A stretch of DNA of 64,000 nt, taken from the NCBI GenBank assembly GCA_002104905.1, contig MCFE01000427.1, positions 1 to 64,000 of the forward strand, in the 5' to 3' direction. Under the pieces are notes generated by a model. It was not told the origin of the DNA. It worked only from the letters and a program-made list of their open reading frames with translations, and did no database searches. The translations under genes were made by a program, and so were the position numbers. This DNA comes from Basidiobolus meristosporus CBS 931.73 (lineage: Eukaryota > Fungi > Basidiobolomycota). Of this stretch, positions 1 through 64,000 are shown piece by piece; position 1 is the first letter of the stretch, and every line of letters starts with the position of its first letter.

Positions 1-1818
1 AAGTTGACTAATATTCCATCATATCTGGAAGCCAATATAAGTAACTCAAATGAAGAAACACCAATGCTTTGGCACAGGATATTTGGGCACATCAATTTTG
101 ATTATTTGTGTAAAATGATCAAAGTTTAGCTAATCTCTGGAGTAAAAACTGATCCCTCAGCTAATTTGGAGCACTGTGAAGCTTGCATATATGGGAAACA
201 AGCCAGACAACTGTTCAAGAGCTCTGGGTTGATCAAAACTAAGAAAAAGCTAGTCTAGTTCACTCAGATCTGTGTGGACCTATGCAAAATTTATCCTTAG
301 GTGGGATGAAGTATTTAATCACTTTTATTGCTGATTATACAAGATACACATGGGTCTACTTCATGAAGAGAAAGGAAGAAGCTCTGTCTAAGTTCAGGGA
401 GCTTAAAGCCATGGTGGAGAGAGAAACTAGTGAAAAAATCAAGAAATTATGCTCTGACAATGGTGGAGAATATACCTCAAAACATTTCATTCACTTCTGC
501 AAAATTCATGGGGTAAAGCAAGAGACTACTGTACCATACTCCCCACAGCAAAATGGAGTAGCAGAATGTGCTAACAGATCAATAATTGATATGGTAAGAT
601 CTATGGTCCATGATCAAAAATTATCTTATGACTTTTAGGCGGAATCAGTTGCCACTGCTGTATATCTTAAAAATAGGAGTTATAGCAGAATACTTTGTTA
701 TTCTATTCCATTTGAAGCATGGTATAGATACAGATCAAGTGCAGATCATCTAAGAATATTTCGGTGTACAGCATATGCCAAGAAACTGCCAGGAAATCAG
801 TCAAAACTTGAGCCAAAAAGTGTAAAATGCATACTTTTGGGTTACTGCAATGAGAGTAAAGCATACAGACTCTACAATACCAAAGCAAAGAAGCTAATCA
901 AGCCAAGGGATGTGTTATTTGATGAAAATTCAAAATTTTTGCAAAAAATGACATCAGATGATGACAAAAATCTGATCCCAAGTCCATCAATTATCAGGAT
1001 TAAATCAGAGCAAAACAATGAAATTTTTTCACTCCAGAGGACTCTACAACCATGGTTCAGCCAGAATCAGTGCCCAGGAATATCCCAGAAGTGATAATTC
1101 CAGTATTAAATGCCCGGAGATCCAATCGGACAAGAAATAGCCCAAATTACTATATCAATGAGGGTACAAACTTAGCCTATGCCTATTCAGTCCATATTGA
1201 TGAGCCCCAGACTGTAAAAGAGGCCCTAAATAGCCCTCAGACAAAGTTTTGGAGATATGCAATGACTGAGGAATATCAGGCCCCAATGGAAAATCAGACT
1301 TGGGACTTGGTCAAATTACCAGTCAACTGAAAATCAATTGGATGCAGATGGGTTTTCAAGACAAAATATAAGGCTGATGGTACAATTGAAAGATACAAAG
1401 CAAGACTTGTAGCCAAAGGATACTCTCAAACAAAAGGACTTGACTATACTGAGACCTTTGCACTGGTAGCCAAGTTTAATTCCATCAGATTAATATTCGC
1501 TATTGCAGCCAAATATAAGTTTTTTATTCATCAAATGGATGTAAAAGCTGCATTTTTGAATGGAGAACTTGATGAGGACATGTATATGGACCAGCTTGAT
1601 GGGTTTGTTGACCAAGATAACCCCCATTTGATCTGCAAGCTTAAAAAGTCACTATATGGTCTCAAACAATCACCTAGAGTCTAGAATTGCAAGATAGATT
1701 CTTATTTGGAATCTTTGAGTTTCAAAAGGAGTAATGCTGACTATAGTATATACTATATGCCAGATAGAGCAAATCCAGTTCTATTAGCTCTATATGTGGA
1801 TGATCTTATTATAGCCAC

Positions 1819-2886
1819 TGTAGTGGGGTGACAGTGACACCCACTGACGGATGTGCTCATTCCCTTATTTTCTACTTCCCTTTATCTCTACTACACTTAT
1901 TTTAGTTTTATCCCATTTGTCTTACCTGATCAGTACTATCCCATAAGCCGGTTGACTATCATACCTGCTTACCTTATTGCATAAGTTACCCCTCACTTTA
2001 TGTAAGATTACTAGCTATAAGTGCTTCTATATTAGGCAAGTACCCACGCCAGTACCCATGACACATGGTCACCCCGTATCACCATCCCTACCATTTCCAT
2101 ACCATGTATGGTATCCCTATGTTACACAGGTTTCAGAATACTGATTCCTGATTGGTTGGATGTGCTGTGCCTCTTAGAACCTTCCGGCACCTACTTAGAA
2201 CATTCTTAGGTCATTCTGATGTCATTAAGATTTCTACTGATATCCGGAACCTTCTAGAACACCATGATTGGTAATCACTTAGGCAGTAAGAAAAGTATAT
2301 AAGGGAGGCTATCCCTCAACAATAAATCATCATCCCTTTTATCAATATACCAACTTGTTGATTAGTGTGATAACTGCTACCGGGTGCTACCTGAACTTCC
2401 AACCCCAGACCACAGGACACTCCCAGGAAATCACGCTGACAGCCAACTCATCTTGGAGGCACTACTTGTGAGGAATACTCAGAGTGGGTATCTTTTATTT
2501 TATTTAATTCTTTCACAAGTTTGATCTTGTACAGGCAAAGATACTTTTCTGTCTTTGTAACTATTGACCACAGCTGCATTCTTATCAAGTCCCTGCTGGT
2601 GGAGTTTACAGTTGTTTTGACTTTGGAAGCTTTAGTACATTGTCATCTCAAAGGACGCTGAACCCAGCACATACTTTTGCTAATATGCCAACTAAGTTGG
2701 GTATTGTGGCTCAATAGTTTTCCCTTGACAAGCTTGTGGCTTTATTCCCCTTCACATTAGATTAGAGACAGAACCCAAGTATTCCTAGCAAGCTTTTGCC
2801 AGAGGTTATTGCACCTAGTGAACACCCCACACACAAAACACTTGAGAAGTGTTGGACGCTCTCTCTTGGACTTATACACCACCACA
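1819..2886. mobile_element. Solo LTR (1068 bp) of an unrelated, probably gypsy-type retroelement inserted in the copia RT
   Basis: Starts TGTAGTGG and ends CCACCACA (imperfect inverted termini, TG..CA). Internal TATATAA and AATAAA. Splits the host sequence atag-ccgc-caat; flanks ccac/ttgc fit a decayed 4-bp TSD. Confidence 0.8.
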
Positions 2887-3856
2887 TTGCCAATAACCTA
2901 GAAACATTGGAAGAGACTAAATCCGGCCTATCTAAGGAGTTCAAGATGTCCAATCTAGGAGAACTTAGTTACTACTTAGGGATTAAGTTCCCCATAGACA
3001 GAAGTACCCAGACTATTAACCTAAGCCAATCCAAGTATATTCAAAATATACTAAAGGAGTACCAAACAGAAGACTGTAAACTGGCAGCTACCCTAATGGA
3101 GACAAGCCTTGACTTGGTCAAAACTCAACCAAATCAAGAGAGCTTGGTGCCATCTAAAAGCCCTGACTTTCCTTATCAATCTATAGTTGGCAGTCTGATG
3201 TATATTATACTTAGAACATGTGCAGATATCTCATATTCAGTGGGAGTTGTCAGCCAACATAATCAGTACTATGGATCTGATCATATTGCAGCAGTTAAGT
3301 GGATTTTCAGATACCTAAAAGGAACTGCTGATATCTGCTTAAAATACACTTATAAGGATTCAGACCAGGATCTTCTGGGATACTCTGATGCAGATTGGGA
3401 AAGAATTGTGGAAGACAGAAGATCCACCACAGGATACACCTTTCTTTACTGTAAAGGAGCAATTGCATGGAATTCAAGAAAGCAACCAACCGTAGCACTT
3501 TCCACCACAGAGGCAGAGTATATGGCAGCCTGTGAAGCTACAAAAGAAGTAATGTGGTTAAGAAAGCTTTTTAAAGATTTAGGCCTATGTCAAAAACTGT
3601 CTATTACCTTATTTCAAGATAAACAAGGAAGTATACAATTAAGTAAAAATCCAACTTTTCATGCTAAGACCAAGCACATAGATATCAGACATCATTTCAT
3701 ATGTGGAGCTATAGAGAATAGCTTAGTTAGCTTAGTTTACTGTCCTACAGGTGAGATGATTGCAGACATATTTACCAAACCATTTGCTAGAGACAAGTTT
3801 GAATATTTTAGGTCAAAATTTGGACTAGTCAGTATGAACATTTAGCTGAGTGGGAG

Positions 3857-4203
3857 TGTTGTAAAATTTGTAATTCCACCTAAATACTCACTTAACTTAG
3901 TCACTTAGATCATTACCCTCAAATTCTATAGAATACTGACCAAATTCCTTGTTGGGATTTACTTGGAATATTTTTACCAAAATACCAGGTACCCAGAACA
4001 TGAAAATTCTCAAAGTTGTCCAAACAGCCCCAAACTTTGCACACATGTTCTTGAGACCTTCCTTAACCTATTCTATGTGTTTGTAATGCCAAGACCAGGT
4101 AAAAGTATAAATACTACTTTACATTCAATAAATAATCAAGTGAAAACCACATAATCTACTTGTTCACCCAATCACTTCTAATATCTCCAAGACTCTTACA
4201 ATA
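3857..4203 (+). repeat. 3' LTR of copia-A copy 1
   Basis: Follows PPT GAGTGGGAG, starts TGTTGTAAAA, aligns with 54054-54402, ends CTCTTACAATA (CA decayed to TA). Confidence 0.9.
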
Positions 4204-6144
4204 AAGAATAGAAGTTATAATAGTGCACTTTGTGATTCTTCTCCATATGAAGCATGGTATGGGCACAGATCAAGTGCTGAACAACTAAGAATATTTGGGT
4301 GTACTGCATATACCAAGGTACTGCCTGGAAATCAGTCAAAATTTCAGCCAAAAAGTGTAAAATGCGTATTTTTGGGTTACTGCAATGAGAGTAAAGCATA
4401 CAGACTCTACAATATCAAAGCAAAGAAGCTTATCAAGCCCAGGAATGTGTTGTTTGATGAAAATTCAAAACTTTCACAAAAAATTACATCAGATGATGAC
4501 AAAATCTGATCATAAGTCCACCAATTGTCAGGATTAAATTAGTGCAAAACAATGAAGATTTTCACTCCAGTGGACTCTACAACCATGGGTCAGTCTGAAG
4601 CAGTGCCCAGGAATATCCTAGAAGTGATTATTCCAGTATCAAATGCCTGGAGATTCTATCAGACAAGAAATAGCCAAGTCACTATATCAATGAGGGTACA
4701 AACTTAGCTTATGTGTATTCAGTCCATGTTGATGAGCCCCAGACTATAAAAGTGGCTCTAAATAGCCCTCAGACAGAGGTTTGGAGATCTGCAATGACTG
4801 AGGAATATCAGGCTCTGATGGAAAATCAAAATTGGGACTTAGCTAAGTGACTGATCAACCAAAAATCAATTGGATGCATATGGGTCTTGAAGACAAAATA
4901 CAAGGCTGAAAGCTCCATTGAAGGTTTCAAAGCAAGACTTGTGGCCAAAGGATAGTCTCAAGCAAAAGGTTGTGACTATACTGAGACCCTTGCACCGGAA
5001 GCTAAGTTTAATTCCATCATATTGATATTGGCTTTTGCAGCCAAATATAAATTCTTTATACATCAAATGGATTTAAAAATTGCTTTTTTGAATGGAGAAC
5101 TTGATGCGGACATGTATATGTACCAGCCTGACAGTTTTGCTGACAAAGGTCACCCCACTTGGTCTGCAAGCTTAAAAAATCTCTATTTGGTCTTAAACAA
5201 TTCCAAGAGCCTGGAATTGCAAAATAGATTCTTATATGGAATCTTTGAGTGTCAAAAGAGTAATGCTGACTATAGTATATACTATAAGCCAGATAGAGCA
5301 AATCCAGCTCTATTAGCTGTGTATGTGGATGATCTTATTATAGATGCCAACTGACCTAGCAACATTGGAAGAGAATAGATCCAGCCTATCTAAGTAGTTG
5401 AAGATGTCCAATCTAGGAGAAGTCAGTTACTACTTCAGGGATAAAGTTCTCCATAAACAGATGTATCCAGATTATGACCCTACGCCAATCCAAGTATATT
5501 CACAGATATACTAAAGAAGTACCAATGGAAAACTGCAAACTGGCAACTACCTCAATGAAGACAAACCTTAGCATGGTCAAAATGTAACAAAATAAGAGAG
5601 CTTGGTGCCATCTGAAAGCCCTGACTTTCCTTATCAATTGATGGTCAACAGTCTGATGTATAACATGCTGGGAACATGTCCAGATATCTCATACTCAGTG
5701 GGAGTTGTCAGCTGGCACAATCACAACTATGGTTCTGATCATATTGCAGCAGTTAAGTGGATTTTTTGATTCCTAAAAGGAGCTGCTAATATCTGCTTAA
5801 GATACACTAATAAAGGTTCAGAACAGGATCATGTGGGATACTCTGATGCTGATTGGGGACAAATTCTGGAAGACAGAAGATCCACCACAGGATACACCTT
5901 TCTTTACTGTAAAGGAGCAATTTCATGGAATTCAAGAAAGCAACCAATCATAGCAGATTCTACTGCAGAGGCAGAGTATATGGCAGCCTGTGAAGATACA
6001 AAAGAAGCAATGTGGTTAAGAAAGCTTTTTACAGATGTAGGCCTATATCAAAAAACACCTATTAAGTTATTTCAGGATTATCAAGGATATATACAGTTAG
6101 GTAGAAATCCTACTTTTCATGTTAGAACCAAGCACATAGATATT

Positions 6145-8489
6145 AGACTTGTTCCATTGTAATGTGCCAGGGTGTGCAGCGCAATCCATAGCCTCAAAGA
6201 ACAATAGGGCCCAATTCTATAGCTACCAGTAGGCAGGATTGCTCTTGGACAATTTTGCACCTTGGGGGACAATCTTGCATACTATGGCACAATCTGACAC
6301 AATGAGGTTGGCATGGATGATTGCACCAACTTGTAATGTTTGCATCACATGCACAATTGGATACCACTATTATAGTAGGTAAAATCTGGTATTTGGATAC
6401 ATTTCTTTAATGTAAATGGAAATAAATGCGTATCACACTATAAACTACACTGATACTTACCATTATGGTTACCATCACTCCAATTGGATGGGATCTCAGC
6501 AATTAATGAACAGGTGCAAAACAGATTAAATGGCTGCACTGGTGTAACCAATAATGTACATATATGCAGGGTGCCTATTTATAAGGGTTCTGTCTCAAAT
6601 GTGCAGACAACCTTGATATTGCTTTTATCAAAAATTAAGTGATCACTGATTGCAATGGCTTGAGTTGGATTGCAAAAAAAATGCATTGCTCAGATCATGA
6701 CAAATAATAGCAATTCAATGCAATTGCATAATTTTCTCCTTGGTTTTTTTCCCACAGGGATTACTACCAAAGCATTTGGAAGTTATTCACTTTAAACACC
6801 TAAACTACTTCCTTGTAGACTATCCGCTTGGCTACTTGTGTATTTGTAGTCAGTATTTTGCCTCCTAGCTGATGAATGCAATGCTGCAGCTTGGCCTTGC
6901 TTAATGGCTCCAGATGATGCTACTGAACCAGCCTGCAGTGCAACATGCTGACATGTTATTTTACTTGCCAAAGACTTAGGTGGTGGATGTACTTTGTATG
7001 AGTCATCATCAGTCATTTCACCAGAAGAAACTTGCTGATGGTCAGGTGTTATGGCACACACAGGCGCTCCTTGATGTGCTGGAATGGTCCTTTGGCTGAG
7101 TTCAATGTGATGCTGCTTGTTGATGCAATTTGGCCTGCTCCAATGTACTTGTGTATAAATGAGCAGTTTAGCAAGTTCTGGTGGTTTTGCTCTGAAGTGC
7201 ATGCATTGACCCAACACATGTTGACTTGATGCAAGGTGCTCTTATGAAGGGTGCTGATGTAGTTTGGACTGATGTGCACTGGCGTGCTGAAGTTGCAAGG
7301 GATGGTAAGGAATCCAGCAAAGAGTGCTGGCGCAATTTAGACCCTGTTGCTTGCGGTCTGTATTCTTCCTCTTGAAGCTCACTTTCTGATCCCTCAAGGT
7401 ATTCACCTACACTCTGTCTGATACTTTGGAACTGTTGCCTGGATGAGTCCTGTGTATATTGCTCTTGAAAGCCACTTAGCTTTACTAATATATCACATAG
7501 TACATTAGTCATATGAGGCAAAAACTCATTCAAAATGTCTTTGGTTCCCAGATTTGAGGCACAAACAGACACGTTCAGCCCATACTGTGCAAATTGCATG
7601 CAAAATTGCTCCTGCACAGCTTCCTCATCAAACCTCCTCACTCTCAGCTCATTCTTGACCACAATGGAGAACCACCTTGCAGAGGGTTTGAATGACTTAG
7701 AGCAAGCTTGGAATACTAGGTTCAGAAACTCCAACAGACTTCCATATCCCAGAGTGTTCAGGAACAGGTACCATATAGGAGTACTTTGGAAACCTTCCCA
7801 GTCAAGATGAACAGACCTTCTGGAGGGCAGAGGCACTTTTATACTGGCCAGGCCACTGTGTGAAGTTTCAAGTACTATCTGATATTGAGGGTAACATCAT
7901 CTGGTTTAGTGGGCCATTTGCTGGAGATAGTCATGACAGAGCACTCTGGGTAGAGAATCAGCCAGAATTCAGTAGAGGGGAGAAATATGTGGCAGACTTA
8001 GCTTATATAGGAGAGGATTGTCAGAGAATAGGATGTATTGCAGCATATAGGAAGCCAAGGATTGGTGTGCTTAGTAGGAAGCAGAAGCTCTACAATGAGA
8101 TATTTAATCATTTCAGAGTGAGGGTAGAGCATACACTTGAATATTTGCAGAAATTCAGCATATTGGCTGGTAAATTCAGAGGAAAGTCATTTATAGGAGA
8201 AAACAGCAGAATAGGTAATCTAGTCAAGATACCTATCAATGCACAGTATATTCATACTAGAAGACATCTACTGAGAGAAATGTGTCTGAAGCATTATGAA
8301 GAGTAAATAAAGCAAGGAATGCACTATTCTGATCAACATAACTAAGATAAAATAAAATTACCAGTAACTATATCCTACCACTGGCATTATGTTAGAAATT
8401 ATAGTGCCAGATAGTGCCATAGAGTGCCTGATCAATCCAGCACTATAAACAGGCTTGTACTATTTGGCAATGCCCAATGGAACAAGTCT
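6145..8489 (+). mobile_element. PHIS-superfamily (Harbinger/Pangu-like) DNA transposon, internally deleted
   Basis: Perfect 15-bp TIR AGACTTGTTCCATTG (6145-6159) / CAATGGAACAAGTCT (8475-8489), ATT on both sides (6142-6144, 8490-8492), DDE_Tnp_4-like ORF inside. Confidence 0.85.
7860..8306 (+). pseudogene. C-terminal fragment of a DDE_Tnp_4 (Harbinger/IS5-like) transposase
   Basis: KFQVLSDIEGNIIWFSGPFAGDSHD, VADLAYIG, YNEIFNHFRVRVEH match the DDE_4 pattern. No ATG start; upstream part frameshifted or deleted. Confidence 0.8.
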
Positions 8490-9506
8490 ATTAAGCATCA
8501 TTTCATAGGAGAAGCTATGGAGATTAACTTAGTTAGCTTAGTTTACTGTCATTCAGATGAAATGATTGCAGACATATTTACCAAACCATTAGCTAGAGAC
8601 AAGTTTGAACATCTTAGGTCAAAACTAAGACTAGTCAGTATGAACATTTAGCTGAGTAGGAGTGTTGAAAAAATTTGTAATTTCACTTAACTATCCACCC
8701 AACTTAGTCACTTGAGTAATATCCAATTCCTTGTGGGGATTTGGTTGGAATATTTTCACCAAAATATCAGGTACTCAGAACATAACAATTGGATAAGCTG
8801 TCCAAACAGCCCCATACTTTGCACACATGTTCATGTGTCTTTCCTTAGCCTATTCTATGTGTTTGTAATGCTAAGATCATATAAAAGTATAAATACTACT
8901 TTTCTATCCAATAAATCATTAAGCAAAAACCACATAATCTACTTGTTCACACAATCACTTGCAATTTGTCCAAAACTCTTACAACAATACAAGCATGTAC
9001 AGTCTGTTAAGGAAGGTCTCAAGAATGTGTGCTAAGTATGGGGTACTTTGAACATCCTTGAGCAAGGTCATAAGCTGGGTACCTGATAATTTGCTGAGAA
9101 TATTCTAAATTGATCCCAATAAGAAGTTTGGTTATCACAGAATATTAATCATGGAATAGGATATGTGGCTAAGCTAACATGAATATTTAGGTGTCAACTA
9201 AAGAATTACAACAATAAATACTATGAAAGCTTCCCAAAAGCCACCCAGCTTTGCACTCATGCTAATGATGCAGCAGCACTCTATAGAGTAGAGGAAATGG
9301 TTACGACAACTAGAAATCTGCATGATATTTGTTTTCTGTGTATCAAGTGTAAATAGAGTATTTATACTTCTAGTAGAACCCTGTAGAGCTACTGCCAATA
9401 TTTCTTAGAGCAGAAAGCAGCTCTTGGAGTAATTTGTCCAGCCAATATTATCCTCATTGCTAGGCATATCTTATTGCAACATTGGGTATGTGGAAAATGA
9501 ATATAT

Positions 9507-9857
9507 TGTTGAAATATTGGACTATTTGGTATCATTCAGCAGCTAAAAATTTACTTAACAATTCTAGGCTAGTCTTAGTTACTGTAGGACTCATTTACTG
9601 CCTTAACTTCGCCACTTTCTCCAGATATATGATCTTATGATTATTCCCCTATAGTCAGGATCAAATTAGCACTATTACCAAACATTATGTACTAACCCTG
9701 AAACTGTTACAGAATGCTCCTGAATATTGAGAAACCCTCCCTACTTAGTGTTGCAGCTGTATTACTTCTACAAAGGTATAAATACTGAGCTTCTTTATGA
9801 ATAAACAAAAGTTCAACTATTATCACTATTTCTTGATAAGTTCCTTATATCCAAATC
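9507..9857 (+). repeat. Degenerate solo LTR, family B
   Basis: Reverse-complement homolog of 14935-15284 (starts TGTTGAAATA). End approximate. Confidence 0.65.
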
Positions 9858-9929
9858 ACTTCTTAAATTGCAACATATATTAGTTTTGTACAAAGGCCCC
9901 TGACCTTTTCACACCTGCTTGTAAATGTT

Positions 9930-12087
9930 TCAAGAGACTTGGAAATATTGGAAGTGATTAGGACAACAAGTAGATAATGTGGTTTCCACTAAAAATTTTA
10001 TTGAATGTAAAAGTAGTGTTAATTCTTTTACATAGTATTGGCAGAGCAAACATACCAAATATGCTTAAGAAGGTCCCAAGAATATGTGTGCAAATCTTTG
10101 GGCTGTTTGGACAGCTTGGAATAATTTCATCAAGATAGCAGGTACCCAGAGCATGAAAATTCTCAAAATAAATCCAACAAAAAATTGGGTCTGTATTCTC
10201 CTAGATTTGTAGGTATGAATCTAAGTGACTAAGTTGGGTGAGTATTTGGTAGAGTTACATACTTTACATCAGTTTTCACTTAATGCTTGAATCAATGTGA
10301 AAATATTCCAAGTCCCAGCAAAATATATGGTCAGAACACTTCAAGATTTGCAGGTGATGCTCAAAGTGAGCGTTCAGTTATAATACAAGCTTTGCAACAT
10401 TCCTGCTCACATGAAAATTCATACTACCAAGTCCAAATTGTGAACTGATATATTCAAATTTGTCTACAGCTAATGGCTTTGTATATATGCCCACAATCAT
10501 TTTATCTGTAGGGCAGTAAGTTAAGTTAGCTGAGTTGTTCTCTATAAATTCCAGTATGAAATGATGTCTGGTATCTATGTTATCAGTTTTAGCATATACA
10601 AAAATTGCATTTCAAATGTTGAACCAAAAACATCAGCTGAATATCAGCAAAGTAACTTTAGAATACAAGCAGAGTACCAGCTGAAAGTTCAATGAATTCC
10701 ATGTTTGGGATTTTTCACAGTGATGTATCTGGTGGTGAATCTCCTGTCTTCTGAGTTTTTCCTCATTCTGCATCAGAGTATCTCAAAAGATCCTCTTGTG
10801 AATCCTTATTTGTGTACCTTAAACATATACTAGTAGCTCCCCTTGAGTATCTGGAAGTTTGCTTAACTGCTGCATTATAATCTGATCAAAATGGCTATGC
10901 CAAGAACATTGACATTTAGAGCAAATAGAACTGGACTTGATTTGTGTGGCTATAGTAGAAGCATTAGTAGGCAGTACTTCATTGGGAACTCAGGGACTCC
11001 AGATAAGAGTCAATCTTGTACATCCAGGCTCTAGGTGACTTACATGGACTGTATGAAGGTTTTTTAAGCTTGCAGCCCAAACAGGGATCATATTAGTCAG
11101 CAAACCCATTAGACTGGTCCAGGTGCATGTTGTCATCAAATTTATGTTTCAAAAAGGGTTCTTACATCAATTTGAAGAATAACAAACTTATACTTGGCTG
11201 TAACTGCAACTATTGATTTGATGGAATCACACCTAGGTACAAATGCAAAGGTTTCAGTGTAGTCCAGTGATTTTGTCTGAGAGTATCCTATGGCCACAAG
11301 TCTTGCCTTGTATGTTCCAGTTATACTATCAGCCTCATATGTTACACTGAAGACTCATCTGCATCCAACCAATTTTCAGAAAGTTGGTAATTTGGCCAAA
11401 TCTTGAGTTTGATTTTCCATTAGGGCTTGATATTTCTGAGTCATTGCAGAACTACATAGCATTCGTTGAGGGCTATATAGGGTATCTTTTACAATCTAGG
11501 GCTCATACCTCTGGAATGATCCTGGGAACTGATTCCAGCGGAACCACAAGTGCAGAGTATTTGGAGTGAGAAAGTTATTGATGTTTTGCTCTGAATGAGT
11601 TACAACTGCTGGTAGACTTGGAATTATGCTTTTGTGATGATCAGATGACTTATTTTGTCAGAATGATAAGTTTAATCAGTTAGCACATCCCTAGATCTGG
11701 TCAGCATCTTTGCTTTGGCATTTCAGAGTCTCTATGTCATACCCTCATTGCATTAACCCAAAAATATGTTCTCACCACCTTTTGGATCAAGTTGTGATTG
11801 ATTTCCAGGCAGTTTCTTAGCATATGCTGTGCTATCAATTAATTTTTTGGTGCTCTACACTTGGTCTATATTCATTCCATGCCTCCTACAGAATAGAAGC
11901 ATGAAGTATTTTGCAATTACCCCCAATTTAAAGATGTGCATCTGTAACAACTTATTGCACCCAAAAACCATACCCTATGAAAAGTAATTTGGTCTTGCAG
12001 GTGGATCCAGTCTAGATCAGGCTTCAGGATCCCACCAGGAGACTTTAACAATACCAGCAGCTTTGAATTCATGACTCTCTACATATT
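9930..12087 (-). mobile_element. Heavily decayed copia relic (LTR-like piece, RNase H, RT, integrase remnants)
   Basis: Minus strand retains KT.nIDTRHHF-like and RT-like stretches similar to family A, with no long ORF. Boundaries approximate. Confidence 0.6.
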
Positions 12088-14620
12088 AGACTTGTTCTGC
12101 TCAATAGTGCCGCATTGTGCCAGCCTGTTTACAGTGCTGGAGTGATCTGGCACTCTATGGCATTATCTGGAACTCTGATTTCAACAATTTTGCCAGTGGT
12201 AGGATTCAGTTACTGGTCTTTTACTCAATCTTACTCATGTTGCTCTGAGCAGTGCTTTTCTTGCTTTATTTACTCTTATAATGCTCCAGATACATTTCTC
12301 TCAGCAGATATCTTCTTGTATGAATATACTGTGCATTAATAAGTATCTTACCCATTTTACTTATTCTGGTGTTTTCTCCTATATATGCCTTTCCTTTCAG
12401 TTTACCTGCTAATATGTTGGATCTCACTATATAGACAAATGTATGCTTTACTCTCACCCTGAAATGCTTAAATATCTCATTGTAGGGCTTCTACTCCTTG
12501 CTCAGCACTCCATTTCTTGGCTTCCTATGAGCCGCAATACAACCTAATCTCTGGCAATCCTTTCCTATATAAGCAAGGTTTGCTGTACATTTTTTTGCTC
12601 TACTGAATTCTGGATGGTACTATACCCAGAGTGCTTTATCCTGCCTACTCCCAGCAAATGGTATACTCAACCAGATGATGTTACCCTCAATGTCAGACAG
12701 TGTCTAAAACTTCAGTCAGTGCGCCTTGCATTTGCCAGAATAAAAGTGCCTCTGCCCTTTAGAGAGTCTGTTAATCCTGCCTGGGAAGATATCCAAAATA
12801 CTCATGATATGGAACCTGCTGCTCTACACTGTGGGATATGGAAGTCTATTGAAGCTTCTGAACCTAGTATTCCAAGCTTGCTGCAAGTCATTCATACCCT
12901 CTGCAAGGTGGTTCTCCATTGCTGTAAGCTTGGAATGAAAGCTTTTAGAACTTCTGTTGCCATGAATGGTGGGATGAAACCTTGTAGGGCAAGAGTATTT
13001 GTAATAGTAGAGAAGCTTAACAAGTGATCCCCTAGAGTAGACTGGGGTTGTTGGTCCATAGTACTTGGTATAGATTGCCTCTATGTGTCAAAAGGATATC
13101 CAGCAGTAGTGATGAGATTGATGAGAAAAGAACATTCAGGTGAGTAAACAATATCAAAATTGGTACATGATTGAGTAGAGGTGATTTGAGTTGATTTGGT
13201 GCAATCAGCTTAATTTATCTGATTTCCATGCATTATGATTAAACCTCCATCAGTTGCCATGTATTCCATCATTATGTTGCAAAAATCATCCTCAAACAAA
13301 GACTTGGTGGCTTTATTGATGCTTTACTCACCAGCTTATAACCAAATAGAAAATCTGCAACTGATGTAGTGTTATCTGTGTCAATGCAATCCAAGATGCA
13401 TCATGCATAATCTTTGGAAAATCAAGAATCCCATTAGTTTTTATGCATACTTCATATAAGACTAGGTTGATGCCAATATACTACTGTACAAGCATCCAAA
13501 TCTGTCACTATGGTCCCTATATCAAATCTCAACTCTTCTTAGGTATAAACCAGAAAAAACCCATCTCTCAGCTCACAAGTGCAGTCTTCACCAAAAAAGT
13601 CAATGTTGGATCTGCTTGAGTTCTTGCCAAATATTTTTAGTATGGTGCAAGTGTCTATGATATGCCTTCATACAGATATATGGGCACTACTCATTAATCT
13701 AGCAGAGCTGGATACCTCAGAGAGTCAACAAAGACGGATGAATCTGAGTAGTAAGCTGTGGCATGAGTTCTAAATCAAGATTCCAGTGCATGTATGTAAG
13801 ACAATATATAACAAGAGAAGTATTGGAGAAAAGAATGAGCTGAGAGTGAGGGGATTTGATGAGGAAGCCATGTGTGAACAATTTCACATGTAATTTGCAC
13901 AGTATGGGCTTGATGTGTCCATTTGTGACTCAACTTTGGGAACCAAAGAGATTCTGAATGAGTTTTTGCCTGAGATGACTAATATATTATAATATATATT
14001 TGTAGAGCCAAGTGGTCTCCAAGAGTAATACACACAGGACTCATTAAGGCAACAGTTTTAATGCATCAGTCAGAGTGCAAGTGAGTACCTTGATGAATAA
14101 GAAGGTCAGCTTCAAGAGGAAGAATTCAGGCTACAAGCAACTGCATCTAGAATGGGCCATCATGCCTTGCTGGATCTCCCACCATCCCCTGCAGTGTTGG
14201 TGCACCAGTGCATGCCAGTCCAATCTCAGCTAAAGCCCCTCACAGGAGTGTCCTGCATTGAGTCAACACTCATCATATCAATGTGCATGCTTTAGAAGAT
14301 ACCTACTAGAACTAACCAAACTGCTCACTTAGACATAGGTTCATTGGAGCAGGCTAAGTTGCATCAAGATGTAACATCACATCAAACTCAGCCAAGGGCT
14401 ATGCTAATGCATCAAGCTATACCTGCACATGCCAGTACACCTGAGCATTGCAGGTTTTACCCTGATCGGTGGTTGGTACTCTTCCTGCATGGCATGTTGC
14501 CATATAATAGCATCTGGACTCTGAATACCATGTTCCAGATTCTTAGGTTTCACACATAAGGCAAGATAAGCATCCTCAAGGCCATGGGGTGCCTGCCAGC
14601 AAGATCCTGGGGCATTTTTT
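12088..14620 (-). mobile_element. Second, inverted copy of the PHIS-type DNA transposon; degenerate but longer
   Basis: Starts ATT|AGACTTGTTC. Minus-strand ORF 12266-12457 matches the end of the 7860-8306 protein (…INAQYIHTRR.LLREM.L.HY). Carries ~0.9 kb (about 12920-13835) missing from copy 1. Right end approximate. Confidence 0.75.
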
Positions 14621-14934
14621 TTTGGTCAATCTCATGACTGGATAATCTGTTCTGATCTGGAACTTGTAGAATTCTCTTGCATATCAGTTGGAATTAGATA
14701 CATATTTTCTTTATTTGGAAGTATTAAAGTCTCCTGAGCTCTCAGAACATTGCCTAGCTTGTTTGACATGTGAATATTCCTCTCAGACACTCAATTTGAT
14801 TGAAGTTGAGATATTTTGTGCCAAAACAGATTAATTTCTCACTAATAGGCACATTTCCTAATCCCTAATGTGTTCTAGCCCCCTGTGTCATATTTCCCAG
14901 TTGGTCTCATCAGTTTTGGCAGTGATAACATACC

Positions 14935-16218
14935 TGTTAGATATAAGGAACCTATCAAGAAATAGTGATAAAGATTGAGATGTTGTTTATCAATAAAGAA
15001 GCTCAGTATTTATACCTTTGTGGAAGTAATACAGTTGTAACACTAAGTAAGGAGGGTTTCTTGATATTCAGGAGCATTCGGTAACAATTTCAGGGCTAGT
15101 ACATAGTTTCTACTAATAGTGCCCATTTGATCCTGACTATAGGGAAATAATAATAAGATCATAGATCTGAAGAAAGTGGCCAAGTTAGCGCTGTAAGTTA
15201 GTCCCACAGTGACCAAAACTAGTCCAAAATTGTTAAGTAGGTTTTTAGCTGCTGAATATTACCAAATTGTCCTATATTTCAACACTCCCCCTCAACTAAA
15301 TAATTTCTTAATCGTAATTCCTCCCTGAGATTCACAAATTGTGGCCTAGCTAGTGGTTTTGTCAATATATCTGCCACCATTCTGTTAGTTGGGAAGTACA
15401 CTAACTCTACTAAGCTGTTTTTTGCAGCTTTCCTCTCTGAGTGATGCTGTATATCAATGTGCTTAGTTCTGGCATGATTAGTATGATTTCTAGCTAATAA
15501 AATACAGCTTTGATCTTCTTTGTAAATACCTTTTGGCTCATCTGAATAAAAACCTAAGTCTTTGAATAGTTTTTGTTGCCATATAGCCTCCTTAGTTGCT
15601 TGACATGCAGCCATATATTCAGCTTCAGTTGTAGATAGGGCCACAGTTGGTTGTTTCTTGCAGTCTTAAGTAATAGCTGCACCAGCATAAAGAAAAACAT
15701 ATCCTGTGGTAGAGTGTCTGTCAATCAGATCCCTACCCCAATCTTAATCACTATAACCATCAAATTCTTGCCTATTAGCTTCTCAGGAGTATTCCAGTAC
15801 CATACTTATGGTACCTTGTAGATATCTGAAAATCTGCTTAACTGCTGCAATTTGATCTGGTCCATATTTCTGCATGAATTGACTGACTATTCCAACTGCC
15901 AATGCAGTATCTGGACAAGCAGACACCATCAGGTCCATTAGGTTGCCAACCATTGATTGATAGGGAAAGTTTAGGTCCATATTTGAGCTGTTCTCATCCA
16001 TAACTGGATGGGATTTGCCTGATTTCAGGTGATTGTCCTTAGTGATAGCTGCAGGCTTGCCATTTTCCATTTTGGAGAGTCTAAGAATGTCCCTCATGTA
16101 CTTGGACTGATTCAGCACAACTTTCTGCGTAGGTCTGTCAAATTTGACTTCAATTCCAAGAAAATAGCTCAATTTTCCAAGATCTTTGATGTCAAACTTG
16201 CTGAAGAGATCTGGTTGT
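14935..16218 (-). mobile_element. 3' fragment of a copia element of family B (RT end, RNase H, PPT, 350-bp LTR)
   Basis: ORFs 15783-16223 (DLGKLSYFLGIEV, YQSMVG) and 15279-15644 (ALSTTEAEY, KHIDIQHH). PPT GTTGAGGGGGAG adjoins LTR 14935-15284 (TG..CA). Confidence 0.85.
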
Positions 16219-16620
16219 GGCAATTTATATTTGGTATCAGTGAGATAATTTAATCAGGTGTAGTGAATGGCTGAACAAAATCTGGCCAATATCAAATTCA
16301 TTGTAGTGATTGTCATAGCCTAGTGGCAACTACCAAGCAGGGTACATGTCAGGTGCAGGGATCAATTCCTACCTGATGGCAAATGTGGGAAACTCTAAGT
16401 AGGGAGATTTCTCTTTTGTGAAAAATAGAATCCAATATTTGGCTGCATACCCACCAGTGACCCTACTTTTTAGCTGACCCTAAGCAGGGACTCTGCCCAA
16501 TATATTCTTTCCATGCAGCAAAATTGGGAGACTTACATTGTGTTTATTCAAAAGATTCTTAATAGGCCAAAACTCATGTACTGTTCAAAATGGAAGAACT
16601 TCTGCTTTGAAGACCAGAAG

Positions 16621-17001
16621 CTAGCAATAGTCACTATAGCAGTCATCATAATAGTCATCATCATAGCAGTCATCATAACTGTCATCATAGCAGTCATCAT
16701 CATAGTTATCATCACAGCAGTCATCATAGCAGTCATCATCACAGCAGTCATCATAGCAGTCATCATCACAACAGTCATCATAGTCATCATCACAGCAGCA
16801 ATCTTCATCATCCCAGTCATCATAGCAGTCATCATCACAATCATCACAGCAGTCATCATCATATCCATAAGAGTTGTACCACCTCTTCTGGAGAGCACTC
16901 CCTGTGGCAGCTACCTCACCCTGAGGTAAAGCTGAGCCATTCTTCAGAAGAAGCACACTGAGTATGACCACAAGGGAAGCTCTGCTTAGAAGGGATCTCA
17001 T
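16621..17001 (-). CDS. Secreted Asp/Cys/Tyr-rich prepropeptide, copy 1 (126 aa)
   Basis: ATG, signal peptide (MRSLLSRASLVVILSVLLLKNGSA), propeptide ending in a KR Kex2 site, 86-aa acidic repeat. Palindromic TATTTAAA box upstream at ~17137-17144. Confidence 0.7.
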   Translation of the reverse strand: MRSLLSRASLVVILSVLLLKNGSALPQGEVAATGSALQKRWYNSYGYDDDCCDDCDDDCYDDWDDEDCCCDDDYDDCCDDDCYDDCCDDDCYDDCCDDNYDDDCYDDSYDDCYDDDYYDDCYSDYC

Positions 17002-17703
17002 AGTGATGGGAGGTGCTCAGCAAGTGGCAGGAGAGAAAGGGTTGTGTATCAGGAAGAGCAGAGAGCCTGGCAGCTGTTGCTATGAGAGGGAGAAGAGAAG
17101 CCTGGGAAGATAAGTGGGAGTAGCCTGTGCCAACTCTATTTAAATGCTCTCTTGATAAGGCCAAGGGAAGGTCAGTGAAACAAGGTCAGTGTGATCAGTG
17201 ACTGCAATGCAACTGATGGATATAATCCAAGTGAGCATCTGCATTTAGCACACACCCTGCTGCCATCACTATTACCCAGACAGTGTAGGTCAAGGATTAG
17301 GCAATTTATATTTGGTATCAGTGAGATAATTTAATCAGGTGTAGTGAATGGCTGAACAAAATCTGGCCAATATCAAATTCATTGTAGTGATTGTCATAGC
17401 CTAGTGGCAACTACCAAGCAGGGTACATGTCAGGTGCAGGGATCAATTCCTACCTGATGGCAAATGTGGGAAACTCTAAGTAGGGAGATTTCTCTTTTGT
17501 GAAAAATAGAATCCAATATTTGGCTGCATACCCACCAGTGACCCTACTTTTTAGCTGACCCTAAGCAGGGACTCTGCCCAATATATATTCTTTCCATGCA
17601 GCAAAATTGGGAGACTTACATTGTGTTTATTCAAAAGATTCTTAATAGGCCAAAACTCATGTACTGTTCAAAATGGAAGAACTTCTGCTTTGAAGACCAG
17701 AAG

Positions 17704-18084
17704 CTAGCAATAGTCACTATAGCAGTCATCATAATAGTCATCATCATAGCAGTCATCATAACTGTCATCATAGCAGTCATCATCATAGTTATCATCACAG
17801 CAGTCATCATAGCAGTCATCATCACAGCAGTCATCATAGCAGTCATCATCACAACAGTCATCATAGTCATCATCACAGCAGCAATCTTCATCATCCCAGT
17901 CATCATAGCAGTCATCATCACAATCATCACAGCAGTCATCATCATATCCATAAGAGTTGTACCACCTCTTCTGGAGAGCACTCCCTGTGGCAGCTACCTC
18001 ACCCTGAGGTAAAGCTGAGCCATTCTTCAGAAGAAGCACACTGAGTATGACCACAAGGGAAGCTCTGCTTAGAAGGGATCTCAT
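17704..18084 (-). CDS. Secreted Asp/Cys/Tyr-rich prepropeptide, copy 2 (126 aa)
   Basis: Identical to copy 1. Confidence 0.7.
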   Translation of the reverse strand: MRSLLSRASLVVILSVLLLKNGSALPQGEVAATGSALQKRWYNSYGYDDDCCDDCDDDCYDDWDDEDCCCDDDYDDCCDDDCYDDCCDDDCYDDCCDDNYDDDCYDDSYDDCYDDDYYDDCYSDYC

Positions 18085-18815
18085 AGTGATGGGAGGTGCT
18101 CAGCAAGTGGCAGGAGAGAAAGGGTTGTGTATCAGGAAGAGCAGAGAGCCTGGCAGCTGTTGCTATGAGAGGGAGAAGAGAAGCCTGGGAAGATAAGTGG
18201 GAGTAGCCTGTGCCAACTCTATTTAAATGCTCTCTTGATAAGGCCAAGGGAAGGTCAGTGAAACAAGGTCAGTGTGATCAGTGACTGCAATGCAACTGAT
18301 GGATATAATCCAAGTGAGCATCTGCATTTAGCACACACCCTGCTGCCATCACTATTACCCAGACAGTGTAGGTCAAGGATTAGGCAATTTATATTTGGTA
18401 TCAGTGAGATAATTTAATCAGGTGTAGTGAATGGCTGAACAAAATCTGGCCAATATCAAATTCATTGTAGTGATTGTCATAGCCTAGTGGCAACTACCAA
18501 GCAGGGTACATGTCAGGTGCAGGGATCAATTCCTACCTGATGGCAAATGTGGGAAACTCTAAGTAGGGAGATTTCTCTTTTGTGAAAAATAGAATCCAAT
18601 ATTTGGCTGCATACCCACCAGACCCTACTAGCTGACCCTAGACTAGACCCTACTTTTTAGCTGACCCTAAGCAGGGACTTACTGACCCTACACTATATAT
18701 TCTTTCCATGCAGCAAAATTGGGAGACTTACATTGTGTTTATTCAAAAGATTCTTAATAGGCCAAAACTCATGTACTGTTCAAAATGGAAGAACTTCTGC
18801 TTTGAAGACCAGAAG

Positions 18816-19196
18816 CTAGCAATAGTCACTATAGCAGTCATCATAATAGTCATCATCATAGCAGTCATCATAACTGTCATCATAGCAGTCATCATCATAG
18901 TTATCATCACAGCAGTCATCATAGCAGTCATCATCACAGCAGTCATCATAGCAGTCATCATCACAACAGTCATCATAGTCATCATCACAGCAGCAATCTT
19001 CATCATCCCAGTCATCATAGCAGTCATCATCACAATCATCACAGCAGTCATCATCATATCCATAAGAGTTGTACCACCTCTTCTGGAGAGCACTCCCTGT
19101 GGCAGCTACCTCACCCTGAGGTAAAGCTGAGCCATTCTTCAGAAGAAGCACACTGAGTATGACTACAAGAGAAGCTCTGCTTAGAAGGGATCTCAT
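18816..19196 (-). CDS. Secreted Asp/Cys/Tyr-rich prepropeptide, copy 3 (126 aa)
   Basis: Same protein, with two synonymous changes in the signal peptide. Upstream region is deleted and diverged and lacks the TATTTAAA box. Confidence 0.65.
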   Translation of the reverse strand: MRSLLSRASLVVILSVLLLKNGSALPQGEVAATGSALQKRWYNSYGYDDDCCDDCDDDCYDDWDDEDCCCDDDYDDCCDDDCYDDCCDDDCYDDCCDDNYDDDCYDDSYDDCYDDDYYDDCYSDYC

Positions 19197-19559
19197 AGTG
19201 GGAGCAGCTTGTCTCACCTCCTCTTGAATGCTCTCTTGAGAGAGGTACAGTAGGTTTATCAGCATGAGAAGCAGGAACTTCAGCTGGTTGAATGTGTCTT
19301 TGATTTTCTTGTAATACTGCAGTATTGGTCTTTTTCATACTGATAAGTTTTTATAAGGCTTTGCTCTGCATGTCACAACTTTTGCATCCTCACATGCTCT
19401 GGCATTCTCTATCTCTGTTGTTGAATGAGATTCAAGTGGTAGCTTACACAATTTTATATCTCATTGCACAGTTAAAGTAAAGTGTGCTGTATGCTGTTGT
19501 CAACATTTGGTCTTCTGGATCTCATAAAAAATCATTGCTCATGTATCCTAAACCATCCA

Positions 19560-22290
19560 GCTTTAGAAACTTACTAGTGTACTTCAAGCAGACATCAGCA
19601 GTTTCTCTTAATTTACATCATATATTCCTAATTATTGCCCTACAATTAGATCCAATGGTCCAACTATGAATGCTGACCACTCTGAATAAATTAGAAATAT
19701 TTGCACATGCTTATTGCATGAATGCATCCAACTGCCAATCACAGATTGGTCAGGGGGGTATGGACATTCTGGTGGGCCAAACGTTTCTTGGCTTGGGTGA
19801 TCTATGACCAATTTGAGGCTTGCCTCCATTGGTGTAGCTGCTGGCATTCTGCAGTTCATTTGGTGCTTCTTAGCTTTATATGCTGGATATCCCTAGCTTG
19901 ACTTAGGGAGGTAGTCTGGGCGCTTCTGTCTCAGATGAGCTGCATCCCTAGCTAGTAACTGTGCACTCCTAAGTTGAACATTTAAAACTCCTGATGAAGG
20001 CTGGAACTATTCTCCTCCAATACCTCTTTGATATTGGTAGCTATAATAAGATTATCCATATATGAAGCTAATAGTGCTGGATGTGCTCCATCTGGCTTAT
20101 ATTAAGCACTATTGTTAGTGGTACTTCTTTGGAAACTCTCAGATTCCAATCAATATGGCAATTACAGGCTCTTGGTAATAGTTTCAGTCTGAATGGAGTT
20201 TTTTTAAGTGTTCAGACTAAATGGGGCTTATTTTGGGCAATAAACCAGTCAGGTAGGTCAATATACAAGTCCTCATAAAGGTTCCCACTTATTATGGTGC
20301 TTTTACATCCATTTGCAGAATAAGAAGCCTGTGCTTTGTTGCAATAGTTAATTTTGGTCTGATTAATTTAGCTTGGCTGTCAGTGCAAAGGTCTCAGTGC
20401 AGTCCAGTCCTGTTAGTTCAAAGTATATATTAGCCATGAATCCCACCTTGTATATATCAGCTGTATCACAGGCCTCATGTTTGTCTTGGAGACTCACTTA
20501 CATCCAATTGATTTTGGTTGATTGGAAACTTACCTAAGTTCCTAGTTGATTTTCCATTAGGGGCTGGTATTCTTGCTTGTTAGAGATCTCCAGAAGCTGG
20601 TCCACATGGTCATTAGGGGTCTCCTTCACAGTCTGGAGCATGTTAATATGGACAGACTAGGGATAGATTTAATTTAGACCCTCATTGATACATGGAATGT
20701 GCTATTTCTAAGCCTGTTGGATCTCTGGCCTTGTGATACTGCATTTCTTACTTCTAGGACATTTGGGGCTCCAATTCAGGCAGAATTGTGATAGTAGATT
20801 CATCTGAAGTGAAAAAGCTCTTCATTTTTTGCTCCAACTCACACCTATCAACTGTTGTACCAGAGATTGTATTATGGCCATTAACTGATCTTTTGTGTGA
20901 GAATCTTGAATATTCATAAGCCACACATCCATGTGTCTGATCAGCTTCCTTGCTTTGGTACTGTGGAGTCTGTAGGTGTTACTCTCATTGCAGTAACCCC
21001 AAGATTGATAACTGACCACTTTTGGCTAGATCCTGACTGATTTTGGGAAAGTACTTGGCATATGCTGTGCAACCAAACATTTGTAGATGCTTCAACACCT
21101 AATTTATATCCTATGCCACTCCTCAAATGGAGTAGAATCACCAACACCTCTTCAATAACTTCTATTTTTAAGATATATATCTGTAGCAAGTAAAGCCACT
21201 CAATAGCAAAGGATAACTTTAATTCTTTTTCTTATTGAAGCCCAGCTCTGATTGGCATGCTTTCCAATTGCTAAAGCTACAAAAGAGGTTGTTGTTGCCT
21301 CTGAGGGACTTTGAGTACCTTTCTTGGTGCTCTCATGGCTTATTAAAGCTCCTGCTTTTGCCTTTTTATCAGCACTTGATTCTCTGAATTCCAAATCTTT
21401 AGTTACATTGCCTATGACATATACAAGGCCCTGATGTGTGTGTCAGGCTATTCAGGGGCTAATCATTGCATATCCCTCAGTAGCTTTCTATGCCCACCAA
21501 CTTAATCTCATCAACAAACGAGGAAGATTAATTAATTAGTATTTTCATTACTTCTTGTGGCAGCTGTAGTTCTGAAAAGGGAATTCTTGCCTAAGAAACA
21601 TGTCTCTTAGCAGCTAAACGTGATTGAGCAGTGTCTGTAAATGCCTTCTAGGCATTCCTTGCCACTTTTGCTCTTCAGTATTGAATTAGCAATCTGTCTT
21701 TGACACTGAAGCAAATGCTGGTAAAGGCAATTTGTTCTTTTGGCTGATAGTCTGAAGCTTCTTCTCCAACAACTTTAAGAGGGCATTTGCATTCTATAAT
21801 AATATCTCAAAAGCCATTTTCCTATTGCAGCATCTACTTCTTCAACATCTGTACTTTGTGGCTAGATCCATCCAACTTTTTGGCAGAGGGAGAAATCCCA
21901 GTATTAGCAGTATTGGACATTCCTTAGAGTATCAACTTGGGACTTGAAGCCTATTGTAATGGTTGTGGAGATATTGGAAGTGAATGGGAGAACATGTAGA
22001 TTATATGATTATCACTCAGTGATTTATTGAATGTAAAGGTAGTATTTACACTTTAGTATGATATTGGCACCACAAGCAAGTATAATAGGCTTACAAAGGC
22101 CCTAAGAGCATGTGTGCAGGTCTTGGTACTTATTATACAACTCTGAGAAATATGATGTTTGCAGTACCCAATGTTTGGTGAAATATTCCAAGTGATCTCC
22201 ACATGGAATTTAGTCAGAACTCTCTAATATTTGTAGATAAGAACCCAAGTGACAACACTAGGTGAATGTCCAGGTGTAACTACAATATTT
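19560..22290 (-). mobile_element. Degenerate copia-A relic (gag, integrase, RT remnants plus LTR-like end)
   Basis: Minus strand has GYCNESNTYRLHSTKARKLI (20822-21019), matching the family A integrase C-terminus, plus RT remnants. Boundaries approximate. Confidence 0.7.
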
Positions 22291-22673
22291 ACAACAACAC
22301 ACCCAATACCATTTGCTGGAGACAAATTAGCTTATCTCAGATCACAATTATTACTTGTTTGTACAAGTATTAAATTGAGTGAGAGTGTGGTAAATTTTGC
22401 AATTACACCCCAGTACCCCTCCAGCAAAGTTGTTTATATCATGGTTACAAATTTTAGAGAACTCAGACCAAATTCCTTGTTAGAATCAACTTGGAGTATT
22501 TACCAAACATCAGGTACCCCAAAAATGAAATTTTGCAAAGTTGTCCAATCTGCCCCAAACTTGACACACATGCTCTTTGGATCTTTCTGAGCTGATTGTG
22601 CATACTATATTTGCCAAGACTGTGTAGAGCTCTATATACCACTTTTACATTCAATATATCATCAAGTGAAAAC

Positions 22674-23005
22674 TGTTGTAAAAATTTGTATTTCCACCTA
22701 AATATTCACCTAACTTAGTCACTTAGATCATCACCTTCAAATCCTAGAGAATACTGACCAAATTCCTTGTCGGGAATTACTTAGAATATTTGCCCAGAAC
22801 ATGAAAATTAGATAAGTTGTCCAAACAGCCCCAAACTTTGCACACATGTTCTTGGGACCTTCCTTAACCTATTCTACGTGTTTGTAATGCTAAGACCAGG
22901 TAAAAGTATAAATTCTACTTTTACATTCAATAAATCATTAAGTGAAAACCACATAATCTACTTGTTCTCCCAATCACTTCCAATATCTCCAAGACTCTTA
23001 CAACA
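22674..23005 (+). mobile_element. Young solo LTR, family A short subtype (332 bp), inserted in an older LTR-A
   Basis: TGTTGTA…TTACAACA with a perfect 5-bp TSD AAAAC (22669-22673 / 23006-23010). Near-identical to 49734-50065. Confidence 0.95.
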
Positions 23006-24964
23006 AAAACCACACAATCTACTTATTCTCCTAATCACTTCCAATATTTCCAAGACTCCTACAAAACATCATAGCCTAGTGACAATTACCAAACAGGGTA
23101 TACCAGGCACAGAGACTGGCTCCTATCTGATTGCAAGAATAGGAAACTCCAAGCAGTGAGATGTTGTTTGTAGAAAAAAGTATCCTATATTTTGCTGCAT
23201 ATGCACCTATGTCCTGAGTCTTTGGCTGATCCTAGGCAGAGAATTTACACCCAACATCACTACTGTGGCTTACTTGGATAGCTTCTGTTAACTTGTGTTA
23301 AGTGCTCTGTTGTCTCCCATGCAAATCTTCATTTGTATCCTTAGATAATGGGTATAAAGTTCGTTTAAGTGTGGCAAATGTTGAGATGCTCCAGAATCAA
23401 TAAGCCACATCTGAAAATCTTTGTTTGCTGCTGCACTTATCACAGATATGAGTAGTTAGTACTCAGTGGCTGTGGTGTTTTCAAGTTTATATATTTTGGG
23501 TTCATATCTCTTGTTGAGGAGCACCAGTCCTATGAGTATCCTTTCCTTTTTCAGTATTTACAACATACAGTGTTTCTTTCTTTATAGGGTTGTGCACATG
23601 ACTTTGGATGGCCAATATTGCTTAATAAAGCAACTTATACTTCCTTTAGATTGGGATTTGATTTGCTTAGTTTAGTGCACAAGTGTCTGTACACATAAAT
23701 AATCCAAAGTCAAGTCCTCAGTTCTGGACTCTAGGGTGGACACAAGATCCTGAGATCAGTCTGTTAGGGTACTTAGGATGGTAACTATAACATGTTCATC
23801 AGTGGTTAGCACTTCAATTGTTTATATCACATCTACTAACTGGACAATTCAGATAATTATGTTTTTCATCTCTTTTCCCAGAGTTTGCATATTTTTATTG
23901 AGTCCCAAATGCTGATTGGATGTACTGGTAAATATTGTGAAAATGAGATGTCCGGTCTGCCAAACGATCATATAAAACATCATCAGATTTTTTGGTGGCC
24001 TATATTAATGAATATCAGAGGGCATTGAAAACGATTTGGAGACCTGGTACATATGCATGAAAATCTGTTGCTGCTCTACTGTGTCCCGACAGAGTAGATG
24101 TACTTTCTGGATAGCCTCAGGGAACCGATCTCCATATTGTATTTAGAAAGGTTCCAGCAGATGACACACCGTTTTTGGGGCGACATGGGGGAAAATCTTG
24201 AAGTTTGGACAACTTCGAAGATATCATAAGTACAGTGAACTAGCTAGTATGTTACAAACCGGATCTCGAGGCAACCGATGATTTCGAGGCGTGAGGTGGT
24301 TGACACATTTGATGATCAACCTAAGTGATCTAGGCAACTTACTGATACTAGGCAGGCGGGTTTTTCTGGTGCCACTTCCTAGGTGGCAAAGCCGAATCAA
24401 CTCTGGGATGTCCATGGAAACATAGGCAGAGCACCTCATCCCAACAGAACACTTGATGCCATGGATCGTTTGATACAAGGGAACTGCCGCTATCGCGACG
24501 CTCATCACCCAAATCAAGATAATGCATGCATGGTTTCATTCAAAGCAAGGCGGGAAGTTCAAGTGGCATGCAACGATTCCGGAATGCGCGGATTGGTCGG
24601 TCATGGCATGACTCATTTGGAGGGAAATCGCATCAGTGCCGTGGATGTTGATGGCTTACTTGAAGCAGGCACATGGGCGTTCCTAAGCCACCTGTGTTTC
24701 GTTGGGTCAGCGTGTTTCATCAGTACAAAGAATAGGAATGGGAATGGAATGGCAATGGAGAAGGAATCGGGACAATTAATCCATGGTAAAGTGCAGGATG
24801 AGGGGTCACAAAAAAGGCTAGTTCTTGTTTGGGCCGCCATCTAAGACCAATGGTCCATGGTCATGGTAACCGCAACCACAGGCGGGTTATATAGGTGCTC
24901 ACGGCGGACGGGATTGGTTGTACTGATATCTCGCTGGAGAGGACACTTCCCGCCGCCTTCTGCG

Positions 24965-25971
24965 ATGAACTTTGGTGAACACCCAGCGGAGTCCCTTGAG
25001 GGGGACCCTTCGTTGTCGACCAACCCCGGACATTTCTTTGACCTCCGCGCGGAGAGCCTGGTGGACATGCCGTTTCACTGGAAGCAGTACTTCGAGGAGC
25101 TACAGAATGCGATGCTGTCCCAGATAACGCTGAACTTTCGAAGCTTGCACGAACGTCTCGATGGAGTAGAGGAGAAGCTGGAGTACGTGCTGCGGACGAG
25201 CGCCGGGAATTACTGGAACGCCAAGGTGTCCGGGATCGAGGCGACCCTGGACAGCCTGACCAACACCACTCCGAAGCCCCCTCACCTTTCACGAAACGAC
25301 CACTTACCGGTTGAGGGCACCCCGGGTAGGCAGCATATACCCGACAGCTCGACCACCCCTCGCCCCAACCCGAACAGTATAAGCAACGCACTTTCCCCAA
25401 CCACCCCAGGTACCGAGAGGTTTCTGTTCCAGGTAAGAAGCCCGAGTGTTGGCCAGTACAACTAACTAGACCTTTGACGGCAGTGTCCCAGCTACCCTCG
25501 GAAGAAAGTGCCAAGGTGAAGGTGCTGCTGAGGCAGTTCGCAGCCGGTGCCATGAACTACATCGACAAGAACGCCACCACCTTTCTCAATGTGAACAACC
25601 ACGCGGGAGGTAAGGCTCTGTGCGCAGTGTAGCCCGTCAGCAGGTCGACGAGGTTCTAACCCCCCCCCCCCTTTGCGTTCTGCGACACGCCAGCCATCTC
25701 CACGATGAAACGATTCGGGCTCTACGAGTCCCCGGCGTGGGACAATTTCACTCAGCTCCACTTCCCCCACGTGCTGAAACGGGACCTGACGGACGAATTG
25801 GTGAAGATAATCACGGTCAAGGTGAAGAACACCAAGGCCAGATACAAAAAAGTAAGGGATCGCGGTTTGGTTTGTCTCGCCCACGGTCCCACTAACCCCC
25901 GACCTCCTCCTCGCATTTAGAAACACTCCACCTCGCAGTCGACCGAACCCAACTCTGGCCTCGATGGCTGA
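24965..25971 (+). CDS. Hypothetical 4-exon protein (259 aa): coiled coil, Pro/Ser/Thr linker, basic helical C-terminal domain
   Basis: Exons 24965-25409, 25484-25609, 25694-25851, 25921-25971 join in frame (780 bp). Introns are GT..AG with (A)CTAAC branch points; TATA-like TTATATA ~75 bp upstream. First donor (25410) chosen because it preserves frame. Confidence 0.75.
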
Positions 25972-26341
25972 GCCTCCGCCTCGGGCAGGAGATCGATTTT
26001 TGTCCAGGATTTTGATATATCTCATTCACCACTTGTATTTTCCCTCGGCCATCTTTGCAGTCAGGCCAAACATATGTAAATGTCCCCGAATGTTGATGAG
26101 TTGCCACTACCACGGAAGGTACATACTGTAATCAATGTAAAGCTCGTCCACAACCCCTCCTCCCTCCTCCCTCCCTCCCCCCGACCACTTTTCCTTCACC
26201 AACACCTTGCCCAGATAAATGTTCGCCGAACCGGAAATGCGAGGGAAGTGCACCTCGCTGACCCGAGAAAACCGATGACTGCTCTAAGGAGAAATGTTTA
26301 TTTGCTGTTTGATGCCAGTTTGGTAAAGATGAGGGGTGAGT

Positions 26342-26756
26342 TTAGAGGGAGCCTTGCATGTTCTGGGACTCGCGTTGGACGCGAGTGATGTAGGCACGGG
26401 AGACGGTGTTCCAGGCCTCCATGTAGCGGTCCATGCACTTGGAGATGCAACCTTGCTCACCGCTGTCGAGACGGGAGCCGGGCTTGGGCACGCACTTGGC
26501 GAAGCATTTGTCGTTCATTTTCTGAAGGGAGAGAGAGTGAAGTGAGTTTGGGGGTTCCGAAGGTAAGGGCTCAACAGCGGGGACCCGATGAACCGAGTCC
26601 CCACACTCTCCTCGGCCCATTTGAAGAAAGACCACTTACGTTGATGAGCTCCTGGGCGTTGGCAAGGGCCAACTCGCTTCTGACTTGGTCCATGACCTGT
26701 TGCTTCTTTCCAGCACCGCTGGAGGGGATGGAGAAATCACTGGCGTATTCACTCAT
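26342..26756 (-). CDS. TIM13: Mitochondrial small Tim chaperone Tim13 (98 aa, 1 intron)
   Basis: Exons 26756-26640 and 26521-26342 give …[12 protein letters not shown]|[10 protein letters not shown]…[20 protein letters not shown], with the twin CX3C motif. Intron GTAAGT..TTCAG. Confidence 0.95.
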
Positions 26757-27239
26757 GGTGTAGGTGTGGTGGTGGAGGTGGTGGTGGTAGTGGAAGTGGA
26801 CACGGACGTCGACGAACTAGGTAAACTTGTAGGTGGTCAGTTTCCTCGAGCTTATTATTCAAAATTTCCTCGTCCCCCCCCCGTTTCCGCTCCCTCCGAT
26901 CGTACCCTCTTTCCCATTTTTTCCAAAGCGAAAATTTTTCCTGCTCCGCCATCTCGCCGATTTCCTCCACTTACGGCGTTCGATTTCGTCCTCTCACCCC
27001 CCCCCACTCCACCGGGGTGGGGGAATCGGAGGTGAGAGTTGGACCAGGGGTGAGAATGTGACAGGGGGAGGGGATGCTATGACGTCAATTCGGAGAGGGC
27101 GCTGACGATGAGGTATGGGCCGCCCGTTTCAGAATGGCCACCTATGATACCATGGCCTGGTGAGCCAAATAAATTCATCTCAGGTGGGATATCTCCAAGG
27201 CGATGTATAAAAGCCAAGGCGGACCTACGGATGCCACCA

Positions 27240-27798
27240 ATGAAGTGTGTAAACCTCTACAGAATCACCATCCTACTGTTCGCACTGTGCGCGGTCTCCT
27301 GCGTGGATCGGGAGGTATCATGGTCGGCCCCTTGCCTCACCCAGTCCCCTGCTAACCCATCTCGAATCACCCTCTAGATTGTCCGTATCACCAGTCCCAA
27401 AGCTGGGGCCACGCTGAAGTTCGGCCAACCGATCGATGTCACCTGGGAGTTGCCGCAGGACCTTGGTTTCATGAATTTCACCGCGGAGCTCTGGTCCCTG
27501 AACACCATCCAGGCTGGGAGCTCCAGGAAAATCGCCACCATCGGACACACAGACTCCTCCAAAGCCCAAAGACAACGGTTCAAGATCCGATGGAATGTCC
27601 CCACCTTCACCACCGAGATGAAGACGGGGTATTTCATCGCGGTGTACGGGAACGTGTTAAAGTAAGTCCCCCCTCCGGAACGAGCTATCCCTGATGAGAG
27701 ACTAACGAACAAGTGGACATAGCAAAGGGCCGGTCTTCTCGTGGGTCTATCCCTGGGACAACGTCTACTACGGGTTGGTCAACGTTCGCTTCGCCTGA
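27240..27798 (+). CDS. Small secreted protein (147 aa) with a Kre9/Knh1-like N-terminal Ig-like domain
   Basis: Exons 27240-27314, 27378-27661, 27714-27798 in frame (444 bp). Signal peptide, then ITSPKAGATLKFGQPIDVTW…RWNVP. TATAAAA at 27206-27212. Confidence 0.8.
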
Positions 27799-28486
27799 GT
27801 GCTCGGATGAAAACCTCGTGTCACCAAGAATACCGCCAGAATAAACAAACCTTGCTTCGTTTGAAACAACCAGGGACTTAAGTGATTTATAGGAATAGCA
27901 TGCAACTTGCCATGTTGTCACCATGGGCATGCGGGTGGCGAGGGGGGGGGGTATCCTAGCATTCTTCCAAGGCCCCCGTCCCTTGATGCGTATGATCTAA
28001 CTTGGCTGTAAATGAATCCGATGAGGGTTAGAGTGAGTGATTTGTGCCCAACACCAAATTAATGAGCAACTGGAGTGGTACCTGATCCATCCAGATCGCG
28101 CTACATGGATACTGGTGCTGGATGATGTTGACCAGGATCCAGTCATTGCCTGGCAATTGTGGGTGGGATATATCCGCGATCCAAAGATGCAGTGCACCCG
28201 AAGGTGCCATGCGTACATGTGTCTTCATGCAAGCAGCCATCAGGAGTTTCGGGTTTAGGAGATGCTGTTCTGCAGGTATTCCAATTGCCAGGGATAACTT
28301 CCGTAAGGCGTATCCATGTAATGGAGGGCCAATAATCCGAGCTTCACGGTGAGCGGCTACAGCACTATTTAAGTGCACCAGAGGCCACACTGGATGTCCA
28401 AGCAAGTATCATCCTCATCTCTAGTAGCCAGCACCAAGCACCGCTTTCACCAAGCATATAGATCTTCTTTCCCTCCACCATCAATC

Positions 28487-29038
28487 ATGCGTTTCTTCTC
28501 AGTCAGCCTTGCCTTGGTCGCTTTGACCTCCCTCCTCCTGACCAGCGCCAATGCTGCGTCATTTGAGAAACGCCACGGAAACGAGAAACACGTGGCCTCT
28601 GCGCTTGAGAAACGTCACGGTAACGAGAAACATGTGGATGCTGTACTTGAGAAGCGTCATGGTAACGAGAAACACATCGCGGCGGTTCTTGAGAAACGCC
28701 ATGGCAACGAGAAACATGTGGATGCTGTACTTGAGAAGCGTCACGGCAACGAGAAACACATCGCCGAGCTTGAGAAGCGCCACGGAAATGAGAAACACGT
28801 AGTAGAGCTCGAGAAGCGCCACGGCAACGAGAAGCATATCGCCGAGCTCGAGAAGCGTCATGGTAACGAGAAACACGTCGCGGCGGTCCTCGAGAAGCGT
28901 CATGGCAACGAGAAGCACGTGGTAGGCCTCGAGAAACGTCACGGTAACGAGAAGCACATTGCTGAACTCGAGAAACGCCATGGCAAGGAGAAGCACGTGG
29001 CCAGCGTGGAGAAGCGACACGGTAATGAGAAACATTAG
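28487..29038 (+). CDS. KEX2-processed repeat protein (KEP, 183 aa) with 12 HG(N/K)EKH cores
   Basis: Signal peptide MRFFSVSLALVALTSLLLTSANA, then repeats KR-HGNEKH-(4-5 aa)-EKR. Synonymous codon variation among repeats with a conserved core. Confidence 0.93.
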   Translation: MRFFSVSLALVALTSLLLTSANAASFEKRHGNEKHVASALEKRHGNEKHVDAVLEKRHGNEKHIAAVLEKRHGNEKHVDAVLEKRHGNEKHIAELEKRHGNEKHVVELEKRHGNEKHIAELEKRHGNEKHVAAVLEKRHGNEKHVVGLEKRHGNEKHIAELEKRHGKEKHVASVEKRHGNEKH

Positions 29039-29401
29039 AGGGCCGCAACCACTAGACCCACACCCAAAGAACCCTCATTTATCACCAGATCCCCCGTATC
29101 TCACTGGCCTGTATACAGCCATACGGCGAAACCAATAATTATCAAGCAACACCCGAATTAACCCAGAATTCACTATTTGCCCAATAAATTACCCGCTGTT
29201 TATTTCGATCTTGGGTGTGTGCTCGAGTTGATCTGGAACGGTATTTCGGGCTCCAGTCCTTTCATCAACCGGAGCCACTAGTGAGTATCATGATAAGGGG
29301 TGGGGTGAGGTGAGGTGAGGTGGGATGGGTAAAGGAGTAGGAAACAATGTGGCAGGGACAGCAGACTACCTGCCCTGCCTGCGTTCCTCTTCTCTCCCCT
29401 C

Positions 29402-29800
29402 CTAGAGAACTTTTTTGCTCACGAATTGGCCACCGGTAGTCCCCTCACGCACGAAGGTGGGGTCGTTCTTGGCCAACCAATTCTCCAGCAGGGCCAGGTT
29501 GTAGATGTTGGCCTTGAACAGGACATCCAAGAAGTCCCCGACGAAAGGGACCAGTCCGATCACGGCGTCCACGACGACGTTCAACACCATCAGCCCGATC
29601 AGGGTGACCGGGATGCCGAGCTGGGCGGACATGTAGATCTGGTACAGCGAGATGAGCAAACCGGCAATGTCACCTATCCCGGGGATCAGCCCAATCAGAG
29701 GGTCAAGGCCGATACCAAAGGGCACACCGGGGATCGCATCCATGTAGGAGGCGAAACGGCGGATGTTGTTGAGCAAACGCTGCTTTTCACTGGAGTTCAT
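29402..29800 (-). CDS. DUF4112 domain membrane protein (132 aa)
   Basis: MDAIPGVPFGIGLDPLIGLIPGIGD and IGLVPFVGDFLDVLFKANIYNLALLE are typical DUF4112 motifs. Confidence 0.88.
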   Translation of the reverse strand: MNSSEKQRLLNNIRRFASYMDAIPGVPFGIGLDPLIGLIPGIGDIAGLLISLYQIYMSAQLGIPVTLIGLMVLNVVVDAVIGLVPFVGDFLDVLFKANIYNLALLENWLAKNDPTFVREGTTGGQFVSKKVL

Positions 29801-30420
29801 GGAGATGCACAGTGGTGAAGGTCAAGGTGAAGGCGAAGGCGAGGTGGATGGACTTGAACAAGAACCGTAATCCCCAGGATGAATTAGGTCACTACTAGCA
29901 TGACTGTCTTCAGGGATGGATTGGTTCGGGTTCGCAGTTAAGCTTCATCCAATCGATGTGGAGAATACCTGACTGGTCTATGGATCAGGATTGGCTACGG
30001 AAATATCCCATAGATCTCGCTTCGGGTTGCCACCTCTGAAAGACGTAACAAGATAACAGGATCCGCAGAGATAAATGTAGGTGGTGAGCATCTCACATAC
30101 TGATGCCAACTCACCTCGCAACGACAGGGCCAGCGAAACGGCTCTTATCTATCAAGCTGATTCGCCATAGAAAGGAAGGTGAGGCTCAAACGCACGTGCT
30201 ACTCCAAATCAATGGCCACTATATTTGGCACAACCGATATGGGACCACAATACTGGCTGGCAGCATCTTTCCGAAACCGTCGATGCCTATTTTATCAGGC
30301 CACGGGTAAAATCTCATTCGAGTCATCCTTGCTCAGGAGGTCCGAGATCCTTTATAAGCGTAGATCAGGGCCTTGCCAACTACTTTTCCACTTCTCCACC
30401 CCCACCCCCCCCCCGCAAAA

Positions 30421-31897
30421 ATGGTTCTTGAGAGCAATCCCGTCAAGTTAGAGAAGGTCCCTGACGCCAATGGGTTCTTCGGACCGTTCGGCGGCTCTTT
30501 CATTCCGCCGGAGCTCCAGAAACAAATGGACGACATTAATTTCGGGTATACTCGACTTAGCAAGTCCCACGATTTCATCCAAGGTGAGTGCTAGACGCAG
30601 CCCCGGTCGCATTTTCGGTCGGCTGACGTTGTTTCGGTTGATGTAGAACTACGCAGGATCCGCAAGCACTTCCAAGGTCGCCCGACCCCTGTCTATTACT
30701 GCAAAAACCTCAGTGAGAAGATTGGCGGCGGCCGAATCTATCTGAAGCGAGAGGATCTGAATCACACCGGCGCCCACAAGTTGAACCATTGCATGGGAGA
30801 AGCCCTGGTGGCGAAATACCTGGGCAAGAAAAAGCTGATCGCCGAGACCGGAGCGGTGGGTAGATCCTCGTCACCTGCGCCACCCCTTTGTTCATCCCGC
30901 TAACCATCATCCTCTGCAGGGGCAGCATGGCGTCGCTTTAGCCACGGCAGCGGCCTACTTCGGCCTCGAGTGTGAGATCCACATGGGAGAGGTGGATATT
31001 GCCAAGGAGCATCCGAATGTCACCAGAATGAAGATCTTGGGCGCCAAGGTCGTCCCGGCCACCCACGGACTAAAAACGCTCAAGGAGGCGGTGGATTCCG
31101 CATTCGAGGCGTATCTCAAAGATCCAATCGACTCCATCTACTGCATCGGCAGTGTGGTAGGCCCACACCCATTCCCCAAAATGGTGCGCGAGTTTCAGCA
31201 TGTGGTGGGCCTGGAGGCACGTGAGCAATATCTGGAGATGACTGGTGAGTGGCGGTTATGCACTGAGTCCAGGATGCAATCTTGACTGACTGTGGTGTTC
31301 AATTAGGGGATCTTCCTGACCATGTTGTCGCATGTGTGGGTGGTGGCTCAAATGCCATTGGAATGTTCACTGCTTTCCTTGAGGATAGCGAAGTTCAGCT
31401 GCACGGAGTGGAGCCAATGGGCAAAGGAACCAAACTTGGTGAACACGCAGCCTCGTTGAGCTATGGCGAGGAAGGAATCATGCACGGTTTCAACTCGATC
31501 ATGCTGAAGGATGAAGCCGGTGAGCCCGCCCCGGTCTACTCTATCGCTTCTGGCTTGGACTATCCCAGCGTAGGTCCAGAGCATGCTTACCTCAACTCCG
31601 TGGGCAGAACCCAAGTTGGTACGGCTAACGACGAGGAGACGCTGCATGCGTTTTTCCAGCTTTCACGACGGGAAGGTAAGGTGGTGGAGTAGCTGAGTTG
31701 CCGGTTGTATGCTAACCGATAGCGTTCTAGGAATCATCCCAGCTCTAGAGTCGGCTCATGCTGTGGCATATGCCATCAAGCTCGCCCGAGAAAACCCCAA
31801 TGCCAGCATCTTGGTAAATCTCAGTGGACGTGGTGACAAAGATATAGATTTCGTCATGGAGAAATATGGGGAGTATGCTGACCGCGACGACTATTGA
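30421..31897 (+). CDS. trpB: Stand-alone tryptophan synthase beta subunit (410 aa, 4 introns)
   Basis: Exons 30421-30583, 30647-30855, 30920-31244, 31307-31675, 31731-31897 (1233 bp). [14 protein letters not shown] (PLP lysine), [50 protein letters not shown]. No alpha domain. Confidence 0.96.
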
Positions 31898-32929
31898 TGT
31901 ACTGTATTCTTGACCTAAATAAATAATGTTCCCCGTAATTCCCCCGTAGCTCTATCATTCAGCCTTGGATTGTATCTTGTATGCTGGATAACCAAAGGAT
32001 TAAGCTTTCCTGCACAATATTGGTCAGATGGGATATATCAAGCCACTGATTATTTTCCAAGAAAGCATTGCATTAAATTGCTCATCAACTGCTATCTTGA
32101 GTCCATTTCCTAATTGGTTTTCATAGCTTTTGTGGCTGACCAACTCATTTATTGGCCAGTACAATGATTGATGAATACTGGGCCTTTTAGTGTAGTGTGT
32201 TACATACCTATTTTCCAACTCTTAATGTTTTAAATGTTTCAGAATCACCTAAAGCTAACACTAGATTTAACATTCTAATCATGTTAAACTTTATCATGTA
32301 CCAGAATATTTTGCTGATCTTTGATATAACTCACATGCTATGTGCAACATTATCAGTATTCTATAGGATTATTCCCAGACCCAAAAACTTTGAAGCTAGC
32401 AGATTTGTTTGTAGATTCCATGGATTGCTCAGCATCTATGTATTTGCACCAAATGCAGAAATAAAAGTTCTAAATACTTATACAGTTTACAAGCTTTCCA
32501 TACCAACTATATGCTGAGTAAAATGCAAGATTATAAAGCAGTTATCTGAAAACAAAAAATTTTCTGAATAACTTAATTCTTTGAAATGACATTCCATAGG
32601 AACCAAGTATGGTTTTAGATTCCAAGCTCAAGTCAAATGAGTATTATTTTTAGAAGGTAAACCAAGATCAGTTTGTCATAGACCAATTGAATAAATTCTT
32701 GAGGAAATATCTTTTGGTTCAATCAGCTTTGTAAAGATCATACCAAGTATATATTTTAAAAGTCACATCAAGGAGTATTGTCCTAAACTTTGCTGAGCAA
32801 GCTATCTTAATCTACCTGTAGTGCTCTGCACTCAGCTGCTCTCTGACACAGTACATCTCAGCAAAAGAGTCATACATTCCTTCTTGGATGCAACAGAAGT
32901 AACAGTGCTCAAAAGCTGAAAATGGTCTA

Positions 32930-33332
32930 GAGAGAAATTGTTGATTTCTAAGTTGTGCTAAGACACAATCTTAATTTTGTCAAGACACACACTAAGCCAA
33001 AAGGTTCAGTAATCTTTATTTACACTTCTCTGGTGGGTATTTAGGTGCATAAGACAGATGAAAATTGCATCATCAATTAGCCAATGCCTTGGCAACTGCA
33101 TAGTGGTTGGAACAATCTCAGATGGCTAATCACTTGGAAATGCTCAGCAGATCAGTTGAGGATGTAATGGCAACATGAAAACTGATCAGGTATGACAGCT
33201 AAATTAGATTCTGGGAGGTGATAAAATAAACTACAGCTGGGATTAGTTAAGTTTGGGTTAGGGAAAATCAGTTTGAGTACTAGATTTTCAAATGGAGTAA
33301 AATTGGCTAAGTTTAGGTGTTTATGCACAACA
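32930..33332 (-). repeat. Partial degenerate LTR, family C
   Basis: Reverse-complement homolog of the first ~400 bp of 58972-59668 and 60671-61367; ends ATGCACAACA. Left end approximate. Confidence 0.7.
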
Positions 33333-34606
33333 ATAAGTACCCCATAGTAAGTGCCACCTGAGCTTAGTGGAATATGTTGTAAGAGTCTTGAAAATGTTGG
33401 AAGTGATTGGTAAAAAAATAGAATATTGGGTCCCACTTGGTGATTTATTGAATGTAAAAGTAATATTTATACTTTCTCCTGGTCTTGGCCAACCCTAAAC
33501 ACAGAGTATTTTAAGGAAGCTCCTGAGAGCATGTGTGTAAAGATTGGGGCTGTTTGAACAACTTCAAAATTTCTGATGTTCTGAGCACCTGATATTCTGG
33601 GGAAAATATTCCAGATTTAGACAAGGGACTTAATTAGAATTCTCTGCACCATGTAGACAATGATCTCAGTGACTAATTCAGGTGTGTATTTAGGTGAAGC
33701 TGCAAAATTTGCAACCTATGATATGATTTGGATGCTAGAGGGATCTCCACTTACTAGGCTCATACCAGTAAAGCTGCAGTAAAGATTCTTGTTACATCAT
33801 CAGGGGGCTCAATTCCATGATTTATCTGCTGATCTAAGTGAAGGTAGAATAAATATTCATTTGAGCTATCTACAAAGCTTATATTGTATGTAGAGAATAA
33901 AACTTTTGGCTGATTAGCTCTATTTGGTTTGCCTGTAGAGAACCTGCAGTTCATAATTCAGCACTTAAACAGGGACAATAAATTTACCCATAACATTTGT
34001 GGATTACTATGAAAGTATTCACCTGGGGTTTAAGTAATATACCTCAGAAGCAGGAACTCCAAGTACCACTGTTGCCAAAGTTGCATATGAGGCTTTGGAT
34101 ACATATGTTTTTGAGATCTTCTCAAGCATCCTGCTGATGCTTTCTTTGCAAGGACACAGTAAAGTAACAGCTTCTCTCAAGCTTGATGTGTCATCAAGCA
34201 GAAACTGTGCAACCTGCAGGTTCTTTCAGCTATCCTCAGTGTCCTGAAGGTGCCAGAAATAATGATGAGCCATCAAGGCAATAGTGTTTCAACAAGTTGC
34301 AGGCATTAATACCAGTATTATTTTAAAGGGAGCTAAGAGATGTGTCAGTTATAAAGGTACTCCTAACAGTAACACTACATAACACTTCTCCTTCAGCAAA
34401 TGCCACAGTAATAGATTGTTGCCTGTGCCAGAGTATCAATGGGTGTATCTATTGAAAGATTTTGATCTTGGCAAACAATTACCAATGCTCAGGCTCACTC
34501 TGCATGAATACCAGAAGCATTATGCAATTTCCTTTCAACTACAGCATAAAATCTGGTTGGTGCTGACTTGATATTTGGCATTGTAAGTCATCTGTAACAG
34601 TAAGGG

Positions 34607-34912
34607 TTAGGCATCAGATTGATTAAGTGATTGCAGACAAACAGCACAGCAGTGAGTGTTTGATTGAGCTTGGCAAGTACTGCCAGATGCCATGAGCCCT
34701 GCCTTGTAAGTGGCCATCCTGACCCAACTGCCATATCCATTGGAGTTGGCAACACTTATAAAAATCCTATTTCCATTATAGGCTACAGCATATGCACAAC
34801 ACCGCCTGGTCATGGCTCCTGAATTGTACCAACCAATGGTAGTGTTTTTGACAAGTGATAAAAGTCCCACCAAGGGCACTGGAGAGCAGAGGAGGCAAGT
34901 CAAGAAAAGCAC
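34607..34912 (-). pseudogene. Decayed paralog of the 93-aa Cys-rich secreted protein
   Basis: Aligns with 36901-37182, but the start codon is GTG, the stop is read through, Cys residues are altered and many CpG sites have become TpG/CpA. Confidence 0.8.
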
Positions 34913-35986
34913 AATAGTGAACCAAGTGCAAGGAAGGGCGATGGGATGGTGGATGAATATACTTTAGCACTCTGTTGTTGCTTTTGTCATGACTACAAGG
35001 GTGCTGATCCATGCTTCCACATTATTGATTGAGTGGATGATCCAGAGAAGTATAGGGTAATCACCAAGGTTTTAATAAATCCATGTCTGTTCTCTAGAAC
35101 ACTATTGAGGACAAGCAATCACAAGGGCATTAGTGAACACGGAGTCACAGTTTTGTTGATGCCCACGATGTCTACAGGTGAATGGAAGATGAGCGTGTGA
35201 GCATATATGGGAAAGATCTACGTTGCCAACATTGGTTCGGTGATACGATGCGCTTGAATTTGAGAATGGCAATTACGCCTGCTGATCTGCTTTTTTGGCA
35301 GTTACTTCCGTTGGCACCAGAGCCTATTGGTTCGCAGACAATAAGCGATTTAATGGAAGCAGTACAAATAGACTTCGTTGTGTTCTACACGTGTAGCGAA
35401 TCCATCAATCTGTAGAATTCCAAGTAATTTCCTAATATACCGTTCATCAAAAGAACTGTGTATTTGATGTAACTATAGATAATACCGGCACTGATGAACC
35501 CTCCTCACTTGTGACATAACTCGATTCTATTATCCAATTCATACTTGTAACAAATGAAGATATTATCGTGATTAGCTGAAGCACTTATTTTGTAGCGGGC
35601 TCCTATCATTTTTGCTCCAAAGTCAAGCCCACACACCTGCACACCCAATCTTGCTTACTCCGGCCCATATGTAGCTGTATAAACCATGATATCCATCCGT
35701 ATCAGCTGTAAATGGGATCATGCCAGAGATTGGTAGGCGTATTGGTCCAACACATCTCCATCTGAGTCAATATTCCCAGAGCCTATAAATGAATCATGTG
35801 CGCAGTAACAAGGTGTACGCCTTCGTATCAATATTCTAATGTGTGCAGTAATACTATCTAATCGTGCTACAAGTTAAGCCCGTACTACCGCTATCTACGA
35901 CATCACTTGAAGAAGTGCTACTCTGAAGGATGGGGAAAGAGCATTTCACTAGTCTGCAATGGGAAAATGCTTACTCCCGGCATTAG

Positions 35987-35994
35987 TATATATA
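35987..35994 (+). promoter_or_regulatory. TATA box of the lysozyme gene
   Basis: TATATATA ~35 bp upstream of the ATG at 36027. Confidence 0.55.
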
Positions 35995-36026
35995 GCAGCC
36001 ATTGCATGCGCTGATAAGCCAAGAAA

Positions 36027-36518
36027 ATGCAATTTAGCAGCAAGGGTGAGAATCTACTGAAGTCCATCGAGGGCCTATCGTTGCAACCGTACGATGATCA
36101 AAAGGGCCTGAGTTCGGCGCCAATCAAGAGCTGGGTTGCAGGAGCAACCATTGGGTACGGACACCTGATCCCCAGCGCTCAGTGGAGCAAGTACAAGAGC
36201 GGCATCACCAAGGCCGAGGCTGAAGCCCTTTTCCAAGCCGACCTCAAGCCATTCGTGCAGGCTGTCAACGATTCGGCCAAAGTGAAGCTCCAGCAGCAGT
36301 TTGATGCCTGCGTGCTTTTATGCTTCAACATTGGCGTTAGTGCATTCAAGACCTCCTCTGTAGTCAAGATCCTGAACGGGCAAACCACCAGCTACCCCTC
36401 CCTGGAAGCGGCCTGGAAAGCCTGGAACAAGAGCCAAGGACAGGTGAATGCTGGACTGGTCAACAGACGAAATGCCGAATGGAAAATCTATACACAAGGA
36501 ATCTACGAGAAGTGGTAG
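36027..36518 (+). CDS. Phage-type lysozyme/muramidase (GH24, 163 aa), intronless, no signal peptide
   Basis: IEGLSLQPYDD, ATIGYGH (E-D-T catalytic triad), ITKAEAEALF, QQFDA…FNIGVSAFKTSS, GLVNRRNAE. Confidence 0.92.
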   Translation: MQFSSKGENLLKSIEGLSLQPYDDQKGLSSAPIKSWVAGATIGYGHLIPSAQWSKYKSGITKAEAEALFQADLKPFVQAVNDSAKVKLQQQFDACVLLCFNIGVSAFKTSSVVKILNGQTTSYPSLEAAWKAWNKSQGQVNAGLVNRRNAEWKIYTQGIYEKW

Positions 36519-36900
36519 CAGATGATGTTAGTTGGAATCCTAAAATGAGCAAATAAACATCCATCTGATTTCTGTGTTCATTGCCCTCCAACGAAGTACA
36601 ATACATTTGCTGATATTATGATATAATCAGAAAGAATTGGAATAACTCCACATGGATAATGATATCATTTTCCCCCTAATTCTTATATAGTGTTGTCGGT
36701 AATCCCTACTCCAAATGCACTCGTTGACTCATCTCTATATAGGAAATCACGCATTGTGGAGAGGCTTGGATCTAAAATATAATTGGGCACACTATGCAAT
36801 GTATGGACCCTTACTAGTACTCAACAAGCATCCACACGCTTTTCTAGATCCCTTAACCTACAATTCATTTATTACTTAGCACAACCGTAATATACGGTGA

Positions 36901-37182
36901 TTACAGACAAACAGCACAGCAGTGAGTGTTTGGTTGAGCTTGACATGTACCGCAAGATGCCGTGAGGCCAGCCTCGCAAGTGGCCATCCTGACCCAGCTG
37001 CCATTTCCGTTGGAGTCGGCAACACATCTGAAAATCCCATTTCCATTATAGCCCACAGCATATGTACAAGGCCGCCCGGCCATGGCTCCTGAATTGCACC
37101 CACCAACGATAGCGCTTTCGACAAGTGATAAGAGCCCCACCGAGGGCATCAGAGAGCAGAGGAGGCAAATGAAGAAACGCAT
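36901..37182 (-). CDS. Small secreted Cys-rich protein (93 aa), possibly CBM19-like, copy A
   Basis: Signal peptide, 9 Cys in the mature region, TATAAA ~45 bp upstream. Duplicated at 38981-39262. Confidence 0.75.
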   Translation of the reverse strand: MRFFICLLCSLMPSVGLLSLVESAIVGGCNSGAMAGRPCTYAVGYNGNGIFRCVADSNGNGSWVRMATCEAGLTASCGTCQAQPNTHCCAVCL

Positions 37183-38980
37183 GATAGTGAACCAAGTGTA
37201 AGGAAGAGTGATGGGATGATGGACGATTTATACTGTGGCACTCCTGTTGTCCCTTTTCGACCTTAGTCATGGATACAAGGATGCTAATCCATGCTTAGTG
37301 CTAATAACTAAGGTTTGAGAAAATCCATATCTGCTCCCTAGAATACTATTCAGGACAAGAGGGGAGCGCACAGAAGTTTAGTGCTGCAGTAAGCGGCATT
37401 GTTCCTGCTTTTGATTTACTACCCCTCATGCCGATATTTGGTAATAGCTTAGCAACCAAAAACAGGCCATCATGCATACCATCCTGTAGTTGATTAGTAA
37501 TAGCAATGCTGTAACAATACCGATGTACTGTTCAGCGTTGATTATGAGGATTTAGTAACAAGAGAGAAGGCACTAGTGGGTTTCTGTATAAAGAGACAGT
37601 TAGCTGCAGATGAATGAAAAATGGGAGCGTATATTGAACAACGTATATGAAATAAACAAAAGTCAATATTTATTACGATTGGAAATATTCAGCCTGCAGT
37701 TTCGTTGGATTCAGTGGCTGTTGGTGCTTTTGCTCGCTACACAACCAAATCAAATCAATCAATCGGCATAATCATAAGTGGTTACCCGATGTTTCATTTG
37801 TCAACAGCTTTCAATTGATCCTGGTTGTATGTGAATATAGGTAGATGTAGACACCAATGTACCCTCACTTTCTTGTTCATCCACAGCAATATTAATGCTG
37901 ATGCTTCCAATTGAATTTAAACTTGCATTTTAGCGACTTACACCCACTTCTCAGCTCATGCACATACTAGAGAAGAATACGGCTAAACTAAGGGGTATTA
38001 ACCCTAACCCTAAGTCGACTTCAAGATATTTGTGCAGGCGGTCAACGACTAAGTTGGTATCCTAAAAGTTGCACGAACCAATAAAAATCATCGAACAAAT
38101 ACTTGCTGACAACTGGCACACGTTATCCAGATTGACCATCGAAAGTCACAACGATTTCAACCTGACTGTCGCAATATTGGTAGTGGGCTATTAGCAGCAT
38201 AAGCAACGAGGAGAACTTTTGTTCCTGAATGGTGTGCTATTCGGCAGTACTCGTGGAAATAGACTCTTTGGAGTCAATGCTACAGCCAAATCGGAAGATT
38301 CTGAGCTATTGTGACAACCAAGTGAAAGATATTGGGCATTAAAAATATTGCTTCACACATTCCAGCCAATTTCGAGGATTCCGGGCATTAAAAATAAACA
38401 TCCACCAACTAAAGCCATTGCAATATGGTTTTTTGCCTAAAAGTAAATATTGAAATCAAATCGTTTGATCACCCTACTGTTCCATAGGCCTCATTAGATT
38501 TTCATTTGCTCAAACTATCGAACAAGTACTGTGCATCATCAACAATAAGTGAATATATATGGGAATACCAACGGTCGATTCAGGGACAGTTAGCATGATC
38601 TTTTGCATATTATGGGAACAAGAATGTGTGATTTCTTCTAATTTTCTGGACAAAATACTAGGTTAGTGAAGCTGATTTCTGCGACATATTCTCCCCTTAA
38701 CTTTTCGTAGCAGCAATAATACTCATGGTTGACCTCGTTGGCTTGATACCAAACATTGTAATTCTTGCTCTGAGCAGTCATGACCATACTGAGATGCATG
38801 TCAAATCTGCAAATCAGGCAGCTTTCAAAGAGAACATCAGATATTTGAAGGGCCTCAAAATCTTGAGAATCGATTGATATGGAACTCACGCGCAATAATA
38901 GACTAAGAGTTGCTAACACTAAACAGGCGTGGTAATTACCAGATCTATTTATTACTAAATACAACTGTGATATATGGTGA

Positions 38981-39262
38981 TTACAGACAAACAGCACAGC
39001 AGTGAGTGTTTGGTTGAGCTTGACATGTACCGCAAGATGCCGTGAGGCCAGCCTCGCAAGTGGCCATCCTGACCCAGCTGCCATTTCCGTTGGAGTCGGC
39101 AACACATCTGAAAATCCCATTTCCATTATAGCCCACAGCATATGTACAAGGCCGCCCGGCCATGGCTCCTGAATTGCACCCACCAACGATAGCGCTTTCG
39201 ACAAGTGATAAGAGCCCCACCGAGGGCATCAGAGAGCAGAGGAGGCAAATGAAGAAACGCAT
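38981..39262 (-). CDS. Small secreted Cys-rich protein (93 aa), possibly CBM19-like, copy B
   Basis: Protein identical to copy A; flanks diverge shortly beyond the CDS. Confidence 0.75.
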   Translation of the reverse strand: MRFFICLLCSLMPSVGLLSLVESAIVGGCNSGAMAGRPCTYAVGYNGNGIFRCVADSNGNGSWVRMATCEAGLTASCGTCQAQPNTHCCAVCL

Positions 39263-39826
39263 GATAGTGAACCAAGTGTAAGGAAGAGTGATGGGATGGT
39301 GGATGATTTATACTGTGGCACTCCTGCTGCCCCTTTTCGGGCATTTTCATGGATGCAAGGGTACTAATCCATGCTTCCACATTACTGATAGAGTGGATGA
39401 TCCAGAGAAGCATGGGGTAATTACCAAGGCTTTAGTGAATCCATGTTTGTTCCCTGCAGAACTACTGAGGACGAGAGCGCAGCGCACAGAAGAAGTCAAG
39501 TGCAGCAGCAAGCGGGTTTATTCCAGCTCTGGATTTACCGACCATCCATGCGGATATTTGGTGATGGCTTAGCAGTCAAGAACAGGCCATCATGTACATT
39601 ATACTCTAATTGCTTGGAATCAACAATGCTACTACAATAGCACTATTATAGTCACCAAAACTGATTCCTTCATTTCAATTCAATAATCATCTGACAAATA
39701 GATTTTATTAATGATTCTTACTCAATGAAAGTACAAAAATACTACTGGTTGATTGCATGTTGGCCGGTGACTATTGACATGAATTCAGGATCTAGCTAAT
39801 ATCAATCAATCGCCTGTGAAAGTCAG

Positions 39827-40066
39827 CTAATCGCTGCATTGAATGAGGGAGCATGACTTGCAGTTGGTGTAGTTGGGCCAGCCTTGGGCTTGGCATTTCA
39901 CATTCTGGTCAGTGCACTGCACGGTGGTTCCGGAGACATAGCAAGATCTGGTACCGAGGGAGAGGGCGCTGGCACACTTCTGGGCGGAGGAGCCGCATTG
40001 AAGAGAGAACTGGGTGGCGCTGACGGCCAAGCCGAAGAAAGCGATGACAAGAGCAGCAGTACGCAT
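39827..40066 (-). CDS. Small secreted 8-Cys protein (79 aa), copy 1 (Ala variant)
   Basis: Signal peptide MRTAALVIAFFGLAVSA; C-X6-C-X10-C-X8-C-X6-C-X10-C-X2-C-X4-C; TATAAAA ~62 bp upstream. Confidence 0.88.
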   Translation of the reverse strand: MRTAALVIAFFGLAVSATQFSLQCGSSAQKCASALSLGTRSCYVSGTTVQCTDQNVKCQAQGWPNYTNCKSCSLIQCSD

Positions 40067-40930
40067 TAGTGTAGATGGAGTTGGAGCGTTGTAGGTGTTT
40101 GTGATGTCCGTAGGTACTGCGTTGATCTTTTATAACAGACAGCTTTAGTTGAGATACCGTAAAAATGGAGTCGGACAGAGGATTCTGCACTTCTCCAGGT
40201 CACACTATCATGCGGACTATTTTTAGTGGCTGAGGAAAAGAGCCGGCTCGGCTTGATGAATTGATAGGCCTAGTCAAGCAAGGATTTTATGGACCACTAT
40301 CCGCATTCTTAGCCCCGGGTTACGAGACATTACTCCATAAAGAACCTCACATCAAAATTGGTGATTGATAATGAAATGCAACGGTGTAAAGCCCCTGGCT
40401 GGAATGGCTATATCCTAGCACCAGCCTTTGATAAGTCGACCCAATGGAAAGCAAAAGGAAAGTGGGATAAATCTCCGGTACAACTGAAAGGGCCAATAAG
40501 ATTGATTGATTCGCTGGCGAGAGGTTACGCCACGAGTAAGTTCAGTAAGACTGTTACATCAGTATAGCGCAACCCATGAGTGGAAAATTGAAACAATCAA
40601 TTCTCTGGTACAATGTCGATCTGACCCATATTAGTGAAATAGTACAAAATCATCAGAGATGTTTAACAAGGTTATTGGTCCATGCTTATTATGAATTCCT
40701 TGACACAATTCCGGTCCATTCCATGCTTGAAAATGAAGTTGCACAAAACCTTATTAAACAACTAACGAGATGCCTTCGTATTTTGTTTCATTTATTCACA
40801 AAGGTTGCTAGCTGACACTTTAAATTTGATGAAAATGCTGAATGATAACCGGGTTCAATCAGAATGACCTGATGATGCTTGCCAGGTCAAGGTAGCCTCG
40901 GAATCGCATTCAGTCGCCAGTAAAAGCCAG

Positions 40931-41170
40931 CTAATCGCTGCATTGAATGAGGGAGCATGACTTGCAGTTGGTGTAGTTGGGCCAGCCTTGGGCTTGGCAT
41001 TTCACATTCTGGTCGGTGCATTGCACGGTGGTTCCGGAGACATAGCAAGATCTGGTACCGAGGGAGAGGGAGCTGGCACACTTCTGGGCGGAGGAGCCGC
41101 ATTGGAGAGAGAACTGGGTGGCGCTGACGGCCAAGCCGAAGAAAGCGATGACAAGAGCAGCAGTACGCAT
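40931..41170 (-). CDS. Small secreted 8-Cys protein (79 aa), copy 2 (Ser variant)
   Basis: As copy 1, with ASSL instead of ASAL; TATAAAAA upstream. Confidence 0.88.
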   Translation of the reverse strand: MRTAALVIAFFGLAVSATQFSLQCGSSAQKCASSLSLGTRSCYVSGTTVQCTDQNVKCQAQGWPNYTNCKSCSLIQCSD

Positions 41171-42125
41171 TGGTATAGAAGAAGGTAGAACTTTGCAGAT
41201 GTTCGTGATGACTAGAGGTGTCTTGTTGCCTTTTTATAGCAGATGGGCATATTCAAAAAACTGGAAAAACGAAGCGAATTGACCAGAGGATTCCCGCTCC
41301 GTAAGGTCGTACTAATGTCCACAATTAAGATACAGGAAAAATGGAGTAGGACAGAGTACTATACACTTCTCCAGGTTACATTATCTTGCGGAGTATCTTC
41401 AGTTGTGTGTCCAGAATGCCTAATTGCTGAAGAAAAGAGCCGACTCGGCTTGATGGGGTTTGATAGGCGCAATCAAGCAAGGATTTCCACGACCACTATC
41501 CACAACCGATTTACGAGTTATTGCTTCATTACGATTCTCACTTCGGAGTTGGTAATTAATAGTGAGAAGTAACTATGCAAAGTCCCTGGCTGTAAAGGCT
41601 CAAGACTAGGCCTGGCCTACAGCACATCGACCCATTGAAGAACGTTGGGAAGGTAGGAGTAATATCCGGCACAACCGAAAGAGCAATAGCCGTCGAGAGT
41701 ATAGAATGATTATCTGATGGGAAGTAGCGCCACTAGTAAGCTCAGTAGGATTTTTGTTTCGATTCAAATGCAATCCAGATGGAGCAGCCCATGAGTGGAA
41801 AATCGGAACAAATCAATTCTCAGGTACAACGTCGATCCATTCCATATCTGGAAGCGAAATAGTCCAAAACCATCTGCACTGTTCAAGTCATCCAGGTTAA
41901 TAATTGATACTTACTACGGATTCTCAGGCACAATACCGATCTACTTCATATTGGCAAGTGAGGGTGCACAAAATCCAGAACTTGTTAAAACTAATGAAAT
42001 ATATTGAAATTTTATTTGATTTATTAAAAATGTTATAAGATAACCGCATTCTTTCAGATAGACCTGATGATGTTTGCCAGGTCAACGTAGCCTCGGAACC
42101 GCATTCAGTCGCCAGTAAAAGCCAG

Positions 42126-42365
42126 CTAATCGCTGCATTGAATGAGGGAGCATGACTTGCAGTTGGTGTAGTTGGGCCAGCCTTGGGCTTGGCATTTCAC
42201 ATTCTGGTCAGTGCACTGCACGGTGGTTCCGGAGACATAGCAAGATCTGGTACCGAGGGAGAGGGCGCTGGCACACTTCTGGGCGGAGGAGCCGCATTGG
42301 AGAGAGAACTGGGTGGCGCTGACGGCCAAGCCGAAGAAAGCGATGACAAGAGCAGCAGTACGCAT
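42126..42365 (-). CDS. Small secreted 8-Cys protein (79 aa), copy 3 (Ala variant)
   Basis: Protein identical to copy 1; upstream ~130 bp nearly identical to copy 2. Confidence 0.88.
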   Translation of the reverse strand: MRTAALVIAFFGLAVSATQFSLQCGSSAQKCASALSLGTRSCYVSGTTVQCTDQNVKCQAQGWPNYTNCKSCSLIQCSD

Positions 42366-43311
42366 TGGTATAGAAGAAGGTAGAACTTTGCAGATGTTCG
42401 TGATGACTAGAGGTGTCTTGTTGCATTTTTATAGCAGATGGGCATATTCAAGAAACTGGAAAAACGAAGCGAATTGACCAGAGGATTCCGCGCTCCGTAT
42501 GGTCGCACCAATATGCATGGTACCGTTGGCTGTGTCGGGTATGTCTAGAATATGTCTTTATGTTTGACGGAAATAGCTGATGCGGTTTGATTGGTAAAAT
42601 CTCGCCAGCACAGCAAGAGATGTGACAATCGTTTACCACAAGTAATTACCACGGGCCATTGCTTCACAAAGATCCTCCCATCAGAATTTGTATTCACGAG
42701 TGGAAATCTGACAGAAACGGCTGACGACTAGGCCGAATCTACGTTAGTGCAACCTATTAGAGAATACGAGAAATCGGATACAATATCCCGCAAAACTCGA
42801 AGTTCACTGGTCGTAAATAAAGCCGATTGGTTCACTGGCTTATATTAATATTGTCCACATAATCCAGATGGAGAAATACGTACACATAAACAGCAATAAC
42901 CAACCAATCAATGCCCGGTACGGTGTGTGCAATTGAAGGTAAAAAATAATCCGAACTTTCATTTTATCCAATTATTCGGCCAAATCGGCGCTGTAAAGGA
43001 TTGATTTTATTTGTATGTAATAAATTTCAGTTTGGAAATAATTCACTTGCTGTTGTCCTGATCATGCCTGCATAATATATTCGGTTAGTGTCATCCTGTT
43101 ATGTCTCACGAGAGTTAAGCCAACCGGGATAATGAGCAAAGGGTGAATCGTTTCTTTATTTATTAAGGTCACAGCTCCAATCCATGTGCAGTAATACTTG
43201 AAACTGTTGAAAATGTTGTGTAATAAAGGCGGTTCTCAACGAAAAAGTTCTGATGATGCTTGCCAGGTCAAGGTAGCCTCGGAATCGCATTCAGTCGCCA
43301 TTAAAAGCCAG

Positions 43312-43551
43312 CTAATCGCTGCATTGGATGAGGGAGCATGACTTGCAGTTGGTGTAGTTGGGCCAGCCTTGGGCTTGGCATTTCACATTCTGGTCGGTGC
43401 ACTGCACGGTGGTTCCGGAGACATAGCAAGATCTGGTACCGAGGGAGAGGGAGCTGGCACACTTCTGGGCGGAGGAGCCGCATTGGAGAGAGAACTGGGT
43501 GGCGCTGACGGCCAAGCCGAAGAAAGCGATGACAAGAGCAGCAGTACGCAT
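43312..43551 (-). CDS. Small secreted 8-Cys protein (79 aa), copy 4 (Ser variant)
   Basis: ATG at 43551; protein identical to copy 2; TATATAA upstream. Confidence 0.88.
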   Translation of the reverse strand: MRTAALVIAFFGLAVSATQFSLQCGSSAQKCASSLSLGTRSCYVSGTTVQCTDQNVKCQAQGWPNYTNCKSCSLIQCSD

Positions 43552-44870
43552 TGGTGTAGATGAAGTTAGAACTTTGCAAGTGTTTGCAAAATCTACAGGT
43601 ACCATCCTCCACTTATATATCAGTTGACTACAATAGCGATCCAGGGAATATAAAGTGAGCATGACCGAGAGTATCTTCTTTCTCGACCATGTCATCTTTT
43701 AACTGACTTGGTGCAACGTGAAATGTAATTACGAGTCATGGCGTCAAGGAAATTCGCACTGCAGTTCGACACAGCACCATAATTTGTGGCCAATAGTGAA
43801 ATGTTACTAAAAAGAATCTCAGTCATGAGACTAGGCCCTACTCGTGATACGGGCAAGGTGGCAAAAACATCGGGTGGCACTAAAGCCGACTGGTTCCTGG
43901 GCAAAACACATCTACTATCAGATTCAAGAATAATCTAGCAGGGGTTATACATGTTTAACGGTGGAGATTAATTGAAATTCAATGCCGATCTGCTCCATAT
44001 AAAGGCCTTACCTGTATCTATGTCTGGTGCTGAATAGAATATGCACGAAGTAACGAAGTTAAAAGCAAACAGGAGTGAACTAGGTAACTAATCAGCTATT
44101 ATTGTTACAGAAATAAATATAATACCTTGCGTAAAATGCGACATTTGTTGTTAGTTAATCCATGTCAAGTAAAATGTGTTAGGTAAACTAATCCAACTCA
44201 CTATGTTAAATGGTATCAAACTGTATGCCTGAGGGAATGATATGGAGAATCAAACAAGAGCACATCTTAACTTTACTTACGCATACAGACGGCCTAAGCA
44301 TATGCACTACTTTTATTGTTATTGTCATTATATCACGGCAGTATGCTTTCCAGTAGAGGCCGTAATAAGATTGGGTAGAACGGTATACACATCTCCAATG
44401 TAAATTATATTCAAATCACCGTCGTAAGTGGCAACTTTATAGCATCAATTCCCACAAGCTTACAGAGAATCATTGGTCTAAATGTTGTCCATCATAGAAA
44501 GGAAAGTTCCACACCCAGTACCACGCATACAACATTACCTTTGATTGTGCAACTCATTCAGCATAAATACTTAGACCTCGCTACCCAATGTATATCTTAG
44601 TGTTGTATGTTTTGATTAGGCTTTGAGCTTCCTGGGAAGAGTTGTTACGGAAATTGATAATGCATCCACAAATATAGGCCATGTAAGCCACGACTAGACA
44701 ATGGAATTCGATGAAACTCACCACTGTGAAAGAGCTACCGATTCCAAATATAAAACGCAAATTACAATCTTCTAACATGAAAAACAAAGGAACAACCAAA
44801 CACTTCGCAAACTGTTTAATCACTCCTTAACCTCCATGGGATACAACATGAAACCCACAGAGTGGGAAGT

Positions 44871-44943
44871 GGCCTCGTAGCTCAGTGGATAGAGCGTCCG
44901 CCTCCTAAGCGGAAGGTCCCAGGTTCGACCCCTGGCTTGGTTA
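44871..44943 (+). tRNA. tRNA-Arg(CCT), with two acceptor-stem mismatches
   Basis: Cloverleaf: D stem GCTC/GAGC, anticodon stem TCCGC/GCGGA with loop CT-CCT-AA, T stem CCAGG/CCTGG with TTCGA, T-run terminator. Acceptor GGCCTCG/CTTGGTT pairs imperfectly. Confidence 0.8.
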
Positions 44944-45559
44944 TTTTTGAAGTATAGTAGAAAGCTGTCTAGCTCAAGGTAGGATGAAATGTATATCACC
45001 TGTTCCACCGGATTCAACATCTGGATCCTATCTTTCACTCTCCTTCCAATTTTACCACTCATTTTCGCTTGGTTTAATACGCATTCTCTGTCGATTACTA
45101 AATCAATAAAGGCAAGGTATCCAAAGTTTCTTGTTAACGCGTGGTACAATGACCACAAATACCAGCCAATTGGGACGAAAGAGTTTGTGCCAATCACAGA
45201 ACTATCAGTAACGCTGATCGAAGCTTTGGTAAAGAGTGTGCTGCAGTAGGATATTTGCCAAAGTCTAGCAGCAAAGATTGTAGAAATCATATTTTCCTTT
45301 AAATTGGTGGTTTTGGTATTAGTAGCACTAGCCATGGAGAAGGCAGATTGTAATATCTTCAGTTAGAGCTTGAGCCAGAGAAACCTGCATTTCAAGTTTG
45401 GCATCAGTCAGCTCATCGATTCCAAAAACATATGTATCTAAAATGTTGAATGACAAGTGACGTTTTTGTTGCAGATTATATTAGGCTACCTTCGAGCATC
45501 AGGCACTTCATGAAACCTTCTCAATGGAGAATTGTATTTGAAGATGCTATAGCAGCTTT

Positions 45560-46215
45560 CGTGGACTATTCTGACACATGACATTGATGCTGAATATACA
45601 AGAAACAACTAGATGAAGGTAAAAAGCATTGCCCAACAGTACCCACACGATTGTTCGACACTGGCTTTGAGAAATTCGTTTCCTCCCAAGTGGCAGGCCC
45701 TACCAGATACGACGTCCTCATTGCTGGTCATTCTTTCTACTCTTTAAAGTCCCTGGCACCTGTGATGGACTCCATCTTCTACAAGCTTCTTGCACCTGGT
45801 GGCTGCCTCACCATTATTCACGCCACTCCGGCCGACTTTCAGTGCTCGCTAGCGATGACACTCTTCAATAAAGGCCAGCCTCGAACACACGTCCAAATTC
45901 TCCGGGAGGTAATCAAGCAGCTGGACCCACTATCCTGCTCAGGTGACAGTTGAATACCCTCGCTAAGCTCCGAAGAATCACTAGTCCAGGTCCGGATCAA
46001 CGATCTCTATGTCAGTGTGAGATGTTGTCTTGCCGGATACAACAAGGGTGTATGCAACTCCAGGGCTCCGCTAAGCTTCTTCGTTGGAAAAGATCTCAGG
46101 CTGGCCAATTCAGAACATCCAAGTTCCATTTTGAGAGCGCAGTGGATCAACCTCGAGTCTGATCAGTGGGTTCTGTGGCAGCCAGAGGTTAATCTCCCGG
46201 GCAATGATTGCTTCT
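45560..46215 (+). pseudogene. Remnant of a SAM-dependent methyltransferase, paralog of 62785-63432
   Basis: FDTGFEKFVSSQVAGPTRYDVLIAGHSFYSLK…LLAPGGCLTIIHAT matches the 62.8-kb gene. Most of the 5' part is missing and there is an in-frame stop at 45951-45953. Ends approximate. Confidence 0.82.
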
Positions 46216-46534
46216 AATCGGCCAGACCGTCTCCTTACGGTATGTATGCGGCTGAACGGGTGCTCTAAAGGGCGCTATCACTTTGCAATTCCCTAGCCAT
46301 GCACAGGCTGTGCCTGAATTTTATTACCTTGGCTTCTGCAGCTGATTCCTGACAATTGATCGAATGTATCATGAAACAGACTGCAGCTGATCGTCATTGG
46401 GTCAGTATGTGTGCCTCTGATGGTGGCACAGTCCCGGATATTATTATCAGTAAAACGCTAGCTGGCGGAACATAAGAGTTTTCCTATAAAGGCCGACCAC
46501 CACAACCTTCGTTTACGTAGTAATAAATTCAACA

Positions 46535-47599
46535 ATGGCTTACTCAGATTTTGATCTAACTGTGATTCTGGTGACCATTTGCATTTTGATCGCCTCCTAC
46601 CTGGCTGTAGTGAGATCTCATCGATTCAGGAGAAGGAGCTACATCCAGCAGCTGTATGGACGGATTCAAACAAAAGATGAACACTACAAAGCCGTTGCCT
46701 ACCACAAAATCTTCCGGGAAACCACCGCAGACTTTCCACTAACCATGGACTTTGCACTTGGTTTAGCCAATGTCTATTTATGTGGCATTCCTAGTGTTAG
46801 CAAAAAACTTGCCGCCACTAAGCAGCTCACTGAAGCAACCGAGAAACGGTTCGAAGACACAGATATAATGTTGCGGGAGGTAATGGAGAACCCGCCTGGC
46901 AGTAGCCGCTCTGACATGGCACTTCGCCGGATCAATTATATGCATAGGCGTTACCAGATCAATTCGGAACATGCCTGGTATGTCTTTGGGCTCTATGTGT
47001 TCGTTACCATCGACATGATCTCCAAATACGAGTGGCGCTCGCTACTGGAGGCGGAGAAACAGGCCATCTACCAATACTGGATGGGCTATTTGGCCAAAAA
47101 GATGGGATTTTCTCCTAGCACAGTGATAGACAGCTATCAGAAGTTCGAGGGGTGGTTCCGTAAATACCATTCCAGGCACCAGGTTCACCATCCTCTGAAT
47201 TCACGACTAGGTAACGTCACATTGGAGTATTTCCGGTCCATACTTCCGACATACCTTCAGTGGCTCTCTGACCCTGTGGTTTTGAGCCTATGCGGGCCCC
47301 TGGAGCTTCATGCTATCTTCCACTGCCCGGATATGCCCGACTGTGCAAACGAACGGCTAAAGCGTAGGGTTTGGCCTTCTCTGCTGATATCTGGTGGTTT
47401 TTTTTTGCGACGATGCATTGTCAGGTACCTCTGCTTCCCTAAGGAAATACCCCGGCGCACCCCTGAATCCAAGCGCCCAGATGGGAGTTACGTGCCCAAC
47501 TGGGAAATCTCCCCGGGTTGTATCTATGCGAATGGGTACAAGATTGAATCAATTGGCCCTCCAAAGTTTGCTCACAGGTTTGGCGAGCTCTACCATTAA
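46535..47599 (+). CDS. ER-bound oxygenase of the MpaB'/DUF2236 (rubber-oxygenase-like catalytic) family, 354 aa
   Basis: N-terminal TM anchor; GIPSVSKKLAATKQL, EKRFEDT, ALRRINYMHRRYQI motifs; TATAAA at 46485-46490; uninterrupted ORF. Confidence 0.85.
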   Translation: MAYSDFDLTVILVTICILIASYLAVVRSHRFRRRSYIQQLYGRIQTKDEHYKAVAYHKIFRETTADFPLTMDFALGLANVYLCGIPSVSKKLAATKQLTEATEKRFEDTDIMLREVMENPPGSSRSDMALRRINYMHRRYQINSEHAWYVFGLYVFVTIDMISKYEWRSLLEAEKQAIYQYWMGYLAKKMGFSPSTVIDSYQKFEGWFRKYHSRHQVHHPLNSRLGNVTLEYFRSILPTYLQWLSDPVVLSLCGPLELHAIFHCPDMPDCANERLKRRVWPSLLISGGFFLRRCIVRYLCFPKEIPRRTPESKRPDGSYVPNWEISPGCIYANGYKIESIGPPKFAHRFGELYH

Positions 47600-48487
47600 G
47601 TTGTGCTTTTGTATAGCTGGCGTCACGCTATAAACACTTCAAAGTATGGGATTTACAGGCTCTGAGGCTTATCGCAGGCTGTGATATTGATACCTCATTT
47701 TTACAAGCGATTTCCATATACATGATATTATGGCTATTTATTCAGTTTGCAATTGTCAGTCTTTAGCGGTTTATTTGTGTCGTTCACTTTTGAGATCTGT
47801 TAGTATGGAGGTGCACTATTCAGCTATATTAATGCGTATTTATGGATCCAATCATCAATAGGAATCGAATTCGCAGAACTAAACAGGCGAATCTCGCAAA
47901 AGTATCATTGTAGGGTAGAGACAAACCTTTTAGCGGTGGGCATATTCAAAGTACTCACAATGTATTGAGGACCGTTGAAGCTCAGCAAGCGTTTCGAGGG
48001 ATTCTATCACTTTCTGGAGAAAGAAACCCCACTATACTGTGACCTGATACATCTAAGTGTATGATATATCGCGTGCTATTCAACCCTAGTTGGCATGAAG
48101 CATATGTCTTTTTTATCTGATACATACTCCTCCATTTTTAGAGAATTCAGTGTTAAGCTCAATAAACTCAGATCGGAGCGGTTAACATTGATTGGTGATT
48201 CGATCAATTTTCGGACTGTGAAAATTGTCTATCTTTTATTTGAGTGCTGGGTTATAGTTATATACTTCTAAGAATTCGCGCAGAAATTTTCAAATGATTT
48301 CAAGCACAATAGTCGGTCTATTTGGAACCGAGTCGCTATAAAATTAACTATCACATGGAATGTAAGTTATGATATAAACCATGCGAGGCACAGTTAATAA
48401 AGCAGTTCTCTTTTGACAATTGAAGTGGTTACGTTTGATCTTTTTCCTTTTGTAGGATTGGATAATCCAAAAACGACAGGTATATGC

Positions 48488-48560
48488 GGGGCGTTGGCCT
48501 AATGGATAAGGCATCAGACTTCGGATCTGGGGATTGTGGGTTCGAGTCCCATGCGCCTCG
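48488..48560 (+). tRNA. tRNA-Arg(TCG)
   Basis: Full cloverleaf: acceptor GGGGCGT/GCGCCTC, D stem GCCT/AGGC, anticodon loop CT-TCG-GA, T arm GTGGG-TTCGAGT-CCCAT, downstream T6 terminator. Confidence 0.93.
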
Positions 48561-50065
48561 TAAATTTTTTGAATCAGGAAGTATTATCTGAATCCCAACG
48601 TCTTGCACTATCAATCTTGGGTACCGAGGCTATTTATGTTGTACAAGTTACAATCACTGCGAGATTTTGTGGATGACATACATGTGATGGAAGTGGAATC
48701 ACCGGTTTGTTTGTAAAGAAATCAAGTATCTCTATTGGAGACCCTTATATTACTATCAAATCCACCATTGCTTACATGAATATAAAAATGGATTTATAGG
48801 AAGGATGAAGGGAATGTACAGGAGCTCCACCTTAGCCCTTGCTTTAGTGAGTAAAATGAGCAAGATGAGCCTGGTTTTACATTGTAACATATCAATAATG
48901 CTGCAAAAGCCAAGGCACTATCTTATCAATGTAGGGCATTTTTGCCATCAAGGTGCAACAAACCTGCTTCAGGGGGAATTGATAATGGCTCAGAGCTAAT
49001 CATCATTTGTGTTACCAGACTTTCAAGGAGACTTGTATGAATATTTAATTAGTACTGGGTGTGGGGTTGAGAGTTATTTACAATATGGATGTGAGCACTG
49101 TCTGCTGGGAAGATGTTGTATTTGAATCAAGTGTCATGTTGCCAAGAAGTCTCATATCATAAGAGTAATATATGACTCTTGATGGTGTACCAAGGCCTGT
49201 CTTTATCTTCTGTGTAGGATTCACATGATTTCATCCATACATCATTTACCTCATATTTGTCCTGCTTGCATAAATTTCTCTATATGTTGCAATCTGGTTA
49301 GGATTCACTTTGTTGTCACTGATATGCTATATTTAGATCCATCAAATATTCAAAAAGGGCCTGTTGATTGCAAGTTACTTTGTTAATTTATTCTTTGGCA
49401 TGTTTGATGGGCATATTTTGTTATCCTGAACCAATGCAACTTGGGCTGTGATGGTGCTATATCTATGTGGTACTGATCCCTTATCTAGATGCTTATAAGG
49501 TATAGCCAGTTAGCTTTTCTTACAGGATTATTTATTTTATTCTCACTGCATTGAAGTAAACTTTATCTCACAATAATTCTGCGGAAACTTTGTAAATGGC
49601 TGATGATTGAAGAACTGAAGGTAGGCTTATAACATCTCATTTGAGAAGTAAGTACATGCTGCTGGCATATAAGGCAAAGCTTGCACACTAATGTTAGTTG
49701 CCGCTGGTACCTACTATTGTACACCTCTATAATTGTTGTAAAAATTCGTATTTCCACCTAAATATTCACCTAACTTAGTCACTTAGATCATCACCTTCAA
49801 ATCCTAGAGAATACTGACCAAATTCCTTGTTGGGATTTACTTAGAATATTTACCCAGAACATGAAAATTTGATAAGTTGTCCAAACAGCCCCAAACTTTG
49901 CACACATGTTCTTGGGACCTTCCTTAACCTATTCTACGGGTTTGTAATGCCAAGACCATGTAAAAGTATAAATACTACTTTTACATTCAATAAATCATTA
50001 AGTGAAAACCACATAATCTACTTGTTCTCCCAATCACTTCCAATATCTCCAAGACTCTTACAACA

Positions 50066-50077
50066 GGTTATGAGCCC
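50066..50077 (+). promoter_or_regulatory. Primer-binding site GGTTATGAGCCC (copia half-tRNA-iMet type)
   Basis: Directly abuts the 5' LTR, resembles the Drosophila copia GGTTATGGGCCC PBS, and contains the gag ATG. Confidence 0.75.
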
Positions 50078-53000
50078 CAAGCTGTCACTCTCTGCAATGT
50101 CTACTACTGCTATTACTGGAATTTTTCCCTCTGCTGAAAAGTTGGATGGATCTAACTACCAAGTGTGGAAGGTGAAGATGAAGATGCTGCTACAAGAAAG
50201 AGGCCTTTGGGATATTGTCATGGGAGAAGAATGCCCTCCTAAAAACATGGGAGAGGAAGCCTTAAAGTACCAGAAGAAAGAACAAAGTGCCTTTAACTGC
50301 ATTTGCCTTAATGTCAAGGACAAATTGCTAATTCAATGCTCAAGAGCAAAAACGGCAAAGAATGCCTGGAAGGCATTAGAAGACACCTACCAGTCATGTT
50401 CAGCTGCCAAGAAAATGTATCTGAGAAGAAAATTCTTTACTACAAAGATGCTGCCAGGAGAAGAAATGAAAAATCTAATTAACAGAATTACCCTGCTGGT
50501 AGATGAGATGGAATCTGTGGGCGTACCAACTACTGATGAGGATGTGATAGTTACCATCCTGAATAGCCTGACAGACGAGTTTCAGGGCCTTGTATCAGCC
50601 CTAGAGTCCAGAACTGAAGATTTGACCTTAAATTACGTATATGGAAGGCTCCTGGATGAAGAATTAAGAAAATCAAGCGCCAATAAGAAGGAAGAAGAAA
50701 ATGCTTTAATAAGCAATGATAACCAACAAAGGAGGTACCCAAGACCCTACAAAGGCAACAACAACCTATTTTGCAACTACTGCAAAAGGAAAGGACACAC
50801 ATCAGACCGGTGTTTCAAAAAGAGAGATTATCAGCAAAAGAAGCCTGAATATGGAAATGCTGCAACAACTGAAGATAGACTATTCATATCTGCACTAAAT
50901 ATGACCACAAACAAGGATTCTCAGACGTGGTATATTGACTCTGGAGCTTCCCAACACTTTACACACCAAAAAGAACTTTTTACCCAATATCAAGAAATTC
51001 CAATTAAGAAGGTTTTCATGGGTGACAATAGAACACTTGATGCAGTGGGAGAAGGAACTATCCAAGTAAACCTTAGAAGCAGTGAAGGAAGCCATACACT
51101 GACCTTTAAAGAAGTACTCTATGTACCAGAAATAGCCAAGAACCTACTCTCTGTAAGCAAGGCCACAGCAGAAGGACTCAGTTTCAGTTTTAACAATTCT
51201 GGATGCAGGATCACTGATCAAAATGGTGCCCATATTGCTTCGGGCATCAGAGATCAGAATCTATACAAGTTGACTTATATTCCATCATATCTGGAAGCCA
51301 ATATAAGTAACTTAAATGAAGAAACACCAATGCTTTGGCACAGGAGATTTGGACACATCAATTTTGATTATTTGCGTAAAATGATCAAAGATCAGCTAAT
51401 TTCTGGAGTGAAAATTGATCCCCCAGCTATTTTGGAGCACTGTGAAGCCTGCATATATGGGAAACAAGCCAGACAACCGTTCAAGAGCTCTGGGTTAATC
51501 AAAACTAAGAAAAAATTAGATCTAATTCACTCAGATCTGTGTGGACCTATGCAAAATTTATCCTTAGGTGGGATGAAGTATTTAATCACTTTTATTGATG
51601 ATTATACAAGATACACATGGGTCTACTTCATGGAGAGAAAGGAAGAAGCTCTGTCTAAGCTCAGGGAGTTTAAAGCCATGGTGGAGAGAGAAACTGGTGA
51701 AAAAATCAAGAAAATACGCTCTGACAATGGTGGAGAATATACCTCAAAACTCTTCATCCACTTCTGCAAAATTCATGGGATAAAGCAAGAGACTACTGTA
51801 CCATACTCCCCACAGCAAAATGGAGTAGCAGAACAAGCTAACAGATCAATAATTGATATGGCAAGATCTATGATCCATGATCAAAAATTATCCTATGATA
51901 TTTGGGCGGAATCAGTTGCCACTGCTGTATATCTTAAAAATAGGAGTTATAACAGAATACTTCGTGATTCTACTCCATTTGAAGCATGGTATGGATACAG
52001 ACCAAGTGCAGAACATCTAAGAATATTTGGGTGTACAGCATATGCCAAAAAACTGGCCGGAAATCAGTCAAAATTTGAGCCAAAAAGTGTAAAATGCATA
52101 TTTTTGGGCTACTGCAATGAGAGTAAGGCATACAGACTCTACAATACCAAAGCAAAGAAGCTGATCAAGTCCAGGGATGTGTTGTTTGATGAAAATTCAA
52201 AATTTTCACAAAAAATGACATCAGATGATGACGAAAATTTGATCTCAAGTCCACCAATTGTCAGGATTGAATCAGAGCAAAACAATGAAAATTTTTTCAC
52301 TCCAGAGGACTCTACAACCATGGTTCAGCCAGAATCAGTGCCCAGGAATATCCCAGAAGTGATCATTCCAGTATCAAATGCCCGGAGATCCAATCGGACA
52401 AGAAATAGCCCAAATTACTATATCAATGAGGGTACAAACTTAGCCTATGCCTATTCAGTCCATGTTGATGAACCCCAGACTGTAAAAGAGGCCCTAAATA
52501 GCCCTCAGACGAAGTTTTGGAGATCTGCAATGACTGAGGAATATCAGGCACTGATGGAAAATCAAACTTGGGACTTAGTCAAATTACCAATCAACCGAAA
52601 ATCAATTGGATGCAGATGGGTCTTCAAGACAAAATACAAGGCTGATGGTACAATTGAAAGATACAAAGCAAGACTTGTAGCCAAAGGATACTCTCAAACA
52701 AAAGGACTTGACTATACTGAGACCTTTGCACCGGTAGCCAAGTTTAATTCCATCAGATTAATATTGGCTATTGCAGCCAAATATAAGTTTTTTATTCATC
52801 AAATGGATGTAAAAACTGCATTTTTGAATGGAGAACTTGATGAGGACGTGTATATGGACCAGCCTGATGGGTTTGTTGACCAAGATAACCCCCATTTGGT
52901 CTGCAAGCTTAAAAAGTCACTATATGGTCTCAAACAATCACCGAGAGCCTGGAATTGCAAGATAGATTCTTATTTGGAATCTTTGAGTTTCAAAAGGAGT

Positions 53001-54042
53001 AATGCTGACTATAGTATATACTATAAGCCAGATAGAGCAAATCCAGTTCTATTAGCTCTATATGTGGATGATCTTATTATAGCCGCCAATAACCTAGAAA
53101 CATTGGAAGAGACTAAATCCAGCCTATCTAAGGAGTTCAAGATGTCCGATCTAGGAGAACTTAGTTACTACTTAGGGATTAAGTTCTCCATAGACAGAAG
53201 TACCCAGACTAGTACCCTAAGTCAATCCAAGTATATTCAAGATATACTAAAGAAGTACAAAATGGAAGACTGTAAACCGGCAGCTACCCCAATGGAGACA
53301 AACCTTAACTTGGTCAAAACTCAACCAAATCAAGAGAGCTTGGTGCCATCTGAAAGCCCTGACTTTCCTTATCAATCTATGGTCGGCAGTCTGATGTATA
53401 TCATGCTTGGAACATGTCCAGATATCTCATATTCAGTGGGAGTAGTCAGCCAACATAATCAGAATTATGGATCTGATCATATTGCAGCAGTTAAGCGGAT
53501 TTTTAGATACCTAAAAGGAACTGCTGATATCTGCTTAAGATACACTTATAAGGATTCAGAACAGGATCTTGTGGGATACTCTGATGCTGATTGGGGACGA
53601 AATTTGGAAGACAGAAGATCTACCACAGGATACACCTTTCTTTCACTGTAAAGGAGCCATTTCATGGAATTCAAGAAAGCAACCAACCGTAGCACTTTCC
53701 ACCACAGAGGCAGAGTATATGGCAGCCTGTGAAGCTACAAAAGAAGCAATGTGGTTAAGAAAGCTCTTTACAGATTTAGGCCTATGTCAAAAAACGCCTA
53801 TTACTTTATTTCAAGATAATCAAGGATGTATACAATTAGGTAGAAATCCAACTTTTCATGCTAGAACCAAGCACATAGATATTAGACATCATTTCATACG
53901 TGAAGCTATAGAGAATAACTTAGTTAGCTTAGTTTACTGTCCTACAGATGAAATGATTGCAGACATATTTACCAAACCATTAGCTAGAGACAAGTTTGAA
54001 TATTTTAGGTCAAAATTAGGACTAGTCAGTATGAACATTTAG
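50070..54042 (+). CDS. Copia gag-pol polyprotein (gag, zinc knuckle, protease, integrase, RT, RNase H) with one +1 frameshift at ~53644
   Basis: CNYCKRKGHTSDRC knuckle, WYIDSGAS protease, HRRFGH…CEAC zinc finger, SDNGGEY, LYVDDLII, GYSDADW. RNase H continues in the 53569-54042 frame. Confidence 0.95.
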
Positions 54043-54044
54043 CT

Positions 54045-54053
54045 GAGTGGGAG
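54045..54053 (+). promoter_or_regulatory. Polypurine tract GAGTGGGAG
   Basis: Immediately 5' of the 3' LTR; the same motif precedes LTRs at 3857 and 8663. Confidence 0.8.
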
Positions 54054-54688
54054 TGTTGTAAAAATTTGTATTTCCACCTAAATATTCACCTAACTTAGTC
54101 ACTTAGATCATCACCTTCAAATCCTAGAGAATACTGACCAAATTCCTTGTCGGGATTTACTTAGAATATTTTCACCAAAATACCAGGTACCCAGAACATG
54201 AAAATTCTCAAAGTTGTCCAAACAGCCCCAAACTTTGCACACATGTTCTTGGGACCTTCCTTAACCTATTCTACGTGTTTGTAATGCCAAGACCATGTAA
54301 AAGTATAAATACTACTTTTACATTCAATAAATCATTAAGTGAAAACCACATAATCTACTTGTTCTCCCAATCACTTCCAATATCTCCAAGACTCTTACAA
54401 CAATAATTACACTTAGTTATTTCATTAGCTTGTTGCCTAGACTATTTGATATGAGTCTTAGAATACCCTATACAAATTATTTATCAATAATTACTTGCAA
54501 TATTGCTCACGCAATAAGCAGATATTTAGTGTTGTAAGAGTTTTGGAGATATTGTAAGTGACTGGGAGATAAAGAAAACTATGTTGCCTTAACTTAATGA
54601 TTTATTGAAAGCAAAAGTAATATTTGTACTTCTACATGGTCTGGAAAAAACCATTCCAAATATGCTCAGGAAGGTTGCAAGGTCAGGT

Positions 54689-55020
54689 TGTTGTAAGAGT
54701 CTTGGAGATATTGGAAGTGATTTGGAGAGCAAGTAGATTAGGTGGTTTTCACTTAATGATTTATTGAATGTAAAAGTAGTATTTATACTTTTACCTGGTC
54801 TTGGCATTACAAACACGTAGAATAGGTTAAGGAAGGTCCCAAGAACATGTGTGCAAAGTTTGGGGCTGTTTGGACAACTTATCAAATTTTCATGTTCTGG
54901 GTAAATATTCTAAGTAAATCCCGACAAGGAATTTGGTCAGTATTCTCTAGGATTTGAAGGTGATGATCTAAGTGACTAAGTTAGGTGAATATTTAGGTGG
55001 AAATACAAATTTCTACAACA
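54689..55020 (-). mobile_element. Young solo LTR, family A short subtype (332 bp), inserted in an older inverted LTR-A
   Basis: Reverse complement of 49734-50065, with a perfect TSD CAGGT (54684-54688 / 55021-55025). Confidence 0.95.
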
Positions 55021-56388
55021 CAGGTGTGCTAAGTTTGGGGCCGCTTGAGCAACTTTGAAACCTTCATGTTTTGGGTACTTGGTGTTTTGGTGAGAATATT
55101 CCAAGTAAATCCCAAAAGAAACTGGGGTAGAATTCTTTAAGGCTTGTAGAAGATGATTCAAGTGACTAAGTTAGGTACGTATTTAGGTGTAGCTATAAAA
55201 TCCACAACACAAAGGGTGAGGGATGATGGACAAGCTTTCAAATCATGATAGCATTAAGGCCTTTACTCATTTCAAGAATATGCTGAATATAGAGAACACA
55301 AAGCACTTGCTTTTAGCACTTGTATCTGTCAATATAGCAGTAGCACTTGCTCCATTCAGAAATGCAAAGTCTTTCCTTAACAATTCTGCTACTACACTAT
55401 TAATTTTTTAATCAGCACCACCTTGCTAAGAGCTTGGATTCAAGTATTGCTCCCATATTTAATAATGAAGGCATTAGGGAAGGGTATACTAATACAAGAC
55501 ACTGTTGCTAGATATCAGTAGATGCAACATTTTCACGCATATGTTGTATCCTAGACATTAAATGGACAAGCATAGATCAACACTCGGACTACCTTGATAC
55601 TCTGATCCTATACATTTCACAATTTCATTTATAAGTATGCAGCAATTTTGTAGATTGCAAATACACTACATGGGGCACTGGCATTTGATTTCATCTAATA
55701 AAAAAGTGCTTTCTCGGTATATTCACCAGAGTGCTCTTAACTGAGCTTCAGCTAGAAACATAGTATCAGAATCACTTATTCCTCAGAGATGTGGAAAACC
55801 TCAGTCTGTAATCTCAAATAATCGATAGTAGATTCCTAACAGCGAGTAAACAGGGTTAGGGTTAAATGCTCACTAAATCCCATGATATCGAGTATAAAGC
55901 TAGTTGCGTGCGCCAATACATTCTTCTTGAGATCATACAATCCAGCACCCGATATATTCAATCAGCAAACATTATTGCCAAAGACTCATTTAAATTGATT
56001 TCAATAGGCGCAAAAGGTAGAGAAGAGCTAGGGAAAACAAGAGCCCGAATGACAATATCTTATTATACCATGGGAGTGGTGTTATCCACGCTATGCAAGT
56101 GAAAAGTGAACGCCGAAGAATAATGGCCAGCAATAATCGATTCCAATAGCACAGTTCAGAGGGATACAATATTTCGGGTCAAAAGCCTGATCCTTACAAA
56201 TGTTTGCCACCAAAGCTACATGAAGGTCAGTTAGCTAATGCTTTTATTGTGCCATTACATTAAAGAGTGTAAAACACTACACATACATACCAAGAATTAG
56301 GCAGATAAACAGTGTGTTTCACAAGGTGTGTTTCACAAGGAATGCTTGTAGTATCCACTTGAAGGGTCCACTTGGCTCTGAAGAATAT

Positions 56389-57489
56389 CTACGCTTCAGG
56401 TTGATCACGAGTTGCGCAATGAATGCCTCCACCACCTGCTGCAATGTAGTCGATGTTCAAGGGAACAATTTGTCGACCAGGGAATACACCTCGAAGAACA
56501 TTCTGCGCCGCCCTATCCGCCTCTGCATCCCCAAACTCCGGCATGATAATGGCTCCATTAGCAATGTAGAAGTTAGCATAGGAGCCTAGGAACGAGTCCC
56601 CGAACACCTCCAGGGACACTTCATCTGTGGCTCCTTCGGCGGGCATCCCCCTGATTTTCTCGTAATCTGGCTCAGGCAGTTGTATGATCTTTAGTCGGTT
56701 CCCCTTTGCATCGGTAGCTTGAGTCAAGACTTGCATGGCTTGACGATATTGCTCGGCCCAGATGGCAGAGTCAGGGTCATTCTTTCTGGCTGGCCCTGGA
56801 CGACTCACTACCACAACACCCGGTGCAACAAACCGAGCCAAGGTGTCCACATGCGAGTCGGTAATATCCTTCCCTTTGACTCCCTTGAGCCAGATGACCT
56901 TCTGGATGCCAAGCTCAGACTTGAGCTCCGTTTCGATCTCCTTACGACCCATCCCAGGATTGCGGTTGCTGTTCACGATGCTGCTCTCTGTCACTAGTAG
57001 CGTCCCCTGGCCATCGGTCTCAATGGCCCCTCCTTCGGCAACAAGAATAGATCGGAGTCGAGGGATTTTGTAGTGAGCGAGATAGTTACGTGATGCACTC
57101 CCATCATTCTTGCGGTACCTGGATGGGATTTTCATTCCCCAGCCATTGAAGTTGTAATCAACGCCAATCGTCTCCTTTCCCTTGGTAAGAAACAGAGGCG
57201 CAGTGTCCCGAGTCCAAAAATCATCCACAGCAATGGGGATCACCTCTACCTTGTCTCCCAAAGCCTTTTTAGCGTGGTGGATCTGATCAGGTGAGACTAG
57301 AACTTGGACTGGCTCGAAACGGGAGATGGCTTGCGCTAGCTGAGCAATGTTTCTTTGAGCGCCAGTAAGTAGATTTCGCCAGATGTATGTCGACGCAGGC
57401 CAAGCCATGATGGTACGCTTGTGCGGCTCCCATTCGGGGGCAATGCGGTAGCCAGTAGGCGCTTTGGTTAGGGGCTTGTTCTTGCACAT
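56389..57489 (-). CDS. aguA: Agmatine deiminase / Porphyromonas-type peptidylarginine deiminase family (366 aa from the ATG at 57489), intronless
   Basis: PEWEPHKRTIMAWP, DDFWTRDTAP, EGGAIETDGQGTLL, TDSHVD, SYANFYIANG, GGGGIHCATRDQP (catalytic Cys). The TTG start at 57582 in the ORF track is less likely. Confidence 0.92.
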   Translation of the reverse strand: MCKNKPLTKAPTGYRIAPEWEPHKRTIMAWPASTYIWRNLLTGAQRNIAQLAQAISRFEPVQVLVSPDQIHHAKKALGDKVEVIPIAVDDFWTRDTAPLFLTKGKETIGVDYNFNGWGMKIPSRYRKNDGSASRNYLAHYKIPRLRSILVAEGGAIETDGQGTLLVTESSIVNSNRNPGMGRKEIETELKSELGIQKVIWLKGVKGKDITDSHVDTLARFVAPGVVVVSRPGPARKNDPDSAIWAEQYRQAMQVLTQATDAKGNRLKIIQLPEPDYEKIRGMPAEGATDEVSLEVFGDSFLGSYANFYIANGAIIMPEFGDAEADRAAQNVLRGVFPGRQIVPLNIDYIAAGGGGIHCATRDQPEA

Positions 57490-58971
57490 ACTTTTGGATA
57501 TGAGGAAGTGGGAGATGGAAAGTAGTATATATACATACCAGGATCGGAGGGATTTCCATATTTGGGGTTTATCCACCGCCAAGCCTCTAATAGATCAACT
57601 GGTCAACAATTCGTACAAGAACCTTTACATGAATTTTACCCACTGTACACAAATGAAGTTCATTGGCTCACGTAATTGCTATATTTGGCTTATTTCCCAA
57701 CGCTTATGACATGCAGCATTGGTGATCATAGAAGAGACTATGAGTGGGCCATAATTGGCTATCCACAAACTGGGCGGGTTTTCTTGAAGGCACTTCCAAA
57801 TTTAGCTAGCAAATGATTATAGATGGAAGGTGTTGAGATGCTACCAGTTGTAGAGAGACCCTGCCAGGATCCAAGTTTCTTTTATTGGTGAAGAATGGCC
57901 AAAGTTCAATGGCAAGTTCAAGGACCCAATCAATACTAGCTTATATCGTGGAAGATTGCTCAGTAACCCTAACAAACCCTTCACGCATTCATCATCCCAT
58001 GCTTACTTCAAGACTCCAAATTTAACAAAATCAATTGCTATCCACCTCTGCCAGAATATTTGAGGTGTTGTGATTTGTAATCCGAGCTTGGTGATAATCA
58101 ATGTTTTACTAATTTTTGTGAACGGAGATATGGCTGATCAAGCAGAGAAGTGATATCTAAATAAATGATCTAAAGGTTAGTTGACTTTTAGTTTCATAGT
58201 CGGTCCAATGATTGAATGGTAGGCATATTTCATTAACTTAGTCACATGGATAATAGTCTACAAGTCTTGGAATATCTTACCCAAAATCTTTGTTAGTACT
58301 GGCTTTGGAATATCAGGCACTCATAACATCAAAAATCTCAATGTTGTCTAAAAACCTCCAAACTTTGCACATATGCACTTAAGACAAAATAATAATTTTC
58401 ACCACTTTACTATTTAATAAATCATCAAGTGTGGACCAGAAAATCTGCTTGTTCTCCCAATCCCTTTGAATATTCTAAGAACTCTTACAGTTGACCAACA
58501 ATCAGTTGCCTTAGCCTTTATGCTAAATGTTATCCTACCAATGCTGCAGGCATGATAGGTTTGATAAGCTTACAGCCAAGAATAGTCTGAGCTAAGTATT
58601 ACTATGCTTTAGTGGGAGATGATCTACTGGACTAATTGGTATATACAAGTGTCATTGGTGAGCCTTTGCACATCTGTATGATATATTGCAAGACTTGAGG
58701 GAGTATTGAAAGTGATTTAGAAAACTACAACTGCATGATATTCACCTGTTATTTTATTAGGCTCAAATAATATATTTATACTTCTAGAGGAACTTTGTAA
58801 AATGATAAGAGTATTTTGAGGAAGGTTCCAGGACACTATATGCAAAGTGCGGGGCTTCTGTACAGACTTAAAGATATAAATGACTCTCAGACCTTCACTA
58901 ACAATAAGAATTAGCAAAGTTCTTACAAACTAAATCCTAAGGGATTTGCAACTTAGCAATAAGCCAAGTGG

Positions 58972-59668
58972 TGTTGTGCATCAACATTTAAAACTTAGCC
59001 AATTTTACTCTGTTAGAAAATCTAGTACCCCAACTGATTTTCCCTAACCCAAACATAACTAATCCCAGTTATGGCTTGTTTTATCTCATCTTGGAATATA
59101 TGTTAGCTGTCACACCTGATCAGTTCTCATGTGGCCATTACATTGACCACTTATTTGCCAAGCCTTCTGAGGTAATTAGTCATCTGAGATCTATCCAACA
59201 ACTTAGCAGTTGTCAAGAAATCAGCTGATTAATGATGGAACTTTCCTTTATCTTATACACCTATCAATATTCACACAGATTTCAATTAGTCCAGTCTATT
59301 GACACTTACTAATTCAACTTGATCAAAAAAGTATAAATAAAGCTTACTGGACCTTTGGTTTAGTGTGAGTTTCATCAAAATTAAGATTGTGTCTTAGCAA
59401 AATTAGGAATTCAAAAACAGCATTCTAATTTCTACCCAAGTCTAGCATACCTAGCACACCCAAGAACACCAAGCCTAGCCTGCATAGAAAACCAACTCTA
59501 TTGCCTTTATAGCCAAACCCAGCTCTATACAATACCAATATTAGACTAGTACCTCTCTGCTAATATTTCTGCCACTCTCTGACAATTCTAAGATTTTGCA
59601 CTTTGTTGTCACTTAGGTTCAGTTAGACCATTCAAGAGTTTTATTACACTTTTCTCTTGGGTACAACA
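58972..59668 (+). mobile_element. Solo LTR, family C (697 bp)
   Basis: TGTTGTGCATC…GTACAACA; flanks AGTGG/GGTGG (5-bp TSD with one mismatch); homologous to 60671-61367. Confidence 0.85.
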
Positions 59669-60670
59669 GGTGGAATCATATGCTATATGAGAGGTTTAGG
59701 TGTAAGCATTACAGCATGATTATTGTAGGCCTGTCTTGCAAATTTATGGACTTCAGAGCTACTTGTGATACAATACCCAATACATATAGCCAAATTATGT
59801 TGGAGTTGGCATATTCAACATCACTCATAAAGTTATCTGAGCTGCAAACAGGGCAGTAGCTTGTATACAACCAATGATGCTATGGGATCAGTTTAGTGAG
59901 GCTCTGTAGTCAACTAGAGTCACTGAGTCATTATTGTTGTAAATCAGATTTTGCATCAGATTTTGCAGCATTTATACATGAGATACCACTTTGTTTCATG
60001 TAAGTTACTAATGCCGGCTTAAACTGTTGTAAACATCTGTAAATCCACATAAATAATCATCTAGCTTAGTTACTTACATCAATACTTGGAAATTTTACAG
60101 AATACTAACCAAATTCCTTGTTGGAATTTACTTGGAATATTTACAACAAAAATATCAGGTACCCAAAACATGAAAATTCTCAAAGTTATCAAAGTAGCCC
60201 AAGGCTTTACACACATGTTCTTGGGATCTTCCTATATATACTCTGTAGGTTTGTTTTGCCAAGATTGTGTCATAGTACAAAACTATGCTTACATTGAATA
60301 TATCATGAAGTGAAAACCACATTATCTACTTGTTCTCCCAATCACTACCAATATCTCCACAAATGTTACCACATAAACATCAATCACTATTGTGTCAAGA
60401 AGCTGCATTGAGATAATAATAGCAGTATTGCAAGCAGTAAGCAAATACTTAGATCTCTCTCTATTACTTCAATTTTCACTCCATCTTGATTTGTATGCAT
60501 ATGATGGCAGCTGTAATACCTTCATACAACAGTATGGTATCTACAACATCACCAGCTAAATGCCATCAAACTTTCACAATAAATGGGAGTATTATTGCAT
60601 TCACCAGTACCATGACCTCATATGCCATTGTAATACTACTTGAGTCATAGTATATTTTGAATGAACCCCC

Positions 60671-61367
60671 TGTTGTGCATCAACATTTAAAACTTAGCCA
60701 ATTTTACTCTGTTTGAAAATCTAGTACCCTAACTGATTTTCCCTAACCCAAACATAACAAATCCCAGTTACAGTTGATTTTATCCCACCTCAGAATCTAT
60801 TTTTAGCTATCACACCTGATCTATTTTCAAATGGTCATTACGTTATCAACCTATCTGCCAAGCCTTCCCAGGTGATTAGTCATCTGAGATCTATCCAACC
60901 ACTGTGCAATTGCCAAGACATCAGTTGATTGATGATGTAATTTTCATTTATCTTATGCACCTATGAACACCCAAATTGATTTCAATCAATCCAGTCCCTT
61001 GGCGCTTACTAATTCAACATGATCAGAAAAGTATATATAAAGTTTACTGAACCTTTTGGTTTAGTGTGTGTCTCAACAAAATTAAGATTCTGTCTCAGCA
61101 AAAATAAGAATCCAACAATTCCGTTCTGGTTTCTACCCAAGCCTAGTATATCTAGCACTCCAAAGAACACCAAGCCTAGCCTGCCTAGCAAACAAATATC
61201 ATTGACTTTATAGCCAACCCAGCTATATCCAAGACCAATATTAGATCAGAATCTTTCTGCTAATATTTCCACCACTCTCTGACAATTCTAAGATTCTGCA
61301 CTTAATTGTCCCTTTGGTTCAGTTAAACCATTCAAGAGTTTTATTACACTTTCTCTTGGATACAACA
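60671..61367 (+). mobile_element. Solo LTR, family C (697 bp)
   Basis: TGTTGTGCATC…ATACAACA with a perfect TSD CCCCC (60666-60670 / 61368-61372). Confidence 0.9.
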
Positions 61368-62784
61368 CCCCCTGAATGCAACATTGTAAATGTTCATCAT
61401 GAGATTCAGACAATATGATGCGGATCTGATCCACCTGTATGATCAAGTTTATCCTAATGGGTATGATGGCCTAGTTAGGGTGCATGGTGAAATATTTAAA
61501 GTTGCATTAGAAGCTATATAGTGAGCCTGCAGGTTAACATGAATGATTAAGTAAATCAAAAGCCATGAAAAGCATTGATGGTTTTGAATACGTTAGTAAG
61601 GTCAATTAGTTTGCTGTTGAAAGACAACATGAACATGAAGCATAGGCGGATAATCCCGTCTCAGCTATGAGTTCATGGTTGCAACTAATATATAACAATC
61701 CAATGCCAAAAAGATGTGGATTTCTAGCATAAATGTGAAGACCCTGCTACACACCAATTCTCATAGTAATCTTCTCATCAATGACATTCATCTAATCGGC
61801 CCATATCTAAGCACCCGGATGTTATGCTATGTATAGGCAAATGAGTAGTTCAACTTGTCAACCATTTCCAGCAACGATTTGCATCCAGTCGCAAATTAGA
61901 ATCCGGAAATTATGAAACGGACATTTGTGAATCTGGATTAGAGCCAGCTTCCAATCAACCGAAGGCTCACTACGAGAGTTGGTCACCCGCCACTTTTCTC
62001 ATAGCCTCTGATCCATCGGTCATTATGCTTTCTTCGCTCATGCCTGGAAGTGGAGTGTCCGTCCTATTCCACCACGTCACCGTATTGATGTTTGATCTGC
62101 AGTCAATGCTGTTCACTGCATTGGAAATTCCGTAATCTCAATTGGTTGGTGCACGTCTAATCCGGATACCCACGGTCAAGCAATTGGATATCGGGGTTAG
62201 GATTGCCAATAGTGCGGCACCGATATTGAAAAGTCCATGGTACACTCGTGAACGAGCAACAACCTCCTTGGCCTGCACGGCTCGTATGAAAATATCTGTA
62301 GCCAATTGACTTGCACTTCAAATCACGGCCTAAAGCAAGGAAGTATTGCCAGCTAGCGACCACGAGGTCAGTAGATCTTGGTGGTCTGAATCACAATCTG
62401 TGAATTTGCTCTCTGGTCTTCATTTGCCTCGTGGCCTTCTCGGTGAACAGGGTTTTTGGTAAAGCACATGATTTCTTGGGATAGTAGAATTACAGGCATC
62501 GCTTATCTAGACCGTTCTTACCATTGGAAGGGGTGCATGAGAGGGTTATTCATCCCTCTAATGACCGCATTCAAGACAGATGCAACACATCGCATACACA
62601 AATGAGATTTAACTAACCAGCTACATACATATCTATCCAAGAAACCCCGACCGCACTAGGATGGGCACAGTCGCCATCCTGATTGTGCTTATGATGCCGG
62701 CCAGCAGACTTGCCCTTCTCGTACTCTAACAGCACCTGCTTATCAATAGATACATGGAACTTGGGCTATGCAATCCCCTATGAC

Positions 62785-63432
62785 ATGACTCTCTCTGACC
62801 TGCCCAACCTCCACAGCTCAAGCGACTACTATGCTCAGGCATTCAGCCTTTTCCGCCACTATTCCGACCAGAAGCAGAACGCCAAGCGATGGTACCTGAA
62901 CAACCTCACGCCGTTGGCTCAAAAGTACTCTAGGCTTTCTGTCCTCTCCATCGGCTGCGGGAATGGCGACGTGGATGGCTATCTGATTCGCGAGATATTC
63001 TTGACCAACTGTGCCCACACTGTTTACCATGGGGTTGAGCCAAGTAGAGCCCACCGATACGAATTTCTCGACAAGATGCGCTCGGCTAGCAGCAGCGTGA
63101 CCGTCGGTTATGGGGAGAACACACCCTGCGGTATCAAAGTCGACTCGTGCGTGTCCGAGAGCATTGATATGCTACTGTTTGACACCGACTTTGAGACGTT
63201 CGTTTCCTCTCAAGTGGCAGGCCCCACCAGATACGACATTATCATTGCTGGTCATTCTTTGTACTACTTGAAGCTCCTGGCCCCGGCGCTGGACTCCATT
63301 TTCTACCGGCTTCTTGCACCGCGCGGCTGTCTCACCATTGTTCACGCCACTTCGGCTGATTTAAAGTGCGAGAGGCCTGTTTGCGGTTTTCTTAGTATTA
63401 TTCAACCAAGATTATCGGTATCCTATGTTTAG
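62785..63432 (+). CDS. Class I SAM-dependent methyltransferase, histamine N-methyltransferase-like; C-terminus probably truncated
   Basis: LSVLSIGCGNGDVD (motif I), YHGVEPS (motif II), YDIIIAGHSLYY, LLAPRGCL. Homology to the 45.6-kb paralog stops at ~63370, before that paralog's C-terminal part. Confidence 0.75.
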   Translation: MTLSDLPNLHSSSDYYAQAFSLFRHYSDQKQNAKRWYLNNLTPLAQKYSRLSVLSIGCGNGDVDGYLIREIFLTNCAHTVYHGVEPSRAHRYEFLDKMRSASSSVTVGYGENTPCGIKVDSCVSESIDMLLFDTDFETFVSSQVAGPTRYDIIIAGHSLYYLKLLAPALDSIFYRLLAPRGCLTIVHATSADLKCERPVCGFLSIIQPRLSVSYV

Positions 63433-63769
63433 GTTCATGTGTGGATATTGGGCGCTTTATGCAATGCGTTGGCTGTTTGAGCGGACGCTCAGAGTCAAAC
63501 AGAAATAACATGAGGTAGGCTGTAGCTGATCGCCGGTGCCTTGGGCCCTGAATCAGGTTCCAGACAAATGACCAAATTATTCAGAACCAGCTTGGACTCC
63601 GGGCATCTCGTCATTGCTCACCTTCGTGAATCATTTGCTACGATAGGTCTTAAACGGAGGCCAGTATGTTTGTTGCTAATGGAGGCACAGTCACTGTGAT
63701 GCAGAAATGCTAAAATCGGCAGAGCGCATGTTTTTTGCTTTTTACCCTTCAGTGGCTCTCTGGCCCTGT

Positions 63770-64000
63770 GATTTTGAGCGTGTGCGTACCCAGGTGTCCC
63801 GGACTGTGCGGGCGAGGGGTTAGAGCGTAGGGCTCAACCTATATTATCTGCTGATCTCTGGTGGGGTCTTTTTACGGCGATACAGCGTCAGGTACCTCTG
63901 CTTCTCAAAGTAAATTCCTCAATGCACATATGGGTTCGAAATTACAGACTTCGTACCTAACTGGAAAATCTCACTGGGTAGCATCTATGCCAACAGGTAT
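63770..64000 (+). pseudogene. Decayed 3' fragment of an MpaB-type oxygenase, paralog of 46535-47599
   Basis: Nucleotide similarity to 47330-47540 (GTCAGGTACCTCTGCTTC, AACTGGAAAATCTC, ATCTATGC) with frameshifts and stops; 5' part deleted. Runs off the window. Confidence 0.8.

Follow-up and report, generated by a model that had tools for sequence, protein, structure and literature searches.

A tandemly triplicated gene for a putative secreted Asp/Cys/Tyr-rich polyanion in CpG-depleted DNA of Basidiobolus meristosporus

Contig MCFE01000427.1 of Basidiobolus meristosporus CBS 931.73 (assembly GCA_002104905.1) carries three minus-strand open reading frames of 381 nt each, without introns, that encode one identical 126-aa protein. 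More than two thirds of this protein is a tail built almost entirely from Asp, Cys and Tyr. The locus raises the question whether a peptide of such unusual composition is made and secreted, or whether a simple repeat has been read as a gene; all three frames are annotated as genes in the assembly. We examined them within the first 64,000 nt of the contig, hereafter the window (Table 1). Our preferred reading, to which we assign a probability of roughly 0.45, is that the gene was recently triplicated, is intronless and specific to the B. meristosporus lineage, and encodes a real secreted polyanionic peptide that is a probable cation binder.

Table 1. Features of the triplicated locus and its surroundings (positions in the window).
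Feature	Position	Strand	Remarks
Gene copy 1	16621-17001	-	126 codons and a stop, intronless; annotated as a gene (NCBI)
Gene copy 2	17704-18084	-	Same CDS as copy 1; annotated as a gene (NCBI)
Gene copy 3	18816-19196	-	Two synonymous differences; upstream region unlike copies 1 and 2; annotated as a gene (NCBI)
Tandem array	16219-19200	-	2.75 units of ~1082 bp each
Copy 1, residues 1-24, signal-peptide-like	16930-17001	-	By inspection and hydropathy; putative cleavage site
Copy 1, residues 25-40, pro-segment ending L-Q-K-R	16882-16929	-	Kexin-type site; putative cleavage
Copy 1, residues 41-126, Asp/Cys/Tyr tail	16624-16881	-	In-frame imperfect minisatellite
Upstream spacer, copy 1	17002-17299	-	298 nt; identical at 18085-18382 for copy 2
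TATA-like ATTTAAATA	17137-17145	-	~140 nt before the copy 1 ATG; putative promoter element
AATAAA	16543-16548	-	73 nt past the copy 1 stop; same position in copies 2 and 3; putative poly(A) signal
~180-nt repeat in the 3' flank of each unit	16313-16490		73-74% copy at 23069-23242
Truncated copia reverse-transcriptase fragment	15690-16253	-	Adjoins the left array end
Degenerate copia element	19480-22142	-	Right of the array

The original prediction, a first reading of the sequence, had described a signal peptide, a propeptide and a KR followed by 86 residues, of which 43 are Asp, 19 Cys and 15 Tyr. Inspection and hydropathy agree with this anatomy, and our count matches exactly. The first 24 residues comprise a basic n-region with two Arg, a 12-residue hydrophobic core and then N-G-S-A, with small residues at -3 and -1; hydropathy peaks at 3.5 over residues 10-19. 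In the single L-Q-K-R site, Leu is placed at P4 and Lys-Arg at P2-P1, and this KR (residues 39-40) is the only basic pair of the protein. The tail is completed by three Ser, two Trp, two Asn, one Gly and one Glu, so that Asp makes up 50%, Cys 22%, Tyr 17% and Tyr plus Trp 20% of it. It has no Lys, Arg or His, lacks a hydrophobic core and bears a charge of about -44. Its Cys residues form CC and CCC runs as well as CxxC and CxxxC spacings interleaved with acidic residues, are odd in number, and directly precede eight of the 15 Tyr; the C-terminus shows no wall-anchoring signal. The ESM Atlas model is disordered (pLDDT 0.39, pTM 0.10) and all its structural neighbours have TM values of 0.38 or less, the nearest being a high-sulfur keratin-associated protein at a meaningless TM of 0.38. 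At the DNA level, the tail has periods of 12, 27 and 39 nt (TRF), all multiples of three, with the consensus 12-nt unit GAT GAC TGC TAT (DDCY).

Each array unit consists of the 3' flank, the CDS and the 298-nt upstream spacer, and a purine stands at -3 of the ATG. The triplication itself, and the earlier statement that the only two CDS differences lie in copy 3 and are synonymous, are both confirmed: the three frames translate to the same 126 residues, and the two changed bases are the third positions of codons 9 and 11. Given that ~16% of all single-base changes and 33% of transitions in this CDS are synonymous, two synonymous changes out of two are suggestive of selection (p about 0.03-0.1), not proof of it. 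Between copies 2 and 3, the CDS differs by two substitutions and no indel, versus five gap events in the 3' flank. The slippage-prone tail is of equal length in all three copies, and the 3'-flank minisatellite is altered in copy 3.

No fungal family with this composition had been recognised at the outset, and our searches are in line with that statement. Pfam returned no family for the whole protein at E up to 1, metallothionein families included, and the PDB sequence search gave chance matches only (E 0.3 or worse). A word-index search of 5.8 billion proteins listed 546 candidates for the whole protein and one for residues 1-47, none scored. In phmmer, no hit was obtained among 1.84 billion representative proteins; since control sequences score well (4e-69 for the protein itself, 1e-19 for the prepro part alone and 6e-12 for a shuffled tail of the same composition), this blank is not a filter artefact. 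The phmmer library does not hold the protein itself, so paralogues from this genome may be absent from it too. An exact-sequence cluster look-up likewise found the protein absent from its collection, 598 pattern matches in the JGI metagenomes yielded no confirmed relative, and the ESM Atlas holds the sequence with no usable neighbour. If the peptide is made, its composition would be without a counterpart found among billions of predicted proteins.

The description of the gene as an island inside a transposon graveyard also holds, with copia polyprotein fragments on both sides (1-5904, 8793-11978, 15690-16253 and 19480-23878). A new observation, beyond that first reading, is that CpG has been erased almost completely from the gene as from the transposons around it. 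The array contains no CpG against ~135 expected, and lies inside a 24-kb copia graveyard stripped of nearly all CpG, whereas other secreted-protein genes on the same contig have CpG observed/expected ratios of 0.5-1.0. Since the array is devoid of CpG like the dead transposons while the other secreted genes of the contig keep theirs, the locus has been handled like a repeat, possibly a silenced one; an array that is methylated and silent is a possibility.

The way in which CpG is avoided differs between the tail and its surroundings. The Asp codon is GAT in all 28 cases before a codon starting with G, and GAC in all 15 cases before any other base. Codon boundaries in the tail read TG 43 times versus CA twice, while the non-coding flanks of the array unit are symmetric for TG and CA on the same strand (31/33 and 25/29), both dinucleotides being raised equally (observed/expected 1.34/1.34 and 1.56/1.48). 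Wherever a CpG would once have stood inside the CDS, the present sequence shows a change that leaves the protein unaltered. Assuming C-ending codons in the ancestor, the tail lost all its CpG without an amino-acid replacement. Such reasoning no longer applies if the seed from which the tail expanded had no CpG to begin with, and the losses are not independent events because internal tail units are partly identical in DNA. The pattern thus suggests either preservation of the protein or growth of the tail from a 12-nt seed free of CpG. With all CpG gone and the protein untouched, the locus offers a clean natural test of how a CpG-erasing genome defence acts on a duplicated gene.

The alternative that survives best is that the locus is methylated heterochromatin made of a satellite-like tandem repeat of 1.08 kb, the open reading frame being a by-product of a stop-free minisatellite of GAT/GAC, TGC and TAT, and the gene model an ab initio prediction for a frame without expression. 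We regard this as unlikely, although a serious competitor. The array is free of CpG, as is the surrounding copia debris, and an open frame by itself says little, four of the tail's six reading frames being free of stops; the lack of relatives in the protein and metagenome searches, together with copies too alike for measuring selection, would also suit a silent satellite. However, the frame continues for 40 codons beyond the minisatellite, and in this stretch of complex sequence encodes what looks like a textbook signal peptide followed by L-x-K-R; the AATAAA and the TATA-like box are rightly placed. Moreover, the tail is without indel among the copies while the flank minisatellite varies, and the Asp/Cys/Tyr frame is the only one in which the T/C variation lies entirely at third codon positions. 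Should the gene never be expressed, the locus would serve as a warning that stop-free minisatellites beside a chance signal peptide become annotated genes.

For the preferred reading, a secreted peptide, the following course is conceivable. The tail would have arisen by in-frame expansion of the 12-nt DDCY unit, and CpG would have been lost from the repeat domain presumably through 5mC or RIP-like deamination. In other fungi, effector genes in repeat-rich compartments are conditionally switched on; likewise, this gene may be silent in standard growth and switched on conditionally. The protein would enter the secretory pathway and lose its signal peptide after residue 24, and a kexin-type protease would cut after the KR. 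Among 1461 fungi surveyed, B. meristosporus CBS 931.73 is the richest in Kex2-processed secreted precursors, many of them encoded by two or three gene copies (PMC7329392). On the other side, in a subtilase survey covering six Entomophthoromycotina, Conidiobolus incongruus is the only one with S8B kexins and B. meristosporus has none reported (PMC6169396), and cleavage at the KR is therefore something that we infer.

After cleavage, the peptide would be released from the cell as a disordered polyanion of ~10 kDa with a charge of about -44. Secreted cysteines are normally oxidised, which weakens the case for thiol-type metal binding; the 19 Cys would form intra- or inter-chain disulfides, the odd number leaving one free. 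In the favoured mechanism, multivalent cations (Ca2+, Zn2+, Cu, Cd, or cationic proteins and peptides) would be bound outside the cell by the dense carboxylates, helped by thiol(ate)s and phenols. As far as can be judged from the sequence, the product is probably a secreted, disulfide cross-linked polyanion that binds cations. The roles suggested in the first reading, in metal binding, mineral nucleation or a cross-linked coat or adhesive, may be considered from the composition.

Known systems resemble the protein in part. Kex2-processed repeat proteins (KEPs; PMC7329392) are likewise small secreted precursors with a signal peptide, a Lys-Arg site and locally duplicated genes, and the N-terminal signal peptide is here apparent from inspection and hydropathy. 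KEPs, however, bear many repeats bounded by KR, RR or KK that yield short peptides, whereas here a single KR, followed by residues 41-126 without Lys, Arg or His, would give one 86-residue product. Dikaritin/ustiloxin-type precursors combine KR-flanked repeated cores with neighbouring DUF3328/UstYa oxidase genes; the present gene has its single KR and copia neighbours, and DUF3328 is absent from the large open reading frames of the window.

As in Aspein-type acidic disordered biomineral proteins (bioRxiv 10.64898/2026.06.03.729799), a signal peptide is combined with an Asp-dominated disordered domain from which high-capacity Ca2+ binding would be expected. Proteins of the Aspein/Asprich type are secreted and have a disordered domain in which Asp makes up 50% or more; here 43 of 86 residues are Asp, the Atlas pLDDT is 0.39 and secretion is predicted. 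The molluscan proteins, in contrast, show no sequence relationship to the tail, and lack its 22% Cys and 17% Tyr; the protein, PDB and metagenome searches found no homologue. We know of no mineralised structure in Basidiobolus.

The dense Cys of metallothioneins, phytochelatins and their gene-encoded (Glu-Cys)n analogues, with CC, CxxC and CxxxC amid acidic residues, has a chemistry suiting Cu, Zn and Cd that the tail shares, and peptides alternating acidic residues with Cys bind Cd, Cu and Zn (PMC9917255, PMC4292183). Those molecules, however, act reduced in the cytosol or vacuole and are nearly devoid of aromatic residues, and metallothioneins have ~30% Cys and no secretion signal. The tail has 22% Cys and 20% aromatic residues behind a signal-peptide-like N-terminus predicted to lead into an oxidising secretory route, and no metallothionein profile matches it in Pfam. 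Asp runs also occur in the Asp-only anionic antimicrobial peptides of ovine lung surfactant, which bind Zn(II) and Cu(II) and whose activity depends on Zn(II) bridging, although these have only seven residues and neither Cys nor Tyr (PMC8267837).

A more specific proposal is that the genes form a Basidiobolus-specific family of secreted hyper-acidic Cys/Tyr peptides acting as an extracellular high-capacity chelator or cation trap, a ribosomal counterpart of phytochelatin or poly-Asp, whose sequence is held by selection despite a CpG-directed genome defence rewriting every CpG. We put this forward as a speculative extension with a low chance of being right. If made, the peptide, a secreted polyanion of 10 kDa assembled from three metal-ligand residues, would represent a chemical type new among the secreted products of fungi. 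It might find use as a metal binder, and give a clue to the way in which this inhabitant of gut and soil copes with cations or with cationic defences of its host.

The same composition could instead point to a structural cross-linker rather than a chelator, i.e. a component of the spore or zygospore wall or a conidial adhesive, joined through disulfides and through dityrosine or Cys-Tyr links made by peroxidase or tyrosinase. The abundance, runs and odd number of Cys, the Tyr content and the frequent Cys-Tyr adjacency would suit this role; the keratin-associated neighbour, meaningless in TM, lies in the same direction, and coccidian oocysts have tyrosine-rich processed wall proteins (PMC4776368). 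We nevertheless judge it improbable. An Asp content of 50% is foreign to the known cross-linked proteins of walls and adhesives, self-association would be opposed by the charge of -44 unless cations bridge the chains, and the C-terminus lacks an anchoring signal.

Less probable still is a secondary origin of the cysteines, in which regional CpG deamination would have recoded, from CGY to TGY, a precursor of Asp, Arg and Tyr whose acidic Tyr blocks were split by Arg or Arg-Arg. CpG erasure at the locus is total, C-to-T changes on the coding strand would turn GAC GAC CGC TAC into the consensus GAT GAC TGC TAT, and the CC pairs would be former dibasic sites. However, deamination on the other strand converts CGY to CAY (His), yet the tail has 21 TGN and no CAN codons. 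Codon boundaries hold at most two candidate Asp-losing changes (C|A) versus 43 of the silent type (T|G), and since TG and CA rise equally in the flanks, a neutral strand-symmetric process would not give the pattern of the tail.

That the real gene is instead the plus-strand 138-codon frame (16513-16929 and its copies), encoding an Ile/Val/Ala/Thr-rich hydrophobic protein, is very improbable: this frame is also open and has an ATG start, but neither it nor the other alternative frame of the repeat matches Pfam, all repeat variation falls on its first codon positions (Ile/Val and Ala/Thr swaps), the NCBI record annotates the minus strand, and the poly(A)-like and TATA-like signals suit the minus strand.

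As for the non-coding parts of the array, a tRNA or SINE origin of the ~180-nt 3'-flank repeat was rejected, ARAGORN recognising no tRNA in it, and an LTR origin of the copy 3 upstream region was discarded for want of a match elsewhere in the window. Rfam matches to a C/D-box snoRNA (sR5) reached 23 bits against a cut-off of 40, and were dismissed as caused by the TGATGA and CTGA words of the repeat. Apart from the array, the same contig carries other small secreted Cys-rich genes and a lysozyme gene.

The Asp/Cys/Tyr gene feature is confirmed as real and unusual. Its three copies, located in a tandem array, translate to the same 126-residue protein, as the original prediction had stated; its further claims, that the Lys-Arg pair (residues 39-40) is followed by 43 Asp, 19 Cys and 15 Tyr among 86 residues, and that the coding sequence (CDS) differs only in copy 3, by two synonymous changes, are likewise exact. 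Both are third-position changes, in codons 9 and 11, and neither lies at a former CpG site (CDS comparison and inspection); copies 1 and 2 have identical CDS. In minus-strand order, an upstream spacer of 298 nt, the CDS and a 3' flank of 402-404 nt make up a full unit, and over this entire length one 2-nt indel is all that separates copy 1 from copy 2. The 3' flank of copy 3 carries one substitution and five gap events, including additional units of a TAGGGTCAGC minisatellite that are confined to this copy, implying that the units drift where coding constraint is absent. Upstream of copy 3, strong homology ends 4 nt 5' of the ATG; farther upstream only about 45 nt can be aligned, at about 80%, and a 111-nt stretch of copies 1 and 2 is absent. 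Copies 1 and 2 have a TATA-like ATTTAAATA about 140 nt upstream of the ATG, and all three copies have AATAAA 73 nt 3' of the stop codon; these words may serve as promoter and poly(A) signals, respectively. The 3' flank of each unit also holds a repeat of about 180 nt, which looks partly tRNA-like by eye and received no call from ARAGORN or Rfam.

Features of the window and their CpG content (o/e, observed/expected)
Feature	Position	Strand	Remark
Copia polyprotein fragments	1-5904; 8793-11978; 15690-16253; 19480-23878		match to element at 49869-53651
Tandem array	16219-19200		2.75 units, ~1082 bp each (self-comparison)
Gene copy 1	16621-17001	-	381-nt ORF; annotated gene in public record
Gene copy 2	17704-18084	-	381-nt ORF; annotated gene in public record
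Gene copy 3	18816-19196	-	381-nt ORF; annotated gene in public record
~180-nt 3'-flank repeat	16313-16490; 17394-17571; 18477-18683		one per unit
Further copy of this repeat	23069-23242		73-74%, 4 kb off
TAGGGTCAGC-like minisatellite	18600-18690		3' flank
First 24 kb	1-24000		CpG o/e 0.06 (52 CpG)
Gene block	24001-32000		CpG o/e 0.81
Secreted-protein genes	35-48 kb		CpG o/e 0.5-1.0
Transposon blocks	1-24000; 32001-35000; 49001-55000; 58001-61000		CpG o/e 0-0.25; TG/CA raised
93-codon Cys-rich ORFs	36901-37182; 38981-39262	-	identical
Related, truncated-looking copy	34607-34912
163-codon ORF	36027-36518		intronless
Copia-type element	49869-53651	+	apparently intact
Copies of its first ~330 nt	54054-55020		97.6% and 93% identical; inverted and direct
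Peptidyl-arginine deiminase-like frame	56389-57582	-	PF04371, E 1e-106

Residues 1-24 comprise two Arg, a hydrophobic core of 12 residues with a hydropathy peak of 3.5, and then N-G-S-A, whose small residues at -3 and -1 are signal-peptide-like by inspection. Residues 25-40 end in L-Q-K-R, and an aliphatic P4 combined with Lys-Arg is the pattern favoured by kexin-type proteases. Apart from Asp, Cys and Tyr, the 86-residue tail consists of 3 Ser, 2 Trp, 2 Asn, 1 Gly and 1 Glu. It lacks Lys, Arg, His and aliphatic residues altogether, and its net charge is about -44. Cutting the tail after each Tyr yields blocks including DDCCDDDCY (twice), DDDCY, DDCY (twice) and DDDY; Tandem Repeats Finder gives periods of 12, 27 and 39 nt, every one a multiple of three, and the consensus unit GAT GAC TGC TAT. 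The ESM Atlas contains the protein, with a disordered model (pLDDT 0.39, pTM 0.10).

Judging from composition and established chemistry, the product is most likely a secreted, kexin-matured, disordered polyanion. The translated protein would enter secretion and lose its signal peptide, a kexin-type cut after Lys-Arg would mature it, and the tail would bind multivalent cations extracellularly; most of its cysteines would probably be oxidised, with disulfides knotting or linking chains. Zn(II) and Cu(II) are bound by peptides made of Asp alone (PMC8267837), Cd, Cu and Zn by phytochelatins, (Glu-Cys)n and similar peptides in which acid and Cys alternate (PMC9917255, PMC4292183), and Ca2+ by disordered proteins rich in Asp in biominerals (bioRxiv 10.64898/2026.06.03.729799). 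The likeness of the protein to Asp-rich matrix proteins is limited to composition. A less probable alternative is that the peptide is structural, cross-linked via disulfide and tyrosine links.

The overall interpretation of the original prediction is partly supported, including its statement that no fungal family is known to have this composition. Queried with the protein, Pfam returned no family at E up to 1 and the PDB only chance matches; a word-index search covering 5.8 billion proteins, run both for the full protein and for residues 1-47, gave zero scoring candidates, phmmer found no match among 1.84 billion cluster representatives, and none of 598 pattern matches in JGI metagenomes was confirmed. 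At the 1.84-billion database size the protein would score 4e-69 against itself and the prepro part alone 1e-19, so that HMMER composition filters do not account for the blank result. The query itself is absent from the phmmer library, and therefore paralogues of the B. meristosporus genome could escape detection; by exact-sequence look-up the protein is absent from the collection too. It differs from metallothioneins in lacking a profile match, in its 20% aromatic residues and in its putative secretion signal. B. meristosporus CBS 931.73 has 43 predicted Kex2-processed secreted precursors, the top of 1461 fungal strains, many of them as 2-3 gene copies (PMC7329392); the present protein falls outside this class because it has one basic site only. 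A subtilase survey gives S8B kexins for Conidiobolus incongruus only, and none for B. meristosporus (PMC6169396). The protein is best described as an orphan within the small secreted prepro-peptides abundant in B. meristosporus.

The gene had been called an island in a transposon graveyard, and copia debris indeed fills the first 24 kb around the array, which is placed between a truncated copia fragment and a degenerate copia element. We add that array and transposons share a near-total CpG erasure, presumably C-to-T. The array has 0 CpG against about 135 expected, and the copia debris is likewise depleted, implying that the locus underwent the transposons' C-to-T process; since the CpG-free sequence is common to copies 1-3, the erasure is older than the last duplications. 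The window falls into two sharply distinct CpG states with abrupt boundaries (within 1 kb), TG and CA are elevated everywhere CpG is missing, and gene blocks have an o/e of 0.6-1.0 and higher GC (52% at 24-32 kb). CpG is already scarce (o/e 0.13-0.25) in the intact-looking copia element, whose open 1260-codon polyprotein contains gag, integrase and RT domains.

The array might be a silent satellite-like repeat in which the ORF is incidental; the codon pattern of the tail, for its part, suggests, short of proof, that purifying selection acted on the peptide while CpG was being erased. All 28 tail Asp codons ahead of a codon starting with G are GAT, and all 15 ahead of other bases are GAC; Cys and Tyr obey the same rule before G. 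Across the whole CDS, pyrimidine-ending codons end in T in 49/49 cases before G, and in C in 38/54 otherwise. If the ancestor favoured C-ending codons, some 30-40 boundary CpGs would have been lost, each becoming either T-G, which is silent, or C-A, which changes Asp to Asn or similar. A symmetric neutral process should give the two at about 1:1, and the non-coding flanks of the unit are symmetric on the same strand (TG/CA 31/33 and 25/29; o/e 1.34/1.34 and 1.56/1.48), whereas the tail boundaries hold 43 T-G versus 2 C-A. The binomial p of 3e-11 for 2 versus 44 assumes independent events, an assumption that fails because several of the internal units have the same DNA sequence. Expansion of the tail by slippage from a CpG-free 12-nt seed would also produce the same pattern without selection.

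Another possible product of erasure is the tail cysteines themselves, as former CGY arginines recoded by deamination. GAT GAC TGC TAT is what coding-strand deamination of GAC GAC CGC TAC would yield, and the CC pairs would be former dibasic sites. However, deamination of the other strand turns CGY into CAY (His), and the tail contains 21 TGN and 0 CAN codons while the unit flanks, unlike the tail, are symmetric in TG/CA; neutral recoding is therefore unlikely. A single recoding event in a short seed that was amplified afterwards could nevertheless leave such a tail.

Four of the six frames are open through the tail, so openness by itself is no proof of coding. The Asp/Cys/Tyr frame is singled out because it alone extends to an ATG in good context, through an N-terminal sequence that is complex and signal-peptide-like, because T/C variation between repeat units lies entirely at its third codon positions (in other frames the identical variation gives Met/Thr, Ile/Val or Ala/Thr swaps), and because the putative promoter and poly(A) words agree with the minus strand. 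That a plus-strand ORF is the real gene is the weakest rival, the alternative ORFs of the repeat having no Pfam match. An Rfam hit to sR5, an archaeal C/D-box snoRNA, on the Asp-codon repeat (16627-16838 and its copies; 19-23 bits, cut-off 40) is a false positive: the words TGATGA and CTGA resemble C and D boxes.

Elsewhere in the window, the two 93-codon ORFs code for small proteins that are rich in Cys and have a hydrophobic N-terminus; together with the related copy they flank the 163-codon ORF. CpG has survived in this block (o/e 0.5-0.7), in contrast to the Asp/Cys/Tyr array. The deiminase-like frame, with CpG-poor repeat blocks on either side, is a long open frame matching the Porphyromonas-type enzyme over its full length; the family is mainly bacterial.

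Follow-up and report, generated by a model that had tools for sequence, protein, structure and literature searches.

A tandem array of short repeats, open in three reading frames, lies in the 64,000-nucleotide stretch of Basidiobolus meristosporus DNA analysed here (the window). The locus raises two questions: whether the array belongs to a gene and, if it does, what product the gene delivers. The original prediction was that it encodes a secreted KEX2-type precursor (KEP), and that the mature product is the hexapeptide HGNEKH. The features that bear on these questions are collected in Table 1.

Table 1. Features of the precursor gene and of its surroundings in the 64-kb window
Feature	Position	Strand	Basis
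Complete single-exon CDS of the KEP precursor, stop included	28487-29038	+	ORF reading; frame set by third-codon-position variation
Residues 1-23, predicted signal peptide: MR, then the hydrophobic core FFSVSLALVALTSLLLT, then the cleavage motif A-N-A	28487-28555	+	sequence features
ASFEKR, short pro-segment that closes with the first Kex2-type site	28556-28573	+	
12 tandem units of 13-14 codons each	28574-29035	+	unit coordinates, Tandem Repeats Finder, per-segment pS/pN
TATA-like box TATTTAAG, putative core promoter, 121 nt upstream of the ATG	28366-28373	+	position only
Candidate polyadenylation signal AATAAA, 145 nt downstream of the stop codon	29183-29188	+	position only
DUF4112 membrane-protein gene, convergent neighbour and synteny anchor	29402-29800	-	Pfam PF13430, E 6e-31
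PLP-dependent TrpB-like gene, several ORFs, presumably with introns	about 30373-31900	+	
Copia-type polyprotein ORF, apparently intact, 1260 aa: gag, protease-like barrel, integrase, RVT_2	49869-53651	+	
Degraded RVT_2 fragment	2796-3845		
Agmatine-deiminase-like PAD_porph protein, intronless, bacterial/phage-type	56389-57582	-	E 1e-106
GH24 phage-type lysozyme, intronless, bacterial/phage-type	36027-36518	+	E 2e-30

The precursor ORF is intact and free of introns, and encodes 183 residues between the ATG at 28487 and the stop codon at 29036-29038; the uncut protein would have a mass of about 17 kDa. It is built from MRFFSVSLALVALTSLLLTSANA, followed by ASFEKR and then by the 12 units. The N-terminal segment is a signal peptide candidate with the n/h/c pattern and an h-region of GRAVY 2.15, its cleavage site being placed by the -3/-1 rule only. 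Downstream of residue 23 there is no hydrophobic stretch. Each unit has the form HGNEKH + [VI]xx(x)[LV]E + KR, and the last consists of HGNEKH alone, with the stop codon directly 3' of it. What follows the KR is HGNEKH in 11 of the 12 units and HGKEKH in the other (unit 11). The tails of units 1-11 are VASALE, VDAVLE (twice), IAAVLE, IAELE (three times), VVELE, VAAVLE, VVGLE and, in unit 11, VASVE. By Tandem Repeats Finder the array spans 28563-29035, with periods of 39, 78 and 159 and a score of up to 485, which is far beyond chance. The ORF, with 12 copies of KR-HGNEKH/HGKEKH after a predicted signal peptide, is therefore confirmed, and its reading as a KEX2-type precursor is supported. The list of spacers given in the original prediction was accurate in what it named, and left out VAAVLE and the multiplicities. 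Sampled words of the 64-kb stretch are present in three DNA-type sequencing runs (X1-X3) at a fraction of 0.89-0.92.

Long ORFs are also found in the other frames and on the antisense strand across the array. With three frames open, and with a product that has no entry in the protein databases, the array might be nothing more than a tandem DNA repeat that is open by chance, and no functional gene. The pattern of variation argues strongly against this. Within the nine codons of EKR+HGNEKH, all the variable nucleotides are third codon positions. Nei-Gojobori counting over the 66 pairs of units gives a pS of 0.83 and a pN of 0.007 (ratio 0.009), the single replacement in the block being the change from N to K. 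The tails of the same array have a pN/pS of 0.28-0.39. This confinement of variation to third codon positions fixes the reading frame of the precursor. The frame so fixed is also the only one that has an ATG, a signal peptide candidate and a stop codon at the end of a unit, and the antisense and out-of-frame ORFs are by-products of the periodic sequence. The copies of the unit are old at synonymous sites, while the protein sequence of each has been kept identical, and every copy is under strong purifying selection. The earlier claim that the codons of the core vary synonymously around a fixed peptide under selection is thus borne out. In addition, an ortholog with conserved architecture survives in B. 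ranarum at about 70% DNA identity. A chance repeat is an extremely improbable explanation, and one that is effectively refuted by the selection pattern.

The ortholog came from a survey of synteny in related fungi, which the original prediction had proposed. It is located at the DUF4112/TrpB-like locus of B. ranarum (L002:10838-11326, minus strand; assembly GCA_040143965.1, contig JASJQH010000581.1), where it stands tail-to-tail with the DUF4112 gene, with the TrpB-like gene adjoining, in the same gene order as in the window. Its frame runs off the end of the contig. The array begins with a partial unit, ...EKHIASVEKR, continues with eleven complete units of 13 residues with the pattern H-N-G-(EK or QQ)-H-V-A-S-V-E-K-R, three of which are variants (HNGEKQVASVEKR, HIGQNHVAPVANR and HNGQTHFAPVEKR), and ends with the unit HNGQHINTI*. 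Compared by local phmmer, the two precursors score 175.6 bits with an identity of about 56%. As judged from the two sequences, the precursor family is common to B. ranarum and the source genome of the window. The gene model called in B. ranarum (10838-11280) has 130 residues and 443 nucleotides, a length not divisible by three, and starts at an ATG in another frame, which is that of a 143-residue ORF. The annotated product is most likely out of frame, and this, together with the truncation at the contig end, would explain why the ortholog escaped protein searches. A second B. ranarum contig with a DUF4112 gene (L003) ends 230 nt after that gene, too soon to be informative.

The comparison of the two species shows which parts of the unit are retained. 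These are the KR, His1, His6, the Gly/Asn pair, [V/I]7, Ala8 and the (V/L)-E ahead of the KR. The core, taken to be fixed in the original prediction, is indeed invariant in 11 of the 12 units within the gene, but not across species, where HGNEKH is set against HNGEKH or HNGQQH and only His1, His6 and the Gly/Asn pair of the hexamer are kept. The order of this pair differs: GN is present in all units of the B. meristosporus array, and NG in nearly all of the B. ranarum units. Such a split by species implies that, once the species had separated, each array was homogenised or amplified on its own. Even so, the synonymous divergence within the arrays is strong, with a pS of 0.38-0.54 in B. ranarum to be compared with the 0.83 given above. 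The tail VASVE, shared by B. ranarum and unit 11 of the B. meristosporus gene, may be the ancestral one.

The gene is not present at every such locus. At a further B. meristosporus locus (L001), the slot between DUF4112 and Tim10 (10400-12265) contains no KEP, on the basis of ORF listing, a KRHxxxxH regular expression, tblastn and blastn, from which it follows that the gene is dispensable in the genus. At this locus other genes occupy the place where the TrpB-like gene would stand. Beyond Tim10 at the empty slot (L001:13691-17480), the locus carries genes for a gamma-glutamyl transpeptidase and an Nramp metal transporter; the Tim10 side in the window has AT-rich sequence in their place.

The surroundings of the gene in the window are heterogeneous. 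Positions 24000-32000 form a sharp 8-kb island of about 52-54% G+C, which holds the Tim10, KEP, DUF4112 and TrpB genes (the first a Tim10-family ORF recognised by Pfam). It is flanked by long blocks of 35-42% G+C with the remains of retroelements. The copia-type element of Table 1 has possibly been active recently. The TrpB-like gene beside DUF4112 is kept in B. ranarum, at 69-71% DNA identity. The DUF4112 protein has its best matches in B. ranarum (83%) and B. meristosporus CBS 931.73 (78%), with a range of 73-83% within Basidiobolus. Outside the genus identity is at most 54%. Most of these more distant matches are unnamed proteins from metagenomes; a few have a named source, which is bacterial each time (Vicinamibacterales, Chthoniobacterales, Kofleriaceae and Alteromonadaceae). 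The DUF4112 gene looks like one of bacterial origin, and Basidiobolus is known for genes of such origin. It is probably not linked in function to the KEP gene. Pfam scans of 20 long ORFs of the window detected no DUF3328/UstY and no tyrosinase, and the UstY motifs HxxHC and HCxDxLR are absent from the six-frame translation of all 64 kb, in agreement with the earlier statement that neither is visible nearby.

Two sequence definitions of KEPs have been published. That of Umemura calls for a signal peptide and at least three repeats of at least 8 residues, none longer than 100 residues, between dibasic sites (KR, KK, RK or RR) (PMC7329392); here there are eleven inter-KR segments of 11-12 residues, plus a terminal 6-mer. 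The definition of Le Marquer et al. is a secreted protein with no transmembrane domain that gives at least four similar fragments after in-silico cleavage at KR/RR (PMC6339444), and cleavage of the present precursor at KR yields 13 fragments, 12 of them alignable. With its signal peptide predicted by rule, the gene fits both definitions. Like the KEPs of these surveys, it has near-identical short tandem units bounded by KR and following a leader, here a predicted signal peptide, with no other domain, and like 78% of them it has no DUF3328 neighbour (PMC6339444, PMC7329392). The catalogue of Umemura comprises 7878 proteins from 1345 strains, of which 2560 are singletons with no homolog; most KEP types are confined to one genus, Zoopagomycota is the phylum richest in KEPs per strain, and B. 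meristosporus, with 43, is the KEP-richest of 1461 strains surveyed (PMC7329392). The lineage-restricted Basidiobolus precursor resembles the stand-alone, genus-confined KEPs of that catalogue. It differs from other KEPs in that its conserved block starts immediately behind the KR, without intervening Ste13 dipeptides, and in that its peptides are bracketed by His and have no aromatic residues.

The peptide itself appears to be new. When the precursor was run against a word-indexed protein collection, 8000 candidates were scored and all stayed above E = 0.001. An exhaustive HMMER search of 1.84 billion representative proteins gave 63 matches at E <= 1e-3. The 14 short ones were inspected and are unrelated periodic or translated-repeat sequences, with neither a signal peptide nor KR-His units; the rest are stretches of 18-45% identity inside mostly far longer proteins, and are spurious. 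The exact precursor sequence has no record in the protein databases, and HGNEKH does not occur in the literature searched. The core and its variants are likewise absent from the supplement text of both KEP surveys (PMC6339444, PMC7329392), that text including part of one Umemura file. The original prediction had named membership of a characterised KEP family as a ground for rejection; no such family was met in the databases, in the literature or in the survey supplements to the extent just given. Its description of the precursor as new-looking is appropriate for the peptide sequence, but not for the class, since KEPs are already catalogued (PMC7329392).

We consider it likely, from the architecture of the precursor, that it is a KEP processed into linear peptides bearing His1 and His6, which would act outside the cell. 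In the KEP pathway, Kex2 cuts after KR, Kex1 strips the basic residues, and Ste13 removes only N-terminal X-Ala or X-Pro (PMC6339444). The signal peptide would direct the 183-residue precursor into the ER. In the late Golgi, kexin would be expected to cut after each of the 12 (L/V)-E-K-R sites, which have the canonical arrangement of Arg at P1, Lys at P2 and an aliphatic residue at P4, and a Kex1-type carboxypeptidase would then remove the trailing K and R. The precursor has no X-Ala or X-Pro spacers, the KR being followed by His-Gly, and because this is the new N-terminus a Ste13 step is not expected. The predicted products are eleven linear, unmodified 11- to 12-mers, HGNEKH-[V/I]-x-x-(x)-[L/V]-E, and one C-terminal HGNEKH, and each would have a free N-terminal His and a second His at position 6, with the Gly/Asn pair, able to form a tight turn, between them. 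Tyr, Trp, Cys and Pro are all absent from the mature region. Since the peptides lack the first three of these and the window has no UstY motif, a linear unmodified peptide is expected, with no cyclisation of the dikaritin type. The predicted peptides are hydrophilic, and their net charge lies between about 0 and -2. Their predicted [M+H]+ values are 1276.628 for HGNEKHIAELE (three copies), 1347.665 for HGNEKHVDAVLE (two copies) and 721.338 for HGNEKH, the others being 1291.639, 1317.691, 1303.675, 1290.644, 1218.623 and 1220.638.

This set of products differs from the one originally predicted, in which the bare hexapeptide is the mature unit, present in 12 copies, and the [V/I]xx(x)[L/V]E spacers are discarded by additional exo- or endopeptidases. 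The proposal has some attractions. [quoted passage not shown] LC-MS of Pichia and of mushrooms has detected KEP peptides processed by KEX2, KEX1 and STE13, along with a degree of C-terminal trimming (PMC9769878). However, the argument for the hexapeptide as the mature unit depends solely on that last copy at the stop codon, and the ortholog does not repeat it: the last B. ranarum unit, HNGQHINTI*, gives no clean hexamer. Further, in B. ranarum it is the tail that is the more constrained, with a pN/pS of 0.12 for VASVE and of 0.31 for the hexamer, where EK and QQ alternate at positions 4-5, and [V/I]7 and Ala8 are kept between the species. Conservation of the tail may in part serve only Kex2 recognition (P4 and P3). 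The claim that the spacers are trimmed by more than Kex1 meets a further difficulty, in that no known step of the secretory pathway takes off 5-6 residues and halts exactly at His6; Kex2 and Kex1 together give the 11-12-mers. The bare hexapeptide is therefore an unlikely mature product. For the longer peptides preferred here, some further C-terminal trimming towards the hexapeptide would be possible, and is not required.

A different possibility is that the precursor is secreted largely uncut, as a β-rich repeat protein: a 12-stranded β-meander with Gly-Asn turns, serving for instance as a coat on the wall or surface or as an amyloid-like layer. In a variant of this, the peptides are cleaved and then assemble like the Ustilago Rep1 repellents. 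AlphaFold2, run on the intact protein with an alignment of 2 sequences, produces such a β-meander, in which each unit is drawn as a 12-residue strand and the chain turns back at each GN in a hairpin loop of two residues. Among β-hairpin loops of that length, GN and NG are the two classic ones (types II' and I'), and the ortholog has NG precisely where the B. meristosporus gene has GN. The tails are also rich in the β-branched residues Val and Ile. The confidence of the model is, however, low and inconsistent (best pLDDT 67.6 with pTM 0.54, the other four models 47-58), and repeats often yield hallucinated models of this kind. The variation of unit length between 13 and 14 residues would shift the register of the strands, and the strands are not amphipathic. 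It is also hard to see how twelve optimal, exposed (L/V)EKR sites would escape kexin. Taking these points together, we regard the uncut or assembling protein as improbable.

The preferred reading, of linear His1/His6 peptides released by kexin, leaves the matter of their function. A metal site, a signal and a biotic interaction are all ideas drawn from the composition only. The likeliest roles of the peptides, outside the cell, would be to bind a divalent metal (Cu, Ni or Zn) through the N-terminal amine and imidazole together with His6, or to act on other organisms of the gut or dung. A free N-terminal His and a His6 across a tight turn make a plausible candidate site for Cu, Ni or Zn, and the exchange of GN for NG is compatible with a metal-binding turn as well as with hairpin turns. 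The more specific proposal, that the peptide is a secreted metallophore or metal buffer whose N-terminal His amine and imidazole are joined to His6 by the Gly-Asn turn, is a long shot. Were it true, a gut-dwelling, early-diverging fungus would have a means, at 12 copies per transcript, of capturing or detoxifying Cu, Ni or Zn, or of withholding them from bacteria. A cationic antimicrobial peptide is ruled out by the net charge.

Comparison with characterised systems places the precursor among processed polyproteins and apart from each of the better known families. It resembles the alpha-factor precursors of Saccharomyces and other Ascomycota in its predicted signal peptide, its (L)-[ED]-K-R sites, its multiple copies and the ending of the last copy at the stop codon. 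Unlike them, it has no sequence homology to MF-alpha (PF04648, PF05436), no long pro-region, and neither EA/DA Ste13 spacers nor a Trp/Pro-rich 13-mer. The MF_alpha profiles found no match, a Pfam scan of the precursor giving only sub-threshold chance matches, and an alpha-factor-like peptide is ruled out by composition. Alpha-factor was the nearest named look-alike in a language-model comparison (0.78), with apidaecin at 0.69; all values were below 0.9, and these are leads only. The precursors of the dikaritins ustiloxin, phomopsin and asperipin (UstA-like KEPs) are likewise of KEP type with many short cores. The Basidiobolus cores differ from theirs in lacking any Tyr or Trp at which UstY could form a cross-link, and the 64 kb hold no UstY motif; with no tyrosinase or UstY domain among the long ORFs scanned either, a dikaritin RiPP cluster is rejected. 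Lastly, Rep1 of Ustilago maydis and Ece1 of Candida albicans (candidalysin) are polyproteins cut by Kex2, whose released peptides target other organisms or work at the cell surface. The Basidiobolus precursor would appear to share with them the layout of a secreted polyprotein with Kex2 sites between several peptides. The Rep1 and Ece1 peptides are hydrophobic or amphipathic and 30-50 residues long, whereas those predicted here are of 11-12 residues, hydrophilic and slightly acidic, with a charge of -1 to -2.

The reading of the gene as a KEP holds, while the hexapeptide product and a strong claim to novelty are doubtful. By itself the precursor alters no concept: it adds a new peptide sequence to a known and very common class of fungal precursors. 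KEP-derived peptides are nevertheless abundant in fungal genomes, with functions known for almost none, and to our knowledge no KEP-derived peptide has been studied in Zoopagomycota. The present precursor offers a clean test case, being short and putatively unmodified, with exact predicted masses, an occurrence in two Basidiobolus species and an unusual invariant pair of His residues. It also illustrates how KEP genes escape the protein databases, the B. ranarum ortholog being apparently annotated out of frame and the B. meristosporus gene having no entry. Since such genes are missing from the databases, counts of KEP types that are based on annotated proteomes are underestimates.
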